From positions 1 through 64,000 of the IMG/VR virus record IMGVR_UViG_3300038300_000071: 64,000 nucleotides of DNA. One strand, 5' to 3'. The DNA is from a virus (lineage: Duplodnaviria > Caudoviricetes). Positions within the stretch are counted from its first letter, which is position 1. The number at the start of each line of letters is the position of its first letter. Positions 1-64,000 of this stretch are shown here, in pieces. A program made the position numbers and the translations under genes. Below the pieces are notes generated by a model that ran no database searches, had not been told where the DNA came from, and saw only the letters and a list, made by a program, of their open reading frames with translations.

Positions 1-1
1 G

Positions 2-475
2 TCTGGAAAGATTGAATGTCATAGTATTTCCAAAGAAGAGGAAAGGAAAGACTTCGTAGGATTGCTTAATTTCAATGAAGTTAATTATGATCAGGACTGC
101 AAGGACTGGAAGAACTACTGGGGCTGGATGAAGGATAGGAATGAGCATAGATGGACTAAGCAGGAGTCTGGCGAACTTGACTATGATGTTAAAAATATGA
201 TGCACTGCATAAGATTGCTTTATTCTGCTCACAGCATCTTGACAACTGGGAAACCGAATGTATATGTAAATGACGTTCAAAGAGAACATCTCCTTAAAAT
301 AAGGAATGGGGATTTCTCTCATGAAGAGATCCTTAAAGAAGCTGAAGAGTTGGTTGTAAAGATCGACAAGGCAAAGAAGGATTTGGAAGATTCTGAAACT
401 CCTTTAGTTAGAAAGGAAGTCAACAGATCTAAATTGTTAGAACTATATAACGAATTACTGGAAGAGTTTTGCTAA
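2..475 (+). CDS. Nucleotidyltransferase, RlaP/YcgL-like (Pol-beta superfamily), C-terminal part; 5' truncated by the window
   Basis: Frame open from base 2; C-terminal motif YDVKNMMHCIRLL...REHLLKIRNG typical of phage predicted nucleotidyltransferases. Confidence 0.65.
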   Translation, partial: SGKIECHSISKEEERKDFVGLLNFNEVNYDQDCKDWKNYWGWMKDRNEHRWTKQESGELDYDVKNMMHCIRLLYSAHSILTTGKPNVYVNDVQREHLLKIRNGDFSHEEILKEAEELVVKIDKAKKDLEDSETPLVRKEVNRSKLLELYNELLEEFC

Positions 476-1891
476 TGGAAACAACACACTTATCATACAC
501 ACGCCCTACGGCTTTTCATGAACGTCCTAAGTTGACGAGACTGACTTCCGCTGATTTCTGTAAGGCTAAGTATTCCCATAAAGATCAACGCTGTTATACT
601 GCCAGATTGTTAGATCTATTTCTTAATGAGGAAAAGCCTTATGTAGCTGCTTATAAGGAATTTCGTTTGGCAACTATGGACTATTTATATGCTAATCACA
701 ATGATGATCATGCATCTACTGGAGAGGAACGAGCTCTATGCTTTAACACTGTCGCGGAAACTCTGGGATATAATCTAGATGATGAAGGAAAAATAAAATT
801 AGATTATTCTAAAATATCCATGAGCGATTTATGCGAAATAGCAGATGAACTTGATTCTAGAGAGTATCATCGATTTTCCGAAAGGGGTTCTGAGGATGAA
901 AACACAGCTCGTATGGAGCTTATTGAAATCATTGAAGCTTGTAGTGATTATCTTTGCGACCTGGAACTTACTCCAATAAAAGATGAATGGAAAAAGTAGA
1001 ATGCAAAATATATGGGACTATAAACATACCGAATACTTTATTGACGGTGCAATAGTTAAATGCCGGAGAATTCCAAACAAGCTATCATTCAAATCACACT
1101 ACATATATGATTTGACCAATAATAAAGAAATCAAACGGCATAAAAGAGAAAAGATGACCGTTAAAGAAATGAGACTAACCGGAATATCCTGTGAATTAAT
1201 AAGCAGGCCAACTATTGCTTATCATCTAGAGGCTACGAAATGAGACAAAATTGGTATTACATCCCGCATATTTGTGTAGTTGGAATACTTTCTTTTATGA
1301 TTCTTATTTTTGTATCTTGTTTGGTTCGTATATTTTAATATGAAAAATACATTCACACTACCGATATTGAAATTTAAGAAGGATAAATCCTTTAGCATTT
1401 TAAAAGGATTAGGATATAAGTTTCAAAGAATGTATGCTAGTAATTATATGTCTTGGTGGAAAACCCCAGATGATGAGGATTATGGAGATCAAATAATTGT
1501 ATGGAAGAAAAATAATCTTGTAGAACTAGCAGATGTTTTTTCCCTAAGTGGAATTTTGGCTTTATATCTGAGAGATGTTAATTATGATGAAGAAAAAGAC
1601 TTTCTTTCTCTAAAAGGATTTGAAGATAGCGATTCTTGGCTTAATGTAGTAATCAACATGAAAACATGTAAGATAGAAAAGTATGACTTTGACAAACATG
1701 ATTCATGTATGGTTTCCAGTGAAATGAGGCATGCTGGAGTTCCAAAAGAAGAAATAAAAGAGAAAATGAAAGAGTTTAACAAAACGTATCATAGAAAAGT
1801 ATTTAATGAAGATTATGTGAAGATGGTCAAAGATATGTGGAAAGATGATTTTGTCGAAATAATAAACGAGGAAAGGACAAGAAGAATATGA
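469..1891 (+). CDS. Three hypothetical proteins (469-999, 983-1243, about 1310-1891)
   Basis: Tightly packed plus-strand ORFs; no recognisable motif. Confidence 0.6.
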
Positions 1892-2430
1892 AAAAGATGA
1901 GCACACTTTTTAAGAAAGATTCAAGCAATAATGTTACAAATGTATTGGCTTCAGAGAATGCGTGGGCCTTAATGGAAGGAATTCCTACAAGGAAATTTGA
2001 TGGAACTAGCTGTGCCATTATAGATGGAGAGTTATATAAACGGTTTGATTTAAAGGAAGGAAGAACATTACCTCCAAATTCAGTTCCATGCCAAGAGGCA
2101 GACAAAGTCACTGGGCATCATCCTCACTGGACTAAGTGTGAAAGGGATGACAATAGTAACAAATGGCATTTCGTTGCATTCGATGTATTGGAGAACAAGG
2201 CTGATGGAACGTATGAGCTTTGTGGCGAGAAGATTCAAAGGAATCCTGAGAATATAGAAGGTCATAAGTTAATTCCTCATGGATCTGAAGTTTTAGACAT
2301 TGTTGATTTTTCATACGAAGGCTTGAGAGAGTATTTGACGGAGAATAATGTTGAAGGAATTGTTTTTCACAATAGAAATGATTCAAGAATGTGCAAAATC
2401 AGAAAGTGTGATTTTGGATTTAAAAGATAA
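1888..2430 (+). CDS. ATP-dependent RNA ligase-like protein (DUF5565 / C12orf29-RLIG1-like)
   Basis: KxDG adenylation motif (TRKFDGTSC), GHHPHW, TYELCG, EGIVF and C-terminal KIRK motifs. Confidence 0.7.
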   Translation: MKKMSTLFKKDSSNNVTNVLASENAWALMEGIPTRKFDGTSCAIIDGELYKRFDLKEGRTLPPNSVPCQEADKVTGHHPHWTKCERDDNSNKWHFVAFDVLENKADGTYELCGEKIQRNPENIEGHKLIPHGSEVLDIVDFSYEGLREYLTENNVEGIVFHNRNDSRMCKIRKCDFGFKR

Positions 2431-2448
2431 ATAAAAAGGAAAAAAGAA

Positions 2449-2667
2449 ATGTCATCAGAAGAAAAAATCAAGATTGAAGGAAAAGTCAAAGAGCTACTTT
2501 CAAATGGTTTATATAAGGTTGAAATTGGCGAAGATATGAATATTGTAGGCCATTTGTCTGGAAGGATGAGAATGAACAAAATTAAGATTCTTCAAGGAGA
2601 TAGTGTTTCTCTTGAGATGTCACCTTATGACATGACAAAGGGAAGAATTACTTTTAGGAAGAAGTAG
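2449..2667 (+). CDS. infA: Translation initiation factor IF-1
   Basis: 72 aa; IEGKVKELL, HLSGRMRMNKIKILQGDSV, SPYDMTKGRITFR. Confidence 0.97.
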   Translation: MSSEEKIKIEGKVKELLSNGLYKVEIGEDMNIVGHLSGRMRMNKIKILQGDSVSLEMSPYDMTKGRITFRKK

Positions 2668-4721
2668 TGAACATAACAGAAATATTTGAAATTCAAAAAG
2701 AACTGGAGGATAGCTTGAGCAATCGAATAAAAGATAGATTCCTTGAAGGCGTTATCGATGGATATGTTGATGTAGAATTATTAGACGACAGACTAAAGAG
2801 TGGATCTTTCACATCGGAGTTGTTTTTAAGAGTTTTTGAATTTGATTCGAATCTTGATCTTAGTGTTTTCATGCGTCTCCAAGAAATCTTTTGTATGGAA
2901 GTTGGAATAGATGAAATTGGTAAGTGGAATGAAAGCCATAAGGCGGAATTAATAAAAGAACCTAGGACGCTTACTAAAACATTGACAATGACAGGATTGA
3001 TAAAGGATGCTATTGTTTCATTCAATGTAGACCACTATTACAAGACAATTAATTTCTCTGTTCACTACAAGTATTCCAAGAGAGAAGAAGATGATAGATT
3101 GCTTATAGAAGCTGCACACAAGGCTTACTATCAACTATCTGTAGGAGATAGAGTAGTCCCAAAAGATGGTCGTCCGCTGAGATCTGGAGCGTCAGCTTAT
3201 GAGTATGCCATTGTGGAGAGTTTGAATCCTTTCGTTTTAGTAAGTGAGGGAAGTGATATGACATGGTTTACCCTTAAGGAAGAAAATTTCCAAGCATGGG
3301 TTCCTTTTTAAGATAGAAATAATATAAATTATAAATAAGAGAAATGACAATGGGTTATGCACACACTAATATGGTGTTATTTGGCGTTCAGTTAAATGAA
3401 TGGGAGTCGAAGTCGTTTGTATTTGAAATGGCGAAATTACTTAATGAAGAATCTGGAATGGATCAAGATGAGCTTGATGGAATTCGTGATGCGATTGGGG
3501 AAAACGATGTTAACTCCGTTTTAGAGTTAGTAAACGAGTCTGGTGTTTTCTATGACCACTTTCCTATAAAAAGTGTAGGGAAATACAAATGTGAAATGAG
3601 AAGTAACGATACTGACAGCCGTATTCACATTCAAGAAGGTTATGAAAGTGATGCAACTATTCATACAGTTGGAGTGTTCTGTGGAGCGAATGGATATGGA
3701 TGCGATGATGATATAACAAGTTTAATTAAGTCAGAGCCTACTACTGATTGCTTTAAATTATATGACAAACTTGAACCCATTTTAAAGGCGATAGGCGTAA
3801 CCCAAGCTCCAACAGTTCATCTAGTTGGTCAAGTACATTAATCAATAGGAGATAATAAATGATAAAGTTTATATGTAACGGCTGTGGAACTAAGGAGATT
3901 CCTGAGAATCTACACATTCCACCCGGAGAAAGTATTTGCGATTGCATTAATTCATGCGGTGGAGTCATGCAATTGGAACGACAGCCTTTAAAAGAAGGCA
4001 CAACTCCAATTACTAGTGATAAGGAAGATAAGGGAGCGCATTATAGATTCATGTTTAAAGGCGTTAAATTTGATCCTTATAGAATTTGCAAGATGTATGG
4101 AGTTGGAGGTGGCCCACGTGAGCATATGCTTAAAAAGATTTTACGTGGATCTGGAAAGGGACATACCGAGGATGATTTAATCAAAGAACTTCAGTGTTGC
4201 TTGGATCGTTGGAAGGAGATGATAAAAGAGGATAAAGATGCTTGAGTTTACAATAGATAACAATAAGATAATTCTTGAGGTGAATAAGAAAAAAGTTCTA
4301 AACACTCATTTACTTAAAATTAAAGACAATCTATCTTATTTCAACATGGCATACAATGGAAAATTAACTAAGATATTTATTGAGTTCTTGGATGACGGGA
4401 ATATACTTACTTATCCAAGAGGACTTAAAGCAAAGGCAGCTAAAGGAACATTAATTGGCGGAAAAAGTAAAGACTAGCAGATGCAGTAAGATAATTTATG
4501 ACTGGCAATCTAAATACGACATTTCTCAATTAGACATCCAAGAGACGTATAAACTTTCTGTAATTGAGATTAACGATATGTACAGAGAAGGTCTTGAAGA
4601 AAGTCCTTGGTCGGACGGTGAGTATGATTACATTTTAGGATTGATTGAAGATGAGGAATTCAAATCCGCTACTGGAACTGGTATTGGGGAAGGTTTTGTT
4701 CCTAAGTACTTGCGGACTTAA
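2667..4721 (+). CDS. Five hypothetical proteins (2667-3311, 3344-3841, 3859-4245, 4238-4477, 4455-4721)
   Basis: Overlapping start/stop codons and SD sites; 3859-4245 has an N-terminal Zn ribbon and DPYRI..Y...H.LKK.LR.G.KG motif; 4455-4721 has a YREG..SPWSDGEYD motif resembling LigA domain Ia. Confidence 0.6.
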
Positions 4722-4734
4722 ATATTATTAGTTA

Positions 4735-5454
4735 TTAATAATAGCCATTTCTCTCAATATCCCAGTCATTCTTGCTGCCGATATGTTTATTGCGACTTTG
4801 ATAAGGCGGAGCATTATTTGATTTTTTCCACCAGAAATGAAAATATTCTGCATGGCCATCTATAAATCCAACCCCATACCTTGGATCATTATTGCTATGC
4901 CATCTATTTACTTCATTCTCCCAATAGCGATTGTTGTAAACAGTTACAGGGAAGGTTGAAATCTTATAGTCTGGCCTATTAAAATGGGAAAGATATAACC
5001 CTGCATCTCCTCCATTTGGGCCAACATTTGTTACCTTTCCAATTCCACAGTGTTGTTGACTGGCATAAGTAACATTATAACTATTGCCAAATTTCTGCCA
5101 CACTGGTCTATCTTTAGACTGCATACTCTCGCCTTTATCAGAAGGGCAACGATTTACTTCCGCAGACATCTTTCCAAGATAAGGATATAAAGCTCTATCT
5201 TTTGTAGGAGTGTTATTCCACTTACCCGGCACTCCTGAATAATCAATATACCAAGGATGAACTGCCATAGCGTTGTTGTTTGAAGTTGCGTATTGAGCAA
5301 ATGCAGTTCCAATCTGTTTTTGGTTGCTCAAGCAGACGGCAATTCTTGCCTTTTCGCGGGCTTTGCTTAAGTTTGGAAGAAGGAGAGTTACTAATATGCC
5401 AATAATGGCAACAACAACAAGCAACTCGATTAAGGTGAAATAATTCGTTTTCAT
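4735..5454 (-). CDS. Prepilin-type N-terminal cleavage/methylation protein with C-terminal H-Xn-DGH motif (PVC type II secretion/pilin-like family)
   Basis: [49 protein letters not shown]...GFIDGHAE; SD AAGGAAG upstream on the minus strand. Confidence 0.9.
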
Positions 5455-5579
5455 AAGTGCTTCCTTGGTAATGAGATAATGTTATAAAAATCAACTAACT
5501 ATATATATATTATTATATATAAAAAATAAATTCAACCAGAGGTTTTTAAAAATAAATCCTTTATTTCCTTAAATATGGA

Positions 5580-5607
5580 TTGACATTGCTTTGTTTTATG
5601 CTAGATT
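5580..5607 (+). promoter_or_regulatory. Sigma70-type promoter
   Basis: TTGACA, 16-nt spacer ending TGC, then TAGATT (extended -10), upstream of ORF 5637. Confidence 0.55.
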
Positions 5608-5636
5608 GAATGACTTAATAAAACAAAGGATTTAGC

Positions 5637-6305
5637 ATGAAAAATAAATTTACTCTTATAGAACTTTTAGTAGTTGTTGCAATAATGGGCATTCTCATGT
5701 CAATGTTGCTGCCTGAGCTTTCTAAAGCTCGGATGGCATCTTACAATACAGTTTGCATAAACAACTTAGGCCAGACTGCCAAAATTCATCATATGTTTGC
5801 TGATGACAATAAAGAAAGGCCTGTAGGGATAACCACTGGCTACAATTTTTACTTTGTGGGGGATAATTTTGGAGAAGACAGAGCATCACACAGGAAAAAT
5901 AGGCCTCTAACTCCTTATTACAAAGACAACTACACGGCTGGAGATGAGATAAATGCATTACGCTGTCCAACTGAGTCTGTAATCTATGATCAGTATGGAA
6001 CATCGTATTCAACCAATATGGGATACTTCAATGGGCATTGGGGAAACAACACTAACGATTTCAGCCCTACTCTTTCTTTAAGTTCTGCTAAAAATCCGTC
6101 AAGAATGGTGTTAGTTGAAGAGCTGCAGGCTTACTGGAGAATATCTGGAAGAGTTGAAACTCAGAATAAATACAAATCACACTTTTATAAAAAAGACAGA
6201 GTTAATTTAGCTTTCACAGATGGTCATGTTGACTCTCAAGTGCAAGTTGGATATGGATCTAAGAATACAGAAGAATATACTTTTGATAATGAATATGGAA
6301 TGTAG
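5637..6305 (+). CDS. Prepilin-type N-terminal cleavage/methylation protein with H-Xn-DGH motif
   Basis: [32 protein letters not shown]...CINNLGQ, CPT, H...NLAFTDGHV. Confidence 0.9.
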   Translation: MKNKFTLIELLVVVAIMGILMSMLLPELSKARMASYNTVCINNLGQTAKIHHMFADDNKERPVGITTGYNFYFVGDNFGEDRASHRKNRPLTPYYKDNYTAGDEINALRCPTESVIYDQYGTSYSTNMGYFNGHWGNNTNDFSPTLSLSSAKNPSRMVLVEELQAYWRISGRVETQNKYKSHFYKKDRVNLAFTDGHVDSQVQVGYGSKNTEEYTFDNEYGM

Positions 6306-6308
6306 AAA

Positions 6309-9300
6309 ATGAGCGAAACAGTTTTATACGGAATAGACAAAGATTGGGATTTAATTGAATTGGGCGAATATCGAAACTCGCACTTGGGAGCTAGGACTAT
6401 TTGGGATTCGCTGTCAAGACATATCGGATGGAATGGAATAGCATTTGGATCATCCGAGGAAGAGATGAAAAAGTTTTGGTCATTATGGAAGCTTCCTACT
6501 GTTCCTACTTTTGAAAAAATAGTTATGCTTTCAACTTTTGACAATGTATGGGTGAAAAAGAAAAACATAAACAAGCTTGTCAATGCTTTTAAAGAGTATA
6601 TAAATACTCTGACTGATGTGAGTACACATTTGCCTAAATATATAGAAGACATACAGGCTGCAAGCGATCTAAATGGATTGTGTTGGTATATATCAAGCAT
6701 TGGCGAAGATCCTTGGTTTGAATGGAATGAAGAAGATGATCAAGTTGGATATGACTTCAAATCTGGAGATAAGCATTGGGAACTATTTGAATATTTGAAT
6801 GAGTTTAAATTTGAGGAAGTGACATGAATAGGGTAATGATAAGATGATGAGTGATTTATTTATAAAGAGTAAAATGGAAGTTGGAAATCTTTTCGTTTAT
6901 TCGAAGGAGGAAATTGAATTATGAGTTTGTCAGATAAAGTAGAAGATTTTTTTAAGAATGTTACAGAAGAAGAGCTTGACAGAATGGTTCAAGAAATCAA
7001 TGATATGAAATTGCCTGAATACCACTCTGAAGGAATGGGATGTGGAATCGAAGACAACTCCATAACAGATAGATACGAAGCATGCAAGTATGGCTATGAG
7101 AGCGCTGTTGAGGATTGCAGCAATGATATCATATCTTCACTGAAGGATGATCTGATAGCCAAACACGAAGAAATTTATAAATTAAAAGAAAGTCTAGCGT
7201 TCTACAGAAAGTTGTCTGATGACTTTGATGGGACAGTAAGATATATGATGGTAGTTGCACCTCAGCTTCAAGAACTTCTAGACAGACGTATTGAAAGACT
7301 AAAGGAGAAAAAGGATGAGTAATCACGAAACGGAAAATTACAGAGTAGTATTACTACGAACTCAAGGTTTTGATGATTTGATATTCATACAAAAGCGTGT
7401 ATTTTGGTTTATCTGGCGCGATGTCTGTCAGATTAAAGGTGAAAACAAGACGTGGGATGAGCAACTAGACAAAGCTCATACAGAATTGCTAAATTATATA
7501 GAATACGAGGTTTAAGATGGCACACAAATTAAGATGTCCTAACTACGAAGATGGTTTGCTTGAAATACTTGAATATGTGAAGGGAGCAGCAGAAATAACA
7601 AAGGATGCTTTTGAAAATGAATAATGATTCCTTCTTAGATGGACTTTTAAAAAACGTAGGCATGGCATCTGGAACTCTTGCAGTGGGGGTTTTAGGAAAT
7701 GATGCTGGGACTAATTTCGTTGAAGGATTCTTTAAAGTTGAATCTAAAGAAGATCTTCCAAATATGTTTACTTTGGGATTAAGGGCTAGATTCAACTTGC
7801 ATAGAAATATGAGAATATTCTACTTTAAAACTGATGAATTTAAAAAACTTCATAAAAGGTTTATGAATGGCAATGAGGATTTCGCAGACTGGGTGGTTGA
7901 TACTAAAAGCATCAAGAAAGAAGAAATTGATGCAATATAAGGCTCCTTCTCCTTAACATCATCTATTGCAATGATAATGTATATAAATTAATTGAAACAA
8001 GAATGGAATAAGCGAGTGAATAAACTTAAAGATGTTTTACCTTATGAATTTTTTGATGAATACATGGACACGCCAGCCGCAAAACTCTTAGAACAAAAAG
8101 TCATTAAAGAATATGACGGATGTATAAAAAAATGGATTGGAAATCATAAATATGTTTTCGTCTGGTGGACTCTGGAAAATGGAAAGGCTGTAGGTTGGAA
8201 TGAAAACCCAGCAATTGGTTGGAGCTTTCCAGTAATTAACATTAAAAAAAAAATGAGCGCACATGTTAAATAAATTAAAAGACCTATTTGGGAAAAAGAC
8301 TCCCAAAAGGGATCTTCTTTGTTGTGGAAGATGTAATCATACATGGGATACTGGGCTTCACACTAAAATATTTAAGAATAAAGAAGGTTATGTTGACTTG
8401 GTTATTGACTGCCCTAGTTGTCATCCACGAGTAATGAAGGGGATTGTAGTTGAAAACATCAATGAGAGACTTGAAAAACTGAATAAAGGGGATAAGATAA
8501 AAGCATTAATTAGGCATTCAAACCCCGAAATGGGATTGCCCGATTCATATGTATTTTTGACAAACAATGATCGTGGGTTTTGCTTTGATGATAATTCAGA
8601 GCTTAACTACAATTGGAATATTATTAATTTTGAACTAATAAAGGAGAGTTAAGATGGGAGTAGATTACAGCGCATTACTTTTTTACGGAGAGATGGTCTC
8701 TCAATTGGATGGTATTGAGATTGACGAAATTACAGAATCAGAAGATTGGATAGATAGTAAATTTGAGGATTGGGAAGTTGATTTTACCGATTCATATAAC
8801 GGCCCATGCAAACGTACAACTGTGATTGGAATTAATTGCAAATACAAAAGTTTAGAAGAAATTAATGAAATTCATAATAAGTTTTATACTTTGTTCAAGC
8901 AAAGGTTTGGAGTTGAACCAAGATTGATATTAGAAGGAGTTGTTTCGTGAAGATAGATGTTTTACAGAAGAAGTTGGATGAAATGAAATCTCTATATGGA
9001 AACATTGAAGTTACAATGGTAGGAACTTTAAATCATCCAGACAACAAAGATCCACGTTCAAATACTTTTGAGTCAACCGTTGAATCGTTGTTTTACAAGA
9101 ATGATGAATTTGCAAAAGAGAAAAACTGCAAAAGAGTACTTGTTGCTTGGCAAACATAAGGAGATGCAATGAGTGATATTTATAGACATAAGATAAGTAG
9201 GATGGTTTCAGATACAGGTCATCGTATTAATTCTTGGGAAATGAATGTTGAAGATATTCAAAGCATTCTCACCAAGTGCAAGAAGCTTGAATCTTTAGTC

Positions 9301-10677
9301 GAAGAATCATTTGTTGAGGCGTCTCAAGGAAGTGGAATCTGGAATGACTCTTTGGTTAAAAGGAAGCTAGAGGAAATTAAACATGAGACACCCTAATTAC
9401 AGGAATTCTAAAGGAAAGCTAAGGCCTTGTCTTATATACGACGTACTTCAAGCTTACTCTCTTCAGGGTGATTGCGTTTACTCAGGCAAGGTTAAAATAA
9501 AACAAATAATATCCAACGATACGGTAGTTGCTGATCTATTGGAATACTCTGGAACCGTAATATCTGCAATATTTGATCCAAGAAATTGCAGAATTCAAAT
9601 TGGGTATACTCACGATCTCTACAAAGAATAAGGAAATTAAATGACTAATGAAGAAATAGAATCCGAAGCTTTTGAATGGTCTGTTGATTATAAACCTTGG
9701 CAAACCGATTTGGCTTACCAAGAATATGCAGCGCATGGATATGTTGTCGGATATCAACGTGCCGAGGGTGCATCGAAGAAGAAAGATGTAAAAATTAAGA
9801 ATCTTGCATACTTGATCAAACAATATGAAAAGAATGAAATTGAATATTTAAAGAGTATAAAAACCCCAAGAAGTGAAAGTAAGAAAGACAAAAAGATAAA
9901 AGAGCTTGAGGGCGAAGTAAGCAAACTTAAAGTAATACTCTCGTTTAGGAATAAAGTTGAAAGACTGCATGACATTCTAATAGATTTGTTGGAATGGGAT
10001 ACTTGCCCAGACGAATATAAAAAGCGTATAGCTGGAGTATTAGATTTAGAGCTTGAGGTTTTGGATATTAAAGAAGATGAAGATGATTCCAATGACTGGC
10101 TTGATGCTATTGATGTGGGTATAGAATTCTAATGAGTAAAAAAGATGATTTTATAAAAGAAGTTAAAAGACTTATCGAAGAATGGGATAAAGACTCAGAA
10201 TCAAATAGCACTAGATGTGTTATTGATATAAAGCATGAGATGAAAGAATTAGAAGAGTATTCCCAATTTACAGATTTGTATGAATTACCGAGCGAAACGA
10301 GATCTGAAAGAAAAATAGTGAATCGCAAGATTTTCTCTCTTTCTAATGAAGATCTTATATGTTTGCTTGAAGACGTTCTTGATAAAAACGTTAATATTGA
10401 TTTCTTAGTTACACTGGTGATGGCTGCCAATGGAAGTCTGGGCTCCGATAGTATTTATAGGAATAAGTTCTGCGAAGCGATAAAAGAGCGTGTATCTGAT
10501 GAACTAAAAGACTTGCCTCAAACCTTGGGAACATTCAGACTCATCCCACTCAAACCTATAGGCGATTTTATTATAGATTCAGAGTTTAAAGGCATTGCAC
10601 TTCCAGATGGGCAATACTATCATTATGCCGATGTATGCACTTTGCTAAGAAGAATGAAAGATGGCAAATTAAAATAA
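6309..10677 (+). CDS. Run of about 13 small hypothetical phage proteins
   Basis: Consecutive plus-strand ORFs with coupled starts/stops and GGAG-type SD sites; no family recognised. Confidence 0.6.
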
Positions 10678-10743
10678 ATCCACATTGCATTTAATCTAAT
10701 CACTGATAAAGTAACTCTATTAAATTTTAAATAGAGAAGAACA

Positions 10744-12210
10744 GTGGATAATAATACAGAAGAAAAGAATGCAGAGCTTTTATTAGGACAGTTTTTCAAA
10801 AACACAATCTTTGAAAACAAGATATTCTCAGTCGGTGGCTTTGTTAGAGATGAAATAATGGGACTGAAGTCTAAAGATCTAGATTTAGTTGTTAGCTCTG
10901 ATGGCGGTTCTGAGGAAGTTGTACATGCCCTCAAAAGTCAACTTACTAACTCTGTCACCAATCCTCACAATCTTGGCAATGGCTTTCCAATTTGGCAGAT
11001 AACTTTTACTGACAACGTTCATTTCAACAATACTGAATGGAAAGTAAAAGGAGCAATTTTAGAATTTGCCGACACTCAAAAGGAATCCTTTCCTGATCAA
11101 GAATCAAGACAACGTATAACATCTTTTGGAACATTGGAGGAAGATGTTCTTAGACGTGACTTCACTTGCAACATGCTTATGAGAAATATTACCAATGGTG
11201 AAATTTTAGATTTGGCAAATGGCATTGAAGATATCAAAAATGGAATATTGCGTTCACATCCAAAAGCCGACTTTGATAAAATACTATCAGATGATCCACT
11301 TAGAATGCTAAGGCTTGTTAGATTTCAAGCTAAATTTGGATGGGAGATAAGATGGTCTGATCTTGAAGTTGTAATACGAAACAGAGAAAGAATAAAGATT
11401 ATTTCTGCTGAGCGTATCAATGCGGAGCTTACTAAAATAATGGAAATGGGAAAACTTGATAAGGCTGTCTGGTTTATGAAAAGAACTGGATTGCTTGAAA
11501 TCATTTTTCCTGAAGTTCATGCAATGATTGGTGTATTTCATGATTTAAAACAGCCTTTCCATAAAGAGTGCAAAGGAGAAGTGTTTGGACATGTTATGAA
11601 AGTATTAAGCCACGCTAAACCTGGAGTCATTCCTCAAATGTCAGCATTGCTACATGATATAGGAAAACCTCCAACTAGAGCGGAAGATGAGAATGGAAGA
11701 ATTAGATTTTCAAAACATGAGCCTGTTGGTGCTGAAATGGCAGAAGTGGTTCTAAGAAGGATAAAGTTTGACACTTCAACTATCAAAAGGATTGTCAAGT
11801 TGGTTGAAATGCATACAGATCCTCACGCTTTTGGAAGAAATAACGTTGGCGTTGAACCTTCAATCAAAGCAGTTAGAAAGCTTATCAGAAAGGCTGGGGA
11901 TGCATTGGAAGATTTGTTAGATCTTGCAGAAGCAGATTGCTTGGGAAATGAGCCTCTTCGAAATAATGTTCCTGACTTAAGAATTCGAATTAAGGAAGTT
12001 TTGGAAATTTCACCTCCAATTATTGCCAAGCCTATTTTAAACGGACATGAAGTTATGTCTATTCTAAATATTAAAGGCGGACAGATCATAGGAGAAATAA
12101 GAAAAGCTCTTATTGACTTGGAAGATGATTTCGCAAATGATGAGAAAGAATTGACCAAAGAAATAGCTGAGGAGTTTGTAAGGAACTTTAAACAGGATGG
12201 TGAGGGATGA
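10744..12210 (+). CDS. cca: CCA tRNA nucleotidyltransferase with HD domain (class II NTase)
   Basis: VGGFVRD, KDLDL, EEDVLRRDFTCN, DDPLRMLRLVRF, SAERINAEL, LLHDIGKP. Confidence 0.9.
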   Translation: MDNNTEEKNAELLLGQFFKNTIFENKIFSVGGFVRDEIMGLKSKDLDLVVSSDGGSEEVVHALKSQLTNSVTNPHNLGNGFPIWQITFTDNVHFNNTEWKVKGAILEFADTQKESFPDQESRQRITSFGTLEEDVLRRDFTCNMLMRNITNGEILDLANGIEDIKNGILRSHPKADFDKILSDDPLRMLRLVRFQAKFGWEIRWSDLEVVIRNRERIKIISAERINAELTKIMEMGKLDKAVWFMKRTGLLEIIFPEVHAMIGVFHDLKQPFHKECKGEVFGHVMKVLSHAKPGVIPQMSALLHDIGKPPTRAEDENGRIRFSKHEPVGAEMAEVVLRRIKFDTSTIKRIVKLVEMHTDPHAFGRNNVGVEPSIKAVRKLIRKAGDALEDLLDLAEADCLGNEPLRNNVPDLRIRIKEVLEISPPIIAKPILNGHEVMSILNIKGGQIIGEIRKALIDLEDDFANDEKELTKEIAEEFVRNFKQDGEG

Positions 12211-12920
12211 AGCAGTTATCTAATGTGAAATTCATATATAATCAACATGGATGTGAGCAAGGGATTCCGTGGCCTACAATAGCAGATAGCGAAAATAATA
12301 AGTGCTGTGTTGATGATGGCTGGCAAATACTTGGCTGGTGTAAAAATCCTCCTATTGACGAATTTAAAAAAGGCTTTGGGTTGATGTTTGAGTGTCAAAA
12401 GTCAACCTGTGAAGCAGAGGCAGGTACTATTGTTTGGTATCATTACACTGCAGACGAATTGAGCGAGTTTAATATCAATGTTAAGGAAGGTGAGAAGAAA
12501 ATGATTAAAAGACAAATAACGCTACCAACAGAAGATTTAGATTTATTTCTTCTTTTGATGAATAAAAATAGAAACAACCTTTGCGAAGAGAACATGGAGG
12601 AGTTGGATTTGAATGGCGGAGTTAAGACAGACGCTATTGGAAAGAGAAAAAGTTTAGTTAAAGAAATTGACAGAATCTACAGTCATATTCTCATGACGTT
12701 TAAAGTAATAGAGATAAGTCAAAGAGAAATAACATTGCCAATGGATGATTTAAACTTAATCCTTGACACAGTGAATGAAAAGAGAGAAAGTCTTTGCAGA
12801 GAGAACATTAAGGAAATGGTTTCAAATGGAGGAGTTCATTCAATCTCTACGAGGGATAGAGACGAATTGGTTGACGATATCGACAGAATATGCAAACATA
12901 TCCTCATGACATACGTTTAA
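12207..12920 (+). CDS. Hypothetical protein; C-terminal half is a tandem duplication of about 65 aa
   Basis: ITLP..DL....N..R..LC.EN..E...NGGV...IDRI..HILMT occurs twice; possible internal start at 12501. Confidence 0.6.
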   Translation: MKQLSNVKFIYNQHGCEQGIPWPTIADSENNKCCVDDGWQILGWCKNPPIDEFKKGFGLMFECQKSTCEAEAGTIVWYHYTADELSEFNINVKEGEKKMIKRQITLPTEDLDLFLLLMNKNRNNLCEENMEELDLNGGVKTDAIGKRKSLVKEIDRIYSHILMTFKVIEISQREITLPMDDLNLILDTVNEKRESLCRENIKEMVSNGGVHSISTRDRDELVDDIDRICKHILMTYV

Positions 12921-12926
12921 GATGGT

Positions 12927-13895
12927 ATGAGTAAAGTTTTTACAGAAAAAGATTTGTCGATTGACATTGTTGACCTAGACGGGTTTCCAGTAAATAAGTT
13001 TGACTATGTAGTATTGTCATTTGGAGATGGAAGGCCCGTAAAGACAAAATTTAGAGGAGTAAGGTTTTACGATTCAAATGGAAGCTTTCATGCTGACTTT
13101 GGAGAAAACAATGGAAGCTTGTCTAAAAAAGTGATTTGTAAAAATTGGGTAGTAAAGCTACCAGTGTATTTGGCTTACAACCAATATAACAATAAGGAGT
13201 GTAAAACTCCCAATGGCGCGCTTAAAGTTGGAACTAAGTATGTATTATAAAAAAAAGAGGATTTACAGATGATACCAGATTCGGACAAAAGAAAGCTAAA
13301 AAAGATTATTAAGAAACATGTAGCTCAAGGCTCTAGGCATGTAGATAATATAAAAGATATTTATAAGATCGTGAGAGAATGCTGCGAAGAGGAGTTCACA
13401 GAAGATAACAAGCCGACTTTGGATCATTTCCTTTCTGAATGCTTTTCAAAAAGCAAATGTATAGTTAAAGATATAAGTCTTGCGACATGGAAAGAGGGAG
13501 AGCCCAAATGGATTTGGTATGATGAAGAATCAGTCCCTAGACATATGTATAGTCAAATAACTAGAGATTATATTATTGATCTTTTAAATAGAGAAGATTC
13601 TCTTTTATGTAAAAAAGATGATATGATTAATTTTTTATCTAGCAATGTTAAGGTGCTTACCTATTCAATGGAAGAGGAAAATTATGTTGATCTGGAAAGG
13701 CCGATAAGCGAATATGAAGTTGAAGATCTGAAAATATGGAAAAAAGATATTCAATCCGATTTGAATAAAATGAAACTAGGGCTAAAGTCTATCTACGATA
13801 CAATAACTAAGTCGGAAGATAGGATTGAATTGTCAGATGAACATAAACTAAAATTTATTGATATTATCTGTAAAGAGATGAGAATCGATAAATAA
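12927..13895 (+). CDS. Two hypothetical proteins (12927-13250, 13269-13895)
   Basis: ORF track, SD sites. Confidence 0.6.
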
Positions 13896-13951
13896 TTTAA
13901 TTAACAATTTTAAGGAAAAATCTATTAGAAAGTAGATTAACTCATTCGAAG

Positions 13952-15025
13952 ATGAAATTAAAAGTCGAGAAAGGTTCCGAGATGATGAAAGATATAGAAA
14001 AGAAAATAATGGAAGGCCTAGAAGGGCACAAGGCTGCTATTTGGATGGCAGGGCCTGATCCAGATGCAATTGGATCGGCTGTTGGCCTACAATGGCTTTT
14101 AAAACAGAAAGGAATAGTTGCTGATATTTGGTATAGTGGAGTAATCTCACATCCTCAAAACAGAACTATGGTAAATCTATTAAATGTAAAGCTTAGTAAT
14201 GCATTAGAAGATGAGTATGATGCAGATAGTTATAAGACTAAGTTCTGCGTTGACTGTACTCCTAAGAATATTAACTTTCCTAAAAACGTTGATGGTAAGA
14301 TTGATGTTATTATTGACCATCATCCAAAAAACCTTAAATCCGAAGAAGGATTTCTTTTTGTAGATATGAGATCAACTGGATCTTGTGGAGCAATTATATA
14401 TGATTGGATCAAACATTTTGATTTGGCAGAAAGACTGGGAGACGATGAAGAAGGTGTAGATGTGTCAACATCTATATTGTTAGCTGTATTTAATGATACT
14501 GATTCCCTTACAAGTGAAGATATTCAGGCATTGGACTTTGAAGCTTATCAGAGTCTTCATAAGTATTGTGATATATCTAAGTTTAAAAATACTTTGGCAT
14601 ATCCTATACCCAAATACTTCTTAGATGTTAAAATGGAAGCAATGAAACCTAAGAATACTCACACTTTAAATACAACTCATATTAGTTGTGTTGGATATTT
14701 GTCAGCCAACAGAAGAGATATACTGGCTCAAATAAGCGATGAGAACGTAAGACTTGAAGGAATTAGTACTTCTATTGTTTTTGGAATAATAGATGGAAAT
14801 CTAGAAGGATGCTGTAGAAGTTCAGACGTAGCATTAAACCTTCACGCATTTACACAAAGCATTTTTGGCAAAGAGTTCTCAGGCGGTAAGTTTAGCAAAA
14901 GCGCAGGAAAAGTTCCTTTGGGCTTTTTAAGACCTGATGAAAACACTGGTGAAGAATTAAGAGGAAAAATACTAGAAGCTGTAAAAGCCAAAGTATTAAG
15001 CCTTATCGAAAAGGAAGTAGGATGA
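13952..15025 (+). CDS. DHH-family phosphoesterase (NrnA-like)
   Basis: PDPDAIGSA, VD, IIDHH, DT and GG motifs; DHHA1-like C-terminus. Confidence 0.88.
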   Translation: MKLKVEKGSEMMKDIEKKIMEGLEGHKAAIWMAGPDPDAIGSAVGLQWLLKQKGIVADIWYSGVISHPQNRTMVNLLNVKLSNALEDEYDADSYKTKFCVDCTPKNINFPKNVDGKIDVIIDHHPKNLKSEEGFLFVDMRSTGSCGAIIYDWIKHFDLAERLGDDEEGVDVSTSILLAVFNDTDSLTSEDIQALDFEAYQSLHKYCDISKFKNTLAYPIPKYFLDVKMEAMKPKNTHTLNTTHISCVGYLSANRRDILAQISDENVRLEGISTSIVFGIIDGNLEGCCRSSDVALNLHAFTQSIFGKEFSGGKFSKSAGKVPLGFLRPDENTGEELRGKILEAVKAKVLSLIEKEVG

Positions 15026-15475
15026 AAAAGTATAATTTCATATCTGAGCAAGAACACGAAGATAGAATGAACTTGTTGCTGAATGAAAGTGGTGATTTGG
15101 TGGATTTTTTAAATACCATAAAGGGAGAGCTGAAATGGCTTCTCAAAAAGACTCCTCCTAATTCTAGAGTTATAGACTGTGAAGGCCTTGTAGAGGAAAT
15201 AGACTTTGTTACGAAGCGCTACAACAATGAAGGTTATGACAATTACTACGACAGCAAGCCAAAAGGTATGGATGTTGTCTTGGAATCACTTATGATTGAA
15301 AACATGGCTCTTAAGGAAAGGGTTAAAAGTCTTGAATCGAAAGAGGCAAAGTCTCAACCGTCAAAGTCAGATAAAGATCCTTATAACCTCAGACATGAAG
15401 TAAGTGGTATGGGGTTTTCCAATTCCAAGATTAGAAAGCTAAAAGAAAAATATCTTTTATCATTGAAATAAACAC

Positions 15476-15512
15476 AAAGCGTCTTCTTTTCAAAAAGAGG
15501 GCGCTTTCTTTA
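15476..15512 (+). terminator. Intrinsic terminator
   Basis: AAAGCGTCTTCTTT...AAAGAGGGCGCTTT hairpin followed by a T-rich tail. Confidence 0.6.
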
Positions 15513-15683
15513 TGCGCTGTAAGAGCCTCTAATGTATTTATCGAATATCAATCGAAGTCAGATACGCATTTCTTACGTAAGTCTCGCCAGCACATCCCAA
15601 TTCATCTTATTTAGGCACATTCAACATTAACGTCTTGATAATAATTAAATATTATTATTTTTAATAAGGTTTTTAATTATTAA

Positions 15684-15911
15684 ATGAATATAAGGATGTA
15701 TCAGATGAACTATAGTCACGTTGCTAACGAGCTCTCCAAGATAGCCAAAATTCTAATGTCGGAAGATGAATACAAGGATAAGGTTAAGTCTTTAATGAAG
15801 AAATATGAAATTAAAAGTTTCTCGGAATTAAAAGATGATGAGAAGCTTTTATTTTATAAAGAACTCGATGATTCTTGGGTAAGTGAAAAAGAAAAATCCC
15901 AAGGAAAGTAA
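15684..15911 (+). CDS. Small protein with N-terminal ELxxIAxxL motif (possible virion-internal protein)
   Basis: VANELSKIAKILMS; same motif in ORFs at 26944, 29368 and 33263. Confidence 0.55.
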   Translation: MNIRMYQMNYSHVANELSKIAKILMSEDEYKDKVKSLMKKYEIKSFSELKDDEKLLFYKELDDSWVSEKEKSQGK

Positions 15912-15913
15912 CA

Positions 15914-16417
15914 ATGAATGCTAAAGACAACGAGGAGTGCGAAGGTTCTGTTTGTAACTCAAACGATGCAAAGACCTACAGAGATGAAATAAAATCACTA
16001 ATTAAAGACCTTAATAAGATTTCCTCAAAGAACTTGAAGGGGCCGTCTTTTAACAATGAGAAGATACTATTATGCGAAGACGACAAGATCAACCAGTTCA
16101 TTGTGTCTAAGGCTCTTCAAGTTCTTGGACTTAGTGTTGATATAGCCAACAATGGTCAGGAGGGTGTAGATCTTTTTAAAAAAAACAAATATGATTTAAT
16201 CCTCATGGACATGAACATGCCAATCAAAAGTGGTGTTGAATCTGCCATAGAAATCAGAAAAATAAATAAAGAAATTCCAATTATTGCCCTGACTGCAAAT
16301 GTTACAATAGAAGGCGCATGGCTTTGCAAGAAAGCGGGAATGAATTCCTTTTTTGCAAAACCCTTGAATTCTCCCATGCTGTCACTGGAAATTGACAAAT
16401 GGTTAAACAAGTACTAA
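15914..16417 (+). CDS. Stand-alone response regulator receiver domain
   Basis: ILLCEDD, YDLILMDMNMP (phospho-Asp), PIIALTA, AKP. Confidence 0.9.
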   Translation: MNAKDNEECEGSVCNSNDAKTYRDEIKSLIKDLNKISSKNLKGPSFNNEKILLCEDDKINQFIVSKALQVLGLSVDIANNGQEGVDLFKKNKYDLILMDMNMPIKSGVESAIEIRKINKEIPIIALTANVTIEGAWLCKKAGMNSFFAKPLNSPMLSLEIDKWLNKY

Positions 16418-16721
16418 TATTATATTTCATTTAAAGTACCAATGCGTGATATGTTCATCTTTGGTACTGTTTTCACTACTACAAATACTTAAGCTGAAAA
16501 CAGCGGATATTTAAACTTTCAGAATTTCAATTTCGTGCTTAAAAACTACTTATTTTTTCTTCTATTATTATAAGTAGTTTACACTCTTTGCTGACAATTC
16601 CCTCCATTTATTTCTTTCCAAAATTCATCATCTCTTATTTTTTTCCATTCATTATACTGGAATTATTAATTTCAAGATGTATATTTAGATCATTAAAAGA
16701 AAACTATGGAAGTTTCATTAA

Positions 16722-17210
16722 ATGTCAAAGATAGACAAGTGTTTGAATATAGCTTTAAATAAATCAACAAGTGAGGAAGAGTCTTTAGCTGCCTTTAATG
16801 CCGCAAGAAGATTAACACTTAATGATTATCAATCAGAAGAAATTCCTTCTAAGGACTTCACTCTTTCTGATACTACAGAAAACATTATCGATGTTATAAC
16901 TCCTTTAGCCAATAAAACTAATTCTTTAAATTTAGTCGTAGAATATTCAGTTATTGAAAGTATTGATAACTCTAAATTATTTTTAACTGTAAAGGGCGAA
17001 CCTTCAAATATTAAATCTTTTGAAACCTTTGTCACTACATTATCATTTGGAAAATATAACTTAGTGCAATTATTGGAATATATGGAAAAGCCTAAGGTTA
17101 ATCCTAAGCCAGTTAAGTCTCCCATCATGATTAATTTGACATATCTTTTTATGGTTTTATTATTTTTTATCGCGTTCATGCTTTTACTAATTTTTAGGCC
17201 AACGGTATGA
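16722..17210 (+). CDS. DUF2786-like protein with C-terminal transmembrane helix
   Basis: KIDKCL.IA...S..EE..AAF..A..L N-terminus; hydrophobic C-terminus. Confidence 0.5.
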   Translation: MSKIDKCLNIALNKSTSEEESLAAFNAARRLTLNDYQSEEIPSKDFTLSDTTENIIDVITPLANKTNSLNLVVEYSVIESIDNSKLFLTVKGEPSNIKSFETFVTTLSFGKYNLVQLLEYMEKPKVNPKPVKSPIMINLTYLFMVLLFFIAFMLLLIFRPTV

Positions 17211-17680
17211 TTGATTCAAAAAAAGAATCTTCCTTGTGGGTTGTACATAAGGATATGACCTTTAGGCTTAATCCAAACTTATTGACTGATAAAAATGCTT
17301 GGGATAAATTAGAACTTATTAAATCCACTCATTTGAATCGTTTAGATATTTGTTCTGAAATGGAAGATTCTCTTTCTAACCCTGCTTCTTTGAGAAAAAT
17401 GTTTAGAGAAGTTACAGAATTGGAATATCAACTTCAGGATATTTGGGGATTTGATCGTGATGCAAGTAAACACTATTGGAATCAAGCTCCTCATTGCGCT
17501 TGTGATTTTAAAATATTAGAAGATGAATGTATTGTTCATGGAACTATGGGAGGAGTTTTGTTTGTAGATCAATTGAAGCCAATTTAAATAGGCTGAAAGC
17601 AAATAGAAGCATTGAGTGTGTAAGTTGGTGAAAATAATTAATAATTGCCCTGAGGGCTCTTTAAATGGATTTCAATTAAG

Positions 17681-19261
17681 ATGAAATGGAAGAAAGTAAA
17701 AATAGACAATAGATTTGGCTTATTCAACACACTCATTATGGGCGGATTGATTAAAGAGCCTTTGAGTGGATGCTTGTTTATTTACGATGATGCCTTTGAT
17801 GAATATTTTTATTTCATGATAGAACTTAGTGTGGAGGCCTATCTTTATGGAGAAAGTTACATTTAAGAAAGTTCCTGAGGATGAGTACTGTCTGGTGAGA
17901 TTGAATGATCAATAATTTTATTACTGCGGAAAGAAAATATTCTACTATTTTTTGGGAAGTCTTAGAGGGATTTCCTGAAGGGTGTCTTTTTATTTATGAT
18001 TATGATTTTAGTGATTATTTTAACGGGAAATTCTCAAGCATGCCGCCACAATTCGATTATTTGGAGAGCATATTATCCAGACAAGATTCCACAAGTTTGA
18101 AATAAAGAGATTATCATGAATTGGAAAAGAGTAAATGAAGATAATTATCAATCGTTTGAGATGGAAATGTTTGATTATAGGCATAAAAGTCCTGAGGATC
18201 TGTTGAATATTTCAAATGGAATGTTAACTATATGGGATGATAGATTTGGAGAGCATATTATCCAGACAAGATTCCACAAGTTTGAAATAAAGAGATTATC
18301 ATGAATTGGAAAAGAGTAAAAGTAGAAAATTATCAATCGTTTGAGATGGAAATGTTTGATTATAGATATGAAAGTCCTGAGGATCTATTGAATATTTCAA
18401 ATGGAATGTTAACTATATGGGATGATAGATTTGGAGATCAATTTTTTGAGAAAAGTAGTTTTGTTCAGAGAAGGCTTTTGGACTTCCGAAGCGATATTAT
18501 AAAAGAGTACCTCAAGGATTATCATGAATTGGAAAAGAGTAAATAAGAAGAATTATGATTCATTCTCAAGTGATATTTATTGTTATCAGTTTGTAAGGGA
18601 TGCTGCTACCATGTTGGTAGAGTCGAATGGAATGTTAACTGTATGGGATGATGAGTTTGAGAAAGAATTTTCCAGCAAGGACTTTCGCTTCGACAATGAG
18701 ATTCAGTATTTTTTAGATTATAGAAGCAGCAAGATAGTTGGTACTTTCTATGCTGTATGAGTGGAAAAGAGTAAAAGTAGAAAACTATTATCCATTTGAG
18801 AATGAGATCATTAATTATAAATATCAACGAACTGATGAGCTGCTTGATGGTCTAAATGGAATGTTGACTATATGGGATGATAAGTTTGATGAACATGTCG
18901 GTTGGTCTTTACCTCGTTATGATGTTCAATATTGTTTAGATTTCAGAAGCAATCAAATATCTTTCTACATGGAGTGAATGAGATGAGATGGAAAAGAGTA
19001 AAGAAGGAAAACGGACAATCGTTTGAGGATCAAGTTTTTGATTTTTACAGAGATCAAGGATCTGATGGATTGCTCATTGGGGCATTGGTGGTGTGGGATA
19101 ATAACTTTGAGAAAAGATTTGATGGTTTTTTTGGAGCGATTGGGGCTGCGATTCGAGGAGCACCTGCATATCCATATATTACTGAGAGAACTCCCATTCA
19201 ACATTTTTTAGATTATAGGACTCGTTCTATAGTTTCAATCCAAAAGAGATTAAATGCGTAG
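17681..19261 (+). CDS. Tandem family of 7 small paralogs (17681-17866, 17905-18105, 18116-18304, 18301-18546, 18524-18760, 18750-18977, 18983-19261)
   Basis: Shared WK(K/R)V..(D/E)N N-terminus (absent in 17905), G.L.(I/V)(W/Y)D core and, in most, an LD(F/Y)R tail. Confidence 0.8.
18059..18437 (+). repeat. 185-bp tandem duplication bounded by the 9-bp microhomology ATTTGGAGA
   Basis: ATTTGGAGA at 18059, 18244 and 18429; near-identical units. Confidence 0.9.
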
Positions 19262-21760
19262 ACTCTTAAACTGCATGCTTTTTCCCTTTAGGGCAATTTT
19301 CATTCTTTGTTATTCTTATTTATTTCTTATTAAGGAGATTTTTTTTAAAAATAAAAAATGCTATACTTGTGATGCGTTTTTGTGTAGTGGGAATATTTAC
19401 TTTGATCATTGGTGTGATGAGGATTGTTCTCAGGCATACATGAATAGTCATTATGTTTATTTTTACAATTATAAATTTGTACCTTCTGGATGTCTATTTG
19501 TAAATCACATAGAAAGGCTCTAGTCGGCTTGAATTACTTCAATTCTATGATATTATATTTAAAGAAATAAAAAGGAATTCATTTAAATGCGCGATCATCA
19601 ACAGACAAGATATCAGCTTTCAGAAAAGATGAGATTTTATAGGCGGATAAGTATAACTTCAGCTGCAAGTGCTGTTCAATATGAAATTTATGAGATGTGC
19701 GACATTACTATGGCAATTGGAGTAGCTTGCAATGATGGTCATGATATTGATGTTGATTCAATGTCGGTATTATTGCGACATATGGAATGGGGCGAAGATG
19801 ATTTAAAAATTACAATGGTTTATTATTTAGACGAAAATTCTAAGTGGGTCATGTATCACAAATATCTTGGAGTTATAGAGTTCAACGGTAATAGTCATCG
19901 TAATGAATTTAAACATGTAAACAATCAGTTTTTTTTAAATGGAATTTTCCAGAGTATGAATGCTTTGGTGAAATAGAAGAATCTCACCCGGACTGCGAGA
20001 AATGCGGAGTTAGAAATGCTTGTGCTTTAAGAAATTAACAGAAGAGATTGAAAAATGAATATATGTGTTAAATGTAGAAGAGAGATGTTTTGCCTGAAGA
20101 CTGGATCAGCGGCTCATTTTGGGAATGGACATTGTTATGCTGGGGATATTTTCAAGTGTAATGATTGTGGATCTGAGGTATTAGTTTGTGTCAGTAAGTC
20201 CCACAAGGCTGATGATTCTCTATTGAAGAGAGATTTGCATGTGGATATGGTTGGGAGGCAGTAAATGATTTCTATAGTGGTGGAAGATGGAATAGAGGCT
20301 GGAGGATTTGTTCCTTTTCAAGCTGACTTTAATGATATGGATGGATATTCATATTATGCTAGATTTCGTCATGGGTCATTTACATTAAAGAGGAACAATG
20401 AGCCATATGATGAATTTGATTTTTCCAAATCTGAGTTTATCCTAAAGAAGACTTATACTGATGGTGGATATGTAGATTTTGAAGAGCTTAAGAGGATAAC
20501 GTCTCATATTCTTGTATGGCCAACTGAACTCGGAGTATTGAGAATATGTCGAAAACAGATTGTATAGTTTGCAGTGAGAATGGCATTTTGACAAATGGTT
20601 CTAATCTAAACATAAGTTTGGCTGAGAGCGAAGACTTGTTTATATGTTTTGATTGTTTTCAAAAGAGGATTGAGTTCGACGAAGATGGCGGTGGCTTGAG
20701 GATATTTGAAAGGCGGAGTGTGTGTCATTTGTGTTTTAACGATAGTGCTCATGTTTGCATCCCTTGCGGTATCAAGATGTATCATTCTCGGCTGAATGGA
20801 TTCTTAATGATATCGAAGGCTAAACCTTTATGACGGAGTGTATTTATTGCCTAAAGATTGGGAGAGTGTGTACCTTTGGTCTTGGGGGTGTAGCTAGTAT
20901 TCCTCGTTTAAATAAAATCTGCTCTAAGTGCTATGTGATAGATTTCAAGGCGAAGAACATTGAGAATGTTTTAGTAATTTACACCAAAGAGATTATATCG
21001 GATATCCAGAAATGAAGAACAAATACCCAGACTTCTTACTATGCAAGCTTTGCAAGAAAAAGATAATGTTTTATTTGGCAGAGGCGCATTGTGTTCATTG
21101 TCATACGTCATCCCTTTTATGTCCTTTCGGTTATTTATTGATAGATGAGGTTAAAGATGAAATTAAGGAATGAAATATCTGATAAGGAAAGGTTCTTAAG
21201 TCCTATGTGTGCTATTTGTGATGAGTATGCTTTTGCCCGTTTGGATGGTTTTTGCTATAGTGGTAATTTGGGAAGTGCTCCTTTGTATTGTGCGGATTGT
21301 TTGACAAACTGGACTGCGTATGAGAGCTGTAGGAATGGAAAGCTTCAAATCGGGAAAGAGGAGGAGTTTTAATGGGAAACCTTCTGAGAGGTTATAAAAA
21401 AAGATCTTGCATCTACACTGAATGTAAGTCGTGTGGAAGTTGCATCTCCAATATGGAAGGGTTTTGTAGTCCTGATTGCAAGTTTGAGCATGGATACTTT
21501 AAGCTTATTCGTTATTCGTACAAAGATATTCCAAATGGATGTTTGTTGGTAATGGAGAAAAGCAATCTAGCATGAATAGAAAACAAGAAGGAAGAATTGC
21601 AATAGCAGAATGCAAGTGCCCAACATGCAGATGTCTTCATTATCGTATGAAAAGTATTTTTAAAGAATCCGTGGTTTGTGATTCTTGTTTGGAAGATTGG
21701 ATTCAAAACGGCAAAGCTGGGCGATTGCAAGTAGGAAATAAAAAAGAAGAAATAAGTTGA
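19254..21760 (+). CDS. Cluster of small, mostly Cys-rich (Zn-finger-like) proteins, including an untracked ORF at 21012-21173
   Basis: Multiple CxxC pairs; most end with a G-x-L-x-(I/V) motif. Confidence 0.65.
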
Positions 21761-21870
21761 AAAGCGAATTGCACTTTGGGATTGCAGCGTTATATGTAAT
21801 ATTGTTATTACCGAATTTCTAATGGCAAATGCCAGAAATGGTAAACATATAAAATAAAAGGAATTGACAA

Positions 21871-23877
21871 ATGTCAGAATTTAAAGTTTTAAAGAATGCT
21901 GTAAAGAAAAAGTTTGATGAGATGAGCAAGTATGACTTGTTTGTAACGGACGTAAGTAAAGACGACATCTGGGATGTATATATTAATAGTTTCCCAGAGG
22001 GCACAAATCCAATTTATAAAGAAAGAACTGAACATGATTGCCAGTGCTGCAAGCAGTTCTTAAGAGCGGTTGGTGGTGTTGTAAGTATCATCGACGGAAA
22101 AGTCGTTTCTGTTTGGGATGTTGAGATTGAGGGATTTTATCAAGAAGTCGCCAATGCTCTTTCTGCTTATGTTAAATCTAAAGCAATTAAAAATGTATTC
22201 CGTCATTATGAAAATTCTGCCGGAACGGATAAGAGTATTCAGTTGGTTGAAGAAACTACTGTAACTTGGGGTCATTTTTTCTGCAAGCTTCCTGCGAAGT
22301 TTGTAAAGAGCAATGATGACATTGCTTCTCAACTGTCTGATTACCGCAGCAACTTTGATGTATTGAAGCGTTCTCTTGAAGAAATAACTCTTGATTCTGC
22401 TGAGACAGTTCTTGAGCTGATTGATCAGAATTCACTTTATCGTGGAGCTGAGCATGAAGGAATTGTAACAAAGTTTGTAAGCATTAAAAAAGCTTTCGAT
22501 AAAATTAAAGAGATTGATCGTGAAGTTTTCCTTTGGGAAAAATCTGTCAAGCTTAAAGGCGCTTCTAAGATTCGTAATACTGTTATTGGAAGTTTGCTGA
22601 TTGACTTGTCGGAGGATAAGGATTTAGACTCATCTGTTAAAAGTTTTGAATCAAAAGTAGCTCCTACGAATTATAAGCGTCCAACTGCTTTAATCACAAA
22701 AGGCATGATTGCAAAGGCTCAAACTAAAGTTGCAGAGCTTGGACTTGAAGATTCTTTGGAAAGACGATTTGCAGTAGAGAAGGACATTACTATCAATAAT
22801 GTTTTATTTGCTGACAGAGAAGTCAAAGCCAACATGAATGTGTTTGATGAAATGTCTGATGAAGTTGTAACTAAGTCTAAGAGTTTGGAAAAGGTTGAAG
22901 AAATTGACATCAAAGATTTCCTTGATCGAGTTGTTCCAAAGGCTGATTCTATTGAAGTTTTGGTAGAGAATAAGCATAGTGGTAATTTCATGAGTTTGAT
23001 TGCTCCAAGCAATCCAGATTCTAAGAACATGCTTAAATGGAAGAACAACTTCTCATGGGCTTACAATGGCGAATTGACAGACTCCATCAAAGACCGTGTT
23101 AAGAGTGCTGGTGGTAATGTTATGGGCGATCTACGCTGTTCTTTATCTTGGTTTAATGGTGATGATCTAGATATCCATGTTCATGAGCCTTGCGGCAATA
23201 AGATTCATTATGGAAATAAAAATAATCGTTTGACTGGCGGAACGCTTGATGTTGATATGAATGCTGGTGGAGCGAGTTCAAGAACTCCAGTAGAGAATAT
23301 AACATGGGCCAACAGAAAGAAAATGAATGAAGGCGTTTACAAAGTTATTGTTCACAATTTTTCAAAGCGTGAAACTGTTGATGTTGGTTTTGATGCAGAG
23401 ATTGAGTTTGATGGAAATATTACATCATTCAGTTATGACAAAGCTGTAGCGAACGATAAAAAGGTTACAGTTGCTGAGTTTAAGTATTCTCATAAGAATG
23501 GAATTGAGATGATTAAGACTTTGCCAACTTCATCTTCTTCTAAAGAAGTGTGGAACGTTAACACTGAGACATTCAACAAAGTCAAGATGATTATGAATTC
23601 TCCTAATCATTGGGATAATGATGAGACTGGCAATAAGCATTGGTTTTTCATTGTTGATAAGTGTAATAGTGGGGAGAGAGGCCGAGGATTTTTTAATGAG
23701 TTCTTAAATGAGGATCTTCGTGAGCACAGAAAAGTGTTTGAAGTGTTAGGATCTAAATTGAAGGCAGAGCAATCTGACAATCAGTTAAGTGGTTTAGGGT
23801 TTTCATCAACGCAAAGGAATCACGCTTATTTCAAAGTGTCTGGTAAATTTGCAAGAACAGTAAAAGTTAATTTTTAA
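21871..23877 (+). CDS. Conserved large-phage protein with YfaP/DUF2135-like C-terminal domain
   Basis: HDCQCC Zn site; DDLDIHV.EP.G..I.Y...GG.LDVD.N...PVENI.W motif. Confidence 0.65.
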   Translation: MSEFKVLKNAVKKKFDEMSKYDLFVTDVSKDDIWDVYINSFPEGTNPIYKERTEHDCQCCKQFLRAVGGVVSIIDGKVVSVWDVEIEGFYQEVANALSAYVKSKAIKNVFRHYENSAGTDKSIQLVEETTVTWGHFFCKLPAKFVKSNDDIASQLSDYRSNFDVLKRSLEEITLDSAETVLELIDQNSLYRGAEHEGIVTKFVSIKKAFDKIKEIDREVFLWEKSVKLKGASKIRNTVIGSLLIDLSEDKDLDSSVKSFESKVAPTNYKRPTALITKGMIAKAQTKVAELGLEDSLERRFAVEKDITINNVLFADREVKANMNVFDEMSDEVVTKSKSLEKVEEIDIKDFLDRVVPKADSIEVLVENKHSGNFMSLIAPSNPDSKNMLKWKNNFSWAYNGELTDSIKDRVKSAGGNVMGDLRCSLSWFNGDDLDIHVHEPCGNKIHYGNKNNRLTGGTLDVDMNAGGASSRTPVENITWANRKKMNEGVYKVIVHNFSKRETVDVGFDAEIEFDGNITSFSYDKAVANDKKVTVAEFKYSHKNGIEMIKTLPTSSSSKEVWNVNTETFNKVKMIMNSPNHWDNDETGNKHWFFIVDKCNSGERGRGFFNEFLNEDLREHRKVFEVLGSKLKAEQSDNQLSGLGFSSTQRNHAYFKVSGKFARTVKVNF

Positions 23878-23903
23878 AAAACAAAACAAAAAGGAAAAAC
23901 AAA

Positions 23904-24296
23904 ATGGATATGTTTAAAGAGGCAAGTAAAATCAAGTTACGTTTCGGAACTCAAAAGGGTCAAGTAACTGCTGAGGATCTTTGGGATCTTCCTTTGACAA
24001 GTGCAAGAGGAGTTTCTCTTGATGGAATCGCTAGAGCTGTAAATCGTGAATTGAAGAGCAGTGAGGAAGAGAGTTTTGTCACAACTGCAAGTAAGGCTTC
24101 TGCAGAGCTGACACTTAAGCTTGAAATTCTCAAAGACATTATTGCATCTAAAGTTGCAGACAGAGAAGCATCTAAGTCTAAGGCTGAGAACAAAGTCAAG
24201 AAGGCAAAGATTCTTGATATTCTTGCAAAGAAGCAGAATGATAGTCTTGAGAACATGAGTGAAGAAGATCTCAAGCAGATGGTAAAAGATCTGTAA
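23904..24296 (+). CDS. Conserved phage coiled-coil protein (partner of the upstream gene)
   Basis: FKEASKIKLRF.TQKG...EDLWDLPL motif. Confidence 0.6.
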   Translation: MDMFKEASKIKLRFGTQKGQVTAEDLWDLPLTSARGVSLDGIARAVNRELKSSEEESFVTTASKASAELTLKLEILKDIIASKVADREASKSKAENKVKKAKILDILAKKQNDSLENMSEEDLKQMVKDL

Positions 24297-24360
24297 TATG
24301 ATTTAACCTTAAAGCGTCCTCATTAATTTGTGGGCGCTTTTTTTATTTGGATTAAAAACT

Positions 24361-24969
24361 ATGTCTATAAATATGACACAAGAGTTTGAGTTTGAGACTG
24401 ATAATATTGGGTCTTTAATGAAGATGTTGAATACAATTGGAAGTATATTGTTTGACGATACTAAAATAACAATCTCAAAGAAGGCTGAGGATTTCAATTT
24501 TTGTTTTGATGATGGGAAGTATGATAACTATGATGGCTATGTGGTTTTCGGCAAGGATGTTATCAAGTCTGAGAAAATAGTATCTGGAGTAAAGGTCTGC
24601 AAGGGAGTGGATTGTTTTTACAAGCAGAAAGACGCAATTGAGAAGGCTGCCAATCTCAACAGGGGATTGGATGACACTCCAACTAGAAAGTTCTTAATGT
24701 GCATTGCTACCAACTACAGTGATTATAAGGGTGGTAAGAATTATGCAAATTTTAAAAACGGCAAGAAGTATATTGATAATACCGTTCTTGATTTGTTGAA
24801 CGATGAGAAGCTTCGTAGTGAGTTTTGGAAAGAGTGCGGCAAGGGTTACAATGTAGGATTTGACAGTCAGGATGGAAGTATTGATGTTGGTTATCGTTTG
24901 AACTGGAGTCCATCTGGAGCGGAGGACAGGTTGCATTTAAGTTTAGTTCATATGTATTATGGAAAGTAG
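24361..24969 (+). CDS. Hypothetical protein
   Basis: Start moved downstream of the terminator at 24311-24345. Confidence 0.5.
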   Translation: MSINMTQEFEFETDNIGSLMKMLNTIGSILFDDTKITISKKAEDFNFCFDDGKYDNYDGYVVFGKDVIKSEKIVSGVKVCKGVDCFYKQKDAIEKAANLNRGLDDTPTRKFLMCIATNYSDYKGGKNYANFKNGKKYIDNTVLDLLNDEKLRSEFWKECGKGYNVGFDSQDGSIDVGYRLNWSPSGAEDRLHLSLVHMYYGK

Positions 24970-24990
24970 TATTTGAGGTTGCGGGCGGTC

Positions 24991-25022
24991 AGGGCTCAAG
25001 GTTAAACCCTTGAGCCCTTTTT
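24991..25022 (+). terminator. Intrinsic terminator
   Basis: AGGGCTCAAGG/CCTTGAGCCCT stem plus T run. Confidence 0.8.
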
Positions 25023-25096
25023 GATTATTTTTTTATATAAATAACTATTTTAAAAAGTAATAGAATGTTTATGTTGAGTGTATCGGAGTCGTCTAA

Positions 25097-26557
25097 ATGC
25101 CTATAAAGTTTTTAAGAGATAGTCAGGGAAATTTTGGAATACAAAATGGAAAGCTTCTATATCTTCCTTCATGGACTCCTGCTGAAATAGCTACTCAACT
25201 ATGGTTGGATGCTTCTGATGCTTCTACAATAACGGAGTCGGAAGGATCAGTTAGTCAATGGGATGATAAGAGTGGGAATGACAATCATGCCACACAGGGT
25301 TCAGCGAGTCAACAACCGACTTATGCGACATGGCAAGATCTTCCTGCTGTTGAAATTGTGAGAACTGGTGTTAGTGGAGATATGTTGGAAACATCTTCTA
25401 ACATCATCGGAACTAATGATGATTACACAATCATCTCTGTAAAAACGAATTCAATAGGTCGTGGTGTTGATGGTGCTGGTAGTGGATGGTCTATAGCTGA
25501 TAATGCTTCTGGCGCGAACGTTGTATTAACGAGCGGCGGAGCAGCCCAATACAATGCGAATTCGGGGGGAGCTGGATTTCTTACGACAACCCAACTAGAC
25601 CAGAACGATACACAGACACTACGAGCATGGCTGTATGGTGATAACCTTACTGAGACATCTGCCCCGAAGACTAGTTTGAGAACTAGCACAAGGTACTTTA
25701 CGCTAGGTGCACAGAATGGAAGTGCCATTGCTGGATACCTCGGTGAAGCCATCGTATTCACAAGTGTTATCAGCACGGAAGTTCGCCAGAAATGTGAAGG
25801 TTACTTAGCGTGGAAGTGGGGTTTTGTTGCAAACTTGCCAACAGATCATCCATATAGATGGGATGGTTCCCTTTTTGGTTATGGAGTTCTTTGGCAGCCT
25901 GCTGAAATTACAACAGAAGCTTGGTATGACGCTTCCGATGCAAGCACCATTACAGAAGCAGGTGGAGCTGTTAGTCAGATTGATGATAAGAGTGGAAATG
26001 GTGTTCATGCTGTCCAAGCTAATGGAGGAGACCAACCATTGATAGTTACGGGTGCTATGAATGGGTTAGATGCCCTTCATTTTGTAGGAAGAAATAATTA
26101 CATGGATGGTAATAGCCTTATTGATTTTGACTGGGCTATAACTGTTATCCATTATCTCGCTACCCCTGCTTTTAGTCAAGCGTTAGGTAGCCAAACTATC
26201 CCTTTACTGGGATACACCATCCAGTACAGAGGAGATCTCAACATTGATAGATGGAACTCTAGCCTGTACACAAATGGTAACCCACTAAGCACTGTCGGAG
26301 CTACCCCGGTAACCGTCGGTCCGACTATAGTTGGACGAGACTTACAAGGCTTGTCTAACTTCCACCTACAATTAGGTGGAGATCGTGGACTTCCCAATCG
26401 AGGCTGGGATGGATACATAGGTGAGGTTATCTACGGTAATCAGACTCTCGATACAGCCACAAGACAACTACTAGAAGGTTACCTTGCATGGAAGTGGGGC
26501 TTGGAAGCCAACTTACCAATCGGACATCCTTATAAGTCAGCAGCTCCGACAGCTTAG
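25097..26557 (+). CDS. Virion/adhesin-like protein with two tandem LamG/concanavalin-A-like domains
   Basis: W.DASD.STITE..G.VSQ.DDKSGN ... EGYLAWKWG..ANLP..HPY occurs twice; same domain as the 55982-62076 array. Confidence 0.7.
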   Translation: MPIKFLRDSQGNFGIQNGKLLYLPSWTPAEIATQLWLDASDASTITESEGSVSQWDDKSGNDNHATQGSASQQPTYATWQDLPAVEIVRTGVSGDMLETSSNIIGTNDDYTIISVKTNSIGRGVDGAGSGWSIADNASGANVVLTSGGAAQYNANSGGAGFLTTTQLDQNDTQTLRAWLYGDNLTETSAPKTSLRTSTRYFTLGAQNGSAIAGYLGEAIVFTSVISTEVRQKCEGYLAWKWGFVANLPTDHPYRWDGSLFGYGVLWQPAEITTEAWYDASDASTITEAGGAVSQIDDKSGNGVHAVQANGGDQPLIVTGAMNGLDALHFVGRNNYMDGNSLIDFDWAITVIHYLATPAFSQALGSQTIPLLGYTIQYRGDLNIDRWNSSLYTNGNPLSTVGATPVTVGPTIVGRDLQGLSNFHLQLGGDRGLPNRGWDGYIGEVIYGNQTLDTATRQLLEGYLAWKWGLEANLPIGHPYKSAAPTA

Positions 26558-26618
26558 AATAATTTAACAATAATTTAATATAATAACATTTAATATAATA
26601 AAACATAAGGAAACGCAA

Positions 26619-26939
26619 ATGGAATGGTATAGATGGAATAGCTTAGAAACGGCTCAGGCCTGTTTGAATGTTATTAATGGCGATACTCGTTTGCCATTAA
26701 CTGGTAATAATTCTAAAACGGGCGAGATGGCCCTTGATGATAAGTGTAAAACTACAAAGTGGTGTGAGTCTGTAGTTGAGTGTACTGATGGTAAGTTTGG
26801 CTTTCCTAGAGTTACTCAAGTTTGGTTAGATCTTCTTGGCGTGACGGCTGAAGAGTCTGCGATTTTTCTTGCGACATTCAATCCAGATGTTGAAGCATTT
26901 GATTCTGCATGGATTCCAAGTCGAGATGAGGAGTTATAA
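26619..26939 (+). CDS. Hypothetical protein, possibly a chaperone or partner of the lectin-domain protein
   Basis: Position and SD AAGGA; function inferred from position only. Confidence 0.45.
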   Translation: MEWYRWNSLETAQACLNVINGDTRLPLTGNNSKTGEMALDDKCKTTKWCESVVECTDGKFGFPRVTQVWLDLLGVTAEESAIFLATFNPDVEAFDSAWIPSRDEEL

Positions 26940-26943
26940 AATT

Positions 26944-27336
26944 ATGAAACAGGATAAAATGGCAGAAGAGATTATAGCAATTGCAGAATTATTAATGTCT
27001 GCCTTGCCTGCGGCTGGAAAGGATATATCCAGCAAGGATAGATTTACAAAGCAAGAGTGGAGCACTTATCATAAGAAGCACCCAAAGGCAGATCCTACTA
27101 ATTTTATAATTGAAGAAAAGAAAACAACGAGAGACAGAGGCAAGGCAGATCCGAAGACGGAAGCTGAGAGAAGATTGGCTCCAAAGATAAAGAGATTGAA
27201 AGATCTTCGAAGAAAGAAGGAGGTCTCAGGGGGAAGTCTTAATTTAAATGAGTTGAAGGAAATGAAAGACCTTTATACTGAATTAAGTCAAGAGTTTAAG
27301 TTGTTCGGATTAAGTATGGATTTATTAAAGATTTAA
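26944..27336 (+). CDS. Basic protein with an ELxxIAxxL-like N-terminus and YxxxHPxAxP motif
   Basis: MAEEIIAIAELLMS; YHKKHPKADP. Confidence 0.55.
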   Translation: MKQDKMAEEIIAIAELLMSALPAAGKDISSKDRFTKQEWSTYHKKHPKADPTNFIIEEKKTTRDRGKADPKTEAERRLAPKIKRLKDLRRKKEVSGGSLNLNELKEMKDLYTELSQEFKLFGLSMDLLKI

Positions 27337-28681
27337 AATAGATTTATATATATTAAAAATTTAGGCACTGTAGGATATAATTCTGCAGTGCTTTATTTTT
27401 TATAGGAGTTTTAAATGAAAGTTTATAAAGTTGAGATGGGAGACGAGTACTTAGAATTGGTTTTTAGAAATAAGTGCAAGTTGTCAATACCGATTGAAGA
27501 CATACTGTTCTTAGACGGGCAGCCCAGAGAAGAAATGGAGAATTTTGAGTTATTGAAGGGAAGTAAAATATATTGGCCGGATCTGGATGAAGAGATAATT
27601 GTAAATAGCATAAAGAATAAGTTTTTTGCGAATCACAAAGTTCATTTAATTGATCAAGTTATGTGCGAGTATTTGAGGGGTGTTGGAAAGGGTTCTAAGT
27701 ATGATACGTCATGCTGTGGAACGAGGATATTTACAAAAGATAAGTTTAGAATAACAACGAAGTTTGATGAGGTTACATGCAATGCTTGCATGAGATCTAT
27801 AAATTCAAAGAAGAAGCCAGTTGGGCATAGAGTTAGTTATTATACTAATGGGAATTATGAGCATGTGAATTCGCCTGATGGCACTTTGTGGGTTCATCCT
27901 ATTTTAAAAAGAGTAAAATAATACAGAGGAAAAGCTATGAGAGTTTATAAAAACAGAAACGATGTACCAGACGACAAAACTGAATTGGTAAGCAAGAGTG
28001 ATATGATTAAGAGGTTAGAGGATATTCATATTTTAATTGCAGGGGGGAATGTATCTTCTATGATGGACAGGCTTTTGGATGATTTGAAGAAGTAGAGTTT
28101 ATGGCCATTTCGTATTGACATTTCTTTATTTTATGTTAGTTTAAAATAAAAGGATTATTTAAAATGAGATTATTTATATTGATTTCAATGTTTTTATTAA
28201 TATGGATGGCCTTGGCTCTTCCGTTTGCAGTTGTTCTTGGAATGGCTGGAGTGACAAGCTTTTCAGTGGCTATGTTTTTCAGTATTTTTTCTTCTGTATT
28301 AATAATAAAGAAGATGACATCATAATGGTTTGAGATGAAGAGCAATCGTATACCCAGAATAGTAAGATTACATAATATGCTTAGAAAGTTAATTTTAAAG
28401 CAGTCTAATGATTGGATTTGTGAAGCATTTTATCCAGAATGTCGCCACTGTGGGATTACTAGTATTCGGTTTAATATGAATGGCGATCATCACAATGGAT
28501 GCCCTCACAGGGGTCTTGGCAAGCAAATAAAGCATTGGCAAGGGCTTATAAGCGAAGAGGAAAAGTCGGAAACGGCAAGAAGGCTTTACGCTCTCGCGAT
28601 ATTCGATGTTGTGTGCCTAGATTAATAATAATTTAATATAATAAATGTTAATAGGATTTACACCTGTTTGAGGATGATATA

Positions 28682-29368
28682 ATGAGTTTAGATGTGAGCA
28701 AGGTTGATTGTAAGCTTGGCAAGAAGATACAGAAGAAGTTAGTTAGTCTTGGAATTGCAACTCCAATGGATTTTAAAAATCCTTCATACGTCGGAGATTC
28801 GCAGGAGAAGATCGATTTGATTTCCTCAAAGTATAATGAGATAATGAGAATAATTGGTTTGGATTTAAGTGATGACAGTCTGAGGGATACTCCCAACAGA
28901 CTGGCAAAGATGTATGTGAATGAATTGTTTTGGGGCTTGAGTCCTGATAACTTTCCCAAATGTACAACAGTTGATAACAAAATGTCTTACGATGAGATGG
29001 TGCTGGTAAAAGGCATAAGTGTTTCGTCATCTTGTGAGCATCACTTTCAAAGTATATCTGGTTATGCCACTATAGCTTATGTTCCTGAGAAGAAGATCTT
29101 GGGGTTGTCAAAATTCAATAGAGTTGTGGAGTACTTTTCAAGAAGGCCACAAGTCCAAGAGAGATTGACATGTCAGATTTTTCACAGCTTATCGTTAATA
29201 CTTAAAACTTCAGATGTGGCAGTCCTTATTGATGCAGAGCATGGATGCGTTCGCTGCAGGGGAACGGAGGATTTGAATTCAAGTACTGTTACTAGCAAGA
29301 TTGGTGGTGTCTTTAGAAAGAAGGCAACCAGAGCGGAATTTATATCATTAGCAGGGAAGTTAAGATAA
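28682..29368 (+). CDS. folE: GTP cyclohydrolase I
   Basis: TPNRLAKMY, SSCEHHF, GLSKFNR, RRPQVQERLT, HGCVRCRG. Confidence 0.96.
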   Translation: MSLDVSKVDCKLGKKIQKKLVSLGIATPMDFKNPSYVGDSQEKIDLISSKYNEIMRIIGLDLSDDSLRDTPNRLAKMYVNELFWGLSPDNFPKCTTVDNKMSYDEMVLVKGISVSSSCEHHFQSISGYATIAYVPEKKILGLSKFNRVVEYFSRRPQVQERLTCQIFHSLSLILKTSDVAVLIDAEHGCVRCRGTEDLNSSTVTSKIGGVFRKKATRAEFISLAGKLR

Positions 29369-29608
29369 TGAACATTGGAAAAGAACTGACAGAGATAGCT
29401 GATATTTTACACACAGCTGTAGAAAAGAGTGCATATAATTTAGAAAATCATTACGGCGATACATTTGGAGTAATGAAGAGAGATTTAACAAACAGGAGAA
29501 ATTTGGGATCAGTTGTAAATATGATTGGAAAGCTAAGGCTTGAAAATCCCAATGATCCTGTGTATGCTGATTTGTACGAAAAAATAAGTAAAATAGAGAT
29601 TTAAAAGA

Positions 29609-30103
29609 ATGGATGAATTGGAACCAACTATAGCTGTAGATTTCGACAAGACTATTTGTGATGAATCTTCATTGTATCCAGAGTTTGGGAAACTGATAGA
29701 GGGAGCAAATGAATCGTTGCAGAAGTTGAAAAGCATGGGATATAGCATTAAGATTTATACTTGCAGGCTGAATGGGCAGGCGATGAGTAAGGGATCTTTT
29801 ATCTCTCAGTATAATGCGTTGATAGATTGGCTTCAAGAGAATGAAGTGCCTTATGATGATATTGCAACTCCTGATGAAGGGAAGATATTTGCAGAATTCT
29901 ACATTGATGATAAGGGTATTAGGTTTCAAGACAACTGGGAAGAGGTTGTCTCTTTTATAGAAAAGAATGGAAATGTTGAAAAGAATAAGAAAGATAGAAT
30001 ACTATGGCACGACTTATTGCGTGAGTCGTATGAAGATAAAAAATTAGCTCAAGTATTAGATAAGGAAATATTCTTAGAGATAAAGAAAATAAAAGATAAA
30101 TAA
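29609..30103 (+). CDS. HAD-superfamily phosphatase
   Basis: AVDFDKTI (DxD), IYTCR, YIDDK. Confidence 0.8.
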   Translation: MDELEPTIAVDFDKTICDESSLYPEFGKLIEGANESLQKLKSMGYSIKIYTCRLNGQAMSKGSFISQYNALIDWLQENEVPYDDIATPDEGKIFAEFYIDDKGIRFQDNWEEVVSFIEKNGNVEKNKKDRILWHDLLRESYEDKKLAQVLDKEIFLEIKKIKDK

Positions 30104-30189
30104 TACTTTTATGAATTAAAAATCATTAAGGTAAATAACTAGAAGTCTCGTTCATCCGCATAAATCCTAGTTGTTTTTATTTTAGTGTA

Positions 30190-30222
30190 AGGCCCCGATA
30201 GATATGTCGGGGCCTTTTTTTT
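30190..30222 (+). terminator. Intrinsic terminator
   Basis: AGGCCCCGATA/TGTCGGGGCCT stem plus T run. Confidence 0.8.
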
Positions 30223-30704
30223 GTATAAATTTTAAATATAAGCTTCTTTTACATAAAGAAGGAATATTCATATGTATTATTTAATAGGCAAGTCAGATGA
30301 TCAGGCTATAGTTTTCTCAAAAAATATTAACAGGGAAAGCGCTGTTGTTGTTGGTCAAGAAATAATAAACAGATTTAAGGGAAGGGAAATTGACATTTCT
30401 CATGTGGAAGTTGTTTCAATCCTGCCTTACAAGACTATAACGTGGGCGCATTATGATTTGAATCCAGCATTGCAAGAAATAATCAGCATAGCTGGGATGT
30501 TGGGAAATGTGTACTGAGTGTAGAATTAGAGAAGAACTTATAAAGAGTACGGGGAGTCAGATTCATCTTGCGAACCTTAATGCATCTGCTGTTTACAGAA
30601 ATATAGTGGATGGAGTTGGAGCGGAGAAGTCGTAAGAGTACTGGCGTTTATTGTTGTATAGTTATTTTATATTTAAGCTATTATTGTAACGAGAGGTACT
30701 TAAA

Positions 30705-31271
30705 ATGAATAAAGTATTTACATTTATGAGATGCTTGGTGGCCATATCCTTTTTATCACTGACTGGGTGTTCGGTCTTTCCTTCTTGGGGAGATGACATA
30801 AAGGATAAGATAGAATTAGAAGAAGAAAAATCTAAAAATCCGCCTGAACTTAAGACGGCTGAAGGACAGAGAGAGCAGTTGACATTGGATCTGGGCTTTG
30901 TCATGAGATGGGGAGCTGTTTTTTGCACCATCGCAACAATAGTTTTGCTTGTGTTGAGCTTTAAAATTCAGGCATTGGCTCATGTTTGCGTTCTTACTGG
31001 AGCTGGTGCAGTTCTTTGTATGATAACTTTATATTCTTTATCGTATATATGGTTTATAGCAGGAGCGATATTCTGGGGTCTTGTGATATATGCAGGATTC
31101 AAGATATATTACTTAATCCAAGAGAGAAACGAAGAAAGGGAAGTAAGCAAGGAATTGGCTATTCATTTCGATGACAGCGAAGGAGAGGCAAAGCTTTCTG
31201 AAAAGGCAAAAGAGAAATACGCTATTAATAAAAAGTTTGGCGATGTCCATAAGTGGGACAAAAAAGAATAA
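30705..31271 (+). CDS. Putative lipoprotein with additional transmembrane helices
   Basis: Lipobox LTGC, then 2-3 hydrophobic segments. Confidence 0.55.
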   Translation: MNKVFTFMRCLVAISFLSLTGCSVFPSWGDDIKDKIELEEEKSKNPPELKTAEGQREQLTLDLGFVMRWGAVFCTIATIVLLVLSFKIQALAHVCVLTGAGAVLCMITLYSLSYIWFIAGAIFWGLVIYAGFKIYYLIQERNEEREVSKELAIHFDDSEGEAKLSEKAKEKYAINKKFGDVHKWDKKE

Positions 31272-31315
31272 GCTTTCGGGAATGCTCGAAAGAATGTCTG
31301 GGAATACTCGGATGA

Positions 31316-31348
31316 AAAAGCTCCTAAATTAACTTAGGAGCTTTTTTT
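31316..31348 (+). terminator. Intrinsic terminator
   Basis: AGCTCCTAA/TTAGGAGCT stem plus T run. Confidence 0.75.
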
Positions 31349-31411
31349 ATGTTCGGATTGCAAGTTTAAATTGTCATGATATATTCTTGAAATGTTTAAA
31401 AAGGAATTTTA

Positions 31412-31687
31412 ATGAGAGATCCGAAAAGAATAGATGTGATATTGGACTATATAAGAAAGGATTGGAAAGAGAGTCCTGACTTGAGGCTTCCTCAATTGAT
31501 AGAAAATATTGCTTGGGCTGCTGATAAAAAAAGACAAGCTGGCTCCAAGAATCCGTTGGCAAGAACGGCAGGAATGGAATCTTGGATGTATAGCATGGAC
31601 GATGATTTTGTGATAGATGCTTATAGGGATAAGTATCCTGCGACTGGAATGTTAGAGATTGAAAATAAGAAAGAATTAGAGGAATAG
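31412..31687 (+). CDS. DUF1040/YihD-like protein
   Basis: MRDPKRID..L..I...W...PDLRL.QL motif. Confidence 0.65.
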   Translation: MRDPKRIDVILDYIRKDWKESPDLRLPQLIENIAWAADKKRQAGSKNPLARTAGMESWMYSMDDDFVIDAYRDKYPATGMLEIENKKELEE

Positions 31688-33262
31688 ATTATGGGATGCT
31701 GGCTTGGAACTGATGGAATAACTGGAGCGTCTATAATTGAGGGCGAGGAATGCTATGCATTGATTTGCTCAGTGGTGGATGGAATTTACCGTCCTTTGTT
31801 TTTGCCTGTACTTGGAAAGTATAACGACTATGGGTCGATAACTGACATTGTTCCGAATCCTTTTGTCCATGAGGAAATGCTAAAATACCTAAAGAAGTTG
31901 ATGCATATTGGTCAGATTGTAAGAGGGCCTGATAGTAGATTTAAGTTTAATAATATTGATGAGTTTCTGAGAGATGCGGAGCGTGGACATTTGAAGTGGA
32001 AAGACGACCACTTACCTACGGAAGGTGAAAAAATTGACTTAGTTCTTTTCTCAAAAGATGTTTTTGACAAAGCGGTTGAGATGGGTAAAAATGTTAAGTG
32101 GTGGGATGGAAAGAAAATAAGCGACAGGCTGAGGGGGAATATTAAGACTGTATTGGTCGAGATAGAGAATATACCAGACAAGGATGACTTTATCAGAATG
32201 TGGAAGTTTCAAGACATGGTTCGAGATGCATTTATGAAAGGTTACGAATGGAGTCATAATATCGACGATATAGTTTTATCACCAGATAGTTCTCATTCCG
32301 AGAAGGAGGGAATTATGGAAGAAATGTTCTCCTTTCGCTGTTTTTTATATTTCATGGAAGAAATGAGATTGAGTATTGGTTTTCCGGTGGGAAAGGGAAG
32401 TCAGAGTGATAACTTGGAGTCTCAGGCTGAATTCTATAAGTTTGCGTGGAAGAGATCTGAAATCAAGGCTTGGGAGAATAGGTGTAATATTTATAGGTGG
32501 GACTGCGAAGAAGGAGCGCTGTTTGTAGGAGAGACGGAGGAGGTATGAATTGTGCTTGCTGTAAATACTTAAAAGAAGAGAGGATATTCTTTTCTAGCAT
32601 ATTTGTTTGCGACAAATGTGACAAGTCTCAAAAAGGAAGAGAAGTGGCGTGTTATTACTTTGCAATTTCCAATACGAGATTTATTAAGTATGCAATAGTT
32701 CCAATGTTAATAGTTCATGGTTTTATATCTCCTGATGGATTTTTATGGCTTCCAATTATTGTTAATATAACTTTGGGATTTTTCATTATGCCAAAGGTGG
32801 TAAGGGTAAGTCTTCCAAGCAGAGAGGAAGTGTCGGACGAAATATTAATGGCCAACCTGCAGGATTAGCGTGTTTGAATTGTAAGTAATATTTTATTGAT
32901 AAACTGCTCTTAATGAAGATGTGTTTGATCTTAACTTAGGACGGAGAGAAGCTATGAATGAGGATTCCTTTAAAGAAAACGAAACAAATACGGAAATGTT
33001 CTATACAGATCTAAAGTCAAAAATAGATTATCATTTAATTGAAAATGATTTAACATTTGCCGAGGTTATTGGAACCATTGAGATAATAAAGCAAGAGATA
33101 TTGGGTCAAATGTATGAGGATACCTTCATTATGGAAATGCTTGATGAGGATGACGATGACTTTGAGGATTATTAAGGGGATCGGCCATAATTAGAAATAA
33201 ATAATTTTTTAATATTTATATGTTTGTATGACAATTTAATATATTTAAGGGTAGAAAAGACT

Positions 33263-34150
33263 ATGGATAAGATAAAAGCAGCGAGAGAACTTCTTAAAAT
33301 TGCCAAAGATTTAGAGGCGTATGAGTTTCCAAATCAAAAAGAATTGGTTAAGTACTTGCATGAGCATCCGGCTGCAAGGCCAAGCAAGCATACTGTAAAG
33401 AGAACTCCTAAAAAGAACAGGCTTCCAGACCAGTTGAGAAATCCTGACAAGGATAGGCATGAAGAGTACAGCAAGCTTGAGCATAAAGATTTAGATAAAG
33501 ATAAAGTTAAGAAGATTAGAAAGAAGCTTAAAAACCTTAAAGATAGAATTAAGAAGGTTGATGACCGCAACGATAAGATTAAAAAGAATATCAAAGATGA
33601 AAAGCCAGTTGAAGCTCCTCCAGTTGAGGAAGTGACTCCTAAGCTTAATAAATCCAGATATACTCGCTCAAAGAATAAGCACATTAAATCCTATTCCAAT
33701 TATAATTTTGATGCAGATCCTGATAAGAAAGAATCTCCTTGGAAGGATATGGATTGGAAGAAGTATACAAAATTTGCAAAACAGGCTACTCATATTGCGC
33801 ATGCACTTCTTGATGAGCATGATTTTGACGATGAGGCAATGAATGATATTAGAGAGACTAGAAAGAATAGATTTGGAGCAAAGTCTACTTTAACTCCTCA
33901 AGAAATCAAACAGAAGTATATGGACAACATGAATCTTAAAAACTTTAGCAGTCCAGAAGCTTTAAAGAATGCTAAGGAAAGAGTTAGTAAGATGAGTCCA
34001 GCAGACTTCTTGATTGTTTTCAGATCAATACTTGCCGAGGAAGAAGATGAGGAAGGTGTTATTCAGAATATGAAGAACATTAAGAATAATCAACAAAAGT
34101 TCTTGAGTAGTCCTCAGTGGAGCGGTGAATCTGCCCATAAGACTTGGTAA
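33263..34150 (+). CDS. Lys-rich protein with ELxxIAxxL N-terminus (possible internal head protein)
   Basis: KAARELLKIAKDLEAYE; YLHEHPAARP. Confidence 0.55.
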   Translation: MDKIKAARELLKIAKDLEAYEFPNQKELVKYLHEHPAARPSKHTVKRTPKKNRLPDQLRNPDKDRHEEYSKLEHKDLDKDKVKKIRKKLKNLKDRIKKVDDRNDKIKKNIKDEKPVEAPPVEEVTPKLNKSRYTRSKNKHIKSYSNYNFDADPDKKESPWKDMDWKKYTKFAKQATHIAHALLDEHDFDDEAMNDIRETRKNRFGAKSTLTPQEIKQKYMDNMNLKNFSSPEALKNAKERVSKMSPADFLIVFRSILAEEEDEEGVIQNMKNIKNNQQKFLSSPQWSGESAHKTW

Positions 34151-34175
34151 TATAATCTACCCGTGTTAAATTGTT

Positions 34176-34207
34176 AGGCCTCCTAGAAATGGGAGGCCTT
34201 TTTTTTT
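34176..34207 (+). terminator. Intrinsic terminator
   Basis: AGGCCTCCTA/TGGGAGGCCT stem plus T run. Confidence 0.8.
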
Positions 34208-34304
34208 GCTGATAAAAAGTTTTAAATTAATATAAAAAAGAACTGGCAATATATTTTTAGACCGCTATAGTTTATTATCTTAAAGAAAAACAAAGGATAA
34301 TAAA

Positions 34305-35141
34305 ATGAATGTAAATGGAATTATAGGCGTAAATGTTTACTGGAATCTAAAGAACGTTGGCAAGATTGGAACGACAAGATTGATTAAACTGATAAACGAT
34401 AATGGTTTTGAAGATGCGGATATTAAATTGCCATCAGACAAGACGGCTTTTTGCAGAGCTATAAAGGATTTTAATAATGCAAGAGGGCACAGGCTGTCAA
34501 GAAAGATCTCTGATAATAAAGATTGCATTGTGTATGGTATAGTTGATGAAGCTGTGAATAAAGAGGATGAAACTCTAAAGTACACAAAGGAAACCAGTGC
34601 AAGATTCGACAAGGAAACCAGTGCTGTTGAGGCAGAAGGGCCTCTCTCCAAGAGAATCTGCGACAGCTATGAGTCATATATGGATGTTTTCGTTAGAGCG
34701 GATATAAGCCAGTTTCTAAGAGTATGCATCAACAAAGCATGTGGCGTTCCAAAAAGACCTTCTGGAGGGATATATTTTGTTCCTCAGGAAAAGATTGAAG
34801 TTATAGAATCAATGGCTAAGATTGTTGAAGAGCTTCGCATTGGGAAGGTGTATATTGAGAGAATATATGACGGCCCTCAAGAGCGTGGTAATATCTGGGA
34901 ATCCTGCGAAGAGGAAATAGAGCGTGTTGTTGATGACGTTTTTTCCAATACGAAGAAAATTGGGAAAAGAGTATCTGCTCTTGAGAATCAAGAATCCAAG
35001 CTGAATCAAATGAATGATCTTATGGGTGTTTACAGAGAATTGCTTGGAAAAGAGGCAGTGGTTGAAGATATGGTTGAAAAGATTCAAAGGGCTGAGTCGT
35101 TCATAAGCGAAAAGATGAAAGAACTTTCAGAGCTGGTGTAA
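34305..35141 (+). CDS. DUF6744-like protein
   Basis: LPS...AF.RA and R.SGGIYFVP motifs. Confidence 0.5.
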   Translation: MNVNGIIGVNVYWNLKNVGKIGTTRLIKLINDNGFEDADIKLPSDKTAFCRAIKDFNNARGHRLSRKISDNKDCIVYGIVDEAVNKEDETLKYTKETSARFDKETSAVEAEGPLSKRICDSYESYMDVFVRADISQFLRVCINKACGVPKRPSGGIYFVPQEKIEVIESMAKIVEELRIGKVYIERIYDGPQERGNIWESCEEEIERVVDDVFSNTKKIGKRVSALENQESKLNQMNDLMGVYRELLGKEAVVEDMVEKIQRAESFISEKMKELSELV

Positions 35142-35143
35142 TT

Positions 35144-36403
35144 ATGAAAATCGGCCTGCTAACCTTTCCTTGTTTGTTTGATAGCTTCTTTGATGGAGAT
35201 GATACGGAATACCATCAAATCTTGGAGCCATCAGTTCTCTATCTTGCGACTAAAAGTCATGACTGTGAATTCATTTATGACAATAAGCCAAAGGAAGGAA
35301 TAGATATCTACATTTGTAGCGTTTATACGAGAGGATATAATGAATTTAGAAGGTTTAGCGAGCTAGTTGGAAGTGATAAAATTATTGCAGGCGGATATCA
35401 TGTGACCGCCATTCCAGACCACTTTGATGGCTATGCTGATAAAATTGTTACTGGATATTGTAGCAATATAGATGAGATAATTGAAAAGCCTAAAGGGTCT
35501 TACAAGGGAGAATTTGGATTCAGCGAGATGAATAGAGATTTGATTGACATGAAAAGAATGAATCAAGTTTATCCTGATATAACTGATGAAGATGTTAAAG
35601 GTTCAATGGTGACATCGGTAGGTTGTCCATATGCATGCGAATTTTGCTCTACTCCAAATATGTCTGGAAGAAGAATGAAAGTTGGAGAGTTTGACTATGT
35701 TCACAGAGAGATTGAAAATCTTCTAGAGAAAGATGTCACAACTGTATTTCTCCGAGATGAGAGCTTTGCAACGCATCCTAAGATTAAAGAGATAGCCAGT
35801 ATTTTAAAAGACAAGTTTAGAGTTCTATACAGCTTTGGAACTTTGGGAGTCATGAGCAAGCGTGAGGATGTTGTAAAGCATCTTGCTGAATGTGGTTGGC
35901 ATAGTTTGAATTTTGGATTGGAGGATATAGGAACGAAGTACAACAAGAATCGCGATGTGATGAATGCTGTGCAAAACTGTCAGAAGTATGGGCTTAAGTA
36001 CAACATGAGCTTCATAGTTAATGATTATGGTAAAGATCAAGATAGCCTGAGGGCTAATTACAATGCTCTTTATGATTCTTTCTGTTCTTATAAGCCAAGC
36101 CAGTTAAATGCAAACTTTATGATGCCATTGCCTGCTACCGGATTGTGGGAGAGATTTGGAGATAGATTTAGCTTGGAAGATTTTGACAAATTTGATTCTA
36201 AGACTCCATTGTTTAATGACGACTTGGTTAGTTGGAACAAGCGCATGTTGGTTGCCGTGCAGTTGAAATATTATTACTCTGATATATATAATAAAGAAGT
36301 GAGAGATTTCAATTGTGGGGATAATTTAAGTAAGAGAATGTTTGAGCTTGAGGATCGCTTTGACCTGAAGGGAATTAGCCACGACAAGCTTTTAGAGCTT
36401 TAG
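35144..36403 (+). CDS. Cobalamin-binding radical SAM protein
   Basis: IIAGGYH.T B12 domain; GCPYACEFC (CxxxCxxC); DESF; FGLE. Confidence 0.85.
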   Translation: MKIGLLTFPCLFDSFFDGDDTEYHQILEPSVLYLATKSHDCEFIYDNKPKEGIDIYICSVYTRGYNEFRRFSELVGSDKIIAGGYHVTAIPDHFDGYADKIVTGYCSNIDEIIEKPKGSYKGEFGFSEMNRDLIDMKRMNQVYPDITDEDVKGSMVTSVGCPYACEFCSTPNMSGRRMKVGEFDYVHREIENLLEKDVTTVFLRDESFATHPKIKEIASILKDKFRVLYSFGTLGVMSKREDVVKHLAECGWHSLNFGLEDIGTKYNKNRDVMNAVQNCQKYGLKYNMSFIVNDYGKDQDSLRANYNALYDSFCSYKPSQLNANFMMPLPATGLWERFGDRFSLEDFDKFDSKTPLFNDDLVSWNKRMLVAVQLKYYYSDIYNKEVRDFNCGDNLSKRMFELEDRFDLKGISHDKLLEL

Positions 36404-38126
36404 GATGAATAGTTTTATGAAAAACTTATACACCTGCGATGATTGTGATAATACTGATCCTCTGTGGAAAATGCATAAAAGGTCTCATGGTGGATATGAT
36501 TGTCCTTTGTGCGGCGGAGAGGTATCTCTTACGTTTGTTGTGAGTGCTTCTGGCTGCCTGTGTGTAACGGAAAAAGAAAAATTGGAAGAGTGAGATTGTA
36601 TTATGGATGATAAGTATTTAGATGAAGTTCAGAAGAGATACAGAGAATTCGTAATGTCATTCAGAGAAGAGAGGATTAAAAGGGAGGGATTGCGAGAAGG
36701 AGAAAAGAAGGGCGGTGATTGACTTATTTTTCAAGCTCGTCTGAGCAGTAAATTCCCATATTAAATTTATAAATTCCCCATTGGTAACGTTAATATGGGA
36801 ATTTATTTATGTGGAGTTGCTCGGACTATGAAAGACAACTTAGACCTACTGAAAAGAGATTGTTCGTTGAATCTGTATGTAGAATTGCTGATTCTATAGA
36901 GGCTGACGTCTATGGAAGTCAGCATGATGATTATTCTGTTTTTGGCAAAATGTCGAAAGGAGAGAAGTTGATATCTTTGGCCTATGTTTGCAGCTATCTA
37001 ACCAATGATATAGAATCTCCAAGTGTTCATGCTTGGATGCAGTCAACAATATCATCGGTGTTTGATTGTGTGAATGATTACGTCTACGAGGAGATAGAGA
37101 CTTTGAGCGGAAGTAAGAATCCTAAGGAGTTTAAGTGGAGGCTTCTGGTAATATCTGCATTCAGCGGAGTTTCCAATACTGATAAAATATCAAAGAACTT
37201 CAACAATGATGATTATGAAGTATGGCATGATATGATCGAAGAGGTAAAGGGCGACATAATAGATGACATTTTCAAAATATATGAGTCGTTTTGTAGAATA
37301 ACCGGAACATATGTTGGCCCAACGTCTAACGATGAGATTGTTAGGCTTGCAAGAGCCTTTTTAAAAAGTATAAAATGATAAATCCCACTTGCTTTTCTAC
37401 AAACAAAGTCTATATTGTTAAGTAAATAATATAGATAAATTAAAGAGTGTGGCTGATATGTATGATTGGGATTGCTGCTTTGGAATATACAAACCTCTCA
37501 AGGGTAAAAGATTCTCCACTGTAAGAAAGAACGCCAAGGGGTTGATTGATGATGTCGTTTTACTTGCAGCATTGGAGGGGGATTGTGAGAATAACATGGC
37601 AAAAAGATTCATGAAATACTGCAACGAGCAGATATATCCATTGGGAGAAGGCCAAGGGGGTAAATCAGTTGCGCTAGGACTTTGCAGCTATGTTTACAGT
37701 CAGTTGAATAAGCAAGATGTAGTTTTGGCAGAAATTTATGATTTGTTTAATCAAGTGAGTAAACATTTAAAAGGGAGTAAAGAATATAAGGATTTAGCGT
37801 ATAGTATGTCATTGACGCTTTACGATCTTTCGTATTATATTTCCTTGTCTGGATCGTGGTCAAAGTCTTCCGTGTGTAGAGATTCATTTTACAATGATGA
37901 TGACAGGAGGAGTAATTGGCCGCTAAAGCTTCCAAAGGATTTGAACATGGATGACCTTTTAAACATTGCTTGGATGCTATCAAACATGGTAATGATTGAT
38001 AAATTTCCAAAGGAAGAGACGACTGTGTCATTTCTTGGATTGATGAGGGCAAGTAGTGCCTCTCGTGAAATAATGGAAAGGGTTAAAGAGTTTTCAGAGT
38101 CTAAAAATATAAACAAAGGTAAATAG

Positions 38127-38573
38127 ATGAAAATACTTCAAAAGACGAATAAGAAGCTCAGAGTCACATCGGAGCCAGTTGTTGGAAAGATAACATCTGA
38201 TGTAAGAAAGTTAGCGGTTGACTTAAAGAGGGCTTTGCTCGCTTCTGGAAATGGAGTTGGCATTGCGGCAATACAGTTGGGGATTCCTATTAGAATGATA
38301 GCGGTTGCCATTGATTCAATAAAAAAACCAACTATAATGATTAATCCAGATATACTGGAGTTTTCTTCTGAGCAAGTTGTTGGGGAAGAGGGATGTCTTT
38401 CTGTTGCTGGAGAGTTTGGGCTTGTAAAGCGAGCTAAGGGTGTCACAGTCGAGTTTAAAACGTTAATGGGAGAAGTTGTTAGAATGAAGTGCGAAGGCTT
38501 CACAGCGCGTTGTATTCAGCATGAGGTTGATCATTTGGATGGAATTTTATTTATAGATAAGATGGAAAAGTAA
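38127..38573 (+). CDS. def: Peptide deformylase
   Basis: GVGIAAIQLG, EGCLS, QHEVDHLDG. Confidence 0.96.
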   Translation: MKILQKTNKKLRVTSEPVVGKITSDVRKLAVDLKRALLASGNGVGIAAIQLGIPIRMIAVAIDSIKKPTIMINPDILEFSSEQVVGEEGCLSVAGEFGLVKRAKGVTVEFKTLMGEVVRMKCEGFTARCIQHEVDHLDGILFIDKMEK

Positions 38574-38591
38574 GTGGTAAAAATAGATTTT

Positions 38592-38633
38592 AAGATGGCA
38601 AGCATTGTTTAGACATGTTTGCCATCTTTTTTT
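38592..38633 (+). terminator. Intrinsic terminator
   Basis: AGATGGCAAGCA/TGTTTGCCATCT stem plus T run. Confidence 0.75.
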
Positions 38634-38720
38634 GTGGTCAAAATAATTTTATAATATCTCTTTAGTAAAAGCCAGACAAACCTGGTTGATAATAAAAATG
38701 ATATTATAGAGAGAACAGCG

Positions 38721-39152
38721 ATGAAAGTTTGCGTAAGAATATTAGAATTCGATGCTGGCCACAGAGTGATGCTTCATGAGAGTAAGTGCAAGACGGCACA
38801 TGGTCACAGATTTAAGACCGAAATACATGCCAGATCAGAAAATTTAGATGGCGTGGGAAGAGTTATTGACTTTTCAGTATTGAAAGGAAAGATCGGAACA
38901 TGGATAGATGATAATTGGGATCATACGTTTATCGTTTACAAGAAAGATGTAGAAACCCACAAAGCATTGCTGATGATGCCTAGAATGAAAGATCCTTTCG
39001 TTCTTCCAACAAATCCAACCTCAGAAAATTTAAGTCAATATCTATTGGATGTTGTTTGTCCTGCGGAGCTAAAGGATACTGGAGTTGAGGTGTTCAAGAT
39101 AGTTCTGTGGGAAACTCCTAATTGTTTTGCGATAGCAGAATTGGAGGACTAA
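38721..39152 (+). CDS. queD: 6-carboxy-5,6,7,8-tetrahydropterin synthase
   Basis: FDAGHR, C...HGH, IDF..LK, DH, NPTSENL, WETP. Confidence 0.93.
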   Translation: MKVCVRILEFDAGHRVMLHESKCKTAHGHRFKTEIHARSENLDGVGRVIDFSVLKGKIGTWIDDNWDHTFIVYKKDVETHKALLMMPRMKDPFVLPTNPTSENLSQYLLDVVCPAELKDTGVEVFKIVLWETPNCFAIAELED

Positions 39153-39851
39153 GTGAAAATTTCAGAAATGTTCGGCCCAACGCTTCAGGGTGAAGGGATG
39201 TTTTCAGGATTCCCTTGTTTCTTTATTAGAACTTCGGGATGTAATTTGCGTTGTGGATTTTGTGACACTAAGTTTGCAAGTTGGAATCCTGAGGGAGATA
39301 ATTACAACTTAGATGATTTAATGAAAGAGATAAGTGCCAGTGGATGGGATGGTATAAAGCATGTTGTTATCAGCGGCGGAGAGCCAATGATGCAAAAGCA
39401 AATAGCAGAACTTGTGGATAGGCTTCATGGAAAAGATCACTATGTGACGGTTGAAACTGCGGGTACGATATTTAAAGAAGATGTAAAAGCAGATCTGTTT
39501 AGTATATCTCCAAAGCTTAAGAACAGCTTTCCCAATAAAGATATAAATCCAAAAGAGTTTAAGCTTCATGCAAGGAATAATACTTTTGAAAATCTTAAGA
39601 TGTTTGTTGATTCGGATTTAAATTATCAGTTTAAGTTTGTGGTAGAGGGGCGCGATGATGTTCCTGAAATAAAATCTTTAGTGGAGAAGTATGATGTGCC
39701 AAATGAAAAAGTTTTCATTATGCCTGAGGGAGTGGAAAGAGAAGTAATTCAGTCAAGGCTTTTGGAGTTGGCGGAGATTTGTAAAGAAGAGAATTGGATT
39801 CTGACGAATAGATTGCATGTTCAGATCTGGGGAAAAATGAGGGGAGTATAG
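39153..39851 (+). CDS. queE: 7-carboxy-7-deazaguanine synthase (radical SAM)
   Basis: TLQGEG, GCNLRCGFCDT, SGGEP, ETAG, SPK, RLH. Confidence 0.93.
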   Translation: MKISEMFGPTLQGEGMFSGFPCFFIRTSGCNLRCGFCDTKFASWNPEGDNYNLDDLMKEISASGWDGIKHVVISGGEPMMQKQIAELVDRLHGKDHYVTVETAGTIFKEDVKADLFSISPKLKNSFPNKDINPKEFKLHARNNTFENLKMFVDSDLNYQFKFVVEGRDDVPEIKSLVEKYDVPNEKVFIMPEGVEREVIQSRLLELAEICKEENWILTNRLHVQIWGKMRGV

Positions 39852-39852
39852 C

Positions 39853-40278
39853 ATGGAAGATAAATATTATGTTACTTGGGATGAATATGGCAAGATGACA
39901 AAATGTCTTGGAGATATTATACTAGGAAACAAGAAGAAGTATGAAAATGTATATGGAGTTCCAAGAGGTGGAGCGCCAATAGCTGTTGCTCTGTCTCACA
40001 GGCTGGATATTCCATACATTACCAATCCAAATGCTATAATCGATCAAACATTAATTGTTGATGATATAGTTGACACTGGAAAGGAGTTGTATAAGCTTAT
40101 CAATGTATACAGTATAATAAATAAAAATTGTGATACGTGTAGTTTGTATAAAAAGCCAGATCCTCTTGTGGAGCCAACCTATTCGGTAGAAACTACCACC
40201 AAGTGGATAGTTTTCCCTTATGAGCAAGATTGCGACACGGTAAGCAATGTGATATATGATAAATCAAAAGATAAATAA
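39853..40278 (+). CDS. Type I phosphoribosyltransferase (Gpt-like)
   Basis: GVPRGG, LIVDDIVDTG PRPP loop, WIVFPYE. Confidence 0.88.
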   Translation: MEDKYYVTWDEYGKMTKCLGDIILGNKKKYENVYGVPRGGAPIAVALSHRLDIPYITNPNAIIDQTLIVDDIVDTGKELYKLINVYSIINKNCDTCSLYKKPDPLVEPTYSVETTTKWIVFPYEQDCDTVSNVIYDKSKDK

Positions 40279-40294
40279 AGGTTAGATTAATAAT

Positions 40295-40936
40295 ATGAAA
40301 ACAGTTTCGATTGATATAAATGATTTAATTCCAGATCCAAGAAACGCAAGAACTCATAGTAGGGCGAACGTTGAGGCTTTGAAGGCGAGCTTGTTGAAAT
40401 TTGGCCAGCAAAAACCTATTGTTGTGAATAGTGAAAATATGATTGTAGCGGGAAATAGTACGGTCTCTTCGGCAAGAGAGTTGGGATGGCAGCAAATAAG
40501 TGCCGTTGTTACTGATTTAACTGAGGATGCTTTAAGAGCTTATTCTATTGCTGACAACAAAACGTGCGAGCTTTCTGATTGGGATTACGTTACTCTTGTA
40601 GAAATATTAGAGGAACTGAGAGACGATGATGTGGATGTAGAAGTTACTGGATTTAGCATGGATGATATTGAAACTTATAAAGGAGTAGACGACTGGGAAT
40701 CCATTCCAATCGATCCCCTTTCGGCAGATTCTTTAACTTCAAAGAAAATACTAATCGAGGGGAATACTAAAATGTTTTTTGAAAGCACTCTTAAAAAGTT
40801 TGAACGTGAAAAGGGGATTCAGTTTAAAGCTGAAGATGCTTTGTCTGAGATATGTAGTGCCTATATTGATTTTTACACTTCAAGCAAAGGGTCGGAAGTG
40901 GCAAGTGAAGAAGAGGGAGAAGATCATGAAGATTAA
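40295..40936 (+). CDS. ParB/Srx-like N-terminal domain protein
   Basis: PDPRNAR.H, SL.KFGQQKPIVV, IVAGN, IADNK. Confidence 0.85.
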   Translation: MKTVSIDINDLIPDPRNARTHSRANVEALKASLLKFGQQKPIVVNSENMIVAGNSTVSSARELGWQQISAVVTDLTEDALRAYSIADNKTCELSDWDYVTLVEILEELRDDDVDVEVTGFSMDDIETYKGVDDWESIPIDPLSADSLTSKKILIEGNTKMFFESTLKKFEREKGIQFKAEDALSEICSAYIDFYTSSKGSEVASEEEGEDHED

Positions 40937-41567
40937 AAAAATAGCTATTGACAAGTTAAAGTTTGATCCAAGAAATGCAAGACTGCATGATGGTAGAAAT
41001 ATAAGCGCAGTTATAAGGAGCTTGGAAGAGTTTGGCCAGCAGAGGCCTATTATTGTGGATGAAGACAATGTGGTTAGGGCTGGGAATGGCCTTTTGGAGG
41101 CTGCCAAAGAGCTGGGTTGGAAAGAAATTAGCATCGTCGTGACGGAGCTAAAGGGAAGCGATTTAAAGGCCTATGGGATAGCAGACAACAGAACTGCGGA
41201 GTTGTCAGATTGGAATTATGAAGTTTTAGGAGAGCATTTTTCCGAAATGGCAGAAATTGATTTTGATATTGAGTCTACTGGGTTTGAGGAATATGAGGCC
41301 GGAGTGATAATGAATGCCGCCGAATGGACTCCTGATTTATCTGACGGGGATAGCAGCGCTTCAAGCAAGGACTCATCTCCTCCTGAGAATAAGAATTCTG
41401 GTGAAAGTCTTGAGTTTTCTCTGAATGATCGTCAGTTTGGCGTATATAAGGAGGCGTTTAGAATCGTGTTGGAGAGAGAGAATTTGGAGATGTCCGATAG
41501 CGAAGTTGTTCTTCATATCTGTGAGGATTATCTAAGAAGATCGATAAAGAAGTCTATGGATAAGTAA
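40926..41567 (+). CDS. ParB/Srx-like N-terminal domain protein (paralog)
   Basis: Start reassigned to ATG 40926 (SD GAGGGAG); DPRNARLH, FGQQRPIIV, AGNG, IADNR. Confidence 0.85.
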   Translation: MKIKKIAIDKLKFDPRNARLHDGRNISAVIRSLEEFGQQRPIIVDEDNVVRAGNGLLEAAKELGWKEISIVVTELKGSDLKAYGIADNRTAELSDWNYEVLGEHFSEMAEIDFDIESTGFEEYEAGVIMNAAEWTPDLSDGDSSASSKDSSPPENKNSGESLEFSLNDRQFGVYKEAFRIVLERENLEMSDSEVVLHICEDYLRRSIKKSMDK

Positions 41568-41715
41568 AAGTATAGTAGTTTGCGAGGAAGGGCGGTTGAC
41601 TTGATATTCGAGTTGGCTGCCCTTTTTGTGTCTGGGATGTAATTGTGAACAAAAGAAATATTTGTTATAAACTTGACTGTGTGATTTTATATAGTTACTA
41701 AATGTAATTTTATAA

Positions 41716-42015
41716 GTGAGATGGATTATGGGAATAAGAGAAGAAATTTCTGAGAATTATGATGGCATTGTATTTGCTCTTGGATTTGATAGGGCTTGTA
41801 TTGGGGTTTCCTATAAAGACACTGGACATGTTGCATGTTATGATATTGATATGTGTATCGAAGTTCTGATGGAGGAAGGAATGAGCGATGGAGATGCGAG
41901 GGAATACTTTGAATACAATGTAGTTGGCGCTTATATTGGCAATAGCACTCCAGTATTTATAGAAAGATTTAGTACTGGAATTTTAACGCTTTTGGGAGAA
42001 AAAGAGAATGAATAA
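41716..42015 (+). CDS. Conserved small phage protein
   Basis: GFD.A.IG...YD...GM...A.EYFEYNV.GAY.G..TP.F motif. Confidence 0.6.
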   Translation: MRWIMGIREEISENYDGIVFALGFDRACIGVSYKDTGHVACYDIDMCIEVLMEEGMSDGDAREYFEYNVVGAYIGNSTPVFIERFSTGILTLLGEKENE

Positions 42016-42637
42016 GATAATTGATATGTATGAAATAAAAATGAAATCTTTTCAAGAGGAAAAGATTAAAAACGATTTAATTCGAATTGGAATAGAAAAC
42101 AACAACAAGAAGATAGCGACCTCGGCGGATGAGCTAAAGATAAATCAAGATGCGTTGCAGTTTTTAGAAGATTTGGCAAACAGTCGTAGGAATTCGATGA
42201 AAGGGAAGATAGAAGCTGTAATAACTGAGGCTCTTGCTTTAGTTTATGGCCCTGAATATTCAGTTGAGCTGATGTATGACATTAAGAACAACAGAAGCTT
42301 CCTTGATATAGAGTTAATCAAACAGACGGCAAACGGAGAAATTAGAAGGAATATGTCTGGTTTTGGAGGCGGAGTTTCTGATTGTATAAGCGTACCTCTG
42401 AGATTGTTAGTTCTTCTTGGGTCTAAGCAGACAGGGAGGATATGCATATTGGATGAGTGTTATAAGCATGTAGATCCTGAGAGAATTGAATTTGTTTCAA
42501 AGTTTATACAAGAGATAGCCAAAAAGCTAAACATACAGATAATTATTTGCTCTCATCATAGCGCAATGAAAGATAGTGCGGATGTAGTTTATGAAATATC
42601 TGATAATAATGGTGAATCCGTCTTGAAAGAGTTATAA
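42008..42637 (+). CDS. SbcC/Rad50-like ABC ATPase, C-terminal half only
   Basis: Coiled coil, GGG signature-like segment, ILDE Walker B, SH H-loop; no Walker A. Confidence 0.7.
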   Translation: MNKIIDMYEIKMKSFQEEKIKNDLIRIGIENNNKKIATSADELKINQDALQFLEDLANSRRNSMKGKIEAVITEALALVYGPEYSVELMYDIKNNRSFLDIELIKQTANGEIRRNMSGFGGGVSDCISVPLRLLVLLGSKQTGRICILDECYKHVDPERIEFVSKFIQEIAKKLNIQIIICSHHSAMKDSADVVYEISDNNGESVLKEL

Positions 42638-43216
42638 GTGGTGCTATTTTAGGAAAGTTAAGTGCTAATATTAAAGGATAATAAGAATGGCGAAAGTCTC
42701 AGGTGTAAGAAAAGTAGAAACGGAAACAGAATTGCGATCTCTAGTGGATAATGGAAATTCATTAGATAATGAAATAAAGAACTTGCAATTTAAGTCTGAA
42801 GCGATAAAGTCATCTATACTGGATCTGGCAGGCGATGGAATAGGTGAGAATGAAAAATCTATCAGGCTTGTTGCAGAAAGGTCAAATGCTTTATTAACTA
42901 GAACTGAAAAGGTAGAGTTTTCCAAGGATGAGAATTACTTGGACTTGCTAAAAGCTGTTGATGCTGGCGAATCTCCTTTGGAATTAACTTTTAAAAAGGA
43001 ATACAAACTAACAAAAAACATAGATGAAGTATTGGAGTTGTTGGAAGAAAACGGATTGCTTGATTCATTGGATGAAAAAACAACCATCGCAATAAAGCCA
43101 GAAGTTTTTAAAGGAATGAGTAAGACGGGAAAATTACAAAAAGCAATTCAAGACTGCGGTAAAGTAACGCCTTCGTTTAAAATAAAATATGAAATAAGAG
43201 AAGACTAGGAGATATT

Positions 43217-44521
43217 ATGAGTAATGAAGAAGAGATTGACAATGAGCGCAGTTACGAAGGTTGCCACGGAGCTAAAGTTTTCGCACAGGATTTAGATTTG
43301 TTCCTTGGTGATGTTTTCGCCATGAATGCAGCATCTGATGAAATTGATGAGACTGAGAGCTCAAGATTTGCGTCTTGCATTTGGGGTCATCCGGGTATTG
43401 GTAAAACCGCCAAAATTAAGCAGTTTGCAAAAACTCCTGTGACTTGGAAGGGCAAGGATTATGAAGGTTATAAAGTTTACGATGTTCCAATCGGTCAGTT
43501 TGAAGAAATGGGCGACCTGCACGGAATGCCGGAGAAACATGCTTACATGAAGATTGAGCAGAGTGGAGCGGAAGGCGAAGAAGGTTATAAAGAAGCAGAG
43601 GGAAAATGGGTAGCAATGCCACTTATAGGTCAATATGAAGAGCAGGGATGGACTGCGGACACTTCAAAAGGAACGAAGACTCTTTATCTTCCACCTTCTT
43701 GGGTTCCAACTGAGGAAGGCCCATCAATCCTTTTGTTTGATGATTGGAACAGAGCTTCGATTCGTATTGTAAAGGGTATCATGCAGTTGTTTCAAAACTA
43801 TGGACTGCTGTCTTGGAAGCTTCCAAAGGGTTGTAATATCGTCCTTACGGGAAATCCAGACGAGCAGGATTACTTGGTAACTACCATTGATGATGCTATT
43901 CTGACTCGTATTAAAAGTGTTACATTGAAGCAGGATGCCAAAGAGTGGGCTGTTTGGGCTCAAGGCCAAGATTTAGATCCTCGTGGTATCAACTTCATCT
44001 TGCGTTATCCAGAGATGATGGTTGGCCCTTCGAGGACTAATCCAAGAACTCTTTCTGAATTTTTCAGAGCTTTGAAGCATGTTGGATCTTTAGATTCAAA
44101 TGAAAACAAGAAACGTATGAATATGCAGGCAGAAGCTTTGCTTGACGATGATACGATTTCGGTGATGAATACTTTCTTTTCTCGTGAGATCGAAATGATT
44201 ATCGAACCTGAGCAGATTGTCAGTGGCGACAAGAAGGCTCTTGATCACTTGAAGGCTCTGATGACGAAAAAGGAGCCAAGAACAGATATTGTTGGCATCA
44301 TCTGTGAAAGACTTTATGGCTTTGTTGTAAAGTTTGATGGAACTCCAACAAAAGATCAGATTGAGAATTTCCAGAAGTTTATTACTTCCGATAGTATTCC
44401 AGATGACTTACGACATGGTATTTGCCGTAGAATCGCTCGAAACAAGGCCAATAGCAACACAAAGCAATGGCTTATTGGAAATAAGATTCTGAGAGACCTT
44501 ATCTTAGAGACTCTTCATTAA
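43217..44521 (+). CDS. MoxR-like AAA+ ATPase
   Basis: GHPGIGKT Walker A, DLHGMP, LLFDDWNRA Walker B, TGNP, NPRT. Confidence 0.85.
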   Translation: MSNEEEIDNERSYEGCHGAKVFAQDLDLFLGDVFAMNAASDEIDETESSRFASCIWGHPGIGKTAKIKQFAKTPVTWKGKDYEGYKVYDVPIGQFEEMGDLHGMPEKHAYMKIEQSGAEGEEGYKEAEGKWVAMPLIGQYEEQGWTADTSKGTKTLYLPPSWVPTEEGPSILLFDDWNRASIRIVKGIMQLFQNYGLLSWKLPKGCNIVLTGNPDEQDYLVTTIDDAILTRIKSVTLKQDAKEWAVWAQGQDLDPRGINFILRYPEMMVGPSRTNPRTLSEFFRALKHVGSLDSNENKKRMNMQAEALLDDDTISVMNTFFSREIEMIIEPEQIVSGDKKALDHLKALMTKKEPRTDIVGIICERLYGFVVKFDGTPTKDQIENFQKFITSDSIPDDLRHGICRRIARNKANSNTKQWLIGNKILRDLILETLH

Positions 44522-44562
44522 AAATTAGGAATGGCGGGCTTCGTGTCCGTCTTTTTTTAGAT

Positions 44563-44922
44563 ATGAAAAAATTTAAAAGAAAATTAAAGCCTGAAGAAGA
44601 GAGTGTAAGCGCAACTCCTGATAGGAAGATAATATCTCAGACTAAAAAGATGTCTAAGAGGGATTACTTTGCAGGAGAAGCGCTTTTTTCATTAGTAGTT
44701 AGAAACGAGGCTTGTAATTTCTCAGTAGAGGCTTATTATGTAGCAGACCACATGCTGTCAAAGACGACAGATGAGGAGTGGAGTTCTGAAGTTGGTTTGA
44801 AGGATTATTTCGCTTCAAAGTTTATTTCAGGAGTGATACAGGCAAAACTGGATAGAAAGTATTCTCCAGAGGATGCTTTTAACGTTGCAAGTGAGATGAT
44901 TGAATCTCGTGAAAGAAAGTAA
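44563..44922 (+). CDS. Phage protein with a duplicated RDYFA...A(Y/F).VA..M module
   Basis: RDYFAGEAL..AYYVADHML and KDYFASKF..AFNVASEMI. Confidence 0.6.
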   Translation: MKKFKRKLKPEEESVSATPDRKIISQTKKMSKRDYFAGEALFSLVVRNEACNFSVEAYYVADHMLSKTTDEEWSSEVGLKDYFASKFISGVIQAKLDRKYSPEDAFNVASEMIESRERK

Positions 44923-45788
44923 TATTGATGAGATAGGAGATGTGTAAATTGGCATATTCGGAGGAAAATAGAATTGCGGACGAGATAGTAAATGATTTTA
45001 AGCATGGCGATTCTTGGCGGGTAATGAGCCAAGGCGGGAGGTTGACTTTTCTCAGAAGTTGTGAGAATAGCATGGAATTATATCTTTATAATTACATTTG
45101 TCCTTTCTATAAGGTTTCCATGGAGAGTCCTTTGCTTTTTAATTTTTCATATTTATCAAGTCGTAAGATCTCCAAAGCTTTCAAAGTTTATTTGAAAGCT
45201 TTGATGAAGGAGGAAAAGGAAAGAGGGAGGGCTGCAGTGTTGAATGAGTTTAAGGGATTGTATTTGCGGAACAATGATGGAAAGCTTTACCTGTATGATA
45301 AGAAAAAGATTAAATAGTAAAAAGGTTTAATAGTATGAAAAATGACATGACGAAAAAGGAAGCTTCACAGTGAGAAGTTTTAATGTAAATAGGGTTGCTT
45401 GGGATGGAAAGAGGGAGGTTCGCATTGATAATATTCCCAGATTGGATAAGAATCATAGGGATTTTATAGATTATATTGTTGAGAATGGGCATTGCTCTCC
45501 TGATTTTCTTATTAAAAGTAGTAAGAAGTATAAGTCTTCAAGGGAATTGATTAAGGCATCTTTTGGATCTCAGATGGTGTGCAAGAATTATTCTAATCAT
45601 AGAGTTTGGATTTGGTCAATGTCCGACTGGGAAGGAAAGGCTGATTTGTATTTGATGTACTCCGTAAAGGGAATGGGATTTTCTTACAAGGATGGGTCAA
45701 GTACGGATGAAGTGGTAAAGTTATATAAAGAAGTAGTTGATTGTATGAGTAATTTTTTAAATAAATAATAAAAAGAAGGTTGATTTAA

Positions 45789-46571
45789 ATGTCAAATCCA
45801 GTTTTAAATAGTAAGAAGTTTAAGAGTGATGGGTCAGAGTCCATGACTATGCAAGGAACAATAAACAAAACTTTAATTTTGTTTGGAATCCTTATGGTGA
45901 CAGCATCTTTAACGTGGACAAAGACGATAGGAGCTTTGAAGGCGAATGAAGTAGTTGCGGTAGGCGGTTCGGAAGAAATCTCAAGACTTTCATATGTCCC
46001 AGATGGAATAATCCCATTGGTTCTTGGAGGATGCCTTATTGGATTCGTTGTTGCGATGATTATAATATTTTTTCAAAAGTCGGCTCCAGTCTTAGCTCCT
46101 GTGTATGCTGCTCTTGAGGGAGTCTTTATTGGTGGTTTGTCAGCTATGTTTGAGTATATGTATCCAAATATCGCAATACAGGCTGCAGGATTAACATTGG
46201 CAGTTTTCTTTGCAATGTTGGCATTGTATAAAGCTAGAATTATAAGAGCAACGGAAAAGTTTAGAGCTGGATTGATGTCGGCTATGATTGGAATACTTAT
46301 TCTTTACTTAGTTGATTTATTCGCAGGAATGGCTGGATACAATCTTCCTTTGATTAACGATACCGGATTTTGGGGAATAGCTCTTTCTTTGTTTATAGTT
46401 ACAATAGCATCTTTGAATCTAATATTGGATTTTGATATGATTGAGACTGGAGTGGCATCCAAGGCTCCAAAGTACATGGAATGGTATGCAGGGTTTGGAT
46501 TGATGGTTACTCTTGTATGGCTTTACTTGGAGATACTGAGACTCTTGGCGAAGTTGAGAGGAAACGATTAA
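45789..46571 (+). CDS. Bax inhibitor-1/YccA family membrane protein
   Basis: MSNPVL, MT.QGT.NKT, 7 TM segments, LILDFD.IE, WY.GFGL.VTLVWLYLEILRLL. Confidence 0.9.
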   Translation: MSNPVLNSKKFKSDGSESMTMQGTINKTLILFGILMVTASLTWTKTIGALKANEVVAVGGSEEISRLSYVPDGIIPLVLGGCLIGFVVAMIIIFFQKSAPVLAPVYAALEGVFIGGLSAMFEYMYPNIAIQAAGLTLAVFFAMLALYKARIIRATEKFRAGLMSAMIGILILYLVDLFAGMAGYNLPLINDTGFWGIALSLFIVTIASLNLILDFDMIETGVASKAPKYMEWYAGFGLMVTLVWLYLEILRLLAKLRGND

Positions 46572-46591
46572 AGCTGTAAGTAGATAATTTC

Positions 46592-46627
46592 AAATGGCCC
46601 CTTTGTTGAAAAGGGGCCATTTTTTTT
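46592..46627 (+). terminator. Intrinsic terminator
   Basis: ATGGCCCCTTT/AAAGGGGCCAT stem plus T run. Confidence 0.8.
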
Positions 46628-47284
46628 GTTTTCACAGTGACAACGGTAGAAAAGAGGCTATTGTAAATAAAAAAGAGGATGGTGTTTTGAGCAAAGAGAT
46701 AAAAAAGAAGATGGTTGCAATTAGCAAAGAAATGAAATTAAAAACAGATAAGATATATTCCTCAAAGCAGGAACTGTACTCCCTTGAAGAAGAATATAGT
46801 GCTTTGAAAAAAGAATTGGCGGTTTTGGATGTTCCTGTTGTGTCGGTAAGTTTATACCATGACGATAGAGATGAGTTTAAGCTGACAGGAAGCTTTGATG
46901 CTGATGATGCTTTGGATAAGAGATTGGATTTAAACACTTCATGGGACAATGGGAAACGCGCTAGTCTGTATGCTGGGATTGAAGGATTACATTGTGCAGA
47001 GTATTCAATGGATGAGAATCCTTTGGCAAAAGTTTGTTCTGGAGAAACTATATTTACATATCCTTCTAATTCGGACAGTGGAAGGTATGAATCGAAAAAA
47101 ATAAATTCTCCAAATAATGCCCAAGCGTTGATTTTCTTCTTCAGGGCCATGCATTTTGTTGGAGATACACATCATTGTTATCTAGAAGGATATGAAATTA
47201 AAAAAGAAAATGGAATAAACATTGTAGAATTTTCCTCAGGGAGTTAATTTAAAGTATGTTTGTTTTAATAGAAGGAATTGGTAG

Positions 47285-47914
47285 ATGATATATTTTACAT
47301 CAGATCCACATTATTTCCACAAGAATATAATTAAGTATGAAAACAGGCCTTTTGAGTCTGTGGAAGAAATGAATGAGGCGATGATTAGTAATTGGAATTC
47401 GATAGTGAAGCCCGAAGACACAGTTTATCTTTTAGGAGATTTTGCATTTGTCAATAAGAGACATGAATTGGAAAGCATTGTAAAGAAATTAAATGGCCAC
47501 ATTCATTGGATACGTGGAAATCATGATAAGATTAAAAATGTAAAGGGAGTTGCGTGGGAAGGATCTTATCAGGAAGTGAGATATGATGATGGTATTTCCG
47601 AGAAGGGGAAATGGAAGTTTGTTCTAAGTCATTATCCCTTTGCATCTTGGAATGGAATGCATCATGGTTCAATACACTGTCATGGACACTGCCACGGCAA
47701 TCTCCCAGACTTAAGTCAATTGATAAAGAAACATGCAGAGATAGAAATTAAAACTCCAGAGCTCCTGAGGTTTGACGTGGGAGTTGATTGCTTTGACTTC
47801 TTTCCAGTTTCTATTGAAAGAATTATTGAGCTTGCAAAGGAGAGAATTGCCAGAAATGAAGAGTTTTTTGGCAAAAGATTTAGAGCCGATGATCATCACG
47901 GAGAGGATAGTTGA
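47285..47914 (+). CDS. Calcineurin-like metallophosphoesterase
   Basis: TSDPH, LGD, GNHD, SHYP, HGHCH, DVGVD. Confidence 0.9.
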   Translation: MIYFTSDPHYFHKNIIKYENRPFESVEEMNEAMISNWNSIVKPEDTVYLLGDFAFVNKRHELESIVKKLNGHIHWIRGNHDKIKNVKGVAWEGSYQEVRYDDGISEKGKWKFVLSHYPFASWNGMHHGSIHCHGHCHGNLPDLSQLIKKHAEIEIKTPELLRFDVGVDCFDFFPVSIERIIELAKERIARNEEFFGKRFRADDHHGEDS

Positions 47915-47917
47915 GAT

Positions 47918-48664
47918 ATGTTAAAGTCTTTTTCATTTAGTAACTTCAGAATGTTTAAGGATGAAGCAACTATAGATTTCTCTACTGTTGACAAACACAG
48001 AAGTTCAAAGATAATTACCACTGGTGAATTTAACAAAGTGATTGCACTGTATGGAAGACCTTCTTCTGGAAGGTCAACTATATTAAATGTTTTACATGAG
48101 AGGCCGGATGGTATAAACTTCAAGGCCGATTCTGACGGAGAAATTAAGACATTTCATTTGGACGATATATCGGTAGAGCAGGCAACTTTGGCATATATAA
48201 ACGACCCAAAGGCTCTCAAATTTACAGTGGGAATATTGAAGAACTCAGATTTGGGAGTAACCAATGTAGTTATCGACAAGAATGGAAGTGTCAGATTCGA
48301 GCATGGGAAGTTTGAATTGCCAATGAAAAGTGAGTCAAGTGGAACGATAAGGCTTTACTGTATAATGCTTGGTATTTACAGAGCTGCTAAAGTAAAGGGA
48401 GTAGTTTTGTGGGATGAGCATACAATACTGCATCCAATGTTGGTTCGCGCTCTAATAAGTTTATTTTATGATACTGAATCTCAGTTGATAATATCAACAA
48501 ACATATCTTTAGACTGGATGACGGAGTGCTTTTTCGATGACAGTCAGATCTATATGGTGGATAAAGTTTCTGGTGGAAGCGTTGTCAGCAGAGTAGATGC
48601 AATGAGGGAAAGAACTTTGTATAATTCATCTTTGTGTAATAATTTATTTATAAATAAGCCTTAG
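47918..48664 (+). CDS. Degenerate AAA_21/RloA-like ABC ATPase
   Basis: F.NFR.FK.E..IDF, YGRPSSGRST (Walker A Lys replaced by Arg), ESSGT, WDE..LHP, QLIISTN. Confidence 0.65.
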   Translation: MLKSFSFSNFRMFKDEATIDFSTVDKHRSSKIITTGEFNKVIALYGRPSSGRSTILNVLHERPDGINFKADSDGEIKTFHLDDISVEQATLAYINDPKALKFTVGILKNSDLGVTNVVIDKNGSVRFEHGKFELPMKSESSGTIRLYCIMLGIYRAAKVKGVVLWDEHTILHPMLVRALISLFYDTESQLIISTNISLDWMTECFFDDSQIYMVDKVSGGSVVSRVDAMRERTLYNSSLCNNLFINKP

Positions 48665-49254
48665 TAAGATCTTATAAGGGAGTGTTTAATGTACAATAAA
48701 GATATATCAAAAGAAGAGCTGGCAGAGCATATCCTACAGGGATGGATGCCAAAGCATGATTTTCCAAAAAACGTGATGAAGTTTATTGAAGACAATATTG
48801 GCGATATTCCATGGCTTAAGTTGCATGTTGTGGTTGAGAAAGATTTGTTGAAAGTAGGAATTTCATCAGTTGAAAATGCTAAGATTGGGAAAGGACTTTC
48901 TGGTTTCCAAAAGATAGCAGGAGTTACCATTTTAGTCATTACGTCTGGAAGTAGCAAGATTGGAATATACCATGATGCTTTGAGGCTTAGAGCTATAAAG
49001 ATTAATGGAAGTAATGCAGAGGAAGGTAAAAAAGATATAGCAAAGAAGATAAAGCCTGCCTTTGTTGTAGTAGAAGAAAAAATAGTTAAAGCTTCTCCTG
49101 CAAAAAAGAAAAGAACAAAAAAGCAAATTAAAGAAGCAATTGAAGACGCTGTTGAAGACGCGATGGAAGATGCGATTGAAGATATAATCGAGGATGTTCT
49201 CGAAGAGATTGAATCTTCTGAAGAGATTGCTGAAGAAAAAAACGATGATGAATA

Positions 49255-49674
49255 ATGAAGGTCGGATTTGTAGGTTCTAAGTACGGAGGGAATGAATTCC
49301 AGCAGGATCTTCTCAGGGATCTCCTGCTGGCAATGGAGCCTTGCGAGGTTCATCACGGAGATAGAGTTGGTGCAGATGTGCAAATGCACGATATTTGTAG
49401 AGAATTGAATATACCAGTAATTATTCATCCTCCAGCTCATAAGGAATTAAGATCCTTTTGTGAAGGGTATAAGAAATGCCACGAGCCGAAGAGTTATATA
49501 TCAAGAAATAAAGATATAGTTAATGATACAGATATAGTAATAGCAATGCCAGATACATTAAGTGAGTCATTTAAGTCAGACACTTGGTCAACAATAAGAT
49601 ATGCCAAGAAATACTTAAGGCCATTGGTTGTAATAATGCTAGATGGCACTATTGTAGAAAAGAATATATCGTAA
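49255..49674 (+). CDS. SLOG-superfamily (YspA/DprA-like) protein
   Basis: HHGD..GAD, RN..IV...D.VIA.P, TWSTIRYA. Confidence 0.75.
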   Translation: MKVGFVGSKYGGNEFQQDLLRDLLLAMEPCEVHHGDRVGADVQMHDICRELNIPVIIHPPAHKELRSFCEGYKKCHEPKSYISRNKDIVNDTDIVIAMPDTLSESFKSDTWSTIRYAKKYLRPLVVIMLDGTIVEKNIS

Positions 49675-49828
49675 GTTTAGGAAGGCTATGAGGCATCTCT
49701 CCCCCGTCGATGCTTTGTAGTTTTCCTTTTTTTTTGCAAATTTTCCACTTTTAGTATATATAATAAGTAGAATTTTTCTCAATCGGAGATATTGTATATT
49801 AGTGATTGCGTTGAGGTGAGAGCGGATA

Positions 49829-50209
49829 ATGTTAAAAAATGAAGGCGTTTATTGTTCAGTAGGTCTAAGGGAGTCGCGAGGCTGCTTGGTCATTTATGAT
49901 AAGAAGGAACTAGACGGTTCTTTCTCTGGATTTTTGATTAATAGCGACGGAGCTCTAAGGAAGTATGAATGCGGAGTTTATCATCGTGAGAACGATCAGC
50001 CAGCCAGAGTAACGAAGGGCGGAGCTATGATTTGGTATATCGATGGAAAGATGAGAAGAGATTATGGCCTTCCTTGTTTGATAACCGATTCTGGAGAAAG
50101 AGTTTGGTTCTCAGAGAGTTCTGACGGACACATGAATAAAGATCGTACAATTTCACTAGAAGCATTGAATGGTGCTTTGGTTATTGGATTTAAAGAGATT
50201 GTAGAATAA
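49829..50209 (+). CDS. Protein with HRxxxPA-type repeats
   Basis: YHRENDQPA...WYIDG..RR..GLP. Confidence 0.55.
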   Translation: MLKNEGVYCSVGLRESRGCLVIYDKKELDGSFSGFLINSDGALRKYECGVYHRENDQPARVTKGGAMIWYIDGKMRRDYGLPCLITDSGERVWFSESSDGHMNKDRTISLEALNGALVIGFKEIVE

Positions 50210-50232
50210 TATTAAAAAGAAGGAGACTTGTT

Positions 50233-50968
50233 GTGCCTAGATTAAAGCCAATGAAGAAAGAAGAAGTAATGGAGTTGCTTGACACTCTTAATGGAGCCAC
50301 GAAAATTGGCAAAAGTAGCGATGGTTCAAGGATTCACATAAGATATAGAAAGTTTACAAAGGATACTGCTTTGTCAGTTCAAGAGCGTGAAAGAGCTAAG
50401 GATCTGAAGATTAAAGATGATCGATATACTGGACGTTTGGATCGTGTTTATAAAAGTGGCAGTGGAGATACAATAATGACAATGTTAGTTGAGCTTGAAA
50501 GAGATCATAAGTATAGATCTTTCAATCTCGATAAAGGTGAATTAATAACAATAGCAGTTCTCGGAAACTGAAAGGATTAGAAAAATGGCTTTGAAAAAAT
50601 TTACAACAGCAGATAAGAAAAAGATTGAACTTCCACCGAAGGCGATAACTATAAATACGCACGGGAAGATAGTTTTCAACAAAAGTGTTGAAATGTCATA
50701 TGATTTTAAAGAAAATTTAAAGTATGCCGTTATATGGTTCGATGATGTCAAGAATTTGGTTTCAATTTCATTTGCTGGAAGTGGGAAAGACGATGGAGCT
50801 ATGGAAGTTTCTCACTCTGACAGTGTTGGTTATCATATAAATGCGAAATCTTTTTTAACATGGGCAAAAATACCTTTCGAGAGAACTGCAACTTTCCCAA
50901 TGTCAGAAAAGGATAATCGTTTTATTTTTACTTTAAAGAAGAGTAAGCTCAAGAAGCCGCAAAAGTGA
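50233..50968 (+). CDS. Two hypothetical proteins (50233-50571, WYL/Sm-like YRSF motif; 50585-50968)
   Basis: ORF track and SD sites. Confidence 0.5.
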
Positions 50969-51558
50969 TAACGGTTATTACCCCCACGTACAAGAGGCCA
51001 AAAGATATAATAGAGAGGGCTGTAGGCTCTCTCAGGGCTCAAACGTATGTAAAGTGGAATCAGATAATATGTTCTGATGGAAGAGCTGAGGAAGTGCCTA
51101 GAAGGATAGCCGAGTCGGAAGAGAACAAACATCGAGTAAGTTATACAAATTCAAGCAAGAGTTATAATGACTATGGGCCGGGTGTAAGGGCCGAGATGCT
51201 GGAGAGAGTTGACACTGAGTATGTTTGTTTCCTTGATGATGATAATATCCTAATGCCTACTTATCTTGAAAAAATGATAAAGGCGATAGAGGATGATGGG
51301 GTTGATTTGGCAATTTGTCATTGTCTTCATTATGGGCCTCTTCCTCGAAGTTTCGGCAAAGCTCCAAAGATAGTAACTGGAATGCCTCCAAAGCTTTATA
51401 ATATTGATACTATACAGATAGTATGTAAGACTGAAGCGATTAGGGATATTGGCTGGCAAACAGAGAGTGGATATTACGCTGACGGAGTTACTTATGAGAA
51501 GTTGGCAGAGAAGTATAAATATGTAGAAGTTCCAGAAGTGTTGGCACTCCATTTGTAG
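50965..51558 (+). CDS. Glycosyltransferase family 2
   Basis: VITPTYKR, SL.AQTY, SDG, YVCFLDDDN. Confidence 0.88.
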   Translation: MITVITPTYKRPKDIIERAVGSLRAQTYVKWNQIICSDGRAEEVPRRIAESEENKHRVSYTNSSKSYNDYGPGVRAEMLERVDTEYVCFLDDDNILMPTYLEKMIKAIEDDGVDLAICHCLHYGPLPRSFGKAPKIVTGMPPKLYNIDTIQIVCKTEAIRDIGWQTESGYYADGVTYEKLAEKYKYVEVPEVLALHL

Positions 51559-51619
51559 GGATATATTTTAATATTTTTTTAATATTTTTTCCCATTGTAA
51601 ATGGAATTAGGAGCAATAA

Positions 51620-52378
51620 ATGAGTATTATTAGTTTTGAGAAGGATTTCTTCGTAGAGGTCATCAAAGGTAATGTGTCAGGGCACTCAATGGTCAATAAA
51701 TTTGGATATAACCTATCCATAGACACAGGTTCAGTCCCTGAGGATGTTTGGAACGGCGGAGGTTTATATGCTGCGTTTAACGCAACAGCAGCAGAGATTG
51801 TCGAGGTGTTTTCATCTGATGCTGCGGATGATTCAGCGGGTACTGGGGCGCGGACAGTGGATTTGTTCGGGCTAGATGGTAGTTATAATGAAACATCAGA
51901 AACTGTTATTCTTGATGGAGTTACGCCAGTTAACACAGTTAATTCTTATTTAAGGCTAGATAGAGCTATTGTTATTACGGCGGGTACTGGCGGCTCTAAT
52001 GCTGGAGTCATAACAGCTCGGCAGAGTGTGACAACCGCAAATGTCTTCACGGCCATTCCGATTTCCCGCAATCAAACAAATATAGCAGCCTATACCATTC
52101 CAGCGGGAAAAACGGGCTATTTATATTCTCTTGGGGTAACGGTGTCGAAGGCTACAGATACTGAAGCCCAGTTTGATCTTTTTGTTAGACCATTCGGGGA
52201 AGTGTTTCAAGGCAAAGATCCAGGTGTGGCATCAAAGGCTGGTGGACAATACATTCGAAACACTCACCCGTGGCTTGAGATTACTGAAAAGTCTGACATT
52301 GTTGTCAGAGTTAGTTCAGTAGGAGCTAACGGTACTCAGGTTGACGCAAACTTCGCTATACTATTAGTTGACAATTAA
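51620..52378 (+). CDS. Putative virion structural protein
   Basis: DF..EV..G.V.G.S.VNKFG.N, TGART...GLD, AAYTIPAGKTGY motifs common in phage structural ORFs. Confidence 0.55.
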   Translation: MSIISFEKDFFVEVIKGNVSGHSMVNKFGYNLSIDTGSVPEDVWNGGGLYAAFNATAAEIVEVFSSDAADDSAGTGARTVDLFGLDGSYNETSETVILDGVTPVNTVNSYLRLDRAIVITAGTGGSNAGVITARQSVTTANVFTAIPISRNQTNIAAYTIPAGKTGYLYSLGVTVSKATDTEAQFDLFVRPFGEVFQGKDPGVASKAGGQYIRNTHPWLEITEKSDIVVRVSSVGANGTQVDANFAILLVDN

Positions 52379-52441
52379 AGAATGCGAAGTAGTCGTAAGA
52401 ACAAATGATGTGTGAGTATGAATAAATATTTAAAAAGTTAC

Positions 52442-52470
52442 TTGACATGTAGGCAATTAAGAAGTATATT
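52442..52470 (+). promoter_or_regulatory. Sigma70 promoter of tRNA cluster 1
   Basis: TTGACA-17 nt-TATATT. Confidence 0.85.
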
Positions 52471-52513
52471 TGTGTTATAAGATTTAAAAACAATTTAAAA
52501 AGAGAAAGAAAAA

Positions 52514-52591
52514 ATGTTTAACAAGATTACAGCGATTGAACCTAAAGGGCCGGAAGCGATTAAGCTTTCAGGGCTAGGTGCGTTGCTGTAG
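52514..52591 (+). CDS. Putative attenuator leader peptide 1 (MFNKITAIEPKGPEAIKLSGLGALL)
   Basis: 25 codons; codons 7-17 are all A/I/E/P/K/G, matching the downstream tRNAs; contains the antiterminator segment 52564-52575. Confidence 0.8.
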   Translation: MFNKITAIEPKGPEAIKLSGLGALL

Positions 52592-52620
52592 TGATTTAAA
52601 AAACATTAGTAACAATCTTT

Positions 52621-52659
52621 AAAAGCCCTGAAAGCGTAAAAGCTCTCAGGGCTTTTTTT
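52621..52659 (+). terminator. Attenuator terminator upstream of tRNA cluster 1
   Basis: AGCCCTGAAAGC/GCTCTCAGGGCT stem plus T7; the 5' arm is perfectly complementary to 52564-52575. Confidence 0.88.
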
Positions 52660-52673
52660 ATGTAAAAATTTAA

Positions 52674-52747
52674 CTGTGTGTATGTCAGTCTGGTAGACAA
52701 CTCCCCTTGGATGGGAGAAGCCGTTCGTTCAAATCGAACCACACAGA
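52674..52747 (+). tRNA. tRNA-Pro(TGG), with A37
   Basis: CTGTGTG/CACACAG acceptor, CTCCC-CTTGGAT-GGGAG, TTCAAAT T loop. Confidence 0.85.
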
Positions 52748-52758
52748 CTTTTTAAATT

Positions 52759-52832
52759 GGGGAATTAGCTCATTTGGCTAGAGCGCTGCCTTTGCAAGGC
52801 AGAGGTAACGAGTTCGAACCTCGTATTCTCCA
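52759..52832 (+). tRNA. tRNA-Ala(TGC)
   Basis: GGGGAAT/ATTCTCC (G3:U70), CTGCC-TTTGCAA-GGCAG. Confidence 0.93.
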
Positions 52833-52927
52833 CTGGTTGGTTTGAGTTTCAGTTAGTATTTTCTGTTCTCATGTAGACAAAAATGGAAAAATGAAGGAAA
52901 GGCAACCTTTTGAAAAAATGTCTATAT

Positions 52928-53002
52928 GCTACGATATGCAAATTAGTTAAGCAGCTTTTCTGATAAAGAAGTGATTTTCAGGTGCAAGTCCTGATCGTAG
53001 TA
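52928..53002 (+). tRNA. tRNA-Ile(GAT)
   Basis: GCTACGA/TCGTAGT, CTTTT-CTGATAA-AGAAG, atypical T loop TGCAAGT. Confidence 0.78.
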
Positions 53003-53008
53003 CTTTAA

Positions 53009-53079
53009 GTCTCTATGGTGTAATGGTAGCACAAGCGGTTTTCATCCGCTAGGACTCGGATCGTAACCGTGTAGAGGTA
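53009..53079 (+). tRNA. tRNA-Glu(TTC)
   Basis: GTCTCTA/TAGAGGT, AGCGG-TTTTCAT-CCGCT, atypical T loop ATCGTAA. Confidence 0.78.
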
Positions 53080-53161
53080 TTTTAAGAAATAAAAGATGAA
53101 GTATTTAAGAGTTAGATGTAGATTTTAAAAAAAGTGATTGTATAGTAGTTCAAGTAATTAA

Positions 53162-53235
53162 CGGAATGTAGCGCAGTCTGGTAGCGCGTCTCGTTTGGGA
53201 CGAGAAGGTCGCAGGTTCGATCCCTGTCATTCCGA
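53162..53235 (+). tRNA. tRNA-Pro(TGG), second copy
   Basis: CGGAATG/CATTCCG, TCTCG-TTTGGGA-CGAGA. Confidence 0.93.
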
Positions 53236-53297
53236 TTTTTTAAAAAGAAAATAATAGGACGCAAGTGGGTTCTGAAATATGATAGGGATTTGGTAAA

Positions 53298-53963
53298 ATG
53301 GTAAAGAATTTAAATTTTGTAGTTTTAGCTTTAATTTTGGTTGTTTCTTTTGGTTGTGAGACTTTAGTGAAGAGGAGTTCTCTGGGGTCTTATGAAAAAG
53401 TTCTTTCATGGGGAGAAAGCGAAAAATTATATTATAGTAATTATAATTTTGTATATGTTGAGAGAGGAAAGAGTCATACGTTTGATGGAGTGAGTCGTGT
53501 TTATGATGCGGAGTTGATTGGATCAAGACAGGGAGAGAATTTAACTGTTTCCGAAGTTAGAGTCTTCTACAGAGATAAGTCCAAGTCATTTAAAGTAAAC
53601 AGGCCCGTTCTGAGTTTTGGAAATACTAAAGAGAATGGATATGGAGATAAGATTAAGACAGGCGGAATGCATTACATGTCGGCTGGATATCTTGATGATC
53701 TTTTGGCAGATGTTGGCAGATATAGGAAGTTGCTTGCGGGCAGTTATGAGCATTCTTCTGGCGCTAAAATAGTCCTAGATGAGAATGGAGAGGGTGTTTC
53801 TGGGAGTGAGAAGATTTTATTGTCAAATCAGTTTGGAAGGTCTGATCTTGTACTTACGAATGGACAAAGAAATCTTCCAGTTTTATCATTTGATGAAGGC
53901 GGCATGGTTCTTGGAAACGAGAAACATAAAATAGTTTTCAAGAAGATTAATGTTAAAAAATAA
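53298..53963 (+). CDS. Putative lipoprotein within the tRNA cluster
   Basis: Signal peptide with a lipobox-like VSFGC. Confidence 0.55.
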   Translation: MVKNLNFVVLALILVVSFGCETLVKRSSLGSYEKVLSWGESEKLYYSNYNFVYVERGKSHTFDGVSRVYDAELIGSRQGENLTVSEVRVFYRDKSKSFKVNRPVLSFGNTKENGYGDKIKTGGMHYMSAGYLDDLLADVGRYRKLLAGSYEHSSGAKIVLDENGEGVSGSEKILLSNQFGRSDLVLTNGQRNLPVLSFDEGGMVLGNEKHKIVFKKINVKK

Positions 53964-53977
53964 GATTTATGATTGTT

Positions 53978-54097
53978 GATCATGCTGCGGTATGGTCGCA
54001 CTTTGATGACATGGCAATTTCGCTACCGCATCAAAGATCGAATTGGATAGCGGTATCCGATTTGACGGAATTGAGCAACTGCCGAAAAGGGTGCTCA
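53978..54097 (+). ncRNA. Candidate structured ncRNA (pseudoknot plus two hairpins)
   Basis: TGCGGTA/TACCGCA and CTTTGA/TCAAAG in A-B-A'-B' order; AATTGGATA/TATCCGATT; TGAGCA/TGCTCA. Confidence 0.45.
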
Positions 54098-54100
54098 CAA

Positions 54101-54216
54101 CAGTGTATGGCTGATATTGGTTAGGCTCGTCGATATTTATGATTACTAAATACACATTTAATGTGGCGGTGATTTCTATGATCTTCGATATTTGGGTTCG
54201 ATTCCCGAAACACTGA
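54101..54216 (+). ncRNA. tRNA-like RNA with an extended anticodon arm
   Basis: CAGTGT/ACACTG acceptor, D-arm with TGGTTA, TTGGG-TTCGATT-CCCGA T arm; about 60-nt hairpin replaces the anticodon arm. Confidence 0.6.
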
Positions 54217-54242
54217 TAGTTTTGAAAAGAAGAGTAGTATAT

Positions 54243-54314
54243 GCGAAAGTAGCTCAATGGTAGAGCACCATCCTTCCAAGTTGGTTGTTGCGGGTTCGAG
54301 TCCCGTCTTTCGCT
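54243..54314 (+). tRNA. tRNA-Gly(TCC)
   Basis: GCGAAAG/CTTTCGC, loop CTTCCAA, U73. Confidence 0.92.
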
Positions 54315-54342
54315 TTTAGAATTATAAATTGGAGAATCCATA

Positions 54343-55064
54343 ATGGGAATATTTTATTCATATTGCACAAGATGCAATAAACAACTTAGGTATTTTATTG
54401 AGTATGGTCATGATGGAATCGAGTGTGATGTATGTTCTCATTTCAATATCGATAGTGATGTAAAGGGAACACTTTTTAAATATAACAATGGCAGGCCGGA
54501 TGGCGCATTGAATATATGGGGAGAAGAAATAATGGAAAGTAAAATGAAACGAAAGATAAAACATAGCATTTAAAGCCTTCTAAGTTGGGGAGGCAAAAAT
54601 TAATGCCTCCGTAGCTCAGTTGGTTAGAGCATCTGACTTTTAATCAGAATGTCATGGGTTCGAATCCCATCGGGGGCACTTTCAAAAGGGAGACGTTCGT
54701 GAACAACATAGATTATTTAAGAGAAGATTTAGCTCGGATTCTAGATAAGAGCAGTAGTCTGAGTTGTGAGTTTCTAAGTGCAGTTCTTGAGTTGAATATT
54801 ATGCGAAGAGAATTTAAAGTTTCGATGGGATCTAATTTTGATGGATTCTTGACAATAGGGTATAAAGAAGTATATAAATAAAAACAAAGAGGAAATAACA
54901 TGGTTTACAGTTTTAATTTTAGTGCGGAAGATGAAGTAGACGTAATTCAAGTTTTGGAAACTAAAAATGGATACGTTTACTTTCAAGATGGTGATAGAAA
55001 GGGAAGAATAGAAGAAAAGTTCTTTGCGATGAACTTTACCCATGTTGAAGCTCCACTGGTATAA
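54343..55064 (+). CDS. Small ORFs between tRNAs (54343-54573; 54699-54881 with GTG start; about 54900-55064)
   Basis: SD sites; the first two carry the DG.L.I motif. Confidence 0.55.
54605..54678 (+). tRNA. tRNA-Lys(TTT)
   Basis: GCCTCCG/CGGGGGC, TCTGA-CTTTTAA-TCAGA. Confidence 0.93.
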
Positions 55065-55082
55065 TAAAAAGAAACAATATAT

Positions 55083-55118
55083 AAAAAGGACTTACTTTAA
55101 ATAGTAAGTCCTTTTTTT
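55083..55118 (+). terminator. Intrinsic terminator, probable end of tRNA operon 1
   Basis: AAGGACTTACT/AGTAAGTCCTT stem plus T run. Confidence 0.75.
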
Positions 55119-55141
55119 GTATAGTAATTATAAAATATACT

Positions 55142-55678
55142 ATGGTGGAAGAAATGTCGGTTCGTAAAGTAATATGGTTAACGGGAATGTCTGGTGCGGG
55201 AAAATCAACTATATCTTCAATGCTTGAAGAGAAGCTTTTGGTTAAAGGGTATAGTGTGAAAATACTAGATGGAGATGAAGTCAGGGAAAATCTAACTTCT
55301 GATCTTGGCTTTAGCAAGAAGGACAGAGATGAAAATGTAAAAAGAATTTCTTATGTGGCTAAATGTATATGCGATGTTGACGGGGTGGCCATAGTTGCTG
55401 CTATTTCTCCATACAAGGATGCAAGGCAGAAGGCTATATCTTTAATTGGTGAAGATAACTTTTTAGGAGTTTTTGTCAAGTGTGATATTGATACGCTGAT
55501 AAGCAGAGATGTTAAGGGTTTGTATGAAAAGGCTATTCGTGGTGACATTCCAAATTTCACAGGAATAAGCGATCCTTATGAAGATCCTTTAGGTTTTGAA
55601 GTTGTTTGTAATACAGCGGTAGAGACTATTGAAGAATCGGCAAACAAGATAATCAAGAAGTTGGAAGGTAAATCCTAA
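55142..55678 (+). CDS. cysC: Adenylyl-sulfate kinase
   Basis: WLTGMSGAGKST, LDGDEVR, LGFSKKDRDEN, ISPY, RDVKGLY, FTGISDPYE. Confidence 0.96.
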   Translation: MVEEMSVRKVIWLTGMSGAGKSTISSMLEEKLLVKGYSVKILDGDEVRENLTSDLGFSKKDRDENVKRISYVAKCICDVDGVAIVAAISPYKDARQKAISLIGEDNFLGVFVKCDIDTLISRDVKGLYEKAIRGDIPNFTGISDPYEDPLGFEVVCNTAVETIEESANKIIKKLEGKS

Positions 55679-55981
55679 GTTTTTTTATATTCTAGCCGTA
55701 TGTAAACAGCTAGGGTCTAAAGATGTCAAGAAAAGTTATCATAAGTCTTTTTAAGTGCAGGCTAGATTGCAATCCTTTTGAGACGATAGAGAATAAGCCA
55801 GACGGGGCGTTGATGATATGGGGATTGAGCAGCATTCCAAGCTGTTATGATTTTCAGAATTATTTAGATTATATCAGAGATGCAATCGATATGAATAAAT
55901 CAAAGTAAAATTCTTCTTTAAAAATTATATTTCTTTTATAAAATTCATATTAGTAAATAAATGCTAACGTGGAGTTTTTAA

Positions 55982-56980
55982 ATGGGATATATCAAGAATC
56001 CTTCTGATAATGGTCAGTTTTGGAGAGAATCAGCGGCTAATGATAGCGCCTCTGTTTGGCATGGTTTTGATAGTAAAAATAACGGTAAAGACAAATTTTT
56101 CAAATCAGAAACATTGCCAAATAATCCAGATACCTTGAAAGAAACTGGAACTGTTTCTTCTAGTGGCGATAGGCTGTTGGCTGGTGTTTATGGAGATATT
56201 CCAAGTGTTTCTCTTTGGACTCCTGAGTCTATTATTACTGACGTTTGGTTTGATGCTTCTGATTCTAGCACCATTACTGAAATTGGGGGCCGAGTTAGTC
56301 AGTTGGATGACAAGAGTAATAATGCTGTACCTCAGAATATTGCTCAAGGGGTTGGATCGGAGCAGCCACAGACAGGAGTTGACACTTTAAATGGTTTGAA
56401 TGTGCTTACATTCGATGAGGCTTTCGATGAGGGTTTACAAAAGAATGGATGGGATAACATCGGTAAAGCGGGTAGTTTTTCTGTCTTTACTGTTGGGAAG
56501 ATGACGTCGAGTACAAATGGAAGCTTCCTAAACCTTCAAGATGATATGCATACTTACAGAAATAGATTTGATCCATATGGAAAGAGAACGTCGAGCAGTG
56601 TTCCAAAGTCCGTCAGTTATACAGAGCCAAGCTCGGCATACATTCTTAACGGAAATGCAAGATATGATGTGAGTCACACACTTCCTGACAGTTATTTCAA
56701 CGTTTTCATAAATGGTACACAAGAGGGTGTTAATGCCTTCTTCGACAATCCATTGCCAGAGAATGCCCCCAGTCCAAGGCTTGCAATGATGACTGCCAAC
56801 AATCCTGCCATTACAAATAGTGGAATAGTTGCAGAAGTTATAATCACCGAGGATATTGATGAAGTGTCTAGACAGAGAGTGGAAGGCTATTTGGCTTGGA
56901 AGTGGGGATTGGTAGACAGTCTTCCATCTAATCACCCTTATAAAAATAAACCTCCATACATTACTAGCGGAAACTTATAG
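55982..56980 (+). CDS. Lectin-like cassette gene 1 (constant N-terminus plus variable LamG/ConA-like domain)
   Basis: MGYIKNPSDNGQ.WRESAA...KSETLPN, then WFDASD...EGYLAWKWG. Confidence 0.8.
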   Translation: MGYIKNPSDNGQFWRESAANDSASVWHGFDSKNNGKDKFFKSETLPNNPDTLKETGTVSSSGDRLLAGVYGDIPSVSLWTPESIITDVWFDASDSSTITEIGGRVSQLDDKSNNAVPQNIAQGVGSEQPQTGVDTLNGLNVLTFDEAFDEGLQKNGWDNIGKAGSFSVFTVGKMTSSTNGSFLNLQDDMHTYRNRFDPYGKRTSSSVPKSVSYTEPSSAYILNGNARYDVSHTLPDSYFNVFINGTQEGVNAFFDNPLPENAPSPRLAMMTANNPAITNSGIVAEVIITEDIDEVSRQRVEGYLAWKWGLVDSLPSNHPYKNKPPYITSGNL

Positions 56981-57043
56981 AGATTAGAGATATTTCTTTT
57001 ATAAAATTCATATTGGTAAATAAATGCTAATATGGAGATTCAA

Positions 57044-57985
57044 ATGGGATATATCAAGAATCCTTCTGATAATGGTCAGTTTTGGAGAGAATCAGCGGCT
57101 AATGACAGCGCTTCTGTTTGGCATGGTTTTGATAGTAAGAATAATGGTAAAGACAAATTTTTCAAATCAGAAACATTGCCAAATAATACAAAGGCTTTAA
57201 GTGAGTCTGGGTCTATTGCTTCTAGTGGTAATAGATTAATTGCTGGGGTTTATGGAGATCAAGCTTCTCTTCCTGCAAGTCTTTGGAATCCTTCTCTGAT
57301 GACATCTGTGGGTTGGTACGATGCTGATGATAGTTCTACAATTACAGAGTCTGCTGGAGCTATTAGCCAATGGGATGATAAGTCTGGGAATGACAATCAT
57401 GCTGTTCAGGGCGTTGGAAGCAAACAGCCAATTTACAATGCAAGTGATCCCGTGTTCGGTGGAAAGCCTTCCATATTGGGCGTTTTGGGTGATTATTTAG
57501 AAACTCCATCTATGTCAATAAATAGAATGTATTTAACTTTATATTTGGACGGTGTGGCAACGGCATGGCCAAATCATAATGCGGTAGTATCAGGGCCTTC
57601 TTTCCGTTTAACGGGTAGAGTTGGTGATGTTCACGTATGGGATGGCCCTAGAGACAATAAGAATTTTGATTTTAATGGAAGTACATTTAGGGATGGAAGT
57701 ACTGTTGATGTTAATTACGATCCAACTGGTTTGCCGATGGCGGGTGACATCTTTAGGATAAACGCTGAAAGCACAAAGACTCAAGTTTGGAGGTTGATGG
57801 GGAATACTCAAACATATACAACTTGGCATGGTGGTTTGGCAGAGGTGATATTTACAGACGGATCAGAGGATTTCAACACACAGCAAAAAATAGAAGGTTA
57901 CCTTGCTTGGAAGTGGGGATTTGTGGACAAGTTTCCAGCTGAGCATCCTTACAAGTCAGCTCCTCCATATATAGATGCTTATTAA
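57044..57985 (+). CDS. Lectin-like cassette gene 2
   Basis: Same architecture; start aligned to the paralogs. Confidence 0.8.
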   Translation: MGYIKNPSDNGQFWRESAANDSASVWHGFDSKNNGKDKFFKSETLPNNTKALSESGSIASSGNRLIAGVYGDQASLPASLWNPSLMTSVGWYDADDSSTITESAGAISQWDDKSGNDNHAVQGVGSKQPIYNASDPVFGGKPSILGVLGDYLETPSMSINRMYLTLYLDGVATAWPNHNAVVSGPSFRLTGRVGDVHVWDGPRDNKNFDFNGSTFRDGSTVDVNYDPTGLPMAGDIFRINAESTKTQVWRLMGNTQTYTTWHGGLAEVIFTDGSEDFNTQQKIEGYLAWKWGFVDKFPAEHPYKSAPPYIDAY

Positions 57986-58054
57986 GATCATTTAAAAATT
58001 ATATTTCTTTTATAAAATTCATGTTAGTAAATAAATGCTAATATGGAGATTTAA

Positions 58055-58996
58055 ATGGGATATATCAAGAATCCTTCTGACAATGGTCAGTCTTGGAGAG
58101 AATCAGCCGCTGATAATTCGGCTATCCGTTGGCATGGTTTCGATAGTAAGAATAATGGTAAAGACAAATTTTTCAAATCAGAAACATTACCAAATGATCC
58201 AGACGCACTTGTTGCTGCTGGAGTCAATGCTTCTAGCGGTGATAGACTATTGGCTGGTGTTTATGGAGATATTCCAAGTGTTAATCTTTGGACTCCTGCT
58301 GGAGTCGTTACAGAACTTTGGCTTGATGCCACCGATGCTTCAACTATTACAGAATTATCTGGATCTGTGAGTCAGTGGGATGATAAGAGTGGTAGCGGTA
58401 ACGACTTCCCTCAGGGAAATGCATCCAGACAACCTATAACGGGAGTAAGAACTCTCAATGGCCTAAATGTTCTCGATTTCGATGGTGGTGATAGCATGCA
58501 AAGAGGGAGTTTGGCGAATGTGGCGAATGACTTCATTATGGTAGGAGTTTGGGATGTAGATTCGGGCGCAACACTGTTTTCAGAAACAGGTTCTCCTCAG
58601 GCTTGGAATGCAACAACTGCTGGTCTCACTACGCAATTGGATGGCACTATGCTTTACTCTGGAGGCACGATAAGCGGAGCAACTGTCGTTTCTTTTGATA
58701 TGAATCCTACGGGCCTTAATGCAGAGGCTTTTGTAAACGGAGAAAGTCAGGCAATACTTGCTCTGACGCAAAGCCTTGGAAATAGTACTGCCCGTATAGC
58801 TGCGAACTTTGTTGGCGGTTCTAATGTAGTTGGAGGAATGGGTGAAATGGTTATCTCCGATGACCGATCAGTAGAAACTCGTCAAAAGATCGAAGGATAC
58901 TTGGCTTGGAAGTGGGGTACGGAATCTGATCTTCCAGTTGGACATCCGTATAAGAACAAACCTCCATATATCACTAGTGGAAGTTTATTAGTTTAA
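58055..58996 (+). CDS. Lectin-like cassette gene 3
   Basis: Same architecture. Confidence 0.8.
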   Translation: MGYIKNPSDNGQSWRESAADNSAIRWHGFDSKNNGKDKFFKSETLPNDPDALVAAGVNASSGDRLLAGVYGDIPSVNLWTPAGVVTELWLDATDASTITELSGSVSQWDDKSGSGNDFPQGNASRQPITGVRTLNGLNVLDFDGGDSMQRGSLANVANDFIMVGVWDVDSGATLFSETGSPQAWNATTAGLTTQLDGTMLYSGGTISGATVVSFDMNPTGLNAEAFVNGESQAILALTQSLGNSTARIAANFVGGSNVVGGMGEMVISDDRSVETRQKIEGYLAWKWGTESDLPVGHPYKNKPPYITSGSLLV

Positions 58997-59054
58997 AAGG
59001 ATATTTCTTTTATAAAATTCATGTTGGTAAATAAGTGCTAATATGGAGATTTAA

Positions 59055-59996
59055 ATGGGATATATCAAGAATCCTTCTGACAACGGACAGTTTTGGAGAG
59101 AATCAGCGGCCAATGATAGTGCTTCTGTTTGGCACGGTTTTGATAGTAAAAATAATGGTAAAGATAAATTTTTCAAATCAGAAACATTGCCAAATGATCC
59201 AAAATCTTTAATTGCATCTGGAGCTATTGCTTCTAGTGGCGATAGATTTTTAGCTGGTGTTTATGGTGATCTTCCAAAAGTTTCTCTTTGGACTCCTGCA
59301 AAAATAGCCACATCTCTTTGGCTGGATGCCTCTGATCCTGCTACAATAACTGAGTCGGTAGGATCGGTCAGTCAGTGGGATGATAAGTCTGGAAATGGTA
59401 ACAATGTAATACAAGCCTCAGGAGTCAATCAGCCAGAAACTGGAGTAAGAGATATTAATGGATTAAACGTTCTTGATTTTGATGGCTCGGACAGCATGAC
59501 AAGAGGGGCTTTGGCGAGCAGATCTGATGATTTCATTGTGGTTGGCGTTTGGTATGTGGATTTTGTTATTTCAAGTCGCAGGAAGAATACGATGTTCGCA
59601 CAATCTGGGATATCTCAAGATTGGAATATGACAACCTCCGATATAGTCTTGCAGAGTGATGGATCTGATGCTTATTCTGGAGGCGTTTTGGCTGGTGTTA
59701 GTAGTATTATTTCTTATGATGTTAATTTTTCTGGATTGAATACTGAGGCTTTTATTAATGGTTCCAGTGAAGCGAATGTTGTGATGTCTCAGTCAGTAGG
59801 AAATTCCACAACAAATATTGGCATAGGGTTTACCGCTTCGAATTTCAATTTTTTCGGAGGTATGGGAGAGATTATTATCTCTAACGATAGATCTGTATCA
59901 ACTCGTCAAAAAATAGAAGGCTATCTTGCTTGGAAGTGGGATCAAGTTTCCAAGCTTCCTGCTGATCATCCTTATAAGAATGTACCACCCTGTTGA
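59055..59996 (+). CDS. Lectin-like cassette gene 4
   Basis: Same architecture. Confidence 0.8.
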   Translation: MGYIKNPSDNGQFWRESAANDSASVWHGFDSKNNGKDKFFKSETLPNDPKSLIASGAIASSGDRFLAGVYGDLPKVSLWTPAKIATSLWLDASDPATITESVGSVSQWDDKSGNGNNVIQASGVNQPETGVRDINGLNVLDFDGSDSMTRGALASRSDDFIVVGVWYVDFVISSRRKNTMFAQSGISQDWNMTTSDIVLQSDGSDAYSGGVLAGVSSIISYDVNFSGLNTEAFINGSSEANVVMSQSVGNSTTNIGIGFTASNFNFFGGMGEIIISNDRSVSTRQKIEGYLAWKWDQVSKLPADHPYKNVPPC

Positions 59997-60041
59997 TGGT
60001 GGTTGACTGAATCTTTATAAATACTAACATGGAGTTTTTAA

Positions 60042-60986
60042 ATGGGATATATCAAGAATCCTTCTGACAATGGTCAGTCTTGGAGAGAATCAGCGGCCAA
60101 TGATAGCGCTTCTATCTGGCATGGTTTCGATAGTAAGAATAATGGTAAAGACAAATTCTTTAAATCAGAAACATTGCCCAATGGTACAAAGGCTTTAAGT
60201 GAGTCTGGGTCTATTGCTTCTAGTGGTAATAGATTATTAGCTGGTGTTTATGGTAATCAATCTTCACTTCCTGCAAGCCTTTGGACTCCTAACAATATAA
60301 CTACATCAGCTTGGTTTGATGCTTCTGATGCGTCAACTATCACAGAGTCTGCCAATAAAGTTTCTCAATGGGATGATAAAAGTGGAAATAGCAAACACGC
60401 TGTGCAAGCAACTGGATCTCAACAACCGACCTATAAGCCTACCGATGCTAATATGAATGGGATGGGTAGTATCGGAGTTACAAGTAATACTGGAGCGAAA
60501 GGATTAGAAGTACCATCATTCGGAGCGAAGATTTGCTATACAGTCATTAGAAATGACAACGCCAACTTCTCATCATTCGATGTGCTGCTTGCAGGTGCGC
60601 TTGATAGATACCTTGTTCGTGGTAGTTCAGGAACTCCAGACTTCTATACTATCGGAACTCTTGAGTTCAATGATTTTACATATAAGAATGGTTCCACGGT
60701 AAGCACGGCCTTAAACGTACTTCCAATGCCGACAGCAACGATTTTCAAATTTGAAAGTGCCGCAATAAGAGAGCAGACATGGAGTTTCGGGTTTGGTAAT
60801 CAATGGGCTGGCAATAATAGAACATGGGATGGTGCTTATTCAGAGTTTATATTTACAGATGGAACTGAGGACTTATCTACACAGCAAAAGATCGAAGGAT
60901 ACCTAGCTTGGAAATGGGGAACAGAAGCTTCATTGCCTGTTAGTCATCCTTACAAGTCAGCTCCTCCATATATAGATGCTTATTAA
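60042..60986 (+). CDS. Lectin-like cassette gene 5
   Basis: Same architecture. Confidence 0.8.
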   Translation: MGYIKNPSDNGQSWRESAANDSASIWHGFDSKNNGKDKFFKSETLPNGTKALSESGSIASSGNRLLAGVYGNQSSLPASLWTPNNITTSAWFDASDASTITESANKVSQWDDKSGNSKHAVQATGSQQPTYKPTDANMNGMGSIGVTSNTGAKGLEVPSFGAKICYTVIRNDNANFSSFDVLLAGALDRYLVRGSSGTPDFYTIGTLEFNDFTYKNGSTVSTALNVLPMPTATIFKFESAAIREQTWSFGFGNQWAGNNRTWDGAYSEFIFTDGTEDLSTQQKIEGYLAWKWGTEASLPVSHPYKSAPPYIDAY

Positions 60987-61044
60987 TAGGATATTTCTTT
61001 TATAACTTTGTATTAGTAAATAAATGCTAACGTGGAGATTTTAA

Positions 61045-62076
61045 ATGGGATATATCAAGAATCCTTCTGACAATGGTCAGTTTTGGAGAGAATCAGCGGC
61101 TAATGATAGCGCTTCTATCTGGCATGGTTTCGATAGTAAGAATAATGGTAAAGACAAATTTTTCAAATCAGAGACATTGCCAAATGATCCAGCCGCACTT
61201 TCTGCCGCTGGAGTTAATGCTTCCAATGGAGATAGATTTTTAGCTGGTGTTTATGGAGATCAGTCTTCACTTCCTGCAAGCCTTTGGAATCCCGCTGAAA
61301 TATCCACTGAAGCTTGGTTCGATGCCAATGATGCTTCAACTATTACAGAATCAGCAGGAGCTGTAAGTCAGTGGGATGACAAGTCTGGCAATGTAAGAAA
61401 TCTTATTAACGCAACTGGCGTTCAACAGCCAATGACTGGAATTAGAACAATAGGCGGTTTAAACGCCCTAGATGCCGACGGGGTTACTCAACACCTATAT
61501 AACATTACAAACTTTGCATTTCCTGCCAGTGGAAACTTTATGGTGTTTGCGGTTGCAGTAGTAGACTCTTGCAGTGACAGAAATCAAGCTATATGGGCTT
61601 GGGATGATGATGTTGATATACAACTTGATAGTGCGCAAAACATTAATGAGTTCAGAGGTCGATTGTTTAACACTGACCCGACAAATCAAAACTTGCTATA
61701 CTCAACTAGCGACCCTGCACCATCTGGCTCAGTTATCGGACTAGACACGATGTGGACTACGGTCATGGACTTCACCGCAACGGAGAGTCACTTATATCGG
61801 AACGGACTTAATAGTGTGCTTAATCCAACAAAACTATATGCTAACAAGGTAACTAGTACTGGATTGCAACAGTTTACTGCGTTTCTAGGTGGATTCCCTA
61901 TTGCGTTTACTCATTTGCTTGATGGCGCAATAGGAGAGTTGCTTATGGTAGAAGGAACTGACACTATTACTCAACAAAAGATGGAAGGCTATCTTGCTTG
62001 GAAGTGGGGACTAGTCGCTAAACTCCCATCTGGTCATCCTTACAAGTCAGCTCCTCCATATATAGATGCTTATTAA
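61045..62076 (+). CDS. Lectin-like cassette gene 6
   Basis: Same architecture. Confidence 0.8.
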   Translation: MGYIKNPSDNGQFWRESAANDSASIWHGFDSKNNGKDKFFKSETLPNDPAALSAAGVNASNGDRFLAGVYGDQSSLPASLWNPAEISTEAWFDANDASTITESAGAVSQWDDKSGNVRNLINATGVQQPMTGIRTIGGLNALDADGVTQHLYNITNFAFPASGNFMVFAVAVVDSCSDRNQAIWAWDDDVDIQLDSAQNINEFRGRLFNTDPTNQNLLYSTSDPAPSGSVIGLDTMWTTVMDFTATESHLYRNGLNSVLNPTKLYANKVTSTGLQQFTAFLGGFPIAFTHLLDGAIGELLMVEGTDTITQQKMEGYLAWKWGLVAKLPSGHPYKSAPPYIDAY

Positions 62077-62079
62077 TAG

Positions 62080-62221
62080 GATATTTCTTTTATAAAATTC
62101 GTATTAGTAAATAGCTTGGTACGACCCATCAGATGAGAGCACTATAACTGAATCGGCAGGAGCGGTATCTCAGCTTGATGATAAGAGTGGTAATGATTAC
62201 GACCTCGTTCAAGCTTCTGGA
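62080..62221 (+). pseudogene. Remnant of a seventh cassette
   Basis: Upstream element GATATTTCTTTTATAAAATTC.TATTAGTAAATA fused directly to AWYDPSDESTITESAGAVSQLDDKSGNDYDLVQASG (62114-62221); no start codon. Confidence 0.8.
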
Positions 62222-62277
62222 GAATTAGTCATTAAGTCTAGATTGAGAGAATAAGTGATAAAAACTCTAAAAAGAAC

Positions 62278-62306
62278 TTGCAATTAACTATTTATCATGG
62301 TATATT
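62278..62306 (+). promoter_or_regulatory. Sigma70 promoter of tRNA cluster 2
   Basis: TTGCAA-17 nt-TATATT with extended TG. Confidence 0.8.
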
Positions 62307-62362
62307 GGTTACACAGAAGAAAAAAGTATTATTAAAAACAATTTAAAAGAAAGAGATTTAAA

Positions 62363-62440
62363 ATGAAATTTTCAAGCTACAATTTAAGCAATTGTTCGAG
62401 TTACTTATATAGTAATTCGTATGATCCTGTGCTTAAATGA
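62363..62440 (+). CDS. Putative attenuator leader peptide 2 (MKFSSYNLSNCSSYLYSNSYDPVLK)
   Basis: 25 codons; codons 4-20 are all S/Y/N/L(TTA)/C, matching the downstream tRNAs. Confidence 0.85.
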   Translation: MKFSSYNLSNCSSYLYSNSYDPVLK

Positions 62441-62465
62441 GGTAGCAAATAATTTTAAATATTTG

Positions 62466-62506
62466 AATCCCCTTTTGAGCTAATCACTCAGAAGGGGATT
62501 TTTTTT
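62466..62506 (+). terminator. Attenuator terminator upstream of tRNA cluster 2
   Basis: AATCCCCTTTTGAG/CTCAGAAGGGGATT 14-bp stem plus T run. Confidence 0.88.
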
Positions 62507-62519
62507 GTTTGGATTTTAT

Positions 62520-62609
62520 GGAGATAGTCCGGCATGGACGAGGACACTGTTTTGAAAGCAGCTGCGCACTAATACGGCGTCGAGGGTTCGATTCCCTCTG
62601 TCTCCGCCA
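62520..62609 (+). tRNA. tRNA-Ser(TGA), with encoded CCA
   Basis: GGAGATA/TGTCTCC-G-CCA, loop TTTGAAA, long variable arm. Confidence 0.88.
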
Positions 62610-62641
62610 TTTTTAAAAGATAGGAAAGTAAGAAGTTAAAT

Positions 62642-62714
62642 GAACAATTGGCCGATTGGATATAGGCGCAGGATTGCAAACCCTGTTAGGCGAGTTCGAT
62701 TCTCGCATTGTTCT
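62642..62714 (+). tRNA. tRNA-Cys(GCA)
   Basis: GAACAAT/ATTGTTC, loop TTGCAAA, U73. Confidence 0.88.
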
Positions 62715-62718
62715 CTAA

Positions 62719-62808
62719 GGAATGGTATAACGAAATTGGTATCGTCGCTGGTTGCTAACCAGTTCAGCAGGTTAAATGGCTGTGTGGGTTCGAGTCCCAC
62801 TCATTCCG
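62719..62808 (+). tRNA. tRNA-Ser(GCT)
   Basis: GGAATGG/TCATTCC-G, loop TTGCTAA, long variable arm. Confidence 0.9.
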
Positions 62809-62828
62809 CTTTAATGAAGAAGTTTGAA

Positions 62829-62905
62829 GTGTATATTTGTCCAAGGTGGCGATATGTTACGCATTGTAGTTCAGGAACTAGGTTCGAGTCCTAGCTTATA
62901 TGCAC
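62829..62905 (+). ncRNA. Atypical tRNA-like element (possible CAT anticodon; non-canonical geometry)
   Basis: GTGTATAT/ATATGCAC stem, CTAGG-TTCGAGT-CCTAG T arm, irregular D and anticodon arms. Confidence 0.45.
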
Positions 62906-62913
62906 TTTTTTTT

Positions 62914-62986
62914 GATGGAGTAACCAAATTGGTATTGGTCTTGCCTGTTAAGCAAGTATGAGTGAGTTCGATTCTCATCTCCATCT
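62914..62986 (+). tRNA. tRNA-Asn(GTT)
   Basis: GATGGAG/CTCCATC, CTTGC-CTGTTAA-GCAAG; unusual U discriminator. Confidence 0.8.
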
Positions 62987-62990
62987 TTTT

Positions 62991-63062
62991 AGGCGTGTAT
63001 CTCAATGGTAGAGACTTCGGTTGTTACCCGAAAGGTTGCTGGTTCGAGTCCAGCCGTGCCTG
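62991..63062 (+). tRNA. tRNA-Asn(GTT), second copy
   Basis: AGGCGTG/CGTGCCT-G, TTCGG-TTGTTAC-CCGAA. Confidence 0.88.
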
Positions 63063-63078
63063 TTGTTAGTAAGAATAA

Positions 63079-63160
63079 GCCGCTGTGGGGGAATTGGCAT
63101 ACCCGACGAGTTTAAGCCTCGTTGCCTTTGTGCATGAGAGTTCGAATCTCTCCAGCGGTA
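63079..63160 (+). tRNA. tRNA-Leu(TAA)
   Basis: GCCGCTG/CAGCGGT-A, ACGAG-TTTAAGC-CTCGT, long variable arm. Confidence 0.9.
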
Positions 63161-63167
63161 TTAACAT

Positions 63168-63241
63168 AGCTCTGTAGCCGAATTGGCATAGGCGGCAGTC
63201 TCAAAAACTGTAATTTACAGGTTCGAGTCCTGTCAGAGCTA
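63168..63241 (+). tRNA. tRNA with CAA anticodon (Leu) and short variable loop
   Basis: AGCTCTG/CAGAGCT-A, GCAGT-CTCAAAA-ACTGT, variable loop AATTT. Confidence 0.8.
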
Positions 63242-63245
63242 CTAT

Positions 63246-63320
63246 GTATTCATAGCTTAATGGTAAAGCGCAGTAGCAAATTGTATGAGCAAGATGTTGG
63301 TTCGATTCCAGCTGAATACG
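63246..63320 (+). pseudogene. tRNA-like element with intact acceptor, D and T arms but no anticodon stem
   Basis: GTATTCA/TGAATAC, GCTT-AATGGT-AAAGC, GTTGG-TTCGATT-CCAGC. Confidence 0.6.
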
Positions 63321-63339
63321 TTAATGGAAATAAATATAA

Positions 63340-63421
63340 GTCGTCGTATATGTCTAAGGAGGACATCCAGTCTGTAAAACTGGCGCTTTGAGCTCGGTGG
63401 GATCGTTACCCACAGGCGACA
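63340..63421 (+). tRNA. tRNA-Tyr(GTA)
   Basis: CCAGT-CTGTAAA-ACTGG, long variable arm, T loop ATCGTTA, A73. Confidence 0.8.
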
Positions 63422-63425
63422 TTTT

Positions 63426-63470
63426 AAAAAAACTCTTTTAGTCTGATATAATAGGCTGAAAGAGTTTTTT
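63426..63470 (+). terminator. Terminator closing tRNA operon 2
   Basis: AAACTCTTTTAGTCT/AGGCTGAAAGAGTTT stem plus T run. Confidence 0.7.
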
Positions 63471-64000
63471 ATGGATTACAGACATGAGCGAAGGAACGGG
63501 AGCGTGTAATGGAAAATATACTTAAAGGGTTGCATGAGAAAGATCCTGCAAACAGGGTTGAATTTTCTTGTTTGAATAAGAATAAAGTTTTATGTTGGAT
63601 ATGCTATAAGGACGGCAAGAGGATTTTATCTGGATGCGAATCGGGAAAGAATCACAAAGAGGCCTTGGAAAATACAATGAATAACTTAAAAGAATAAGGA
63701 TTGTTATGACTAATTCTACAGCGAAGTATCCTTTTATTCCAGAGTCAGCGGAAGGAAGAGTTGTTAATATTACTTGGACGGATGACGATGAATTTAAAAT
63801 GTTTGGAAAGTATAAGTGGAAGAATGGCGAAACTAAAACGATCAAGACGGAAGAGTGGTGGGTGGTTAGAAATGATGTTCACGGAAGATCTACTCTGTAT
63901 AATTCTAGTCATGGAAGTGATAACTCGAATTCATTTACGACTGAGAACGGGATTACGGTAAGAGTTCAAATGAACAATGATTATCTTCAAGTTGGAGAGA

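Follow-up and report, generated by a model that had tools for sequence, protein, structure and literature searches.

What tRNA genes do for a bacteriophage has been debated for fifty years, with compensation for codon usage on one side and, on the other, a substitute for host tRNAs that defence or shut-off has removed. In an uncultured large phage, a promoter, a short leader ORF and a switchable terminator stand before a block of seven tRNA genes. The source is a 202-kb phage record (IMG/VR record IMGVR_UViG_3300038300_000071), and the window is the whole stretch from position 1 to 64,000 of that record. The seven tRNA genes of the unit at 52442-55123 are probably gated by a trp-type, ribosome-mediated transcription attenuator. 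Since the leader is written in codons read by the downstream tRNAs, the block is probably made only when those codons are read slowly. The leader region comprises the following features:

52442-52470, + strand: sigma-70-type promoter (-35 TTGACA at 52442-52447, 17-nt spacer, -10 TATATT at 52465-52470)
52484-52500, + strand: A/U-rich 5' UTR motif TTAAAAACAATTTAAAA, also present in leader 2
52514-52591, + strand: leader 1 ORF, 25 codons with an ATG start, encoding MFNKITAIEPKGPEAIKLSGLGALL; TAG stop with TGA directly after
52523-52564, + strand: sensor block, codons 4-17 (K I T A I E P K G P E A I K)
52540-52558, + strand: segment 1, anti-antiterminator strand, codons about 9-15, predicted to pair with segment 2 if the ribosome is absent
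52563-52576, + strand: segment 2, antiterminator 5' strand, codons 17-21 (core 52564-52575)
52621-52637, + strand: segment 3, terminator 5' arm, doubling as the antiterminator 3' strand (52623-52636)
52640-52663, + strand: segment 4, terminator 3' arm (52640-52656) and seven T (52657-52663)

The promoter of the original prediction, TTGACA-17-TATATT, is present, agrees with the consensus at 11/12 positions and is the top-scoring site within 50-64 kb; transcription would start near 52477. Its pattern, TTG(A/C)(C/A)A-17-TATA(T/C)T, is common to all four leaders found in the record. Downstream of the motif TTAAAAACAATTTAAAA, only a weak purine-rich Shine-Dalgarno (GAGAAAG) is found, with a duplex energy of -2.9 kcal/mol that is like random positions, about 85% of the long ORFs of this phage being stronger. 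The A/U-rich UTR may substitute for it.

The 25-codon ORF at 52514-52591, ending in TAG-TGA, was confirmed, and a recount of its sensor block gave the result claimed earlier: 13 of the 14 codons from 4 to 17 match tRNAs of the leader's own unit, with all six amino acids represented. Codons 7-12 hold Ala, Ile, Glu, Pro, Lys and Gly, one of each. Over the whole leader, 16/24 codons match at the amino-acid level where 9.4 are expected (P = 6e-3), and strict wobble rules leave 14/24, compared with an expectation of 6.9 (P = 2.4e-3). This codon statistic, taken for leader 1 alone, is modest because its six amino acids are common. Among the four leaders, leader 1 has the weakest codon statistic, yet the clearest RNA switch.

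The terminator had been predicted to carry one mismatch in its own 3' arm, and the hairpin at 52621-52656 (dG -21.4 kcal/mol) indeed holds a single internal A/C mismatch, followed by seven T. The perfect antiterminator was likewise recovered, with GCTTTCAGGGCT (52564-52575) complementary at 12/12 positions to AGCCCTGAAAGC (52624-52635). This duplex reaches -23.8 kcal/mol, compared with -11.5 +/- 2.3 in dinucleotide shuffles, a value attained by 0/2000 of them, and the complete 2:3 structure (52560-52638) has a dG of -29.5 kcal/mol. The antiterminator was expected to compete well unless a ribosome occupied it. The first part of this claim stands (-23.8 versus -21.4 kcal/mol for the terminator), but the ribosome is not alone in keeping it off and making termination the predicted default, as a 1:2 hairpin at 52540-52580 (dG -16.0 kcal/mol), part of the MFE fold, also sequesters it. 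This anti-antiterminator is a third pairing, absent from the original prediction, and with it the region is, in its predicted pairings, a full trp-type four-segment attenuator.

The response of these pairings to a ribosome was modelled in two ways. With equilibrium folding under a ribosome mask, the terminator probability was 0.89 without a ribosome or with one at the stop codon, and it dropped to 0.01-0.32 when codons 6 and 9-12 occupied the A site. In a proxy for nascent RNA, where the RNA was folded before the terminator 3' arm exists and the pairing of the 5' arm was scored, this arm was paired at 0.21 without a ribosome, at 0.57-0.73 with the A site at codons 2-15 and at 0.17 at codons 16-20. 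The effective stall window in the model thus covers about codons 2-15 instead of 4-17. With a ribosome stalled at codons 16-21, segment 2 would be masked and termination favoured; in the model this applies also to codons 16-17, although they match tRNAs of the cluster. It may also be observed that the stall stretch of codons 2-15 consists almost entirely of codons for Lys, Ile, Ala, Glu, Pro and Gly, cognate to the downstream tRNAs.

All the tRNA genes claimed for the unit (Pro, Ala, Ile, Glu, Pro, Gly and Lys, in this order) were found, at 52674-54679, within the following set of features:

52674-52748, + strand: tRNA-Pro(tgg)
52759-52833, + strand: tRNA-Ala(tgc)
52928-53003, + strand: tRNA-Ile(gat)
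53009-53079, + strand: tRNA-Glu(ttc)
53162-53235, + strand: second tRNA-Pro(tgg)
53298-53963, + strand: ORF of 221 aa inside the unit, with a hydrophobic N-terminus ending in Cys
54243-54314, + strand: tRNA-Gly(tcc), 69.9 bits
54343-54573, + strand: ORF of 76 aa between tRNA-Gly and tRNA-Lys, no family match
54605-54679, + strand: tRNA-Lys(ttt), 78.9 bits
54654-54881 and 54900-55064, + strand: two small ORFs, no family match
55084-55123, + strand: first strong + strand intrinsic terminator after the attenuator (terminator call at 55085-55114), bidirectional in form

None of the five proximal tRNA genes (52674-53235) encodes CCA. The 221-aa ORF has no match in Pfam or PHROG; a 56% identical homologue, in the fragment L205, adjoins Ala-Ile-Glu tRNAs. 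As the run of T stops at 52663, only 10 nt short of tRNA-Pro (from 52674), no promoter fits into the gap and read-through is required. A search of 52663-55084 for hairpin-plus-T sites returned none besides tRNA T-arms, and no strong terminator. The next strong terminator thus lies downstream of the distal Gly and Lys tRNAs, which fits a single transcription unit in its sequence layout, and the site at 55084-55123 is presumably the end of unit 1. Co-transcription of the distal Gly and Lys tRNAs with the proximal block is likewise presumed; a promoter-like site at 53861-53889, scoring 10/12, could drive these two independently.

From these parts the following course of events can be proposed. 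A host-type RNA polymerase, starting from the strong promoter, would transcribe the 25-codon leader. When the leader is read fast, segment 2 would be covered in transit or re-paired with segment 1 behind the ribosome, segments 3 and 4 would form the terminator, and the transcript would end 10 nt short of the first tRNA gene. A ribosome stalled at about codons 2-15 would instead occupy segment 1 and leave segment 2 free to pair, at 12/12 positions, with the terminator 5' arm ahead of the synthesis of the 3' arm, allowing read-through into the tRNA genes. Because stalling at a single one of these six kinds of codon would suffice, the device would act as a multivalent OR gate, and because the products of the unit are the very tRNAs that relieve the stall, it would exert negative feedback on decoding capacity. 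From the sequence we infer that the leader is translated, that translation is coupled to transcription and that the system responds to tRNA shortage. The multi-input OR gate had already been proposed, and it now draws support from the anatomy of the attenuator, from three further units in the genome and from leaders of the cluster-2 type in two relatives.

Unit 1 is one of four units of leader and tRNA cluster in the 202-kb record, and together the four clusters cover all 20 amino acids. In a 4x4 comparison, each leader matched the amino acids of its own cluster (16/24, 14/24, 16/25 and 18/27), with off-diagonal values of 0-9; the strict-wobble P values on the diagonal were 2.4e-3, 7e-8, 4e-5 and 3e-6 for leaders 1-4, and those off the diagonal were at or below expectation. 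The match extends to isoacceptors in the sensor blocks: for glycine, leader 1 (Gly tcc) uses GGG whereas leader 4 (Gly gcc) uses GGC/GGT, and for leucine, leader 2 (Leu taa) uses TTA and leader 4 (Leu tag) uses CTA/CTT. By scanning both strands of the genome for a promoter followed by an ATG ORF of 12-45 codons and a strong terminator, only four loci were found, each directly preceding one of the four tRNA clusters. In all four units the stretch from the attenuator to the last matched tRNA is free of strong terminators, and each set has one behind it. Leaders 2 and 4 showed no flip in either folding proxy, and the antiterminator of leader 2 was not better than shuffles. The unit of leader 2 also lies within the window:

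62278-63465, + strand: sister unit (leader 2), with its promoter at 62278-62306
62363-62440, + strand: leader 2 ORF, MKFSSYNLSNCSSYLYSNSYDPVLK
62465-62501, + strand: leader 2 terminator
Following the leader 2 terminator, + strand: tRNAs Ser, Cys, Ser, Asn, Asn, Leu and Leu, and weak tRNA calls including Tyr(gta) at 63343-63421
63432-63465, + strand: end terminator of the sister unit

Two relatives with 51-54% terminase identity, G001 and G003, carry homologous leaders of the cluster-2 type, MKQLLSVSLFNVSCYSNSNYWRGLL in G001 and MKTSLSYLYLVSCLFNSNFRRGMS in G003, each followed by a terminator and preceding Phe, Leu, Ser, Val, Asn, Cys and Tyr tRNAs. With leader 2 they have in common a central hairpin and a segment of the GGAGGGG type whose complement lies in the terminator arm, and the composition of each leader tracks its own tRNA set. 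A homologue of leader 1 was sought and none was retrieved, the closest fragment, L205, ending upstream of its tRNA-Ala; such leaders were absent from the more distant relatives examined and from six tRNA clusters of unrelated phages.

Among known systems, the closest parallel in layout is trpL of E. coli, which shares with leader 1 the promoter, the short ORF, four segments with mutually exclusive 1:2, 2:3 and 3:4 pairings, an intrinsic terminator immediately upstream of the first structural gene, and regulatory codons in or near segment 1. The trp 1:2, 2:3 and 3:4 energies, about -11, -12 and -20 kcal/mol, are of the same order as those of leader 1. There is no sequence similarity, and trpL regulates biosynthetic enzymes through two Trp codons, whereas leader 1 would regulate tRNAs through six codon kinds. 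The stop codon lies 14 nt after segment 2 in leader 1 and between segments 1 and 2 in trpL, and only in leader 1 does the antiterminator exceed the terminator in strength (-23.8 against -21.4 kcal/mol). OR logic over several amino acids is also seen in thrL (Thr and Ile), ilvL of ilvGMEDA (Ile, Leu, Val) and ivbL (Val, Leu); these sense pathway end products, while leader 1 would monitor decoding at the codons that the tRNAs of its own operon read, with six inputs, and the four phage leaders divide all 20 amino acids. The pheST attenuator, with its pheM leader, likewise controls a component of the translation apparatus via the state of the cognate tRNA, but it is bacterial and chromosomal, its target is a synthetase, its product a protein and its input single (Phe). 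T-boxes also report the state of a specific tRNA through a terminator/antiterminator switch; they bind uncharged tRNA directly and without translation, via a specifier codon and the T-box motif, neither of which was found at this locus, and control synthetase and amino-acid genes, not tRNA genes. In Rfam, the Trp_leader, His_leader, Leu_leader, Thr_leader and Phe_leader families gave no match at the gathering score or at E up to 1; all matches at the gathering score were tRNA (RF00005), and the sub-threshold ones were unrelated families. A T-box identity was rejected, as the Rfam T-box model matched nowhere in 52400-63520, even at E up to 1.

The same hardware could respond to another signal, amino-acid starvation or a general slowdown of translation (uncharged tRNA, host shut-off) and not specific tRNA abundance, the tRNA operons being switched on within a broad stress or timing programme. 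An attenuator cannot distinguish a missing from an uncharged tRNA, as is established for the trp, his and thr attenuators, and with all 20 amino acids covered by the four leaders, general slowing would open all four. We nevertheless regard this account as unlikely: extra tRNA is no help under amino-acid limitation, four sets matched to their own products at the isoacceptor level are needless for a general sensor, and leader content follows cluster content in the relatives.

It is very improbable that the switch is real but answers to an effector other than the ribosome, such as T-box-like tRNA binding, a small RNA, or an antitermination protein of phage or host origin. Alternative pairings by themselves are no proof of a ribosome as effector and the Shine-Dalgarno is weak, but no T-box or other riboswitch match appeared in Rfam at the gathering score or at E up to 1, and an untranslated RNA needs no frame with in-frame codon-anticodon matches, which are seen in four units and two relatives. 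Least credible of all is a hairpin that does no more than end, constitutively, the structural-gene operon lying upstream (gene end at 52378), with a fortuitous ORF and tRNAs expressed by leaky read-through or unrecognised promoters. The 252-aa gene there has no other terminator before 52621, and here too the weak Shine-Dalgarno of leader 1 would be accounted for; a near-consensus promoter, however, fires straight into this terminator, the codon match of the ORF recurs in four units (combined P far below 1e-10), a plain terminator has no use for the 12/12 antiterminator or the 1:2 hairpin, and homologous ORFs are kept in relatives despite sequence turnover. The ribosome-mediated attenuator is the preferred reading.

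Phage tRNA clusters have been assigned to codon compensation or to the replacement of host tRNAs cut by anticodon nucleases (PMC10264068; for PrrC and RloC, PMC2610378, PMC3458546), and the functional setting they share with the present unit is decoding capacity restored during infection. The remark in the original prediction that Lys and Glu tRNAs are nuclease targets agrees with the literature, where PrrC cleaves tRNA-Lys and GkaRloC prefers tRNA-Glu (PMC3458546, PMC2610378); it provides context and no evidence on this locus. Leader attenuators are able to report codon-reading speed and tRNA function, as in the his leader system (PMC4046918, PMC11805395). Promoters, terminators and control of phage tRNA genes are all unmentioned in PMC10264068, and a literature search found no published account of leader-peptide attenuation controlling tRNA genes. 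A shortage-triggered switch before phage tRNA genes would be the new element relative to known clusters.

Leader-peptide attenuation has been known from the biosynthesis of amino acids and from a small number of synthetase genes. The present case, if true, would extend it in two ways, to the control of RNA products that feed back on the sensor and to operation in viruses. The leaders also predict operon membership, including that of weakly scoring tRNAs, and how CAT-anticodon tRNAs read, and as compact multi-input sensors of translation speed they could be reused in synthetic biology. A tentative further suggestion is that the four leaders form a complete on-demand tRNA replacement system, partitioning the 20 amino acids at the isoacceptor level, with each leader probing host decoding capacity. 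If so, the phage would respond to tRNA depletion in a matter of minutes and make no tRNA block other than the affected one, whether the depletion stems from host PrrC, RloC, PARIS-type or retron-linked tRNases or from tRNA decay after shut-off. This would be the first known sensor-coupled counter-defence made from a classical attenuator, and direct evidence that phage tRNAs cover acute shortages, not fixed gaps in codon usage. The shortage-triggered switch, if true, would make phage tRNAs an inducible remedy, with a testable read-out of the shortages that matter.

Unit 1 carries every part named in the original prediction. The proposed promoter, TTGACA-17-TATATT, lies at 52442-52470, matches at 11 of 12 positions and is the top sigma-70-type match in 50-64 kb. 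It is followed by the expected leader ORF (52514-52591, 25 residues, stops TAG TGA) and by the expected terminator, a hairpin at 52621-52656 of -21.4 kcal/mol with one A/C mismatch and then seven T. The tRNA order Pro, Ala, Ile, Glu, Pro, Gly, Lys, as first assigned, is given alike by ARAGORN and Rfam. The proposed codon match also holds: codons 4-17 read K I T A I E P K G P E A I K, in which all six cluster amino acids occur once apiece within codons 7-12. The tRNA-Pro gene starts at 52674, and therefore the terminator lies too close to this first tRNA to leave room for a promoter. By using ARAGORN at low threshold, the cluster 1 spacers returned unreliable intron-containing calls only.

The antiterminator, predicted to pair 52564-52575 with 52624-52635, was confirmed as a perfect 12-nt complement, with a duplex energy of -23.8 kcal/mol reached in none of 2000 dinucleotide shuffles. 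An additional pairing, absent from the original prediction, joins segment 1 (~52540-52558, codons 9-15) to segment 2 in a hairpin of -16.0 kcal/mol, which belongs to the minimum-energy fold. With this 1:2 pairing, leader 1 is a trp-type attenuator complete with all four segments. In folding with a ribosome mask, in which the bases beneath the ribosome are held unpaired, the terminator had an equilibrium probability of 0.89 in ribosome-free RNA and likewise when the ribosome was placed at the stop codon; an A site at codon 6 or at codons 9-12 lowered it to 0.01-0.32. Nearer to the co-transcriptional decision is a nascent-RNA proxy, in which the 3' arm of the terminator has yet to be made; here the 5' arm was paired with a probability of 0.21 in ribosome-free RNA, against 0.57-0.73 for A-site positions at codons 2-15 and 0.17 for those at codons 16-20. 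These folding results are models, and the exact stall window varies with the assumed footprint.

The design recurs in the genome. Across the whole record, ARAGORN finds 29 tRNAs, arranged as four clusters and one stand-alone tRNA with a CTA anticodon. At the head of every cluster stand a TTG(A/C)(C/A)A-17-TATA(T/C)T promoter, an ORF of 25-28 codons and a strong terminator. A scan of both genome strands for this layout returned exactly four loci, the cluster heads. In a 4x4 comparison, the leaders match the amino acids of their own cluster at 16/24, 14/24, 16/25 and 18/27 codons, and those of other clusters at 0-9. With strict wobble and the codon usage of the phage, the own-cluster P values are 2.4e-3, 7e-8, 4e-5 and 3e-6 for leaders 1-4, all off-diagonal cells being at or below expectation. 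Where two clusters serve one amino acid, the sensor blocks also fit the isoacceptors of their own tRNAs, both for Gly (GGG in leader 1 vs GGC/GGT in leader 4) and for Leu (TTA in leader 2 vs CTA/CTT in leader 4). Jointly, the four clusters cover all 20 amino acids.

None of the four units has a strong plus-strand terminator between its attenuator and its last matched tRNA, and one stands after each matched set. These end terminators, together with the CAT-anticodon tRNA of cluster 3, are as follows.

55085-55114, plus strand, end terminator of unit 1
63432-63465, plus strand, end terminator of unit 2
72288-72313, plus strand, end terminator of unit 3
82472-82498, plus strand, end terminator of unit 4
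Genome 69309-69383 (L122:5309-5383, in the genome beyond the window), CAT-anticodon tRNA of cluster 3

The terminator pattern supports, without being proof of it, a unit 1 transcript that would also carry the distal Gly and Lys tRNAs. Within this unit, a site at 53861-53889 that resembles a promoter at 10/12 positions is a further possible promoter.

The codon content of the leaders also leads to predictions about individual tRNAs. The four Tyr codons of leader 2 predict a tRNA-Tyr in its cluster, and a weak-scoring tRNA-Tyr(gta) gene lies at 63343-63421, directly before the end terminator of unit 2. Both Ile codons of leader 3 are ATA, and so the CAT tRNA of cluster 3 is predicted to be a lysidine-modified tRNA-Ile2, not tRNA-Met; its pairwise identity to other phage tRNAs does not separate the two classes. 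Cluster 2 also contains two degenerate or unusual tRNA-like genes (62829-62903 and 63245-63321), one with a CAT anticodon seen only at a low ARAGORN threshold, the other scoring 47 bits in Rfam and called Cys(gca) with an extra arm by ARAGORN. The stand-alone CTA tRNA (genome 85860-85946, L123:1860-1946, beyond the window) is amber-suppressor-like, is labelled Pyl by ARAGORN and is headed by none of the four leader-terminator units. Stop-codon recoding was considered and is unlikely, as reading TAG or TGA as sense moves ORF coverage only from 0.85 to 0.86.

The four leaders are not uniform. Shine-Dalgarno pairing is poor in all of them, equal to random positions or worse, so that the A/U-rich UTR, in which a 17-nt motif is common to leaders 1 and 2, would be needed to support translation of the leaders. 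The antiterminators of leaders 2 and 4 are weak (-10 and -13 kcal/mol) and overlap their own stop codons; neither leader flips in the folding proxies, and the antiterminator of leader 2 is no better than shuffles. The 2:3 pairing of trp is similarly weak, and these values are therefore not disqualifying.

A terminase search retrieved three records at 51-54% identity, two of them with tRNA clusters. In both G003 and G001, a promoter, a short ORF and a terminator stand ahead of the first tRNA cluster, the leader ORFs being MKTSLSYLYLVSCLFNSNFRRGMS in G003 and MKQLLSVSLFNVSCYSNSNYWRGLL, with a GTG start after AGGAG, in G001. Within them, 16 and 17 consecutive residues, respectively, are drawn only from F, L, S, V, N, C and Y, the amino acids served by the tRNA genes downstream. 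The two leaders are homologous to leader 2, with which they have in common a hairpin at the centre and a G-rich segment that can pair with the terminator arm. The cluster of the relatives has Phe and Val tRNAs, and F and V are present in its sensor blocks; in the source phage these tRNAs belong to other clusters, and F and V are missing from codons 4-20 of leader 2. The leader differences run with tRNA content in the expected direction. No such leaders were found in three more distant terminase relatives (G004, G005 and G006, 33-40% identity), nor in the closer G007, G008 and G011, where all ARAGORN-typed tRNAs are Met(cat). A tRNA-Ala pattern search of viral contigs gave 13 unrelated phage tRNA clusters, with a codon-matched leader in none of the six upstream regions examined. 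The lack of such leaders in these distant relatives and unrelated clusters marks the design as lineage-restricted.

For leader 1 itself, searches with the 221-aa ORF of unit 1, with the upstream 252-aa protein and with a tRNA-Pro pattern retrieved no homologue. The 221-aa ORF had no match in viral or metagenome contigs and one homologue (56%) in a large protein collection, encoded by an ENA contig of 1591 bp (L205:1-1591) that belongs to a closer relative. This contig keeps the order Ala, Ile, Glu beside the homologue and ends before any leader position; an ORF of >105 aa stops 8 nt before its tRNA-Ala, where the source phage has tRNA-Pro, which indicates a rearranged cluster head. The 252-aa protein gave 494 homologues, in non-syntenic structural modules. 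A tRNA-Pro anticodon-arm pattern had one match in metagenome contigs, GC-rich, unrelated and discarded as chance, and the 17-nt UTR motif had >115 matches in viral contigs, mostly chance in AT-rich DNA. On an unrelated IMG/VR phage contig (L104, reverse strand, ~10110-10236), the same motif precedes a Lys-rich mini-ORF, MKRKQKSYKQV, just ahead of three tRNA-Lys genes and with no clear T-tract terminator. The arrangement may have arisen by chance, the DNA being AT-rich, or may be a related but simpler form of the design.

The record comprises 202,452 bp and is estimated to be 62% complete. The window, its first 64 kb, has a G+C content of ~36%, and almost all genes lie on the plus strand. Among the phage hallmarks are a terminase, a GroEL-like chaperonin, helicases and a CCA-adding enzyme. 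The latter, a tRNA nucleotidyltransferase (PHROG 2244), is encoded at 10744-12210, and a CCA end is encoded in none of the seven cluster 1 tRNA genes. The terminase search of a cultured/GenBank phage collection found no close cultured relative, the best match being an uncultured 485-kb phage at 34% identity, and megablast of the locus matched generic tRNA-Lys only. Directly 3' of the unit 1 end terminator lies an auxiliary metabolic gene for APS (adenylylsulphate) kinase (55142-55678; PF01583, E = 5e-54). Between units 1 and 2 (55982-62076) stand six tandem paralogues of 313-343 aa, the first weakly matching PHROG 10356 (virion structural protein), and promoter-like sites recur inside this array. 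A 668-aa protein at 21871-23877 (PHROG 1735, function unknown) is ~55% identical to proteins in hundreds of cultured phages whose hosts include enterobacteria and Acinetobacter, a conservation far above that of the rest of the genome.

The arrangement is probably one of ribosome-mediated attenuation, in which the operon would open when its own set of codons is decoded slowly. The same hardware could instead serve as a sensor of charging or of general translational slowing, which we consider unlikely. Control by a non-ribosomal effector is very improbable, as it fits the in-frame codon statistics poorly and an Rfam search found no T-box or other riboswitch. The same statistics are a poor fit to a plain terminator with a chance ORF, the least probable of these readings.

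Ribosome-mediated attenuation of this kind resembles trp in the way the device works and thrL and ilvL in its OR logic. For control of a translation component, the pheST attenuator is the nearest precedent; by sequence, the device belongs to no leader family in Rfam. The his leader has served in experiments to measure how fast codons are read and how tRNAs function (PMC4046918, PMC11805395), which lends support to the premise that tRNA supply can be sensed by a device of this kind. PrrC cuts tRNA-Lys and RloC prefers tRNA-Glu (PMC2610378, PMC3458546), and a role proposed for phage tRNAs is to replace host tRNAs that have been cleaved (PMC10264068), a literature with no direct bearing on the unit 1 locus. 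A full-text literature search, with most subscription journals outside its coverage, returned no description of tRNA genes controlled through a leader peptide, whether in phages or in other systems. Leader-peptide attenuation is already known, and its use on tRNA genes appears to be new; in this phage, it would act as a multivalent OR gate and provide negative feedback on decoding capacity.

Follow-up and report, generated by a model that had tools for sequence, protein, structure and literature searches.

Enterobacterial amino-acid operons are controlled by attenuators with a short ORF near the promoter, 14-32 codons long and rich in regulatory codons. Some of these leaders are specific to a single amino acid (trpL, hisL, leuL, and pheL), and others are multivalent (thrL, ilvL of ilvGMEDA, and ivbL); one leader can thus sense several amino acids. 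The pheM leader of the pheST operon places an aminoacyl-tRNA synthetase under attenuation control upon slow cognate decoding. T-box riboswitches need no translation; they bind the tRNA directly, by means of a specifier codon and the T-box sequence. In the attenuator model, the position of the ribosome decides whether hairpins 1:2 and 3:4 or a 2:3 antiterminator will form (PMC3082878).

We analyzed 64,000 nucleotides (the window) from one end of a 202,452-bp Caudoviricetes record, in which an earlier note had described two tRNA clusters, each headed by a short leader ORF. We consider it likely, in the absence of any experimental or transcript evidence, that each tRNA block is a unit gated by a trp-type, ribosome-mediated leader-peptide attenuator whose codons are matched to its own tRNAs. 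The phage leaders resemble the enterobacterial amino-acid attenuators in having a short ORF, regulatory codons, the choice between 1:2/3:4 and 2:3, and several amino acids per leader. They differ in controlling tRNA genes instead of biosynthetic enzymes, in having codons that match the anticodons of the downstream tRNAs, so that the product acts directly on the sensor, and in being phage-borne and forming a set of modules that jointly cover all 20 amino acids. The genes behind the leaders are tRNAs and a few small ORFs of unknown function; genes under a trp-type attenuator serve to make or to charge the amino acid that is sensed, which is not the case here, and the tRNA genes as the controlled genes are the point of novelty.

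The pheM-pheST system is similar in that attenuation by a leader peptide governs part of the translation machinery, but it involves one amino acid and one enzyme, a charging enzyme and not a tRNA, and is cellular, not viral. T-boxes, too, attenuate transcription according to the state of one particular tRNA, through a read-out specific for its anticodon, whereas the read-out of the phage leaders would be the translating ribosome. A cmscan search of 52000-64000 with E values up to 0.1 gave tRNA-related matches only, and no match to the Rfam leader families (Trp, His, Leu, Thr, Phe) or the T-box. The tRNA clusters of T5, T4, and KVP40 share with this phage the tRNA blocks in large virulent genomes, the host-type promoters, and the interspersed small ORFs; unlike here, the annotated tRNA region of T5 has promoters directly ahead of the tRNAs. 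Control of tRNA genes by such leaders was not described in anything recovered by full-text literature searches, and we found no earlier description of tRNA genes gated transcriptionally by a translational test of the codons they read.

Anatomy of the two tRNA units in the window

ARAGORN called 29 tRNAs in the whole record, and 28 matches to Rfam RF00005 exceeded the cut-off. Several canonical tRNA genes stand in tandem in this virus record, as the definition of a phage tRNA gene cluster demands. The features of the two units that lie within the window are as follows.

52442-52470, + strand: promoter of tRNA unit 1, sigma-70-like, 17-nt spacer, 11/12 consensus positions
52486-52500, + strand: A/T-rich 15-mer in the 5' untranslated region, copy 1 (leader 1)
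52514-52591, + strand: leader ORF 1, 25 codons, stop codon TAG
52621-52660, + strand: intrinsic terminator of leader 1 (segments 3 and 4 and T run), hairpin of -21.4 kcal/mol
52674-54679, + strand: tRNA cluster 1, Pro(TGG), Ala(TGC), Ile(GAT), Glu(TTC), Pro(TGG), Gly(TCC), Lys(TTT)
55083-55116, both strands: two-way terminator, probably closing unit 1, 12-14 pair hairpin with T runs on each side
62278-62306, + strand: promoter of tRNA unit 2, sigma-70-like, 17-nt spacer, 9/12 consensus positions, extended -10 TG
62334-62348, + strand: 15-mer in the 5' untranslated region, copy 2 (leader 2), identical to copy 1
62363-62440, + strand: leader ORF 2, 25 codons, stop codon TGA
62465-62508, + strand: intrinsic terminator of leader 2, 15-pair stem with 6 G-C pairs, then T run, -20.4 kcal/mol
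62520-63421, + strand: tRNA cluster 2, Ser(TGA), Cys(GCA), Ser(GCT), a poor tRNA-like gene with CAT, Asn(GTT) twice, Leu(TAA), Leu(CAA), a further Cys-like gene, and probably an atypical Tyr(GTA)
63430-63470, + strand: terminator closing unit 2, 16-pair hairpin of -18.1 kcal/mol, then T run

This anatomy is observed directly, and it bears out the earlier description of the two leaders. Both are 25 codons long, and both follow a sigma-70-like site with a 17-nt spacer. The unit-1 promoter is the top-scoring site within 50000-64000, and four of the eight strong sigma-70-like sites on the + strand of the record precede its four leaders. The proposed common motif upstream of the start codons is an exact 15-mer that ends 13 and 14 nt before the starts. 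Had it been frequent before ordinary genes, the idea would have been refuted; the record holds just two copies, even with one mismatch allowed, and both precede leaders 1 and 2. We infer that it may be a translation enhancer. It is missing from the two leaders outside the window, whose untranslated regions are similar only in A/T richness. The distance from stop codon to terminator stem, given earlier as about 25-32 nt, is 29 nt for leader 1 and 24-25 nt for leader 2.

Across all four leaders, the ORFs comprise 25-28 codons and start 44-57 nt past the -10 element, and the first tRNA follows the terminator hairpins (-19.7 to -21.4 kcal/mol, each with a T run) at a distance of 11-40 nt. The Shine-Dalgarno-like sequences are purine-rich and weaker than those at typical genes of this phage; translation of the leaders is inferred.

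The cluster 1 tRNAs were all called by ARAGORN and matched Rfam RF00005 at 46-79 bits; they are interspersed with ORFs at 53298-53963 and 54343-54573. Unit 1 thus also includes protein-coding ORFs, which we counted against the attenuator reading. In cluster 2, default ARAGORN found seven tRNAs, Rfam added 63246-63320 at 47 bits, and relaxed ARAGORN added 62829-62903, 63245-63321, and the Tyr gene at 63343-63421. The Tyr tRNA that the four Tyr codons of leader 2 require is atypical and was obtained by the relaxed call only, a further point against this reading.

Codon content of the leaders and anticodons of their clusters

According to the earlier note, the two leaders have no sensed amino acid in common and each matches only its own cluster. 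The first part holds for the sensor blocks (codons 4-17 of leader 1 and 4-20 of leader 2) and fails for the whole peptides, which overlap in the first three and the last five to eight residues. The block of leader 1 contains Lys 3, Ile 3, Ala 2, Glu 2, Pro 2, Gly 1, and Thr 1, with 13 of its 14 codons readable by cluster-1 tRNAs; that of leader 2 contains Ser 7, Tyr 4, Asn 3, Leu 2, and Cys 1, and cluster-2 anticodons can strictly read each of its 17 codons without a break. The second part stands: 16 of 24 residues of leader 1 belong to the cluster-1 set, as against 6, 0, and 5 for the other three clusters, and 18 of 24 residues of leader 2 belong to its own set, as against 3, 2, and 1.

It had also been predicted that further leaders, rich in Arg/Asp/Gln/His/Met/Phe/Thr/Trp/Val codons, would precede any other tRNA clusters. 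Such leaders were found at both remaining clusters, which lie outside the window.

68396-70748: tRNA cluster 3, Val, Arg, Arg, CAT, Asp, Gln
78564-79435: tRNA cluster 4, Trp, Phe, His, Thr, Met, Gly

In front of each stand a promoter, an ORF of 26 or 28 codons, and a strong terminator. Leader 3 is rich in Val/Arg/Asp/Gln and leader 4 in Thr/Gly/Phe/His/Trp/Met; own-cluster residues account for 16/25 and 15/27, respectively. The module is therefore present at 4/4 tRNA clusters of the record, none of which has a leader of unrelated codon content, an outcome that would have refuted the proposal. Four tRNAs of the record are leaderless (two Thr, Leu-TAG, and a CTA suppressor), which speaks against the attenuator reading. 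Leaders 3 and 4 support the inference that the tRNA complement is split into separately sensed modules, although the sensing itself is deduced from sequence alone.

One could envisage that these are small ORFs of the usual kind in A/T-rich intergenic DNA, which resemble the clusters by accident; the ORFs are short, and the sensor-block boundaries were picked after inspection. Whole-peptide binomial tests against the phage's own amino-acid usage, which require no choice of block, gave P values of 6e-3, 6e-7, 1e-5, and 1e-4 for leaders 1-4, with a product of ~1e-17, and the two out-of-window leaders were predicted before being seen. The true leader-cluster assignment ranked first among the 24 permutations, with 65 matches versus 47 for the runner-up. 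Independently, at the level of synonymous codons, the anticodons of the leader's own cluster can read 31 of the 34 informative sensor codons, compared with 20.2 expected from phage codon usage (P ~2e-5). A chance match is scarcely credible and is effectively refuted by the leaders at clusters 3 and 4, the leader-cluster matrix, and the synonymous-codon test.

The codon-anticodon match is an observed property of the leaders. The sole Gly codon in the leader 1 block is of the Gly(TCC)-read type and leader 4 uses the Gly(GCC)-read type; leader 1 uses the Ile(GAT)-read Ile codon and leader 3 uses ATA; both Leu codons of the leader 2 block are of the Leu(TAA)-read type. Non-cognate codons make up 6/19 of the block in leader 4, 3/20 in leader 3, and 1/14 in leader 1, which weighs against the attenuator reading.

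These details bear on what the leaders might sense. The same attenuation could respond to amino-acid starvation, that is, to uncharged tRNA, and would then couple tRNA synthesis to host nutrition and not to tRNA abundance. A stalled ribosome cannot distinguish a missing from an uncharged tRNA, and the architecture is that of the amino-acid attenuators (model as for pheL, PMC3082878). However, the match extends to isoacceptors and synonymous codons, which amino-acid sensing does not require; the sensors shun the phage's commonest Ala, Gly, and Pro codons in favor of those specific to the cluster anticodons. Furthermore, extra tRNA gives no relief from amino-acid starvation, and the output would therefore misfit the signal. 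We regard starvation sensing as unlikely; the physiological signal is in either case inferred.

Alternative pairings in the leader transcripts

All four transcripts fold into an intra-ORF hairpin and a terminator, with z-scores of -5.7 to -7.9. In 4/4 minimum-energy folds the sensor block pairs with the tail of the ORF, which corresponds to hairpin 1:2 of the attenuator model. An alternative partner of the terminator was located in leader 1, and a weak candidate for one in leader 2.

52563-52576, + strand: antiterminator 5' strand (segment 2) of leader 1, inside codons 17-21
62431-62443, + strand: candidate antiterminator 5' strand of leader 2 (weak), spanning the stop codon

Segment 2 of leader 1 makes 12 contiguous perfect pairs with the terminator 5' arm, and the duplex (-22.6 kcal/mol) compares with -21.4 kcal/mol for the terminator hairpin; in the ground state, segment 2 is paired with the sensor block instead. 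The candidate in leader 2 makes 9 pairs, split into two blocks, with the 5' arm of its terminator and is paired with codons 7-9 in the ground state. Its duplex alone has only -5.3 kcal/mol; in the masked fold the helix is seen, at -13.7 kcal/mol. These alternative pairings are present in the computed folds; no close relatives were found, and the helices thus lack support from compensatory changes.

In a fold model with the ribosome masked and the terminator 3' arm not yet transcribed, the terminator 5' arm was sequestered as long as the A site was at or before codon 13, 19, 19, and 20 (leaders 1-4, respectively), and was released in all four leaders when the ribosome entered the tail. The modelled switch point coincides with the end of the sensor block in each leader. 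The 2:3 antiterminator is clear in leader 1 and present but weaker in leaders 2-4, where antiterminator duplexes of -5 to -12 kcal/mol oppose terminators of about -20 kcal/mol; in leader 2, taken by itself, it is no more than a candidate. At equilibrium, the terminator of leaders 2-4 prevails at any ribosome position, so control there would have to be kinetic.

Given that the terminators of leaders 2-4 are far more stable than their antiterminators and that the ribosome-binding sites are weak, the terminators could be constitutive, leaky insulators, with the short ORFs, translated or not, as bystanders whose composition has some other cause and without any regulation by ribosome position. This explanation accounts neither for the codon-anticodon match in 4/4 modules and in two other phages (see below), nor for a sensor block that ends where the antiterminator strand begins, nor for the restriction of short ORFs to the terminators of tRNA clusters; none of the remaining strong + strand terminators of the record is preceded by one. 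We find it very unlikely, and favor ribosome-mediated attenuation, with regulated read-through as an inference.

Proposed regulation and the same design in other phages

We propose that host sigma-70 RNA polymerase would start at the strong promoter and transcribe the short leader ORF. Ribosomes that clear the sensor block quickly would move on into the final five to eight codons and occlude or open segment 2, allowing terminator 3:4 to form, and no tRNAs would be made. With no ribosome loaded, segment 2 would stay on the sensor block (1:2) and the terminator would again form. If any one matching aminoacyl-tRNA were scarce, the ribosome would stall in the sensor block and leave segment 2 available for 2:3 pairing to the 5' arm of the terminator; the polymerase would then read through into the tRNA genes. 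The new tRNAs would quicken decoding of the leader, closing a negative feedback loop, and four modules with non-overlapping sensor sets, covering all 20 amino acids between them, would allow each set to be topped up independently. Attenuation has probably been re-used here as a feedback sensor of tRNA supply, with a tRNA set made only on slow decoding, for which experimental evidence is lacking.

The design recurs in other phages, as seen in their deposited sequences. GenBank LR745206.1 carries seven leaders of the same design, whose true assignment came out on top among 5040 permutations. Agrobacterium phage Atu_ph07, cultured on A. tumefaciens C58, has one leader (CDS AUZ95228.1); a terminator and nine tRNAs that match it come next, and an antiterminator of 9 nt overlaps with the arm of that terminator. 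Both genomes agree with this phage in the module and in the codon matching, but their leaders have no sequence homology to those described here, and their amino acids are distributed over the clusters in another way. The leaders of both genomes are unannotated or "hypothetical", and the words "leader", "attenuat", and "terminator" are absent from the Atu_ph07 genome paper. The same pipeline did not find the module of short ORF and terminator in T5, XacN1, RaK2, or 121Q.

A more tentative possibility is that this is a general circuit of large phages, which gauges decoding capacity per anticodon group and turns on replacement tRNAs when host tRNAs are depleted. The depletion could come from tRNA-cleaving host defences (anticodon nucleases) or from the phage's own host shut-off, and the leaders might then be a translational sensor of tRNA-targeting immunity wired straight to the countermeasure. 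Because the design is present in the cultured Atu_ph07, with A. tumefaciens C58 as host, and because promoters and terminators are of host type, the idea is directly testable.

The leaders may also aid annotation, as tRNA transcription units can be delimited and tRNA identities predicted from them. The CAT tRNA of cluster 3 would be the AUA reader, as suggested by two ATA codons in leader 3, and the presence of four Tyr codons in leader 2 indicates an atypical Tyr tRNA missed by default callers. If our reading holds, the modules offer compact, naturally occurring sensors of the speed at which particular codons are decoded, and they could be re-used as reporters. For the phage, it would mean demand-driven feedback control of its tRNA sets, module by module, and would provide a concrete mechanism connecting phage tRNAs with host tRNA depletion.

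Four leader modules ahead of the tRNA clusters

The window covers the initial 64 kb of an IMG/VR virus record of 202,452 bp with 37% G+C, a completeness of 62% (CheckV) and nearly all of its long ORFs on the + strand. In a Megablast comparison with GenBank phages, nothing but a short part of the Lys tRNA gene matched; the source phage is large and poorly sampled. ARAGORN detected 29 tRNA genes across the record, 14 of them in the window, where they form two blocks (clusters 1 and 2). Clusters 3 and 4 lie outside it, and the four combined serve all 20 amino acids. The transcription units, each comprising a promoter, a short leader ORF, a terminator and a tRNA cluster, contain the following features.

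52442-52470: sigma-70-like promoter of leader 1, 17-nt spacer
52486-52500: 15-mer shared exactly with unit 2
52514-52591: leader 1, 25 codons
55083-55116: terminator that probably ends unit 1
62278-62306: sigma-70-like promoter of leader 2, 17-nt spacer
62334-62348: 15-mer shared exactly with unit 1
62363-62440: leader 2, 25 codons
63430-63470: terminator ending unit 2
68141-68169: promoter of leader 3, 17-nt spacer
68207-68287: leader 3, 26 codons, followed by a terminator
68396-70748: cluster 3, tRNAs Val, Arg, Arg, CAT, Asp and Gln (outside the window)
78338-78366: promoter of leader 4
78411-78497: leader 4, 28 codons, followed by a terminator
78564-79435: cluster 4, tRNAs Trp, Phe, His, Thr, Met and Gly (outside the window)
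about 79584: terminator ending unit 4

The earlier note had described the two leaders in the window as 25-residue ORFs sharing a promoter design, an upstream motif and a terminator soon after the stop codon, and this observation is confirmed. The 15-mer ends 13-14 nt 5' of each start codon; a search of the whole record that tolerated one mismatch gave no further copy. The leader stop precedes the terminator hairpin by 29 nt (leader 1) or 24-25 nt (leader 2); the hairpins, about -21 and -20 kcal/mol, respectively, are each followed by a T run. The further claim that the sensor blocks of the two leaders, the stretches that mostly match downstream tRNAs (codons 4-17 and 4-20), have no amino acid in common is correct; the first three and the last five to eight residues of the peptides do overlap. 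The note had also inferred separately sensed tRNA modules and predicted further leaders for the nine amino acids left unserved; the interpretation is supported, and the prediction was met on sequence that its reader had not seen, as both clusters outside the window have the same module. Alignment of the four modules showed that they have in common the promoter, the terminator type and an untranslated region rich in A/T; the ORF is not shared.

Within the record, the arrangement is specific to the tRNA clusters. A loose pattern for strong sigma-70 promoters found eight + strand sites in 202 kb, four of which are the leader promoters. Among ~28 strong + strand terminators, only the four before tRNA clusters are preceded by an ORF of 25-28 codons; of the others, most lie downstream of long ORFs of the ordinary kind, several lack any ORF close upstream, and for two the preceding ORF has 41 or 54 codons.

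In its inferred mode of action the module resembles two kinds of known system: the multivalent leader-peptide attenuators that control amino-acid operons in enterobacteria, and the pheM leader of pheST. It satisfies every testable structural criterion of that class, only tentatively so where the antiterminator of leader 2 is concerned. Weak ribosome-binding sites speak against attenuation. It differs from the class in its output, which is tRNA genes whose anticodons are matched by the regulatory codons. No homology to Rfam leader families or T-box elements was found.

Several other features of the record were observed. A 450-aa ORF (window 10858-12210, +) with a poly(A) polymerase head and RNA-binding and HD domains appears to be a CCA-adding tRNA nucleotidyltransferase encoded by the phage, in keeping with heavy investment in its own tRNAs. 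Inside unit 1 lies a 221-aa ORF of unknown function (window 53298-53963, +), whose start reads like a lipoprotein-type hydrophobic signal ending in Cys; a protein search returned a single homologue (56% identity), which directly follows Ala, Ile and Glu tRNAs on a 1591-bp ENA contig, with no leader on that fragment. Between units 1 and 2 are six tandem ORFs of 313-343 aa (window 55982-62076, +), the first and last of which, the only two scanned, match phrog_10356, a PHROG virion structural protein family; promoter-like matches at a ~1 kb period in this stretch suggest tandem paralogues. A tRNA with an amber-reading CTA anticodon and a long variable arm (record 85860-85946) has its own promoter-like site and no leader ORF. 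Recoding of TAG by this suppressor is unsupported, since TAG still stops 29 of 160 long ORFs and read-through gains little. Another locus without a leader, record 81060-81169, matches Rfam tRNA over 110 nt (51.8 bits); with relaxed settings, ARAGORN calls a Thr tRNA there that contains a 37-nt intron.

Matching of leader codons to tRNAs

Each leader is enriched in the amino acids of its own cluster, with only 0-8 residues falling in the sets of the others. Binomial probabilities were calculated against phage amino-acid usage, and the readability of block codons by own-cluster tRNAs was counted under standard wobble rules.

Table. Agreement of each leader with its own tRNA cluster (residues in the cluster's amino-acid set; binomial P; sensor block; readable block codons)
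Leader 1: 16/24; 6e-3; codons 4-17; 13/14
Leader 2: 18/24; 6e-7; codons 4-20; 17/17 (strict wobble)
Leader 3: 16/25; 1e-5; codons 4-23; 17/20, if the CAT tRNA reads ATA
Leader 4: 15/27; 1e-4; codons 4-22; 13/19

The true pairing of leaders with clusters has a score of 65; among the 23 alternatives the highest is 47. Agreement extends to isoacceptors: the sole Gly codon in the leader 1 block suits Gly(TCC), the Gly tRNA of cluster 1, and leader 4 has the kind that Gly(GCC) of cluster 4 reads; the Leu codon of leader 2 is one read by Leu(TAA); for Ile, leader 1 has the codon decoded by Ile(GAT), and leader 3 has ATA. In a test conditioned on amino-acid identity, own-cluster anticodons could read 31 of the 34 informative codons, whereas phage codon usage would predict 20.2 (P about 2e-5). 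The sensors also shun the Ala, Gly and Pro codons that the phage uses most often, having instead G-ending codons read by U34 tRNAs. The synonymous-codon match and this avoidance argue that the design is matched to the tRNAs and not merely to the amino acids. Sensing of a Leu(TAG) tRNA at 82217 by the Leu codons of leader 4 was considered and rejected, because the terminator at ~79584 ends unit 4 earlier.

Gaps in cluster 2 are filled by three tRNA-like genes (62829-62903, 63245-63321 and 63343-63421), all missed by default ARAGORN. The first is a poor CAT gene; the second, at 47 bits in Rfam, is the cluster's second Cys-like gene; the third is a Tyr(GTA) gene, atypical and with an unusual T loop. 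The atypical character of this Tyr tRNA weighs against attenuation; the Tyr codons carried by leader 2 argue that the gene is functional.

The CAT tRNA of cluster 3 lies at record 69309-69383, and ATA occurs twice in leader 3, which lacks an internal Met codon; across the phage, ATA accounts for 44% of Ile codons. In alignments with the Ile2, fMet and Met tRNAs annotated in T5, the gene scored 19 against 10 and 6, which gives a putative Ile2 identity no more than weak support. The initiator mismatch at 1:72 is absent from both CAT genes inspected, those of clusters 3 and 4. The cluster 3 tRNA may be a lysidine-dependent AUA reader.

Predicted folding and switch geometry of the leader transcripts

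All four leader transcripts fold into a terminator and an intra-ORF hairpin formed between the sensor block and the tail of the ORF, with z-scores of -5.7 to -7.9 relative to shuffled sequences. Each tail has an alternative partner in the 5' arm of the terminator. In leader 1 this antiterminator comprises 12 contiguous pairs between 52563-52576 and the arm at ~52623-52635, and the duplex (-22.6 kcal/mol) rivals the terminator (-21.4 kcal/mol) at equilibrium, the only one of the four to do so. The helices of leaders 3 and 4 are weaker, and that of leader 2 has merely 9 interrupted pairs. The weak antiterminators of leaders 2-4 count against attenuation; being uncompetitive at equilibrium, they imply that control would have to be kinetic.

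We modelled the ribosome footprint codon by codon on transcripts folded before the 3' arm of the terminator exists. The 5' arm was sequestered in the model with the A site at or before codon 13, 19, 19 and 20 in leaders 1-4, respectively, and was released when the ribosome stood in the tail or at the stop codon; the switch point falls at the end of the sensor block in every leader. The modelled geometry is that of trp-type attenuation, with its pairings 1:2 (intra-ORF hairpin), 2:3 (antiterminator) and 3:4 (terminator) (PMC3082878).

Recurrence in other phages and proposed function

Other genomes were searched for a terminator no more than 200 nt upstream of a tRNA together with an ATG-initiated ORF, 10-50 codons long, that stops a short distance upstream of that terminator. 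On the present record this search returns exactly the four leaders. In LR745206.1 (GenBank, uncultured phage, 634,780 bp) it returned seven leader ORFs, whose true pairing with clusters is the best of 5040 permutations.

342380-342475: leader rich in His, Lys, Phe and Trp; tRNAs His, Phe, Trp and Lys
343630-343704: leader rich in Ser and Arg; tRNAs Arg and Ser
365029-365115: leader rich in Tyr and Glu; tRNAs Glu and Tyr
366081-366164: leader rich in Ile, Gly and Ala; tRNAs Ile, Gly and Met
387700-387816: leader rich in Asn, Leu, Thr, Met, Val and Ile; 19 tRNAs (Asn, Arg, Leu, Val, Ile, Thr and Met)
406703-406798: leader rich in Pro, Gln and Asp; tRNAs Pro and Asp
407638-407688: leader with seven Gln in 16 codons; three Gln tRNAs

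In the cultured Agrobacterium phage Atu_ph07 (MF403008.1), a 42-codon CDS annotated as 'hypothetical protein' (AUZ95228.1, 339118-339246, - strand) is followed by a terminator and nine tRNAs (Ala, Arg, Phe, Pro, Ile, Tyr, Trp, Met and Glu), which can strictly read 19 of the 22 codons in one stretch of it. Its tail has 9 nt complementary to a segment overlapping the terminator's 5' arm, and the CDS looks like a codon-matched leader peptide. No DNA homologue of this leader was found among GenBank phages. The module search found nothing in the annotated T5 tRNA region, XacN1, RaK2 or 121Q; XacN1 is GC-rich, and the T-run requirement may conceal terminators there. KVP40 gave one candidate, before a block of 16 tRNAs and hence uninformative. 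Found by this search in some other phages and not in several more, the design is widespread but not universal.

Proteins upstream of leaders 1 and 3 led to only two related loci, both distant and without tRNAs, and an IMG/VR scan for the promoter pattern gave one, unrelated match. With close relatives lacking, the helices are without covariation support, a further point against attenuation. The amino acids are split differently among clusters in each phage and the leader still agrees, a form of covariation that favours function.

Early T5 papers may touch on leader-peptide control of tRNA genes; no description of such control turned up in the full-text literature searched, nor in the papers checked, among them a jumbo-phage review and the genome paper on Atu_ph07. 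The natural trigger may be a codon-usage mismatch, host shut-off or tRNA-cleaving defence. Although there are no expression data, we consider it probable that the modules serve demand-driven feedback control of phage tRNA synthesis, exerted module by module through ribosome-mediated attenuation, and this is the most likely of their possible functions.

Follow-up and report, generated by a model that had tools for sequence, protein, structure and literature searches.

The window analysed here, a stretch of 64,000 nt corresponding to positions 1 to 64,000 of the IMG/VR record IMGVR_UViG_3300038300_000071 (Caudoviricetes), belongs to a 202-kb phage genome and contains, between positions 62278 and 63470, a single transcription unit on the plus strand, in which a promoter is followed by an ORF of 25 codons, an intrinsic terminator with a 15-bp stem, about ten tRNA genes and, at the end, a second terminator. 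The promoter (62278-62306), recognized by its motif, reads TTGCAA-17-TATATT with a TG extension. The ORF (62363-62440) starts with ATG, ends with TGA and is preceded, 6 nt 5' of the ATG, by a purine-rich and weak Shine-Dalgarno-like element (GAGA, 62350-62356); its codons 4-20 (62372-62422) form a putative sensor block of seven Ser, four Tyr, three Asn, two Leu and one Cys codons. The predicted attenuator terminator (62465-62511, -22.2 kcal/mol) consists of a 15-bp stem (62465-62501) followed by a T-run, and the unit is closed by a 19-bp hairpin with a U-run (63427-63470, -21.5 kcal/mol, z = -6.9). The promoter, the 25-codon ORF and the strong terminator 5' of the tRNAs had been proposed at essentially these places in an initial annotation made from the sequence, and all three are present. 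That annotation had also considered the case of a promoter located 3' of the terminator, for which the gap of only about 10 nt between the T-run and the first tRNA (62520) leaves no room. No promoter-like site was found between terminator and first tRNA in this unit or in any of its three sister units described below, so that read-through is the only way of transcribing the tRNAs. The unit contains no biosynthesis or synthetase genes, the space from the attenuator to the closing terminator being occupied by tRNA genes only.

The tRNA genes were called with ARAGORN, at default and relaxed thresholds, and with Rfam. Under default settings, ARAGORN reported Ser-TGA, Cys-GCA, Ser-GCT, two Asn-GTT, Leu-TAA and one CAA tRNA in this operon. 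The tRNA-Ser (TGA) at 62520-62609 was called by ARAGORN, and the tRNA-Cys (GCA, 62642-62715), tRNA-Ser (GCT, 62719-62809), two tRNA-Asn (GTT, 62914-62986 and 62990-63063, together 62914-63063) and tRNA-Leu (TAA, 63079-63160) by both ARAGORN and Rfam. Three tRNA-like genes extend the list of the initial annotation: a weak element whose anticodon is CAT and whose acceptor stem is poor, with a T8 run on its 3' side (62829-62903; ARAGORN at the 80% threshold only, no Rfam match), a 75-nt tRNA that has the anticodon CAA and lacks a long variable arm (63168-63242; ARAGORN and Rfam), and a tRNA of uncertain identity (63246-63320), scored at 47 bits by Rfam and read as GCA, with A at position 33, by relaxed ARAGORN. 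The Ser(TGA), Ser(GCT), Asn, Leu and Cys tRNAs of that list were recovered, while the Tyr(GTA) gene at 63343-63421 is only probable, being called by ARAGORN at the relaxed threshold only and without a Rfam match; four sensor codons of the leader depend on this weakly predicted tRNA.

All of codons 4-20 are readable by the operon's own tRNAs under strict wobble rules (17/17), in agreement with the count first claimed. Over the whole ORF, 17 of 24 codons match where the background is 0.196 (binomial tail 8e-8), and this ORF is the top match to any tRNA cluster among the 1,198 ORFs of the genome that start with ATG and have 20-35 codons. Its Ser codons are exclusively TCA/TCG and AGC/AGT, the commonest Ser codon of the phage being TCT. 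Leu was claimed to appear only as TTA, which holds for the sensor block but not for codon 24, a CTT situated outside of it.

The same layout occurs four times in the genome, at 52.4, 62.3, 68.1 and 78.3 kb, and together the four leaders cover all 20 amino acids. In the 4x4 table of leaders by clusters, the diagonal holds 14, 17, 16 and 15 matching codons and the off-diagonal cells 0-5; the binomial tails of leaders 1-4 are 2e-3, 8e-8, 1.5e-6 and 2.9e-6, and the four leaders rank 1, 2, 4 and 7 among the 1,198 short ORFs for cluster match. The idea that the match extends to isoacceptors was sustained by a synonymous-codon test of the leaders against the clusters, with 60 matched codons where 48.1 were expected, a value reached in none of 20,000 resamplings. 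In particular, Ile is encoded by ATT in leader 1 (GAT tRNA) and by ATA in leader 3 (CAT tRNA), and Leu by TTA in leader 2 (TAA tRNA) and by CTA/CTT in leader 4 (TAG tRNA). The promoter motif TTG[AC][AC]A-N14-16-GTATA[CTA]T is found in four copies in the 202-kb genome, one before each tRNA leader and none elsewhere. A GAG-containing purine tract lies 9-15 nt 5' of the ATG in all four leaders, a Shine-Dalgarno-like element weaker than the AAGGA/AGGAG used by the long genes of the phage. In each unit, a terminator with a stem of 15 bp and a folding energy between -21.7 and -22.2 kcal/mol lies 2-44 nt before the first tRNA. The first unit, also within the window and on the plus strand, illustrates this organization: promoter at 52442-52470, leader ORF of 25 codons at 52514-52591 with Lys/Ile/Ala/Glu/Pro/Gly at 13 of the 14 codons 4-17, terminator and T-run at 52621-52663, 10 nt 5' of a tRNA-Pro, and a cluster of Pro, Ala, Ile-GAT, Glu, Pro, Gly-TCC and Lys tRNAs with two interspersed ORFs (52674-54679). 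Its predicted antiterminator strand (52564-52575) is the exact reverse complement of the terminator arm 52624-52635 (-23.8 kcal/mol, 0/2,000 shuffles).

Alternative RNA pairings were examined in silico. In leader 2, region 1 (62376-62390), inside the sensor block, pairs with region 2 (62431-62452), which spans the stop codon and constitutes the 5' strand of the putative antiterminator; this 1:2 hairpin reaches -26.4 kcal/mol (z = -5.37), with none of 200 shuffles as stable. The ORF hairpins of leaders 1-4 have z = -4.9, -5.4, -2.9 and -3.9, again with 0/200 shuffles as stable for each, and each of them hides a segment complementary to the 5' arm of the terminator. Complementarity between the 3' end of the ORF and this arm was equalled by 0, 1, 59 and 10 of 2,000 shuffles for leaders 1-4, respectively. 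For leader 2, the antiterminator duplex 62431-62452/62460-62480 (-14.9 kcal/mol, 1/2,000 shuffles) gained its significance only after extension of the arms, a post hoc choice, and pairing with the bare 15-nt arm is not significant (151/1,000 shuffles). The pairing of 62431-62442 with the terminator arm pointed out in the initial annotation is real, but its extent had been underestimated.

Folding with and without a ribosome footprint, suggested at the same occasion, indicated that a footprint on the sensor codons frees the antiterminator segment. With leader 2, the antiterminator appeared only when the masked ribosome was on sensor codons 4-14; with the footprint on the sensor codons it was the minimum-energy pairing in leaders 1-3, and it disappeared once the footprint reached the end of the ORF. 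In leader 4, it formed by default, without a ribosome. In a truncated fold of leader 2, the 5' UTR was an additional possible partner of the terminator arm. The terminator always wins when the complete leaders are folded thermodynamically, and the switch would therefore have to be kinetic. The stop codon of leader 2 (62438-62440) lies inside region 2 and the terminator stem starts 24 nt further 3', the corresponding distance being 22-30 nt across units. In E. coli experiments, a terminating ribosome no longer blocks the terminator at 28 bp, with about 90% termination, against less than 10% when the ribosome-terminator distance is 5 bp (PMC4824070). By comparison with these distances, a ribosome at the stop codon of leader 2 would occlude region 2 and not the terminator.

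Relatives were reached through the large terminase. Two IMG/VR contigs, distant relatives whose terminases are 51-54% identical, each carry one leader before a tRNA array comprising Phe, Leu, Ser, Val, Leu, Ser, Asn, Cys, Tyr and Ser tRNAs. In the sensor blocks, every codon specifies one of the seven amino acids of the array (16/16 and 17/17), and Phe and Val codons are gained exactly where the arrays hold Phe and Val tRNAs, so that leaders track array content in relatives, a point on which the initial annotation had made its proposal depend. The two leader peptides differ at most positions while keeping their amino-acid alphabet, and the layout of hairpin, antiterminator and terminator is kept in both contigs. 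A third relative, of 411 kb, carries three further codon-matched leaders (p = 6e-14, 2e-7 and 2e-7), one of which ends 14 nt before the first tRNA; none of the three has an obvious intrinsic terminator with a U-run, hence a codon-matched leader need not act via termination. For the nine leader-array pairs, the comparison with shuffled pairings that had been advised was carried out, and the observed concordance was reached by the true pairing only.

Considering its anatomy, its codon-anticodon concordance, its alternative pairings and the covariation observed in relatives, the unit at 62278-63470 is likely to be a ribosome-mediated (leader-peptide) attenuator of the trp/ilv style, with tRNA genes as its output. 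We infer that the leader is translated, that the unit responds to stalling and that this response has a physiological purpose, as follows. Host RNA polymerase would start at the promoter and transcribe the leader ORF, whose 17 middle codons would be read by the tRNAs for Ser, Tyr, Asn, Leu and Cys that the following genes encode, a tight coupling of transcription and translation in the host being assumed. When reading is fast, a ribosome at the stop codon would cover region 2 (62431-62452) and the 15-bp terminator would form; with no ribosome, the leader hairpin would hold region 2 paired to region 1, and the terminator would form as well, ending transcription about 10 nt before the first tRNA. 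Conversely, scarcity of a cognate charged tRNA would create a slow codon and stall the ribosome on region 1, leaving region 2 to pair with the 5' arm of the terminator, which would not form, and the tRNA genes would be transcribed. The new tRNAs would speed up leader decoding and turn the unit off, a negative feedback matching tRNA supply to demand, and the three sister units would perform the same function for the remaining amino acids. Each tRNA set is thus probably made, to judge from these sequence features, only when ribosomes decode its codons slowly. The cause of such slowness could be a mismatch in codon usage, the loss of host tRNAs that follows shut-off or the cutting of tRNAs by anticodon nucleases of the host; that the units serve against such nucleases is conjecture.

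Among other explanations, the best placed, though improbable, is that a phage factor, either an antiterminator protein or a modified RNA polymerase, overrides the terminators at a fixed time, the units being a timing switch and the leader ORF no decoding sensor. Strong terminators between the sole promoter and the tRNAs in 4/4 units, their constant thermodynamic advantage and the private promoter class common to the four units, compatible with programmed timing, all fit such a factor. It leaves unexplained, however, the match specific to each cluster and to synonymous codons, the significant leader hairpins with their antiterminator complementarity and the covariation of leaders and arrays in relatives, and no antiterminator gene was identified. 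Slightly less probable still is a leader that senses decoding and acts otherwise than by intrinsic termination, through Rho access, RNase cleavage or a precursor stability set by the stalled ribosome: this would suit the three matched leaders of the 411-kb relative, but a canonical hairpin with a U-run and a competing antiterminator follows every leader in this genome and in the two other relatives. Finally, it is very improbable, despite the shortness of the ORF and its weak Shine-Dalgarno-like element, that the ORF is there by chance, or specifies a small functional peptide, and that the terminator is part of genes located upstream. Each of the four leaders matches its own cluster only (combined chance <1e-18), the position of the terminator after promoter and ORF led to the rejection of its assignment to an upstream gene, and divergence of the peptide sequence in relatives, with retention of the amino-acid alphabet, led to the rejection of a functional small peptide.

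The preferred reading, leader-peptide attenuation of tRNA genes, can be compared with known systems. The leader of ilvGMEDA carries Ile, Val and Leu codons, and the E. coli pheST attenuator, with its pheM leader, controls a component of translation by the supply of charged tRNA, with a synthetase as output and a single amino acid sensed. The latter resembles the phage unit as a leader-peptide control of the translation apparatus and differs from it in regulating a synthetase rather than tRNA genes. Like the ilvGMEDA, trpL, hisL, pheL (PMC3082878), thrL and leuL leaders, the phage unit associates a promoter, a short ORF with regulatory codons, 1:2, 2:3 and 3:4 hairpins and an intrinsic terminator just 5' of the regulated genes. 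The resemblance to the trp, his and thr attenuators asserted in the initial annotation was borne out at the level of the sequence, where each prediction that was examined agreed with a leader-peptide attenuator, from the ORF and its cognate codons to the adjacent terminator and the three pairings. As in the multivalent enterobacterial leaders, several amino acids are represented per leader and the stop codon is situated within region 2 or adjoins it. Enterobacterial leaders regulate biosynthetic enzymes, whereas in the phage unit the sensed molecule and the product would be of the same kind, tRNA, with direct feedback; unlike them, the present leaders are phage-borne, occur four times in one genome and split the 20 amino acids among themselves. 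T-box riboswitches also let the tRNA status decide between terminator and antiterminator before translation-related genes, but they do so by binding the uncharged tRNA itself, via a single specifier codon and without translation, in contrast to the 17 in-frame codons of an ORF with start and stop found here. A T-box (RF00230) or a Rfam amino-acid leader was rejected, as cmscan of 51000-64000 at E <= 1 returned tRNAs and chance matches only, and the phage leader matches none of the Rfam leader families in sequence.

To our knowledge, leader-peptide attenuation is tied to amino-acid biosynthesis and synthetase genes and not to tRNA genes, and we found no published description of it on tRNA genes in the literature. 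If the reading is true, the present unit would provide the first example of this control acting on tRNA genes, and it would reveal a regulatory class missed by genome annotation, invisible to standard pipelines because the leaders are unannotated small ORFs. The sensed quantity, the decoding speed at given codons, would be set by the product itself, giving a direct feedback on tRNA supply. Confirmation would explain how phages with full tRNA sets avoid needless production, and would provide a built-in read-out of the host tRNAs that are limiting during infection as well as a testable link to tRNA-targeting host defences. Moreover, the four units lend themselves to experiments as a ready-made 4x4 matrix of specificities, and their leaders could be regarded as compact codon-programmable sensors.

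A wider distribution seems slightly favoured by the available data: large phages of several lineages may possess a modular, demand-sensing tRNA supply, in which every tRNA operon has a multivalent leader peptide of its own as its gate, the leaders jointly sample all 20 amino acids and the phage tops up precisely the tRNAs whose codons are read slowly. The arrays of phage T5 and Vibrio phage 2.275.O resemble the present ones in being large and interspersed with promoters and terminators, but they differ in having no codon-matched leader in our scan (best p = 2e-3 among 81 candidates for T5). When compared with 50,697 phage records by megablast and blastn, the unit gave scattered tRNA matches only; searches of IMG/VR with the flanking proteins and with the promoter pattern gave no syntenic relatives and nothing, respectively, and one scanned metagenome gave a single 4-kb contig without tRNAs. 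Pfam and NCBIfam scans of the neighbouring genes revealed no tRNA-repair context except a CCA-adding enzyme. Among further TerL relatives, G014, G015, G017 and G011 have no leader at p < 1e-3, the fragments G004, G006 and G007 contain lone CAT tRNAs only, and G010 carries one candidate leader of 58 codons.

The phage genome measures 202,452 bp with a G+C content of 37%, the window being its initial 64 kb, and encodes a terminase, a portal protein, GroEL, a DnaE-type polymerase and a CCA-adding enzyme. The arrangement proposed in the initial annotation for 62278-63470, a promoter followed by a short ORF, a terminator and tRNAs, was recovered at about the same positions. On the plus strand, a sigma-70-type promoter (62278-62306; TTGCAA-17-TATATT with a TG extension) precedes an ATG-initiated leader ORF of 25 codons (62363-62440), the sole protein gene inside the operon, and an intrinsic attenuator terminator (62465-62511; 15-bp stem and T-run, -22.2 kcal/mol), 10 nt past which the tRNA genes begin. 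ARAGORN defaults called Ser-TGA, Cys-GCA, Ser-GCT, two Asn-GTT, Leu-TAA and a CAA-anticodon tRNA of 75 nt (63168-63242) that lacks the long variable arm typical of a tRNA-Leu. The Ser, Cys, Asn and Leu members of the set originally announced are thereby retained, whereas its Tyr-GTA tRNA (63343-63421) is a weaker call at relaxed threshold, as is a degenerate CAT tRNA-like element (62829-62903) followed by T8. Another tRNA (63246-63320) is supported by Rfam and has no clear-cut identity, its best anticodon loop carrying an A at position 33. A terminator with a 19-bp stem (63427-63470) closes the operon.

Codons 4-20 of this leader specify Ser (seven), Tyr (four), Asn (three), Leu (two) and Cys (one), and under strict wobble rules the tRNAs of its own operon can read all 17, as had been claimed; such codons represent 19.6% of phage codons, so that finding 17 among 24 has a binomial tail of 8e-8. 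The same layout occurs four times in the genome (units 1-4, at 52442, 62278, 68141 and 78338), with a common promoter motif that is absent elsewhere on both strands, and the four clusters jointly cover all 20 amino acids. Leaders 1 to 4 have 14, 17, 16 and 15 codons matched to their own cluster, against 0-5, 1-2, 1-2 and 1-5 for the other clusters, and the true pairing totals 62 matched codons versus 43 for the next-best permutation. Among the 1,198 ATG-initiated ORFs of 20-35 codons across the genome, the four leaders rank 1, 2, 4 and 7, with leader 2 matching a tRNA cluster better than any other of these ORFs. When the peptides were kept constant and synonymous codons resampled from the phage's own usage, 48.1 matches were expected and 60 observed, a value reached in 0 of 20,000 resamplings; the match therefore extends to isoacceptors, as initially suggested. 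Ile is written ATT ahead of the GAT tRNA and ATA ahead of a CAT tRNA, Leu is TTA ahead of the TAA tRNA and CTA or CTT ahead of the TAG tRNA, and the Ser codons avoid TCT, the commonest Ser codon in the phage. In leader 1, one Thr codon is unmatched. Within cluster 1, the segment 53969-54216, in which no intact tRNA was called, ends in a T-arm-like sequence (54196-54215) and may represent a tRNA that has decayed or been interrupted.

All four attenuator terminators have 15-bp stems (-21.7 to -22.2 kcal/mol) and stop 2-44 nt short of the first tRNA. No promoter-like site was found in these intervals, hence the tRNAs must come from read-through. Each leader ORF yields a long hairpin (z = -4.85, -5.37, -2.89 and -3.93 for leaders 1-4; 0 of 200 shuffles as stable in each case), the 3' strand of which, region 2 (62431-62452 in leader 2), is complementary to the 5' arm of the terminator, with an exact 12-mer in leader 1. 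When the arms were lengthened by a few bases, the antiterminator duplexes of leaders 1-4 reached -23.8, -14.9, -12.4 and -16.6 kcal/mol, energies attained by 0, 1, 59 and 10 of 2,000 dinucleotide shuffles. The strength of the imperfect pairing first described in leader 2 depends on this extension: the bare 15-nt arm yields only -5.6 kcal/mol (151 of 1,000 shuffles), and the figure of -14.9 kcal/mol (1 of 2,000) was obtained with an arm window widened after the bare-arm test. In truncated folds of leader 2, the terminator arm also pairs alternatively with the 5' UTR. Transcripts were also cut before the terminator 3' arm and folded with a 30-nt ribosome footprint masked. In leader 2, the antiterminator forms with the A site on codons 4-14 and is absent without a ribosome or with one at the ORF end. 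Leader 3 behaves identically and leader 1 similarly, but in the latter a 10-bp antiterminator returns with the A site on the stop codon. Leader 4 has the antiterminator as its default fold, which disappears once the ribosome is on the last codons. In leaders 2-4 the stop codon falls within region 2 or adjoins it, and in all four it stands 22-30 nt before the terminator stem, an arrangement with the same geometry as the trp/his/ilv attenuators. A terminator placed 28 bp past a stop codon in E. coli is about 90% effective, against less than 10% at 5 bp (PMC4824070).

Codon match, hairpins, antiterminators and footprint folds together give in silico support to the proposed leader-peptide attenuator, and ribosome-mediated attenuation with the tRNAs themselves as output is the most economical, and a likely, reading of operon 2. 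Slow decoding of any sensor codon would hold the ribosome on region 1 (62376-62390), region 2 would capture the terminator arm and the operon would be transcribed, the newly made tRNAs then bringing back fast decoding and termination. Beyond the anatomy and statistics of the four units, which are direct observations, we infer leader translation, kinetic competition and a physiological trigger. A factor-dependent timing switch explains less of the data than attenuation does, as does a sensor acting via another RNA fate; a chance ORF likewise accounts for less, and all three are rated well below attenuation in probability. The earlier suggestion that the unit might serve as an inducible counter to anticodon nucleases agrees with the data. 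Such attenuation has its nearest counterparts in the multivalent ilv leader, the pheM-pheST attenuator and T-boxes. Rfam returned neither a known leader nor a T-box in the searched region, and full-text literature searches no paper on leader-peptide attenuation of phage or cellular tRNA genes.

Searches of phage records and IMG/VR found no close relative, and relatives were obtained via the large terminase. Two IMG/VR contigs (L044 and L045; terminase identity 51-54%) each have a single leader heading a Phe, Leu, Ser, Val, Leu, Ser, Asn, Cys, Tyr, Ser tRNA array. Their peptides differ at most positions, and their sensor blocks are restricted to the seven amino acids of the array (16/16 and 17/17 codons). 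Relative to leader 2 they include additional Phe and Val codons; the Phe and Val tRNAs of the present phage belong to other operons, with those codons in their leaders. In the relatives, leaders track array content. Both contigs retain the in-ORF hairpin, a hairpin with U-run and, at the end of the ORF, a G-rich stretch able to pair with the terminator arm. A related IMG/VR contig of 411,618 bp has three more strongly matched leaders before tRNA blocks (L074:14055, L074:11302 and L073:15532). Among these three, one leader is of Glu/Gln/Arg type (p = 6e-14), another of Trp/Cys/Gly/Val/Ala/Thr type and another of Leu/Ser type. No obvious hairpin and U-run was seen at these three, one of which stops 14 nt ahead of the first tRNA, so codon-matched leaders may work via more than one mechanism. 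For the nine leader-array pairs, the score was 5.81 with the true pairing and averaged 2.17 over permutations; only the identity and the exchange of the two identical arrays attained 5.81. Outside this phage, the evidence that the design is more general comes from these three IMG/VR relatives. The same scanner found no matched leader in T5, Vibrio phage 2.275.O and four other terminase relatives, which shows both that the design is not universal and that the scanner does not produce it as an artefact. A possible longer leader is a 58-codon ORF (L082:1016, on a 255,236-bp IMG/VR contig; p = 6e-6) in which Met, Ser, Arg, Thr and Gly are abundant and which lies ahead of Thr, Gly, Arg, Pro, Met and Glu tRNAs.

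A stand-alone amber-reading tRNA with CTA anticodon and long variable arm, labelled 'Pyl' by ARAGORN, lies beyond the window (genome 85860-85946; L005:1860-1946) and has no leader upstream. With the CCA-adding tRNA nucleotidyltransferase (10858-12210; PolyA_pol head and HD domain), the phage also has an enzyme for repairing or maturing the 3' ends of tRNAs. Between tRNA operons 1 and 2 lie an adenylyl-sulfate (APS) kinase gene (55142-55678) and six tandem paralogous genes (55982-62076; 313-343 aa) without a Pfam match, with about 47 invariant N-terminal residues, an equally invariant C-terminal motif and variable middles (mean column identity 57%), which may encode interchangeable receptor-binding or surface proteins. 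Two divergent genes with prepilin-type N-terminal methylation domains (4735-6305) weakly match a Verrucomicrobia cassette protein and may hint at the host lineage.
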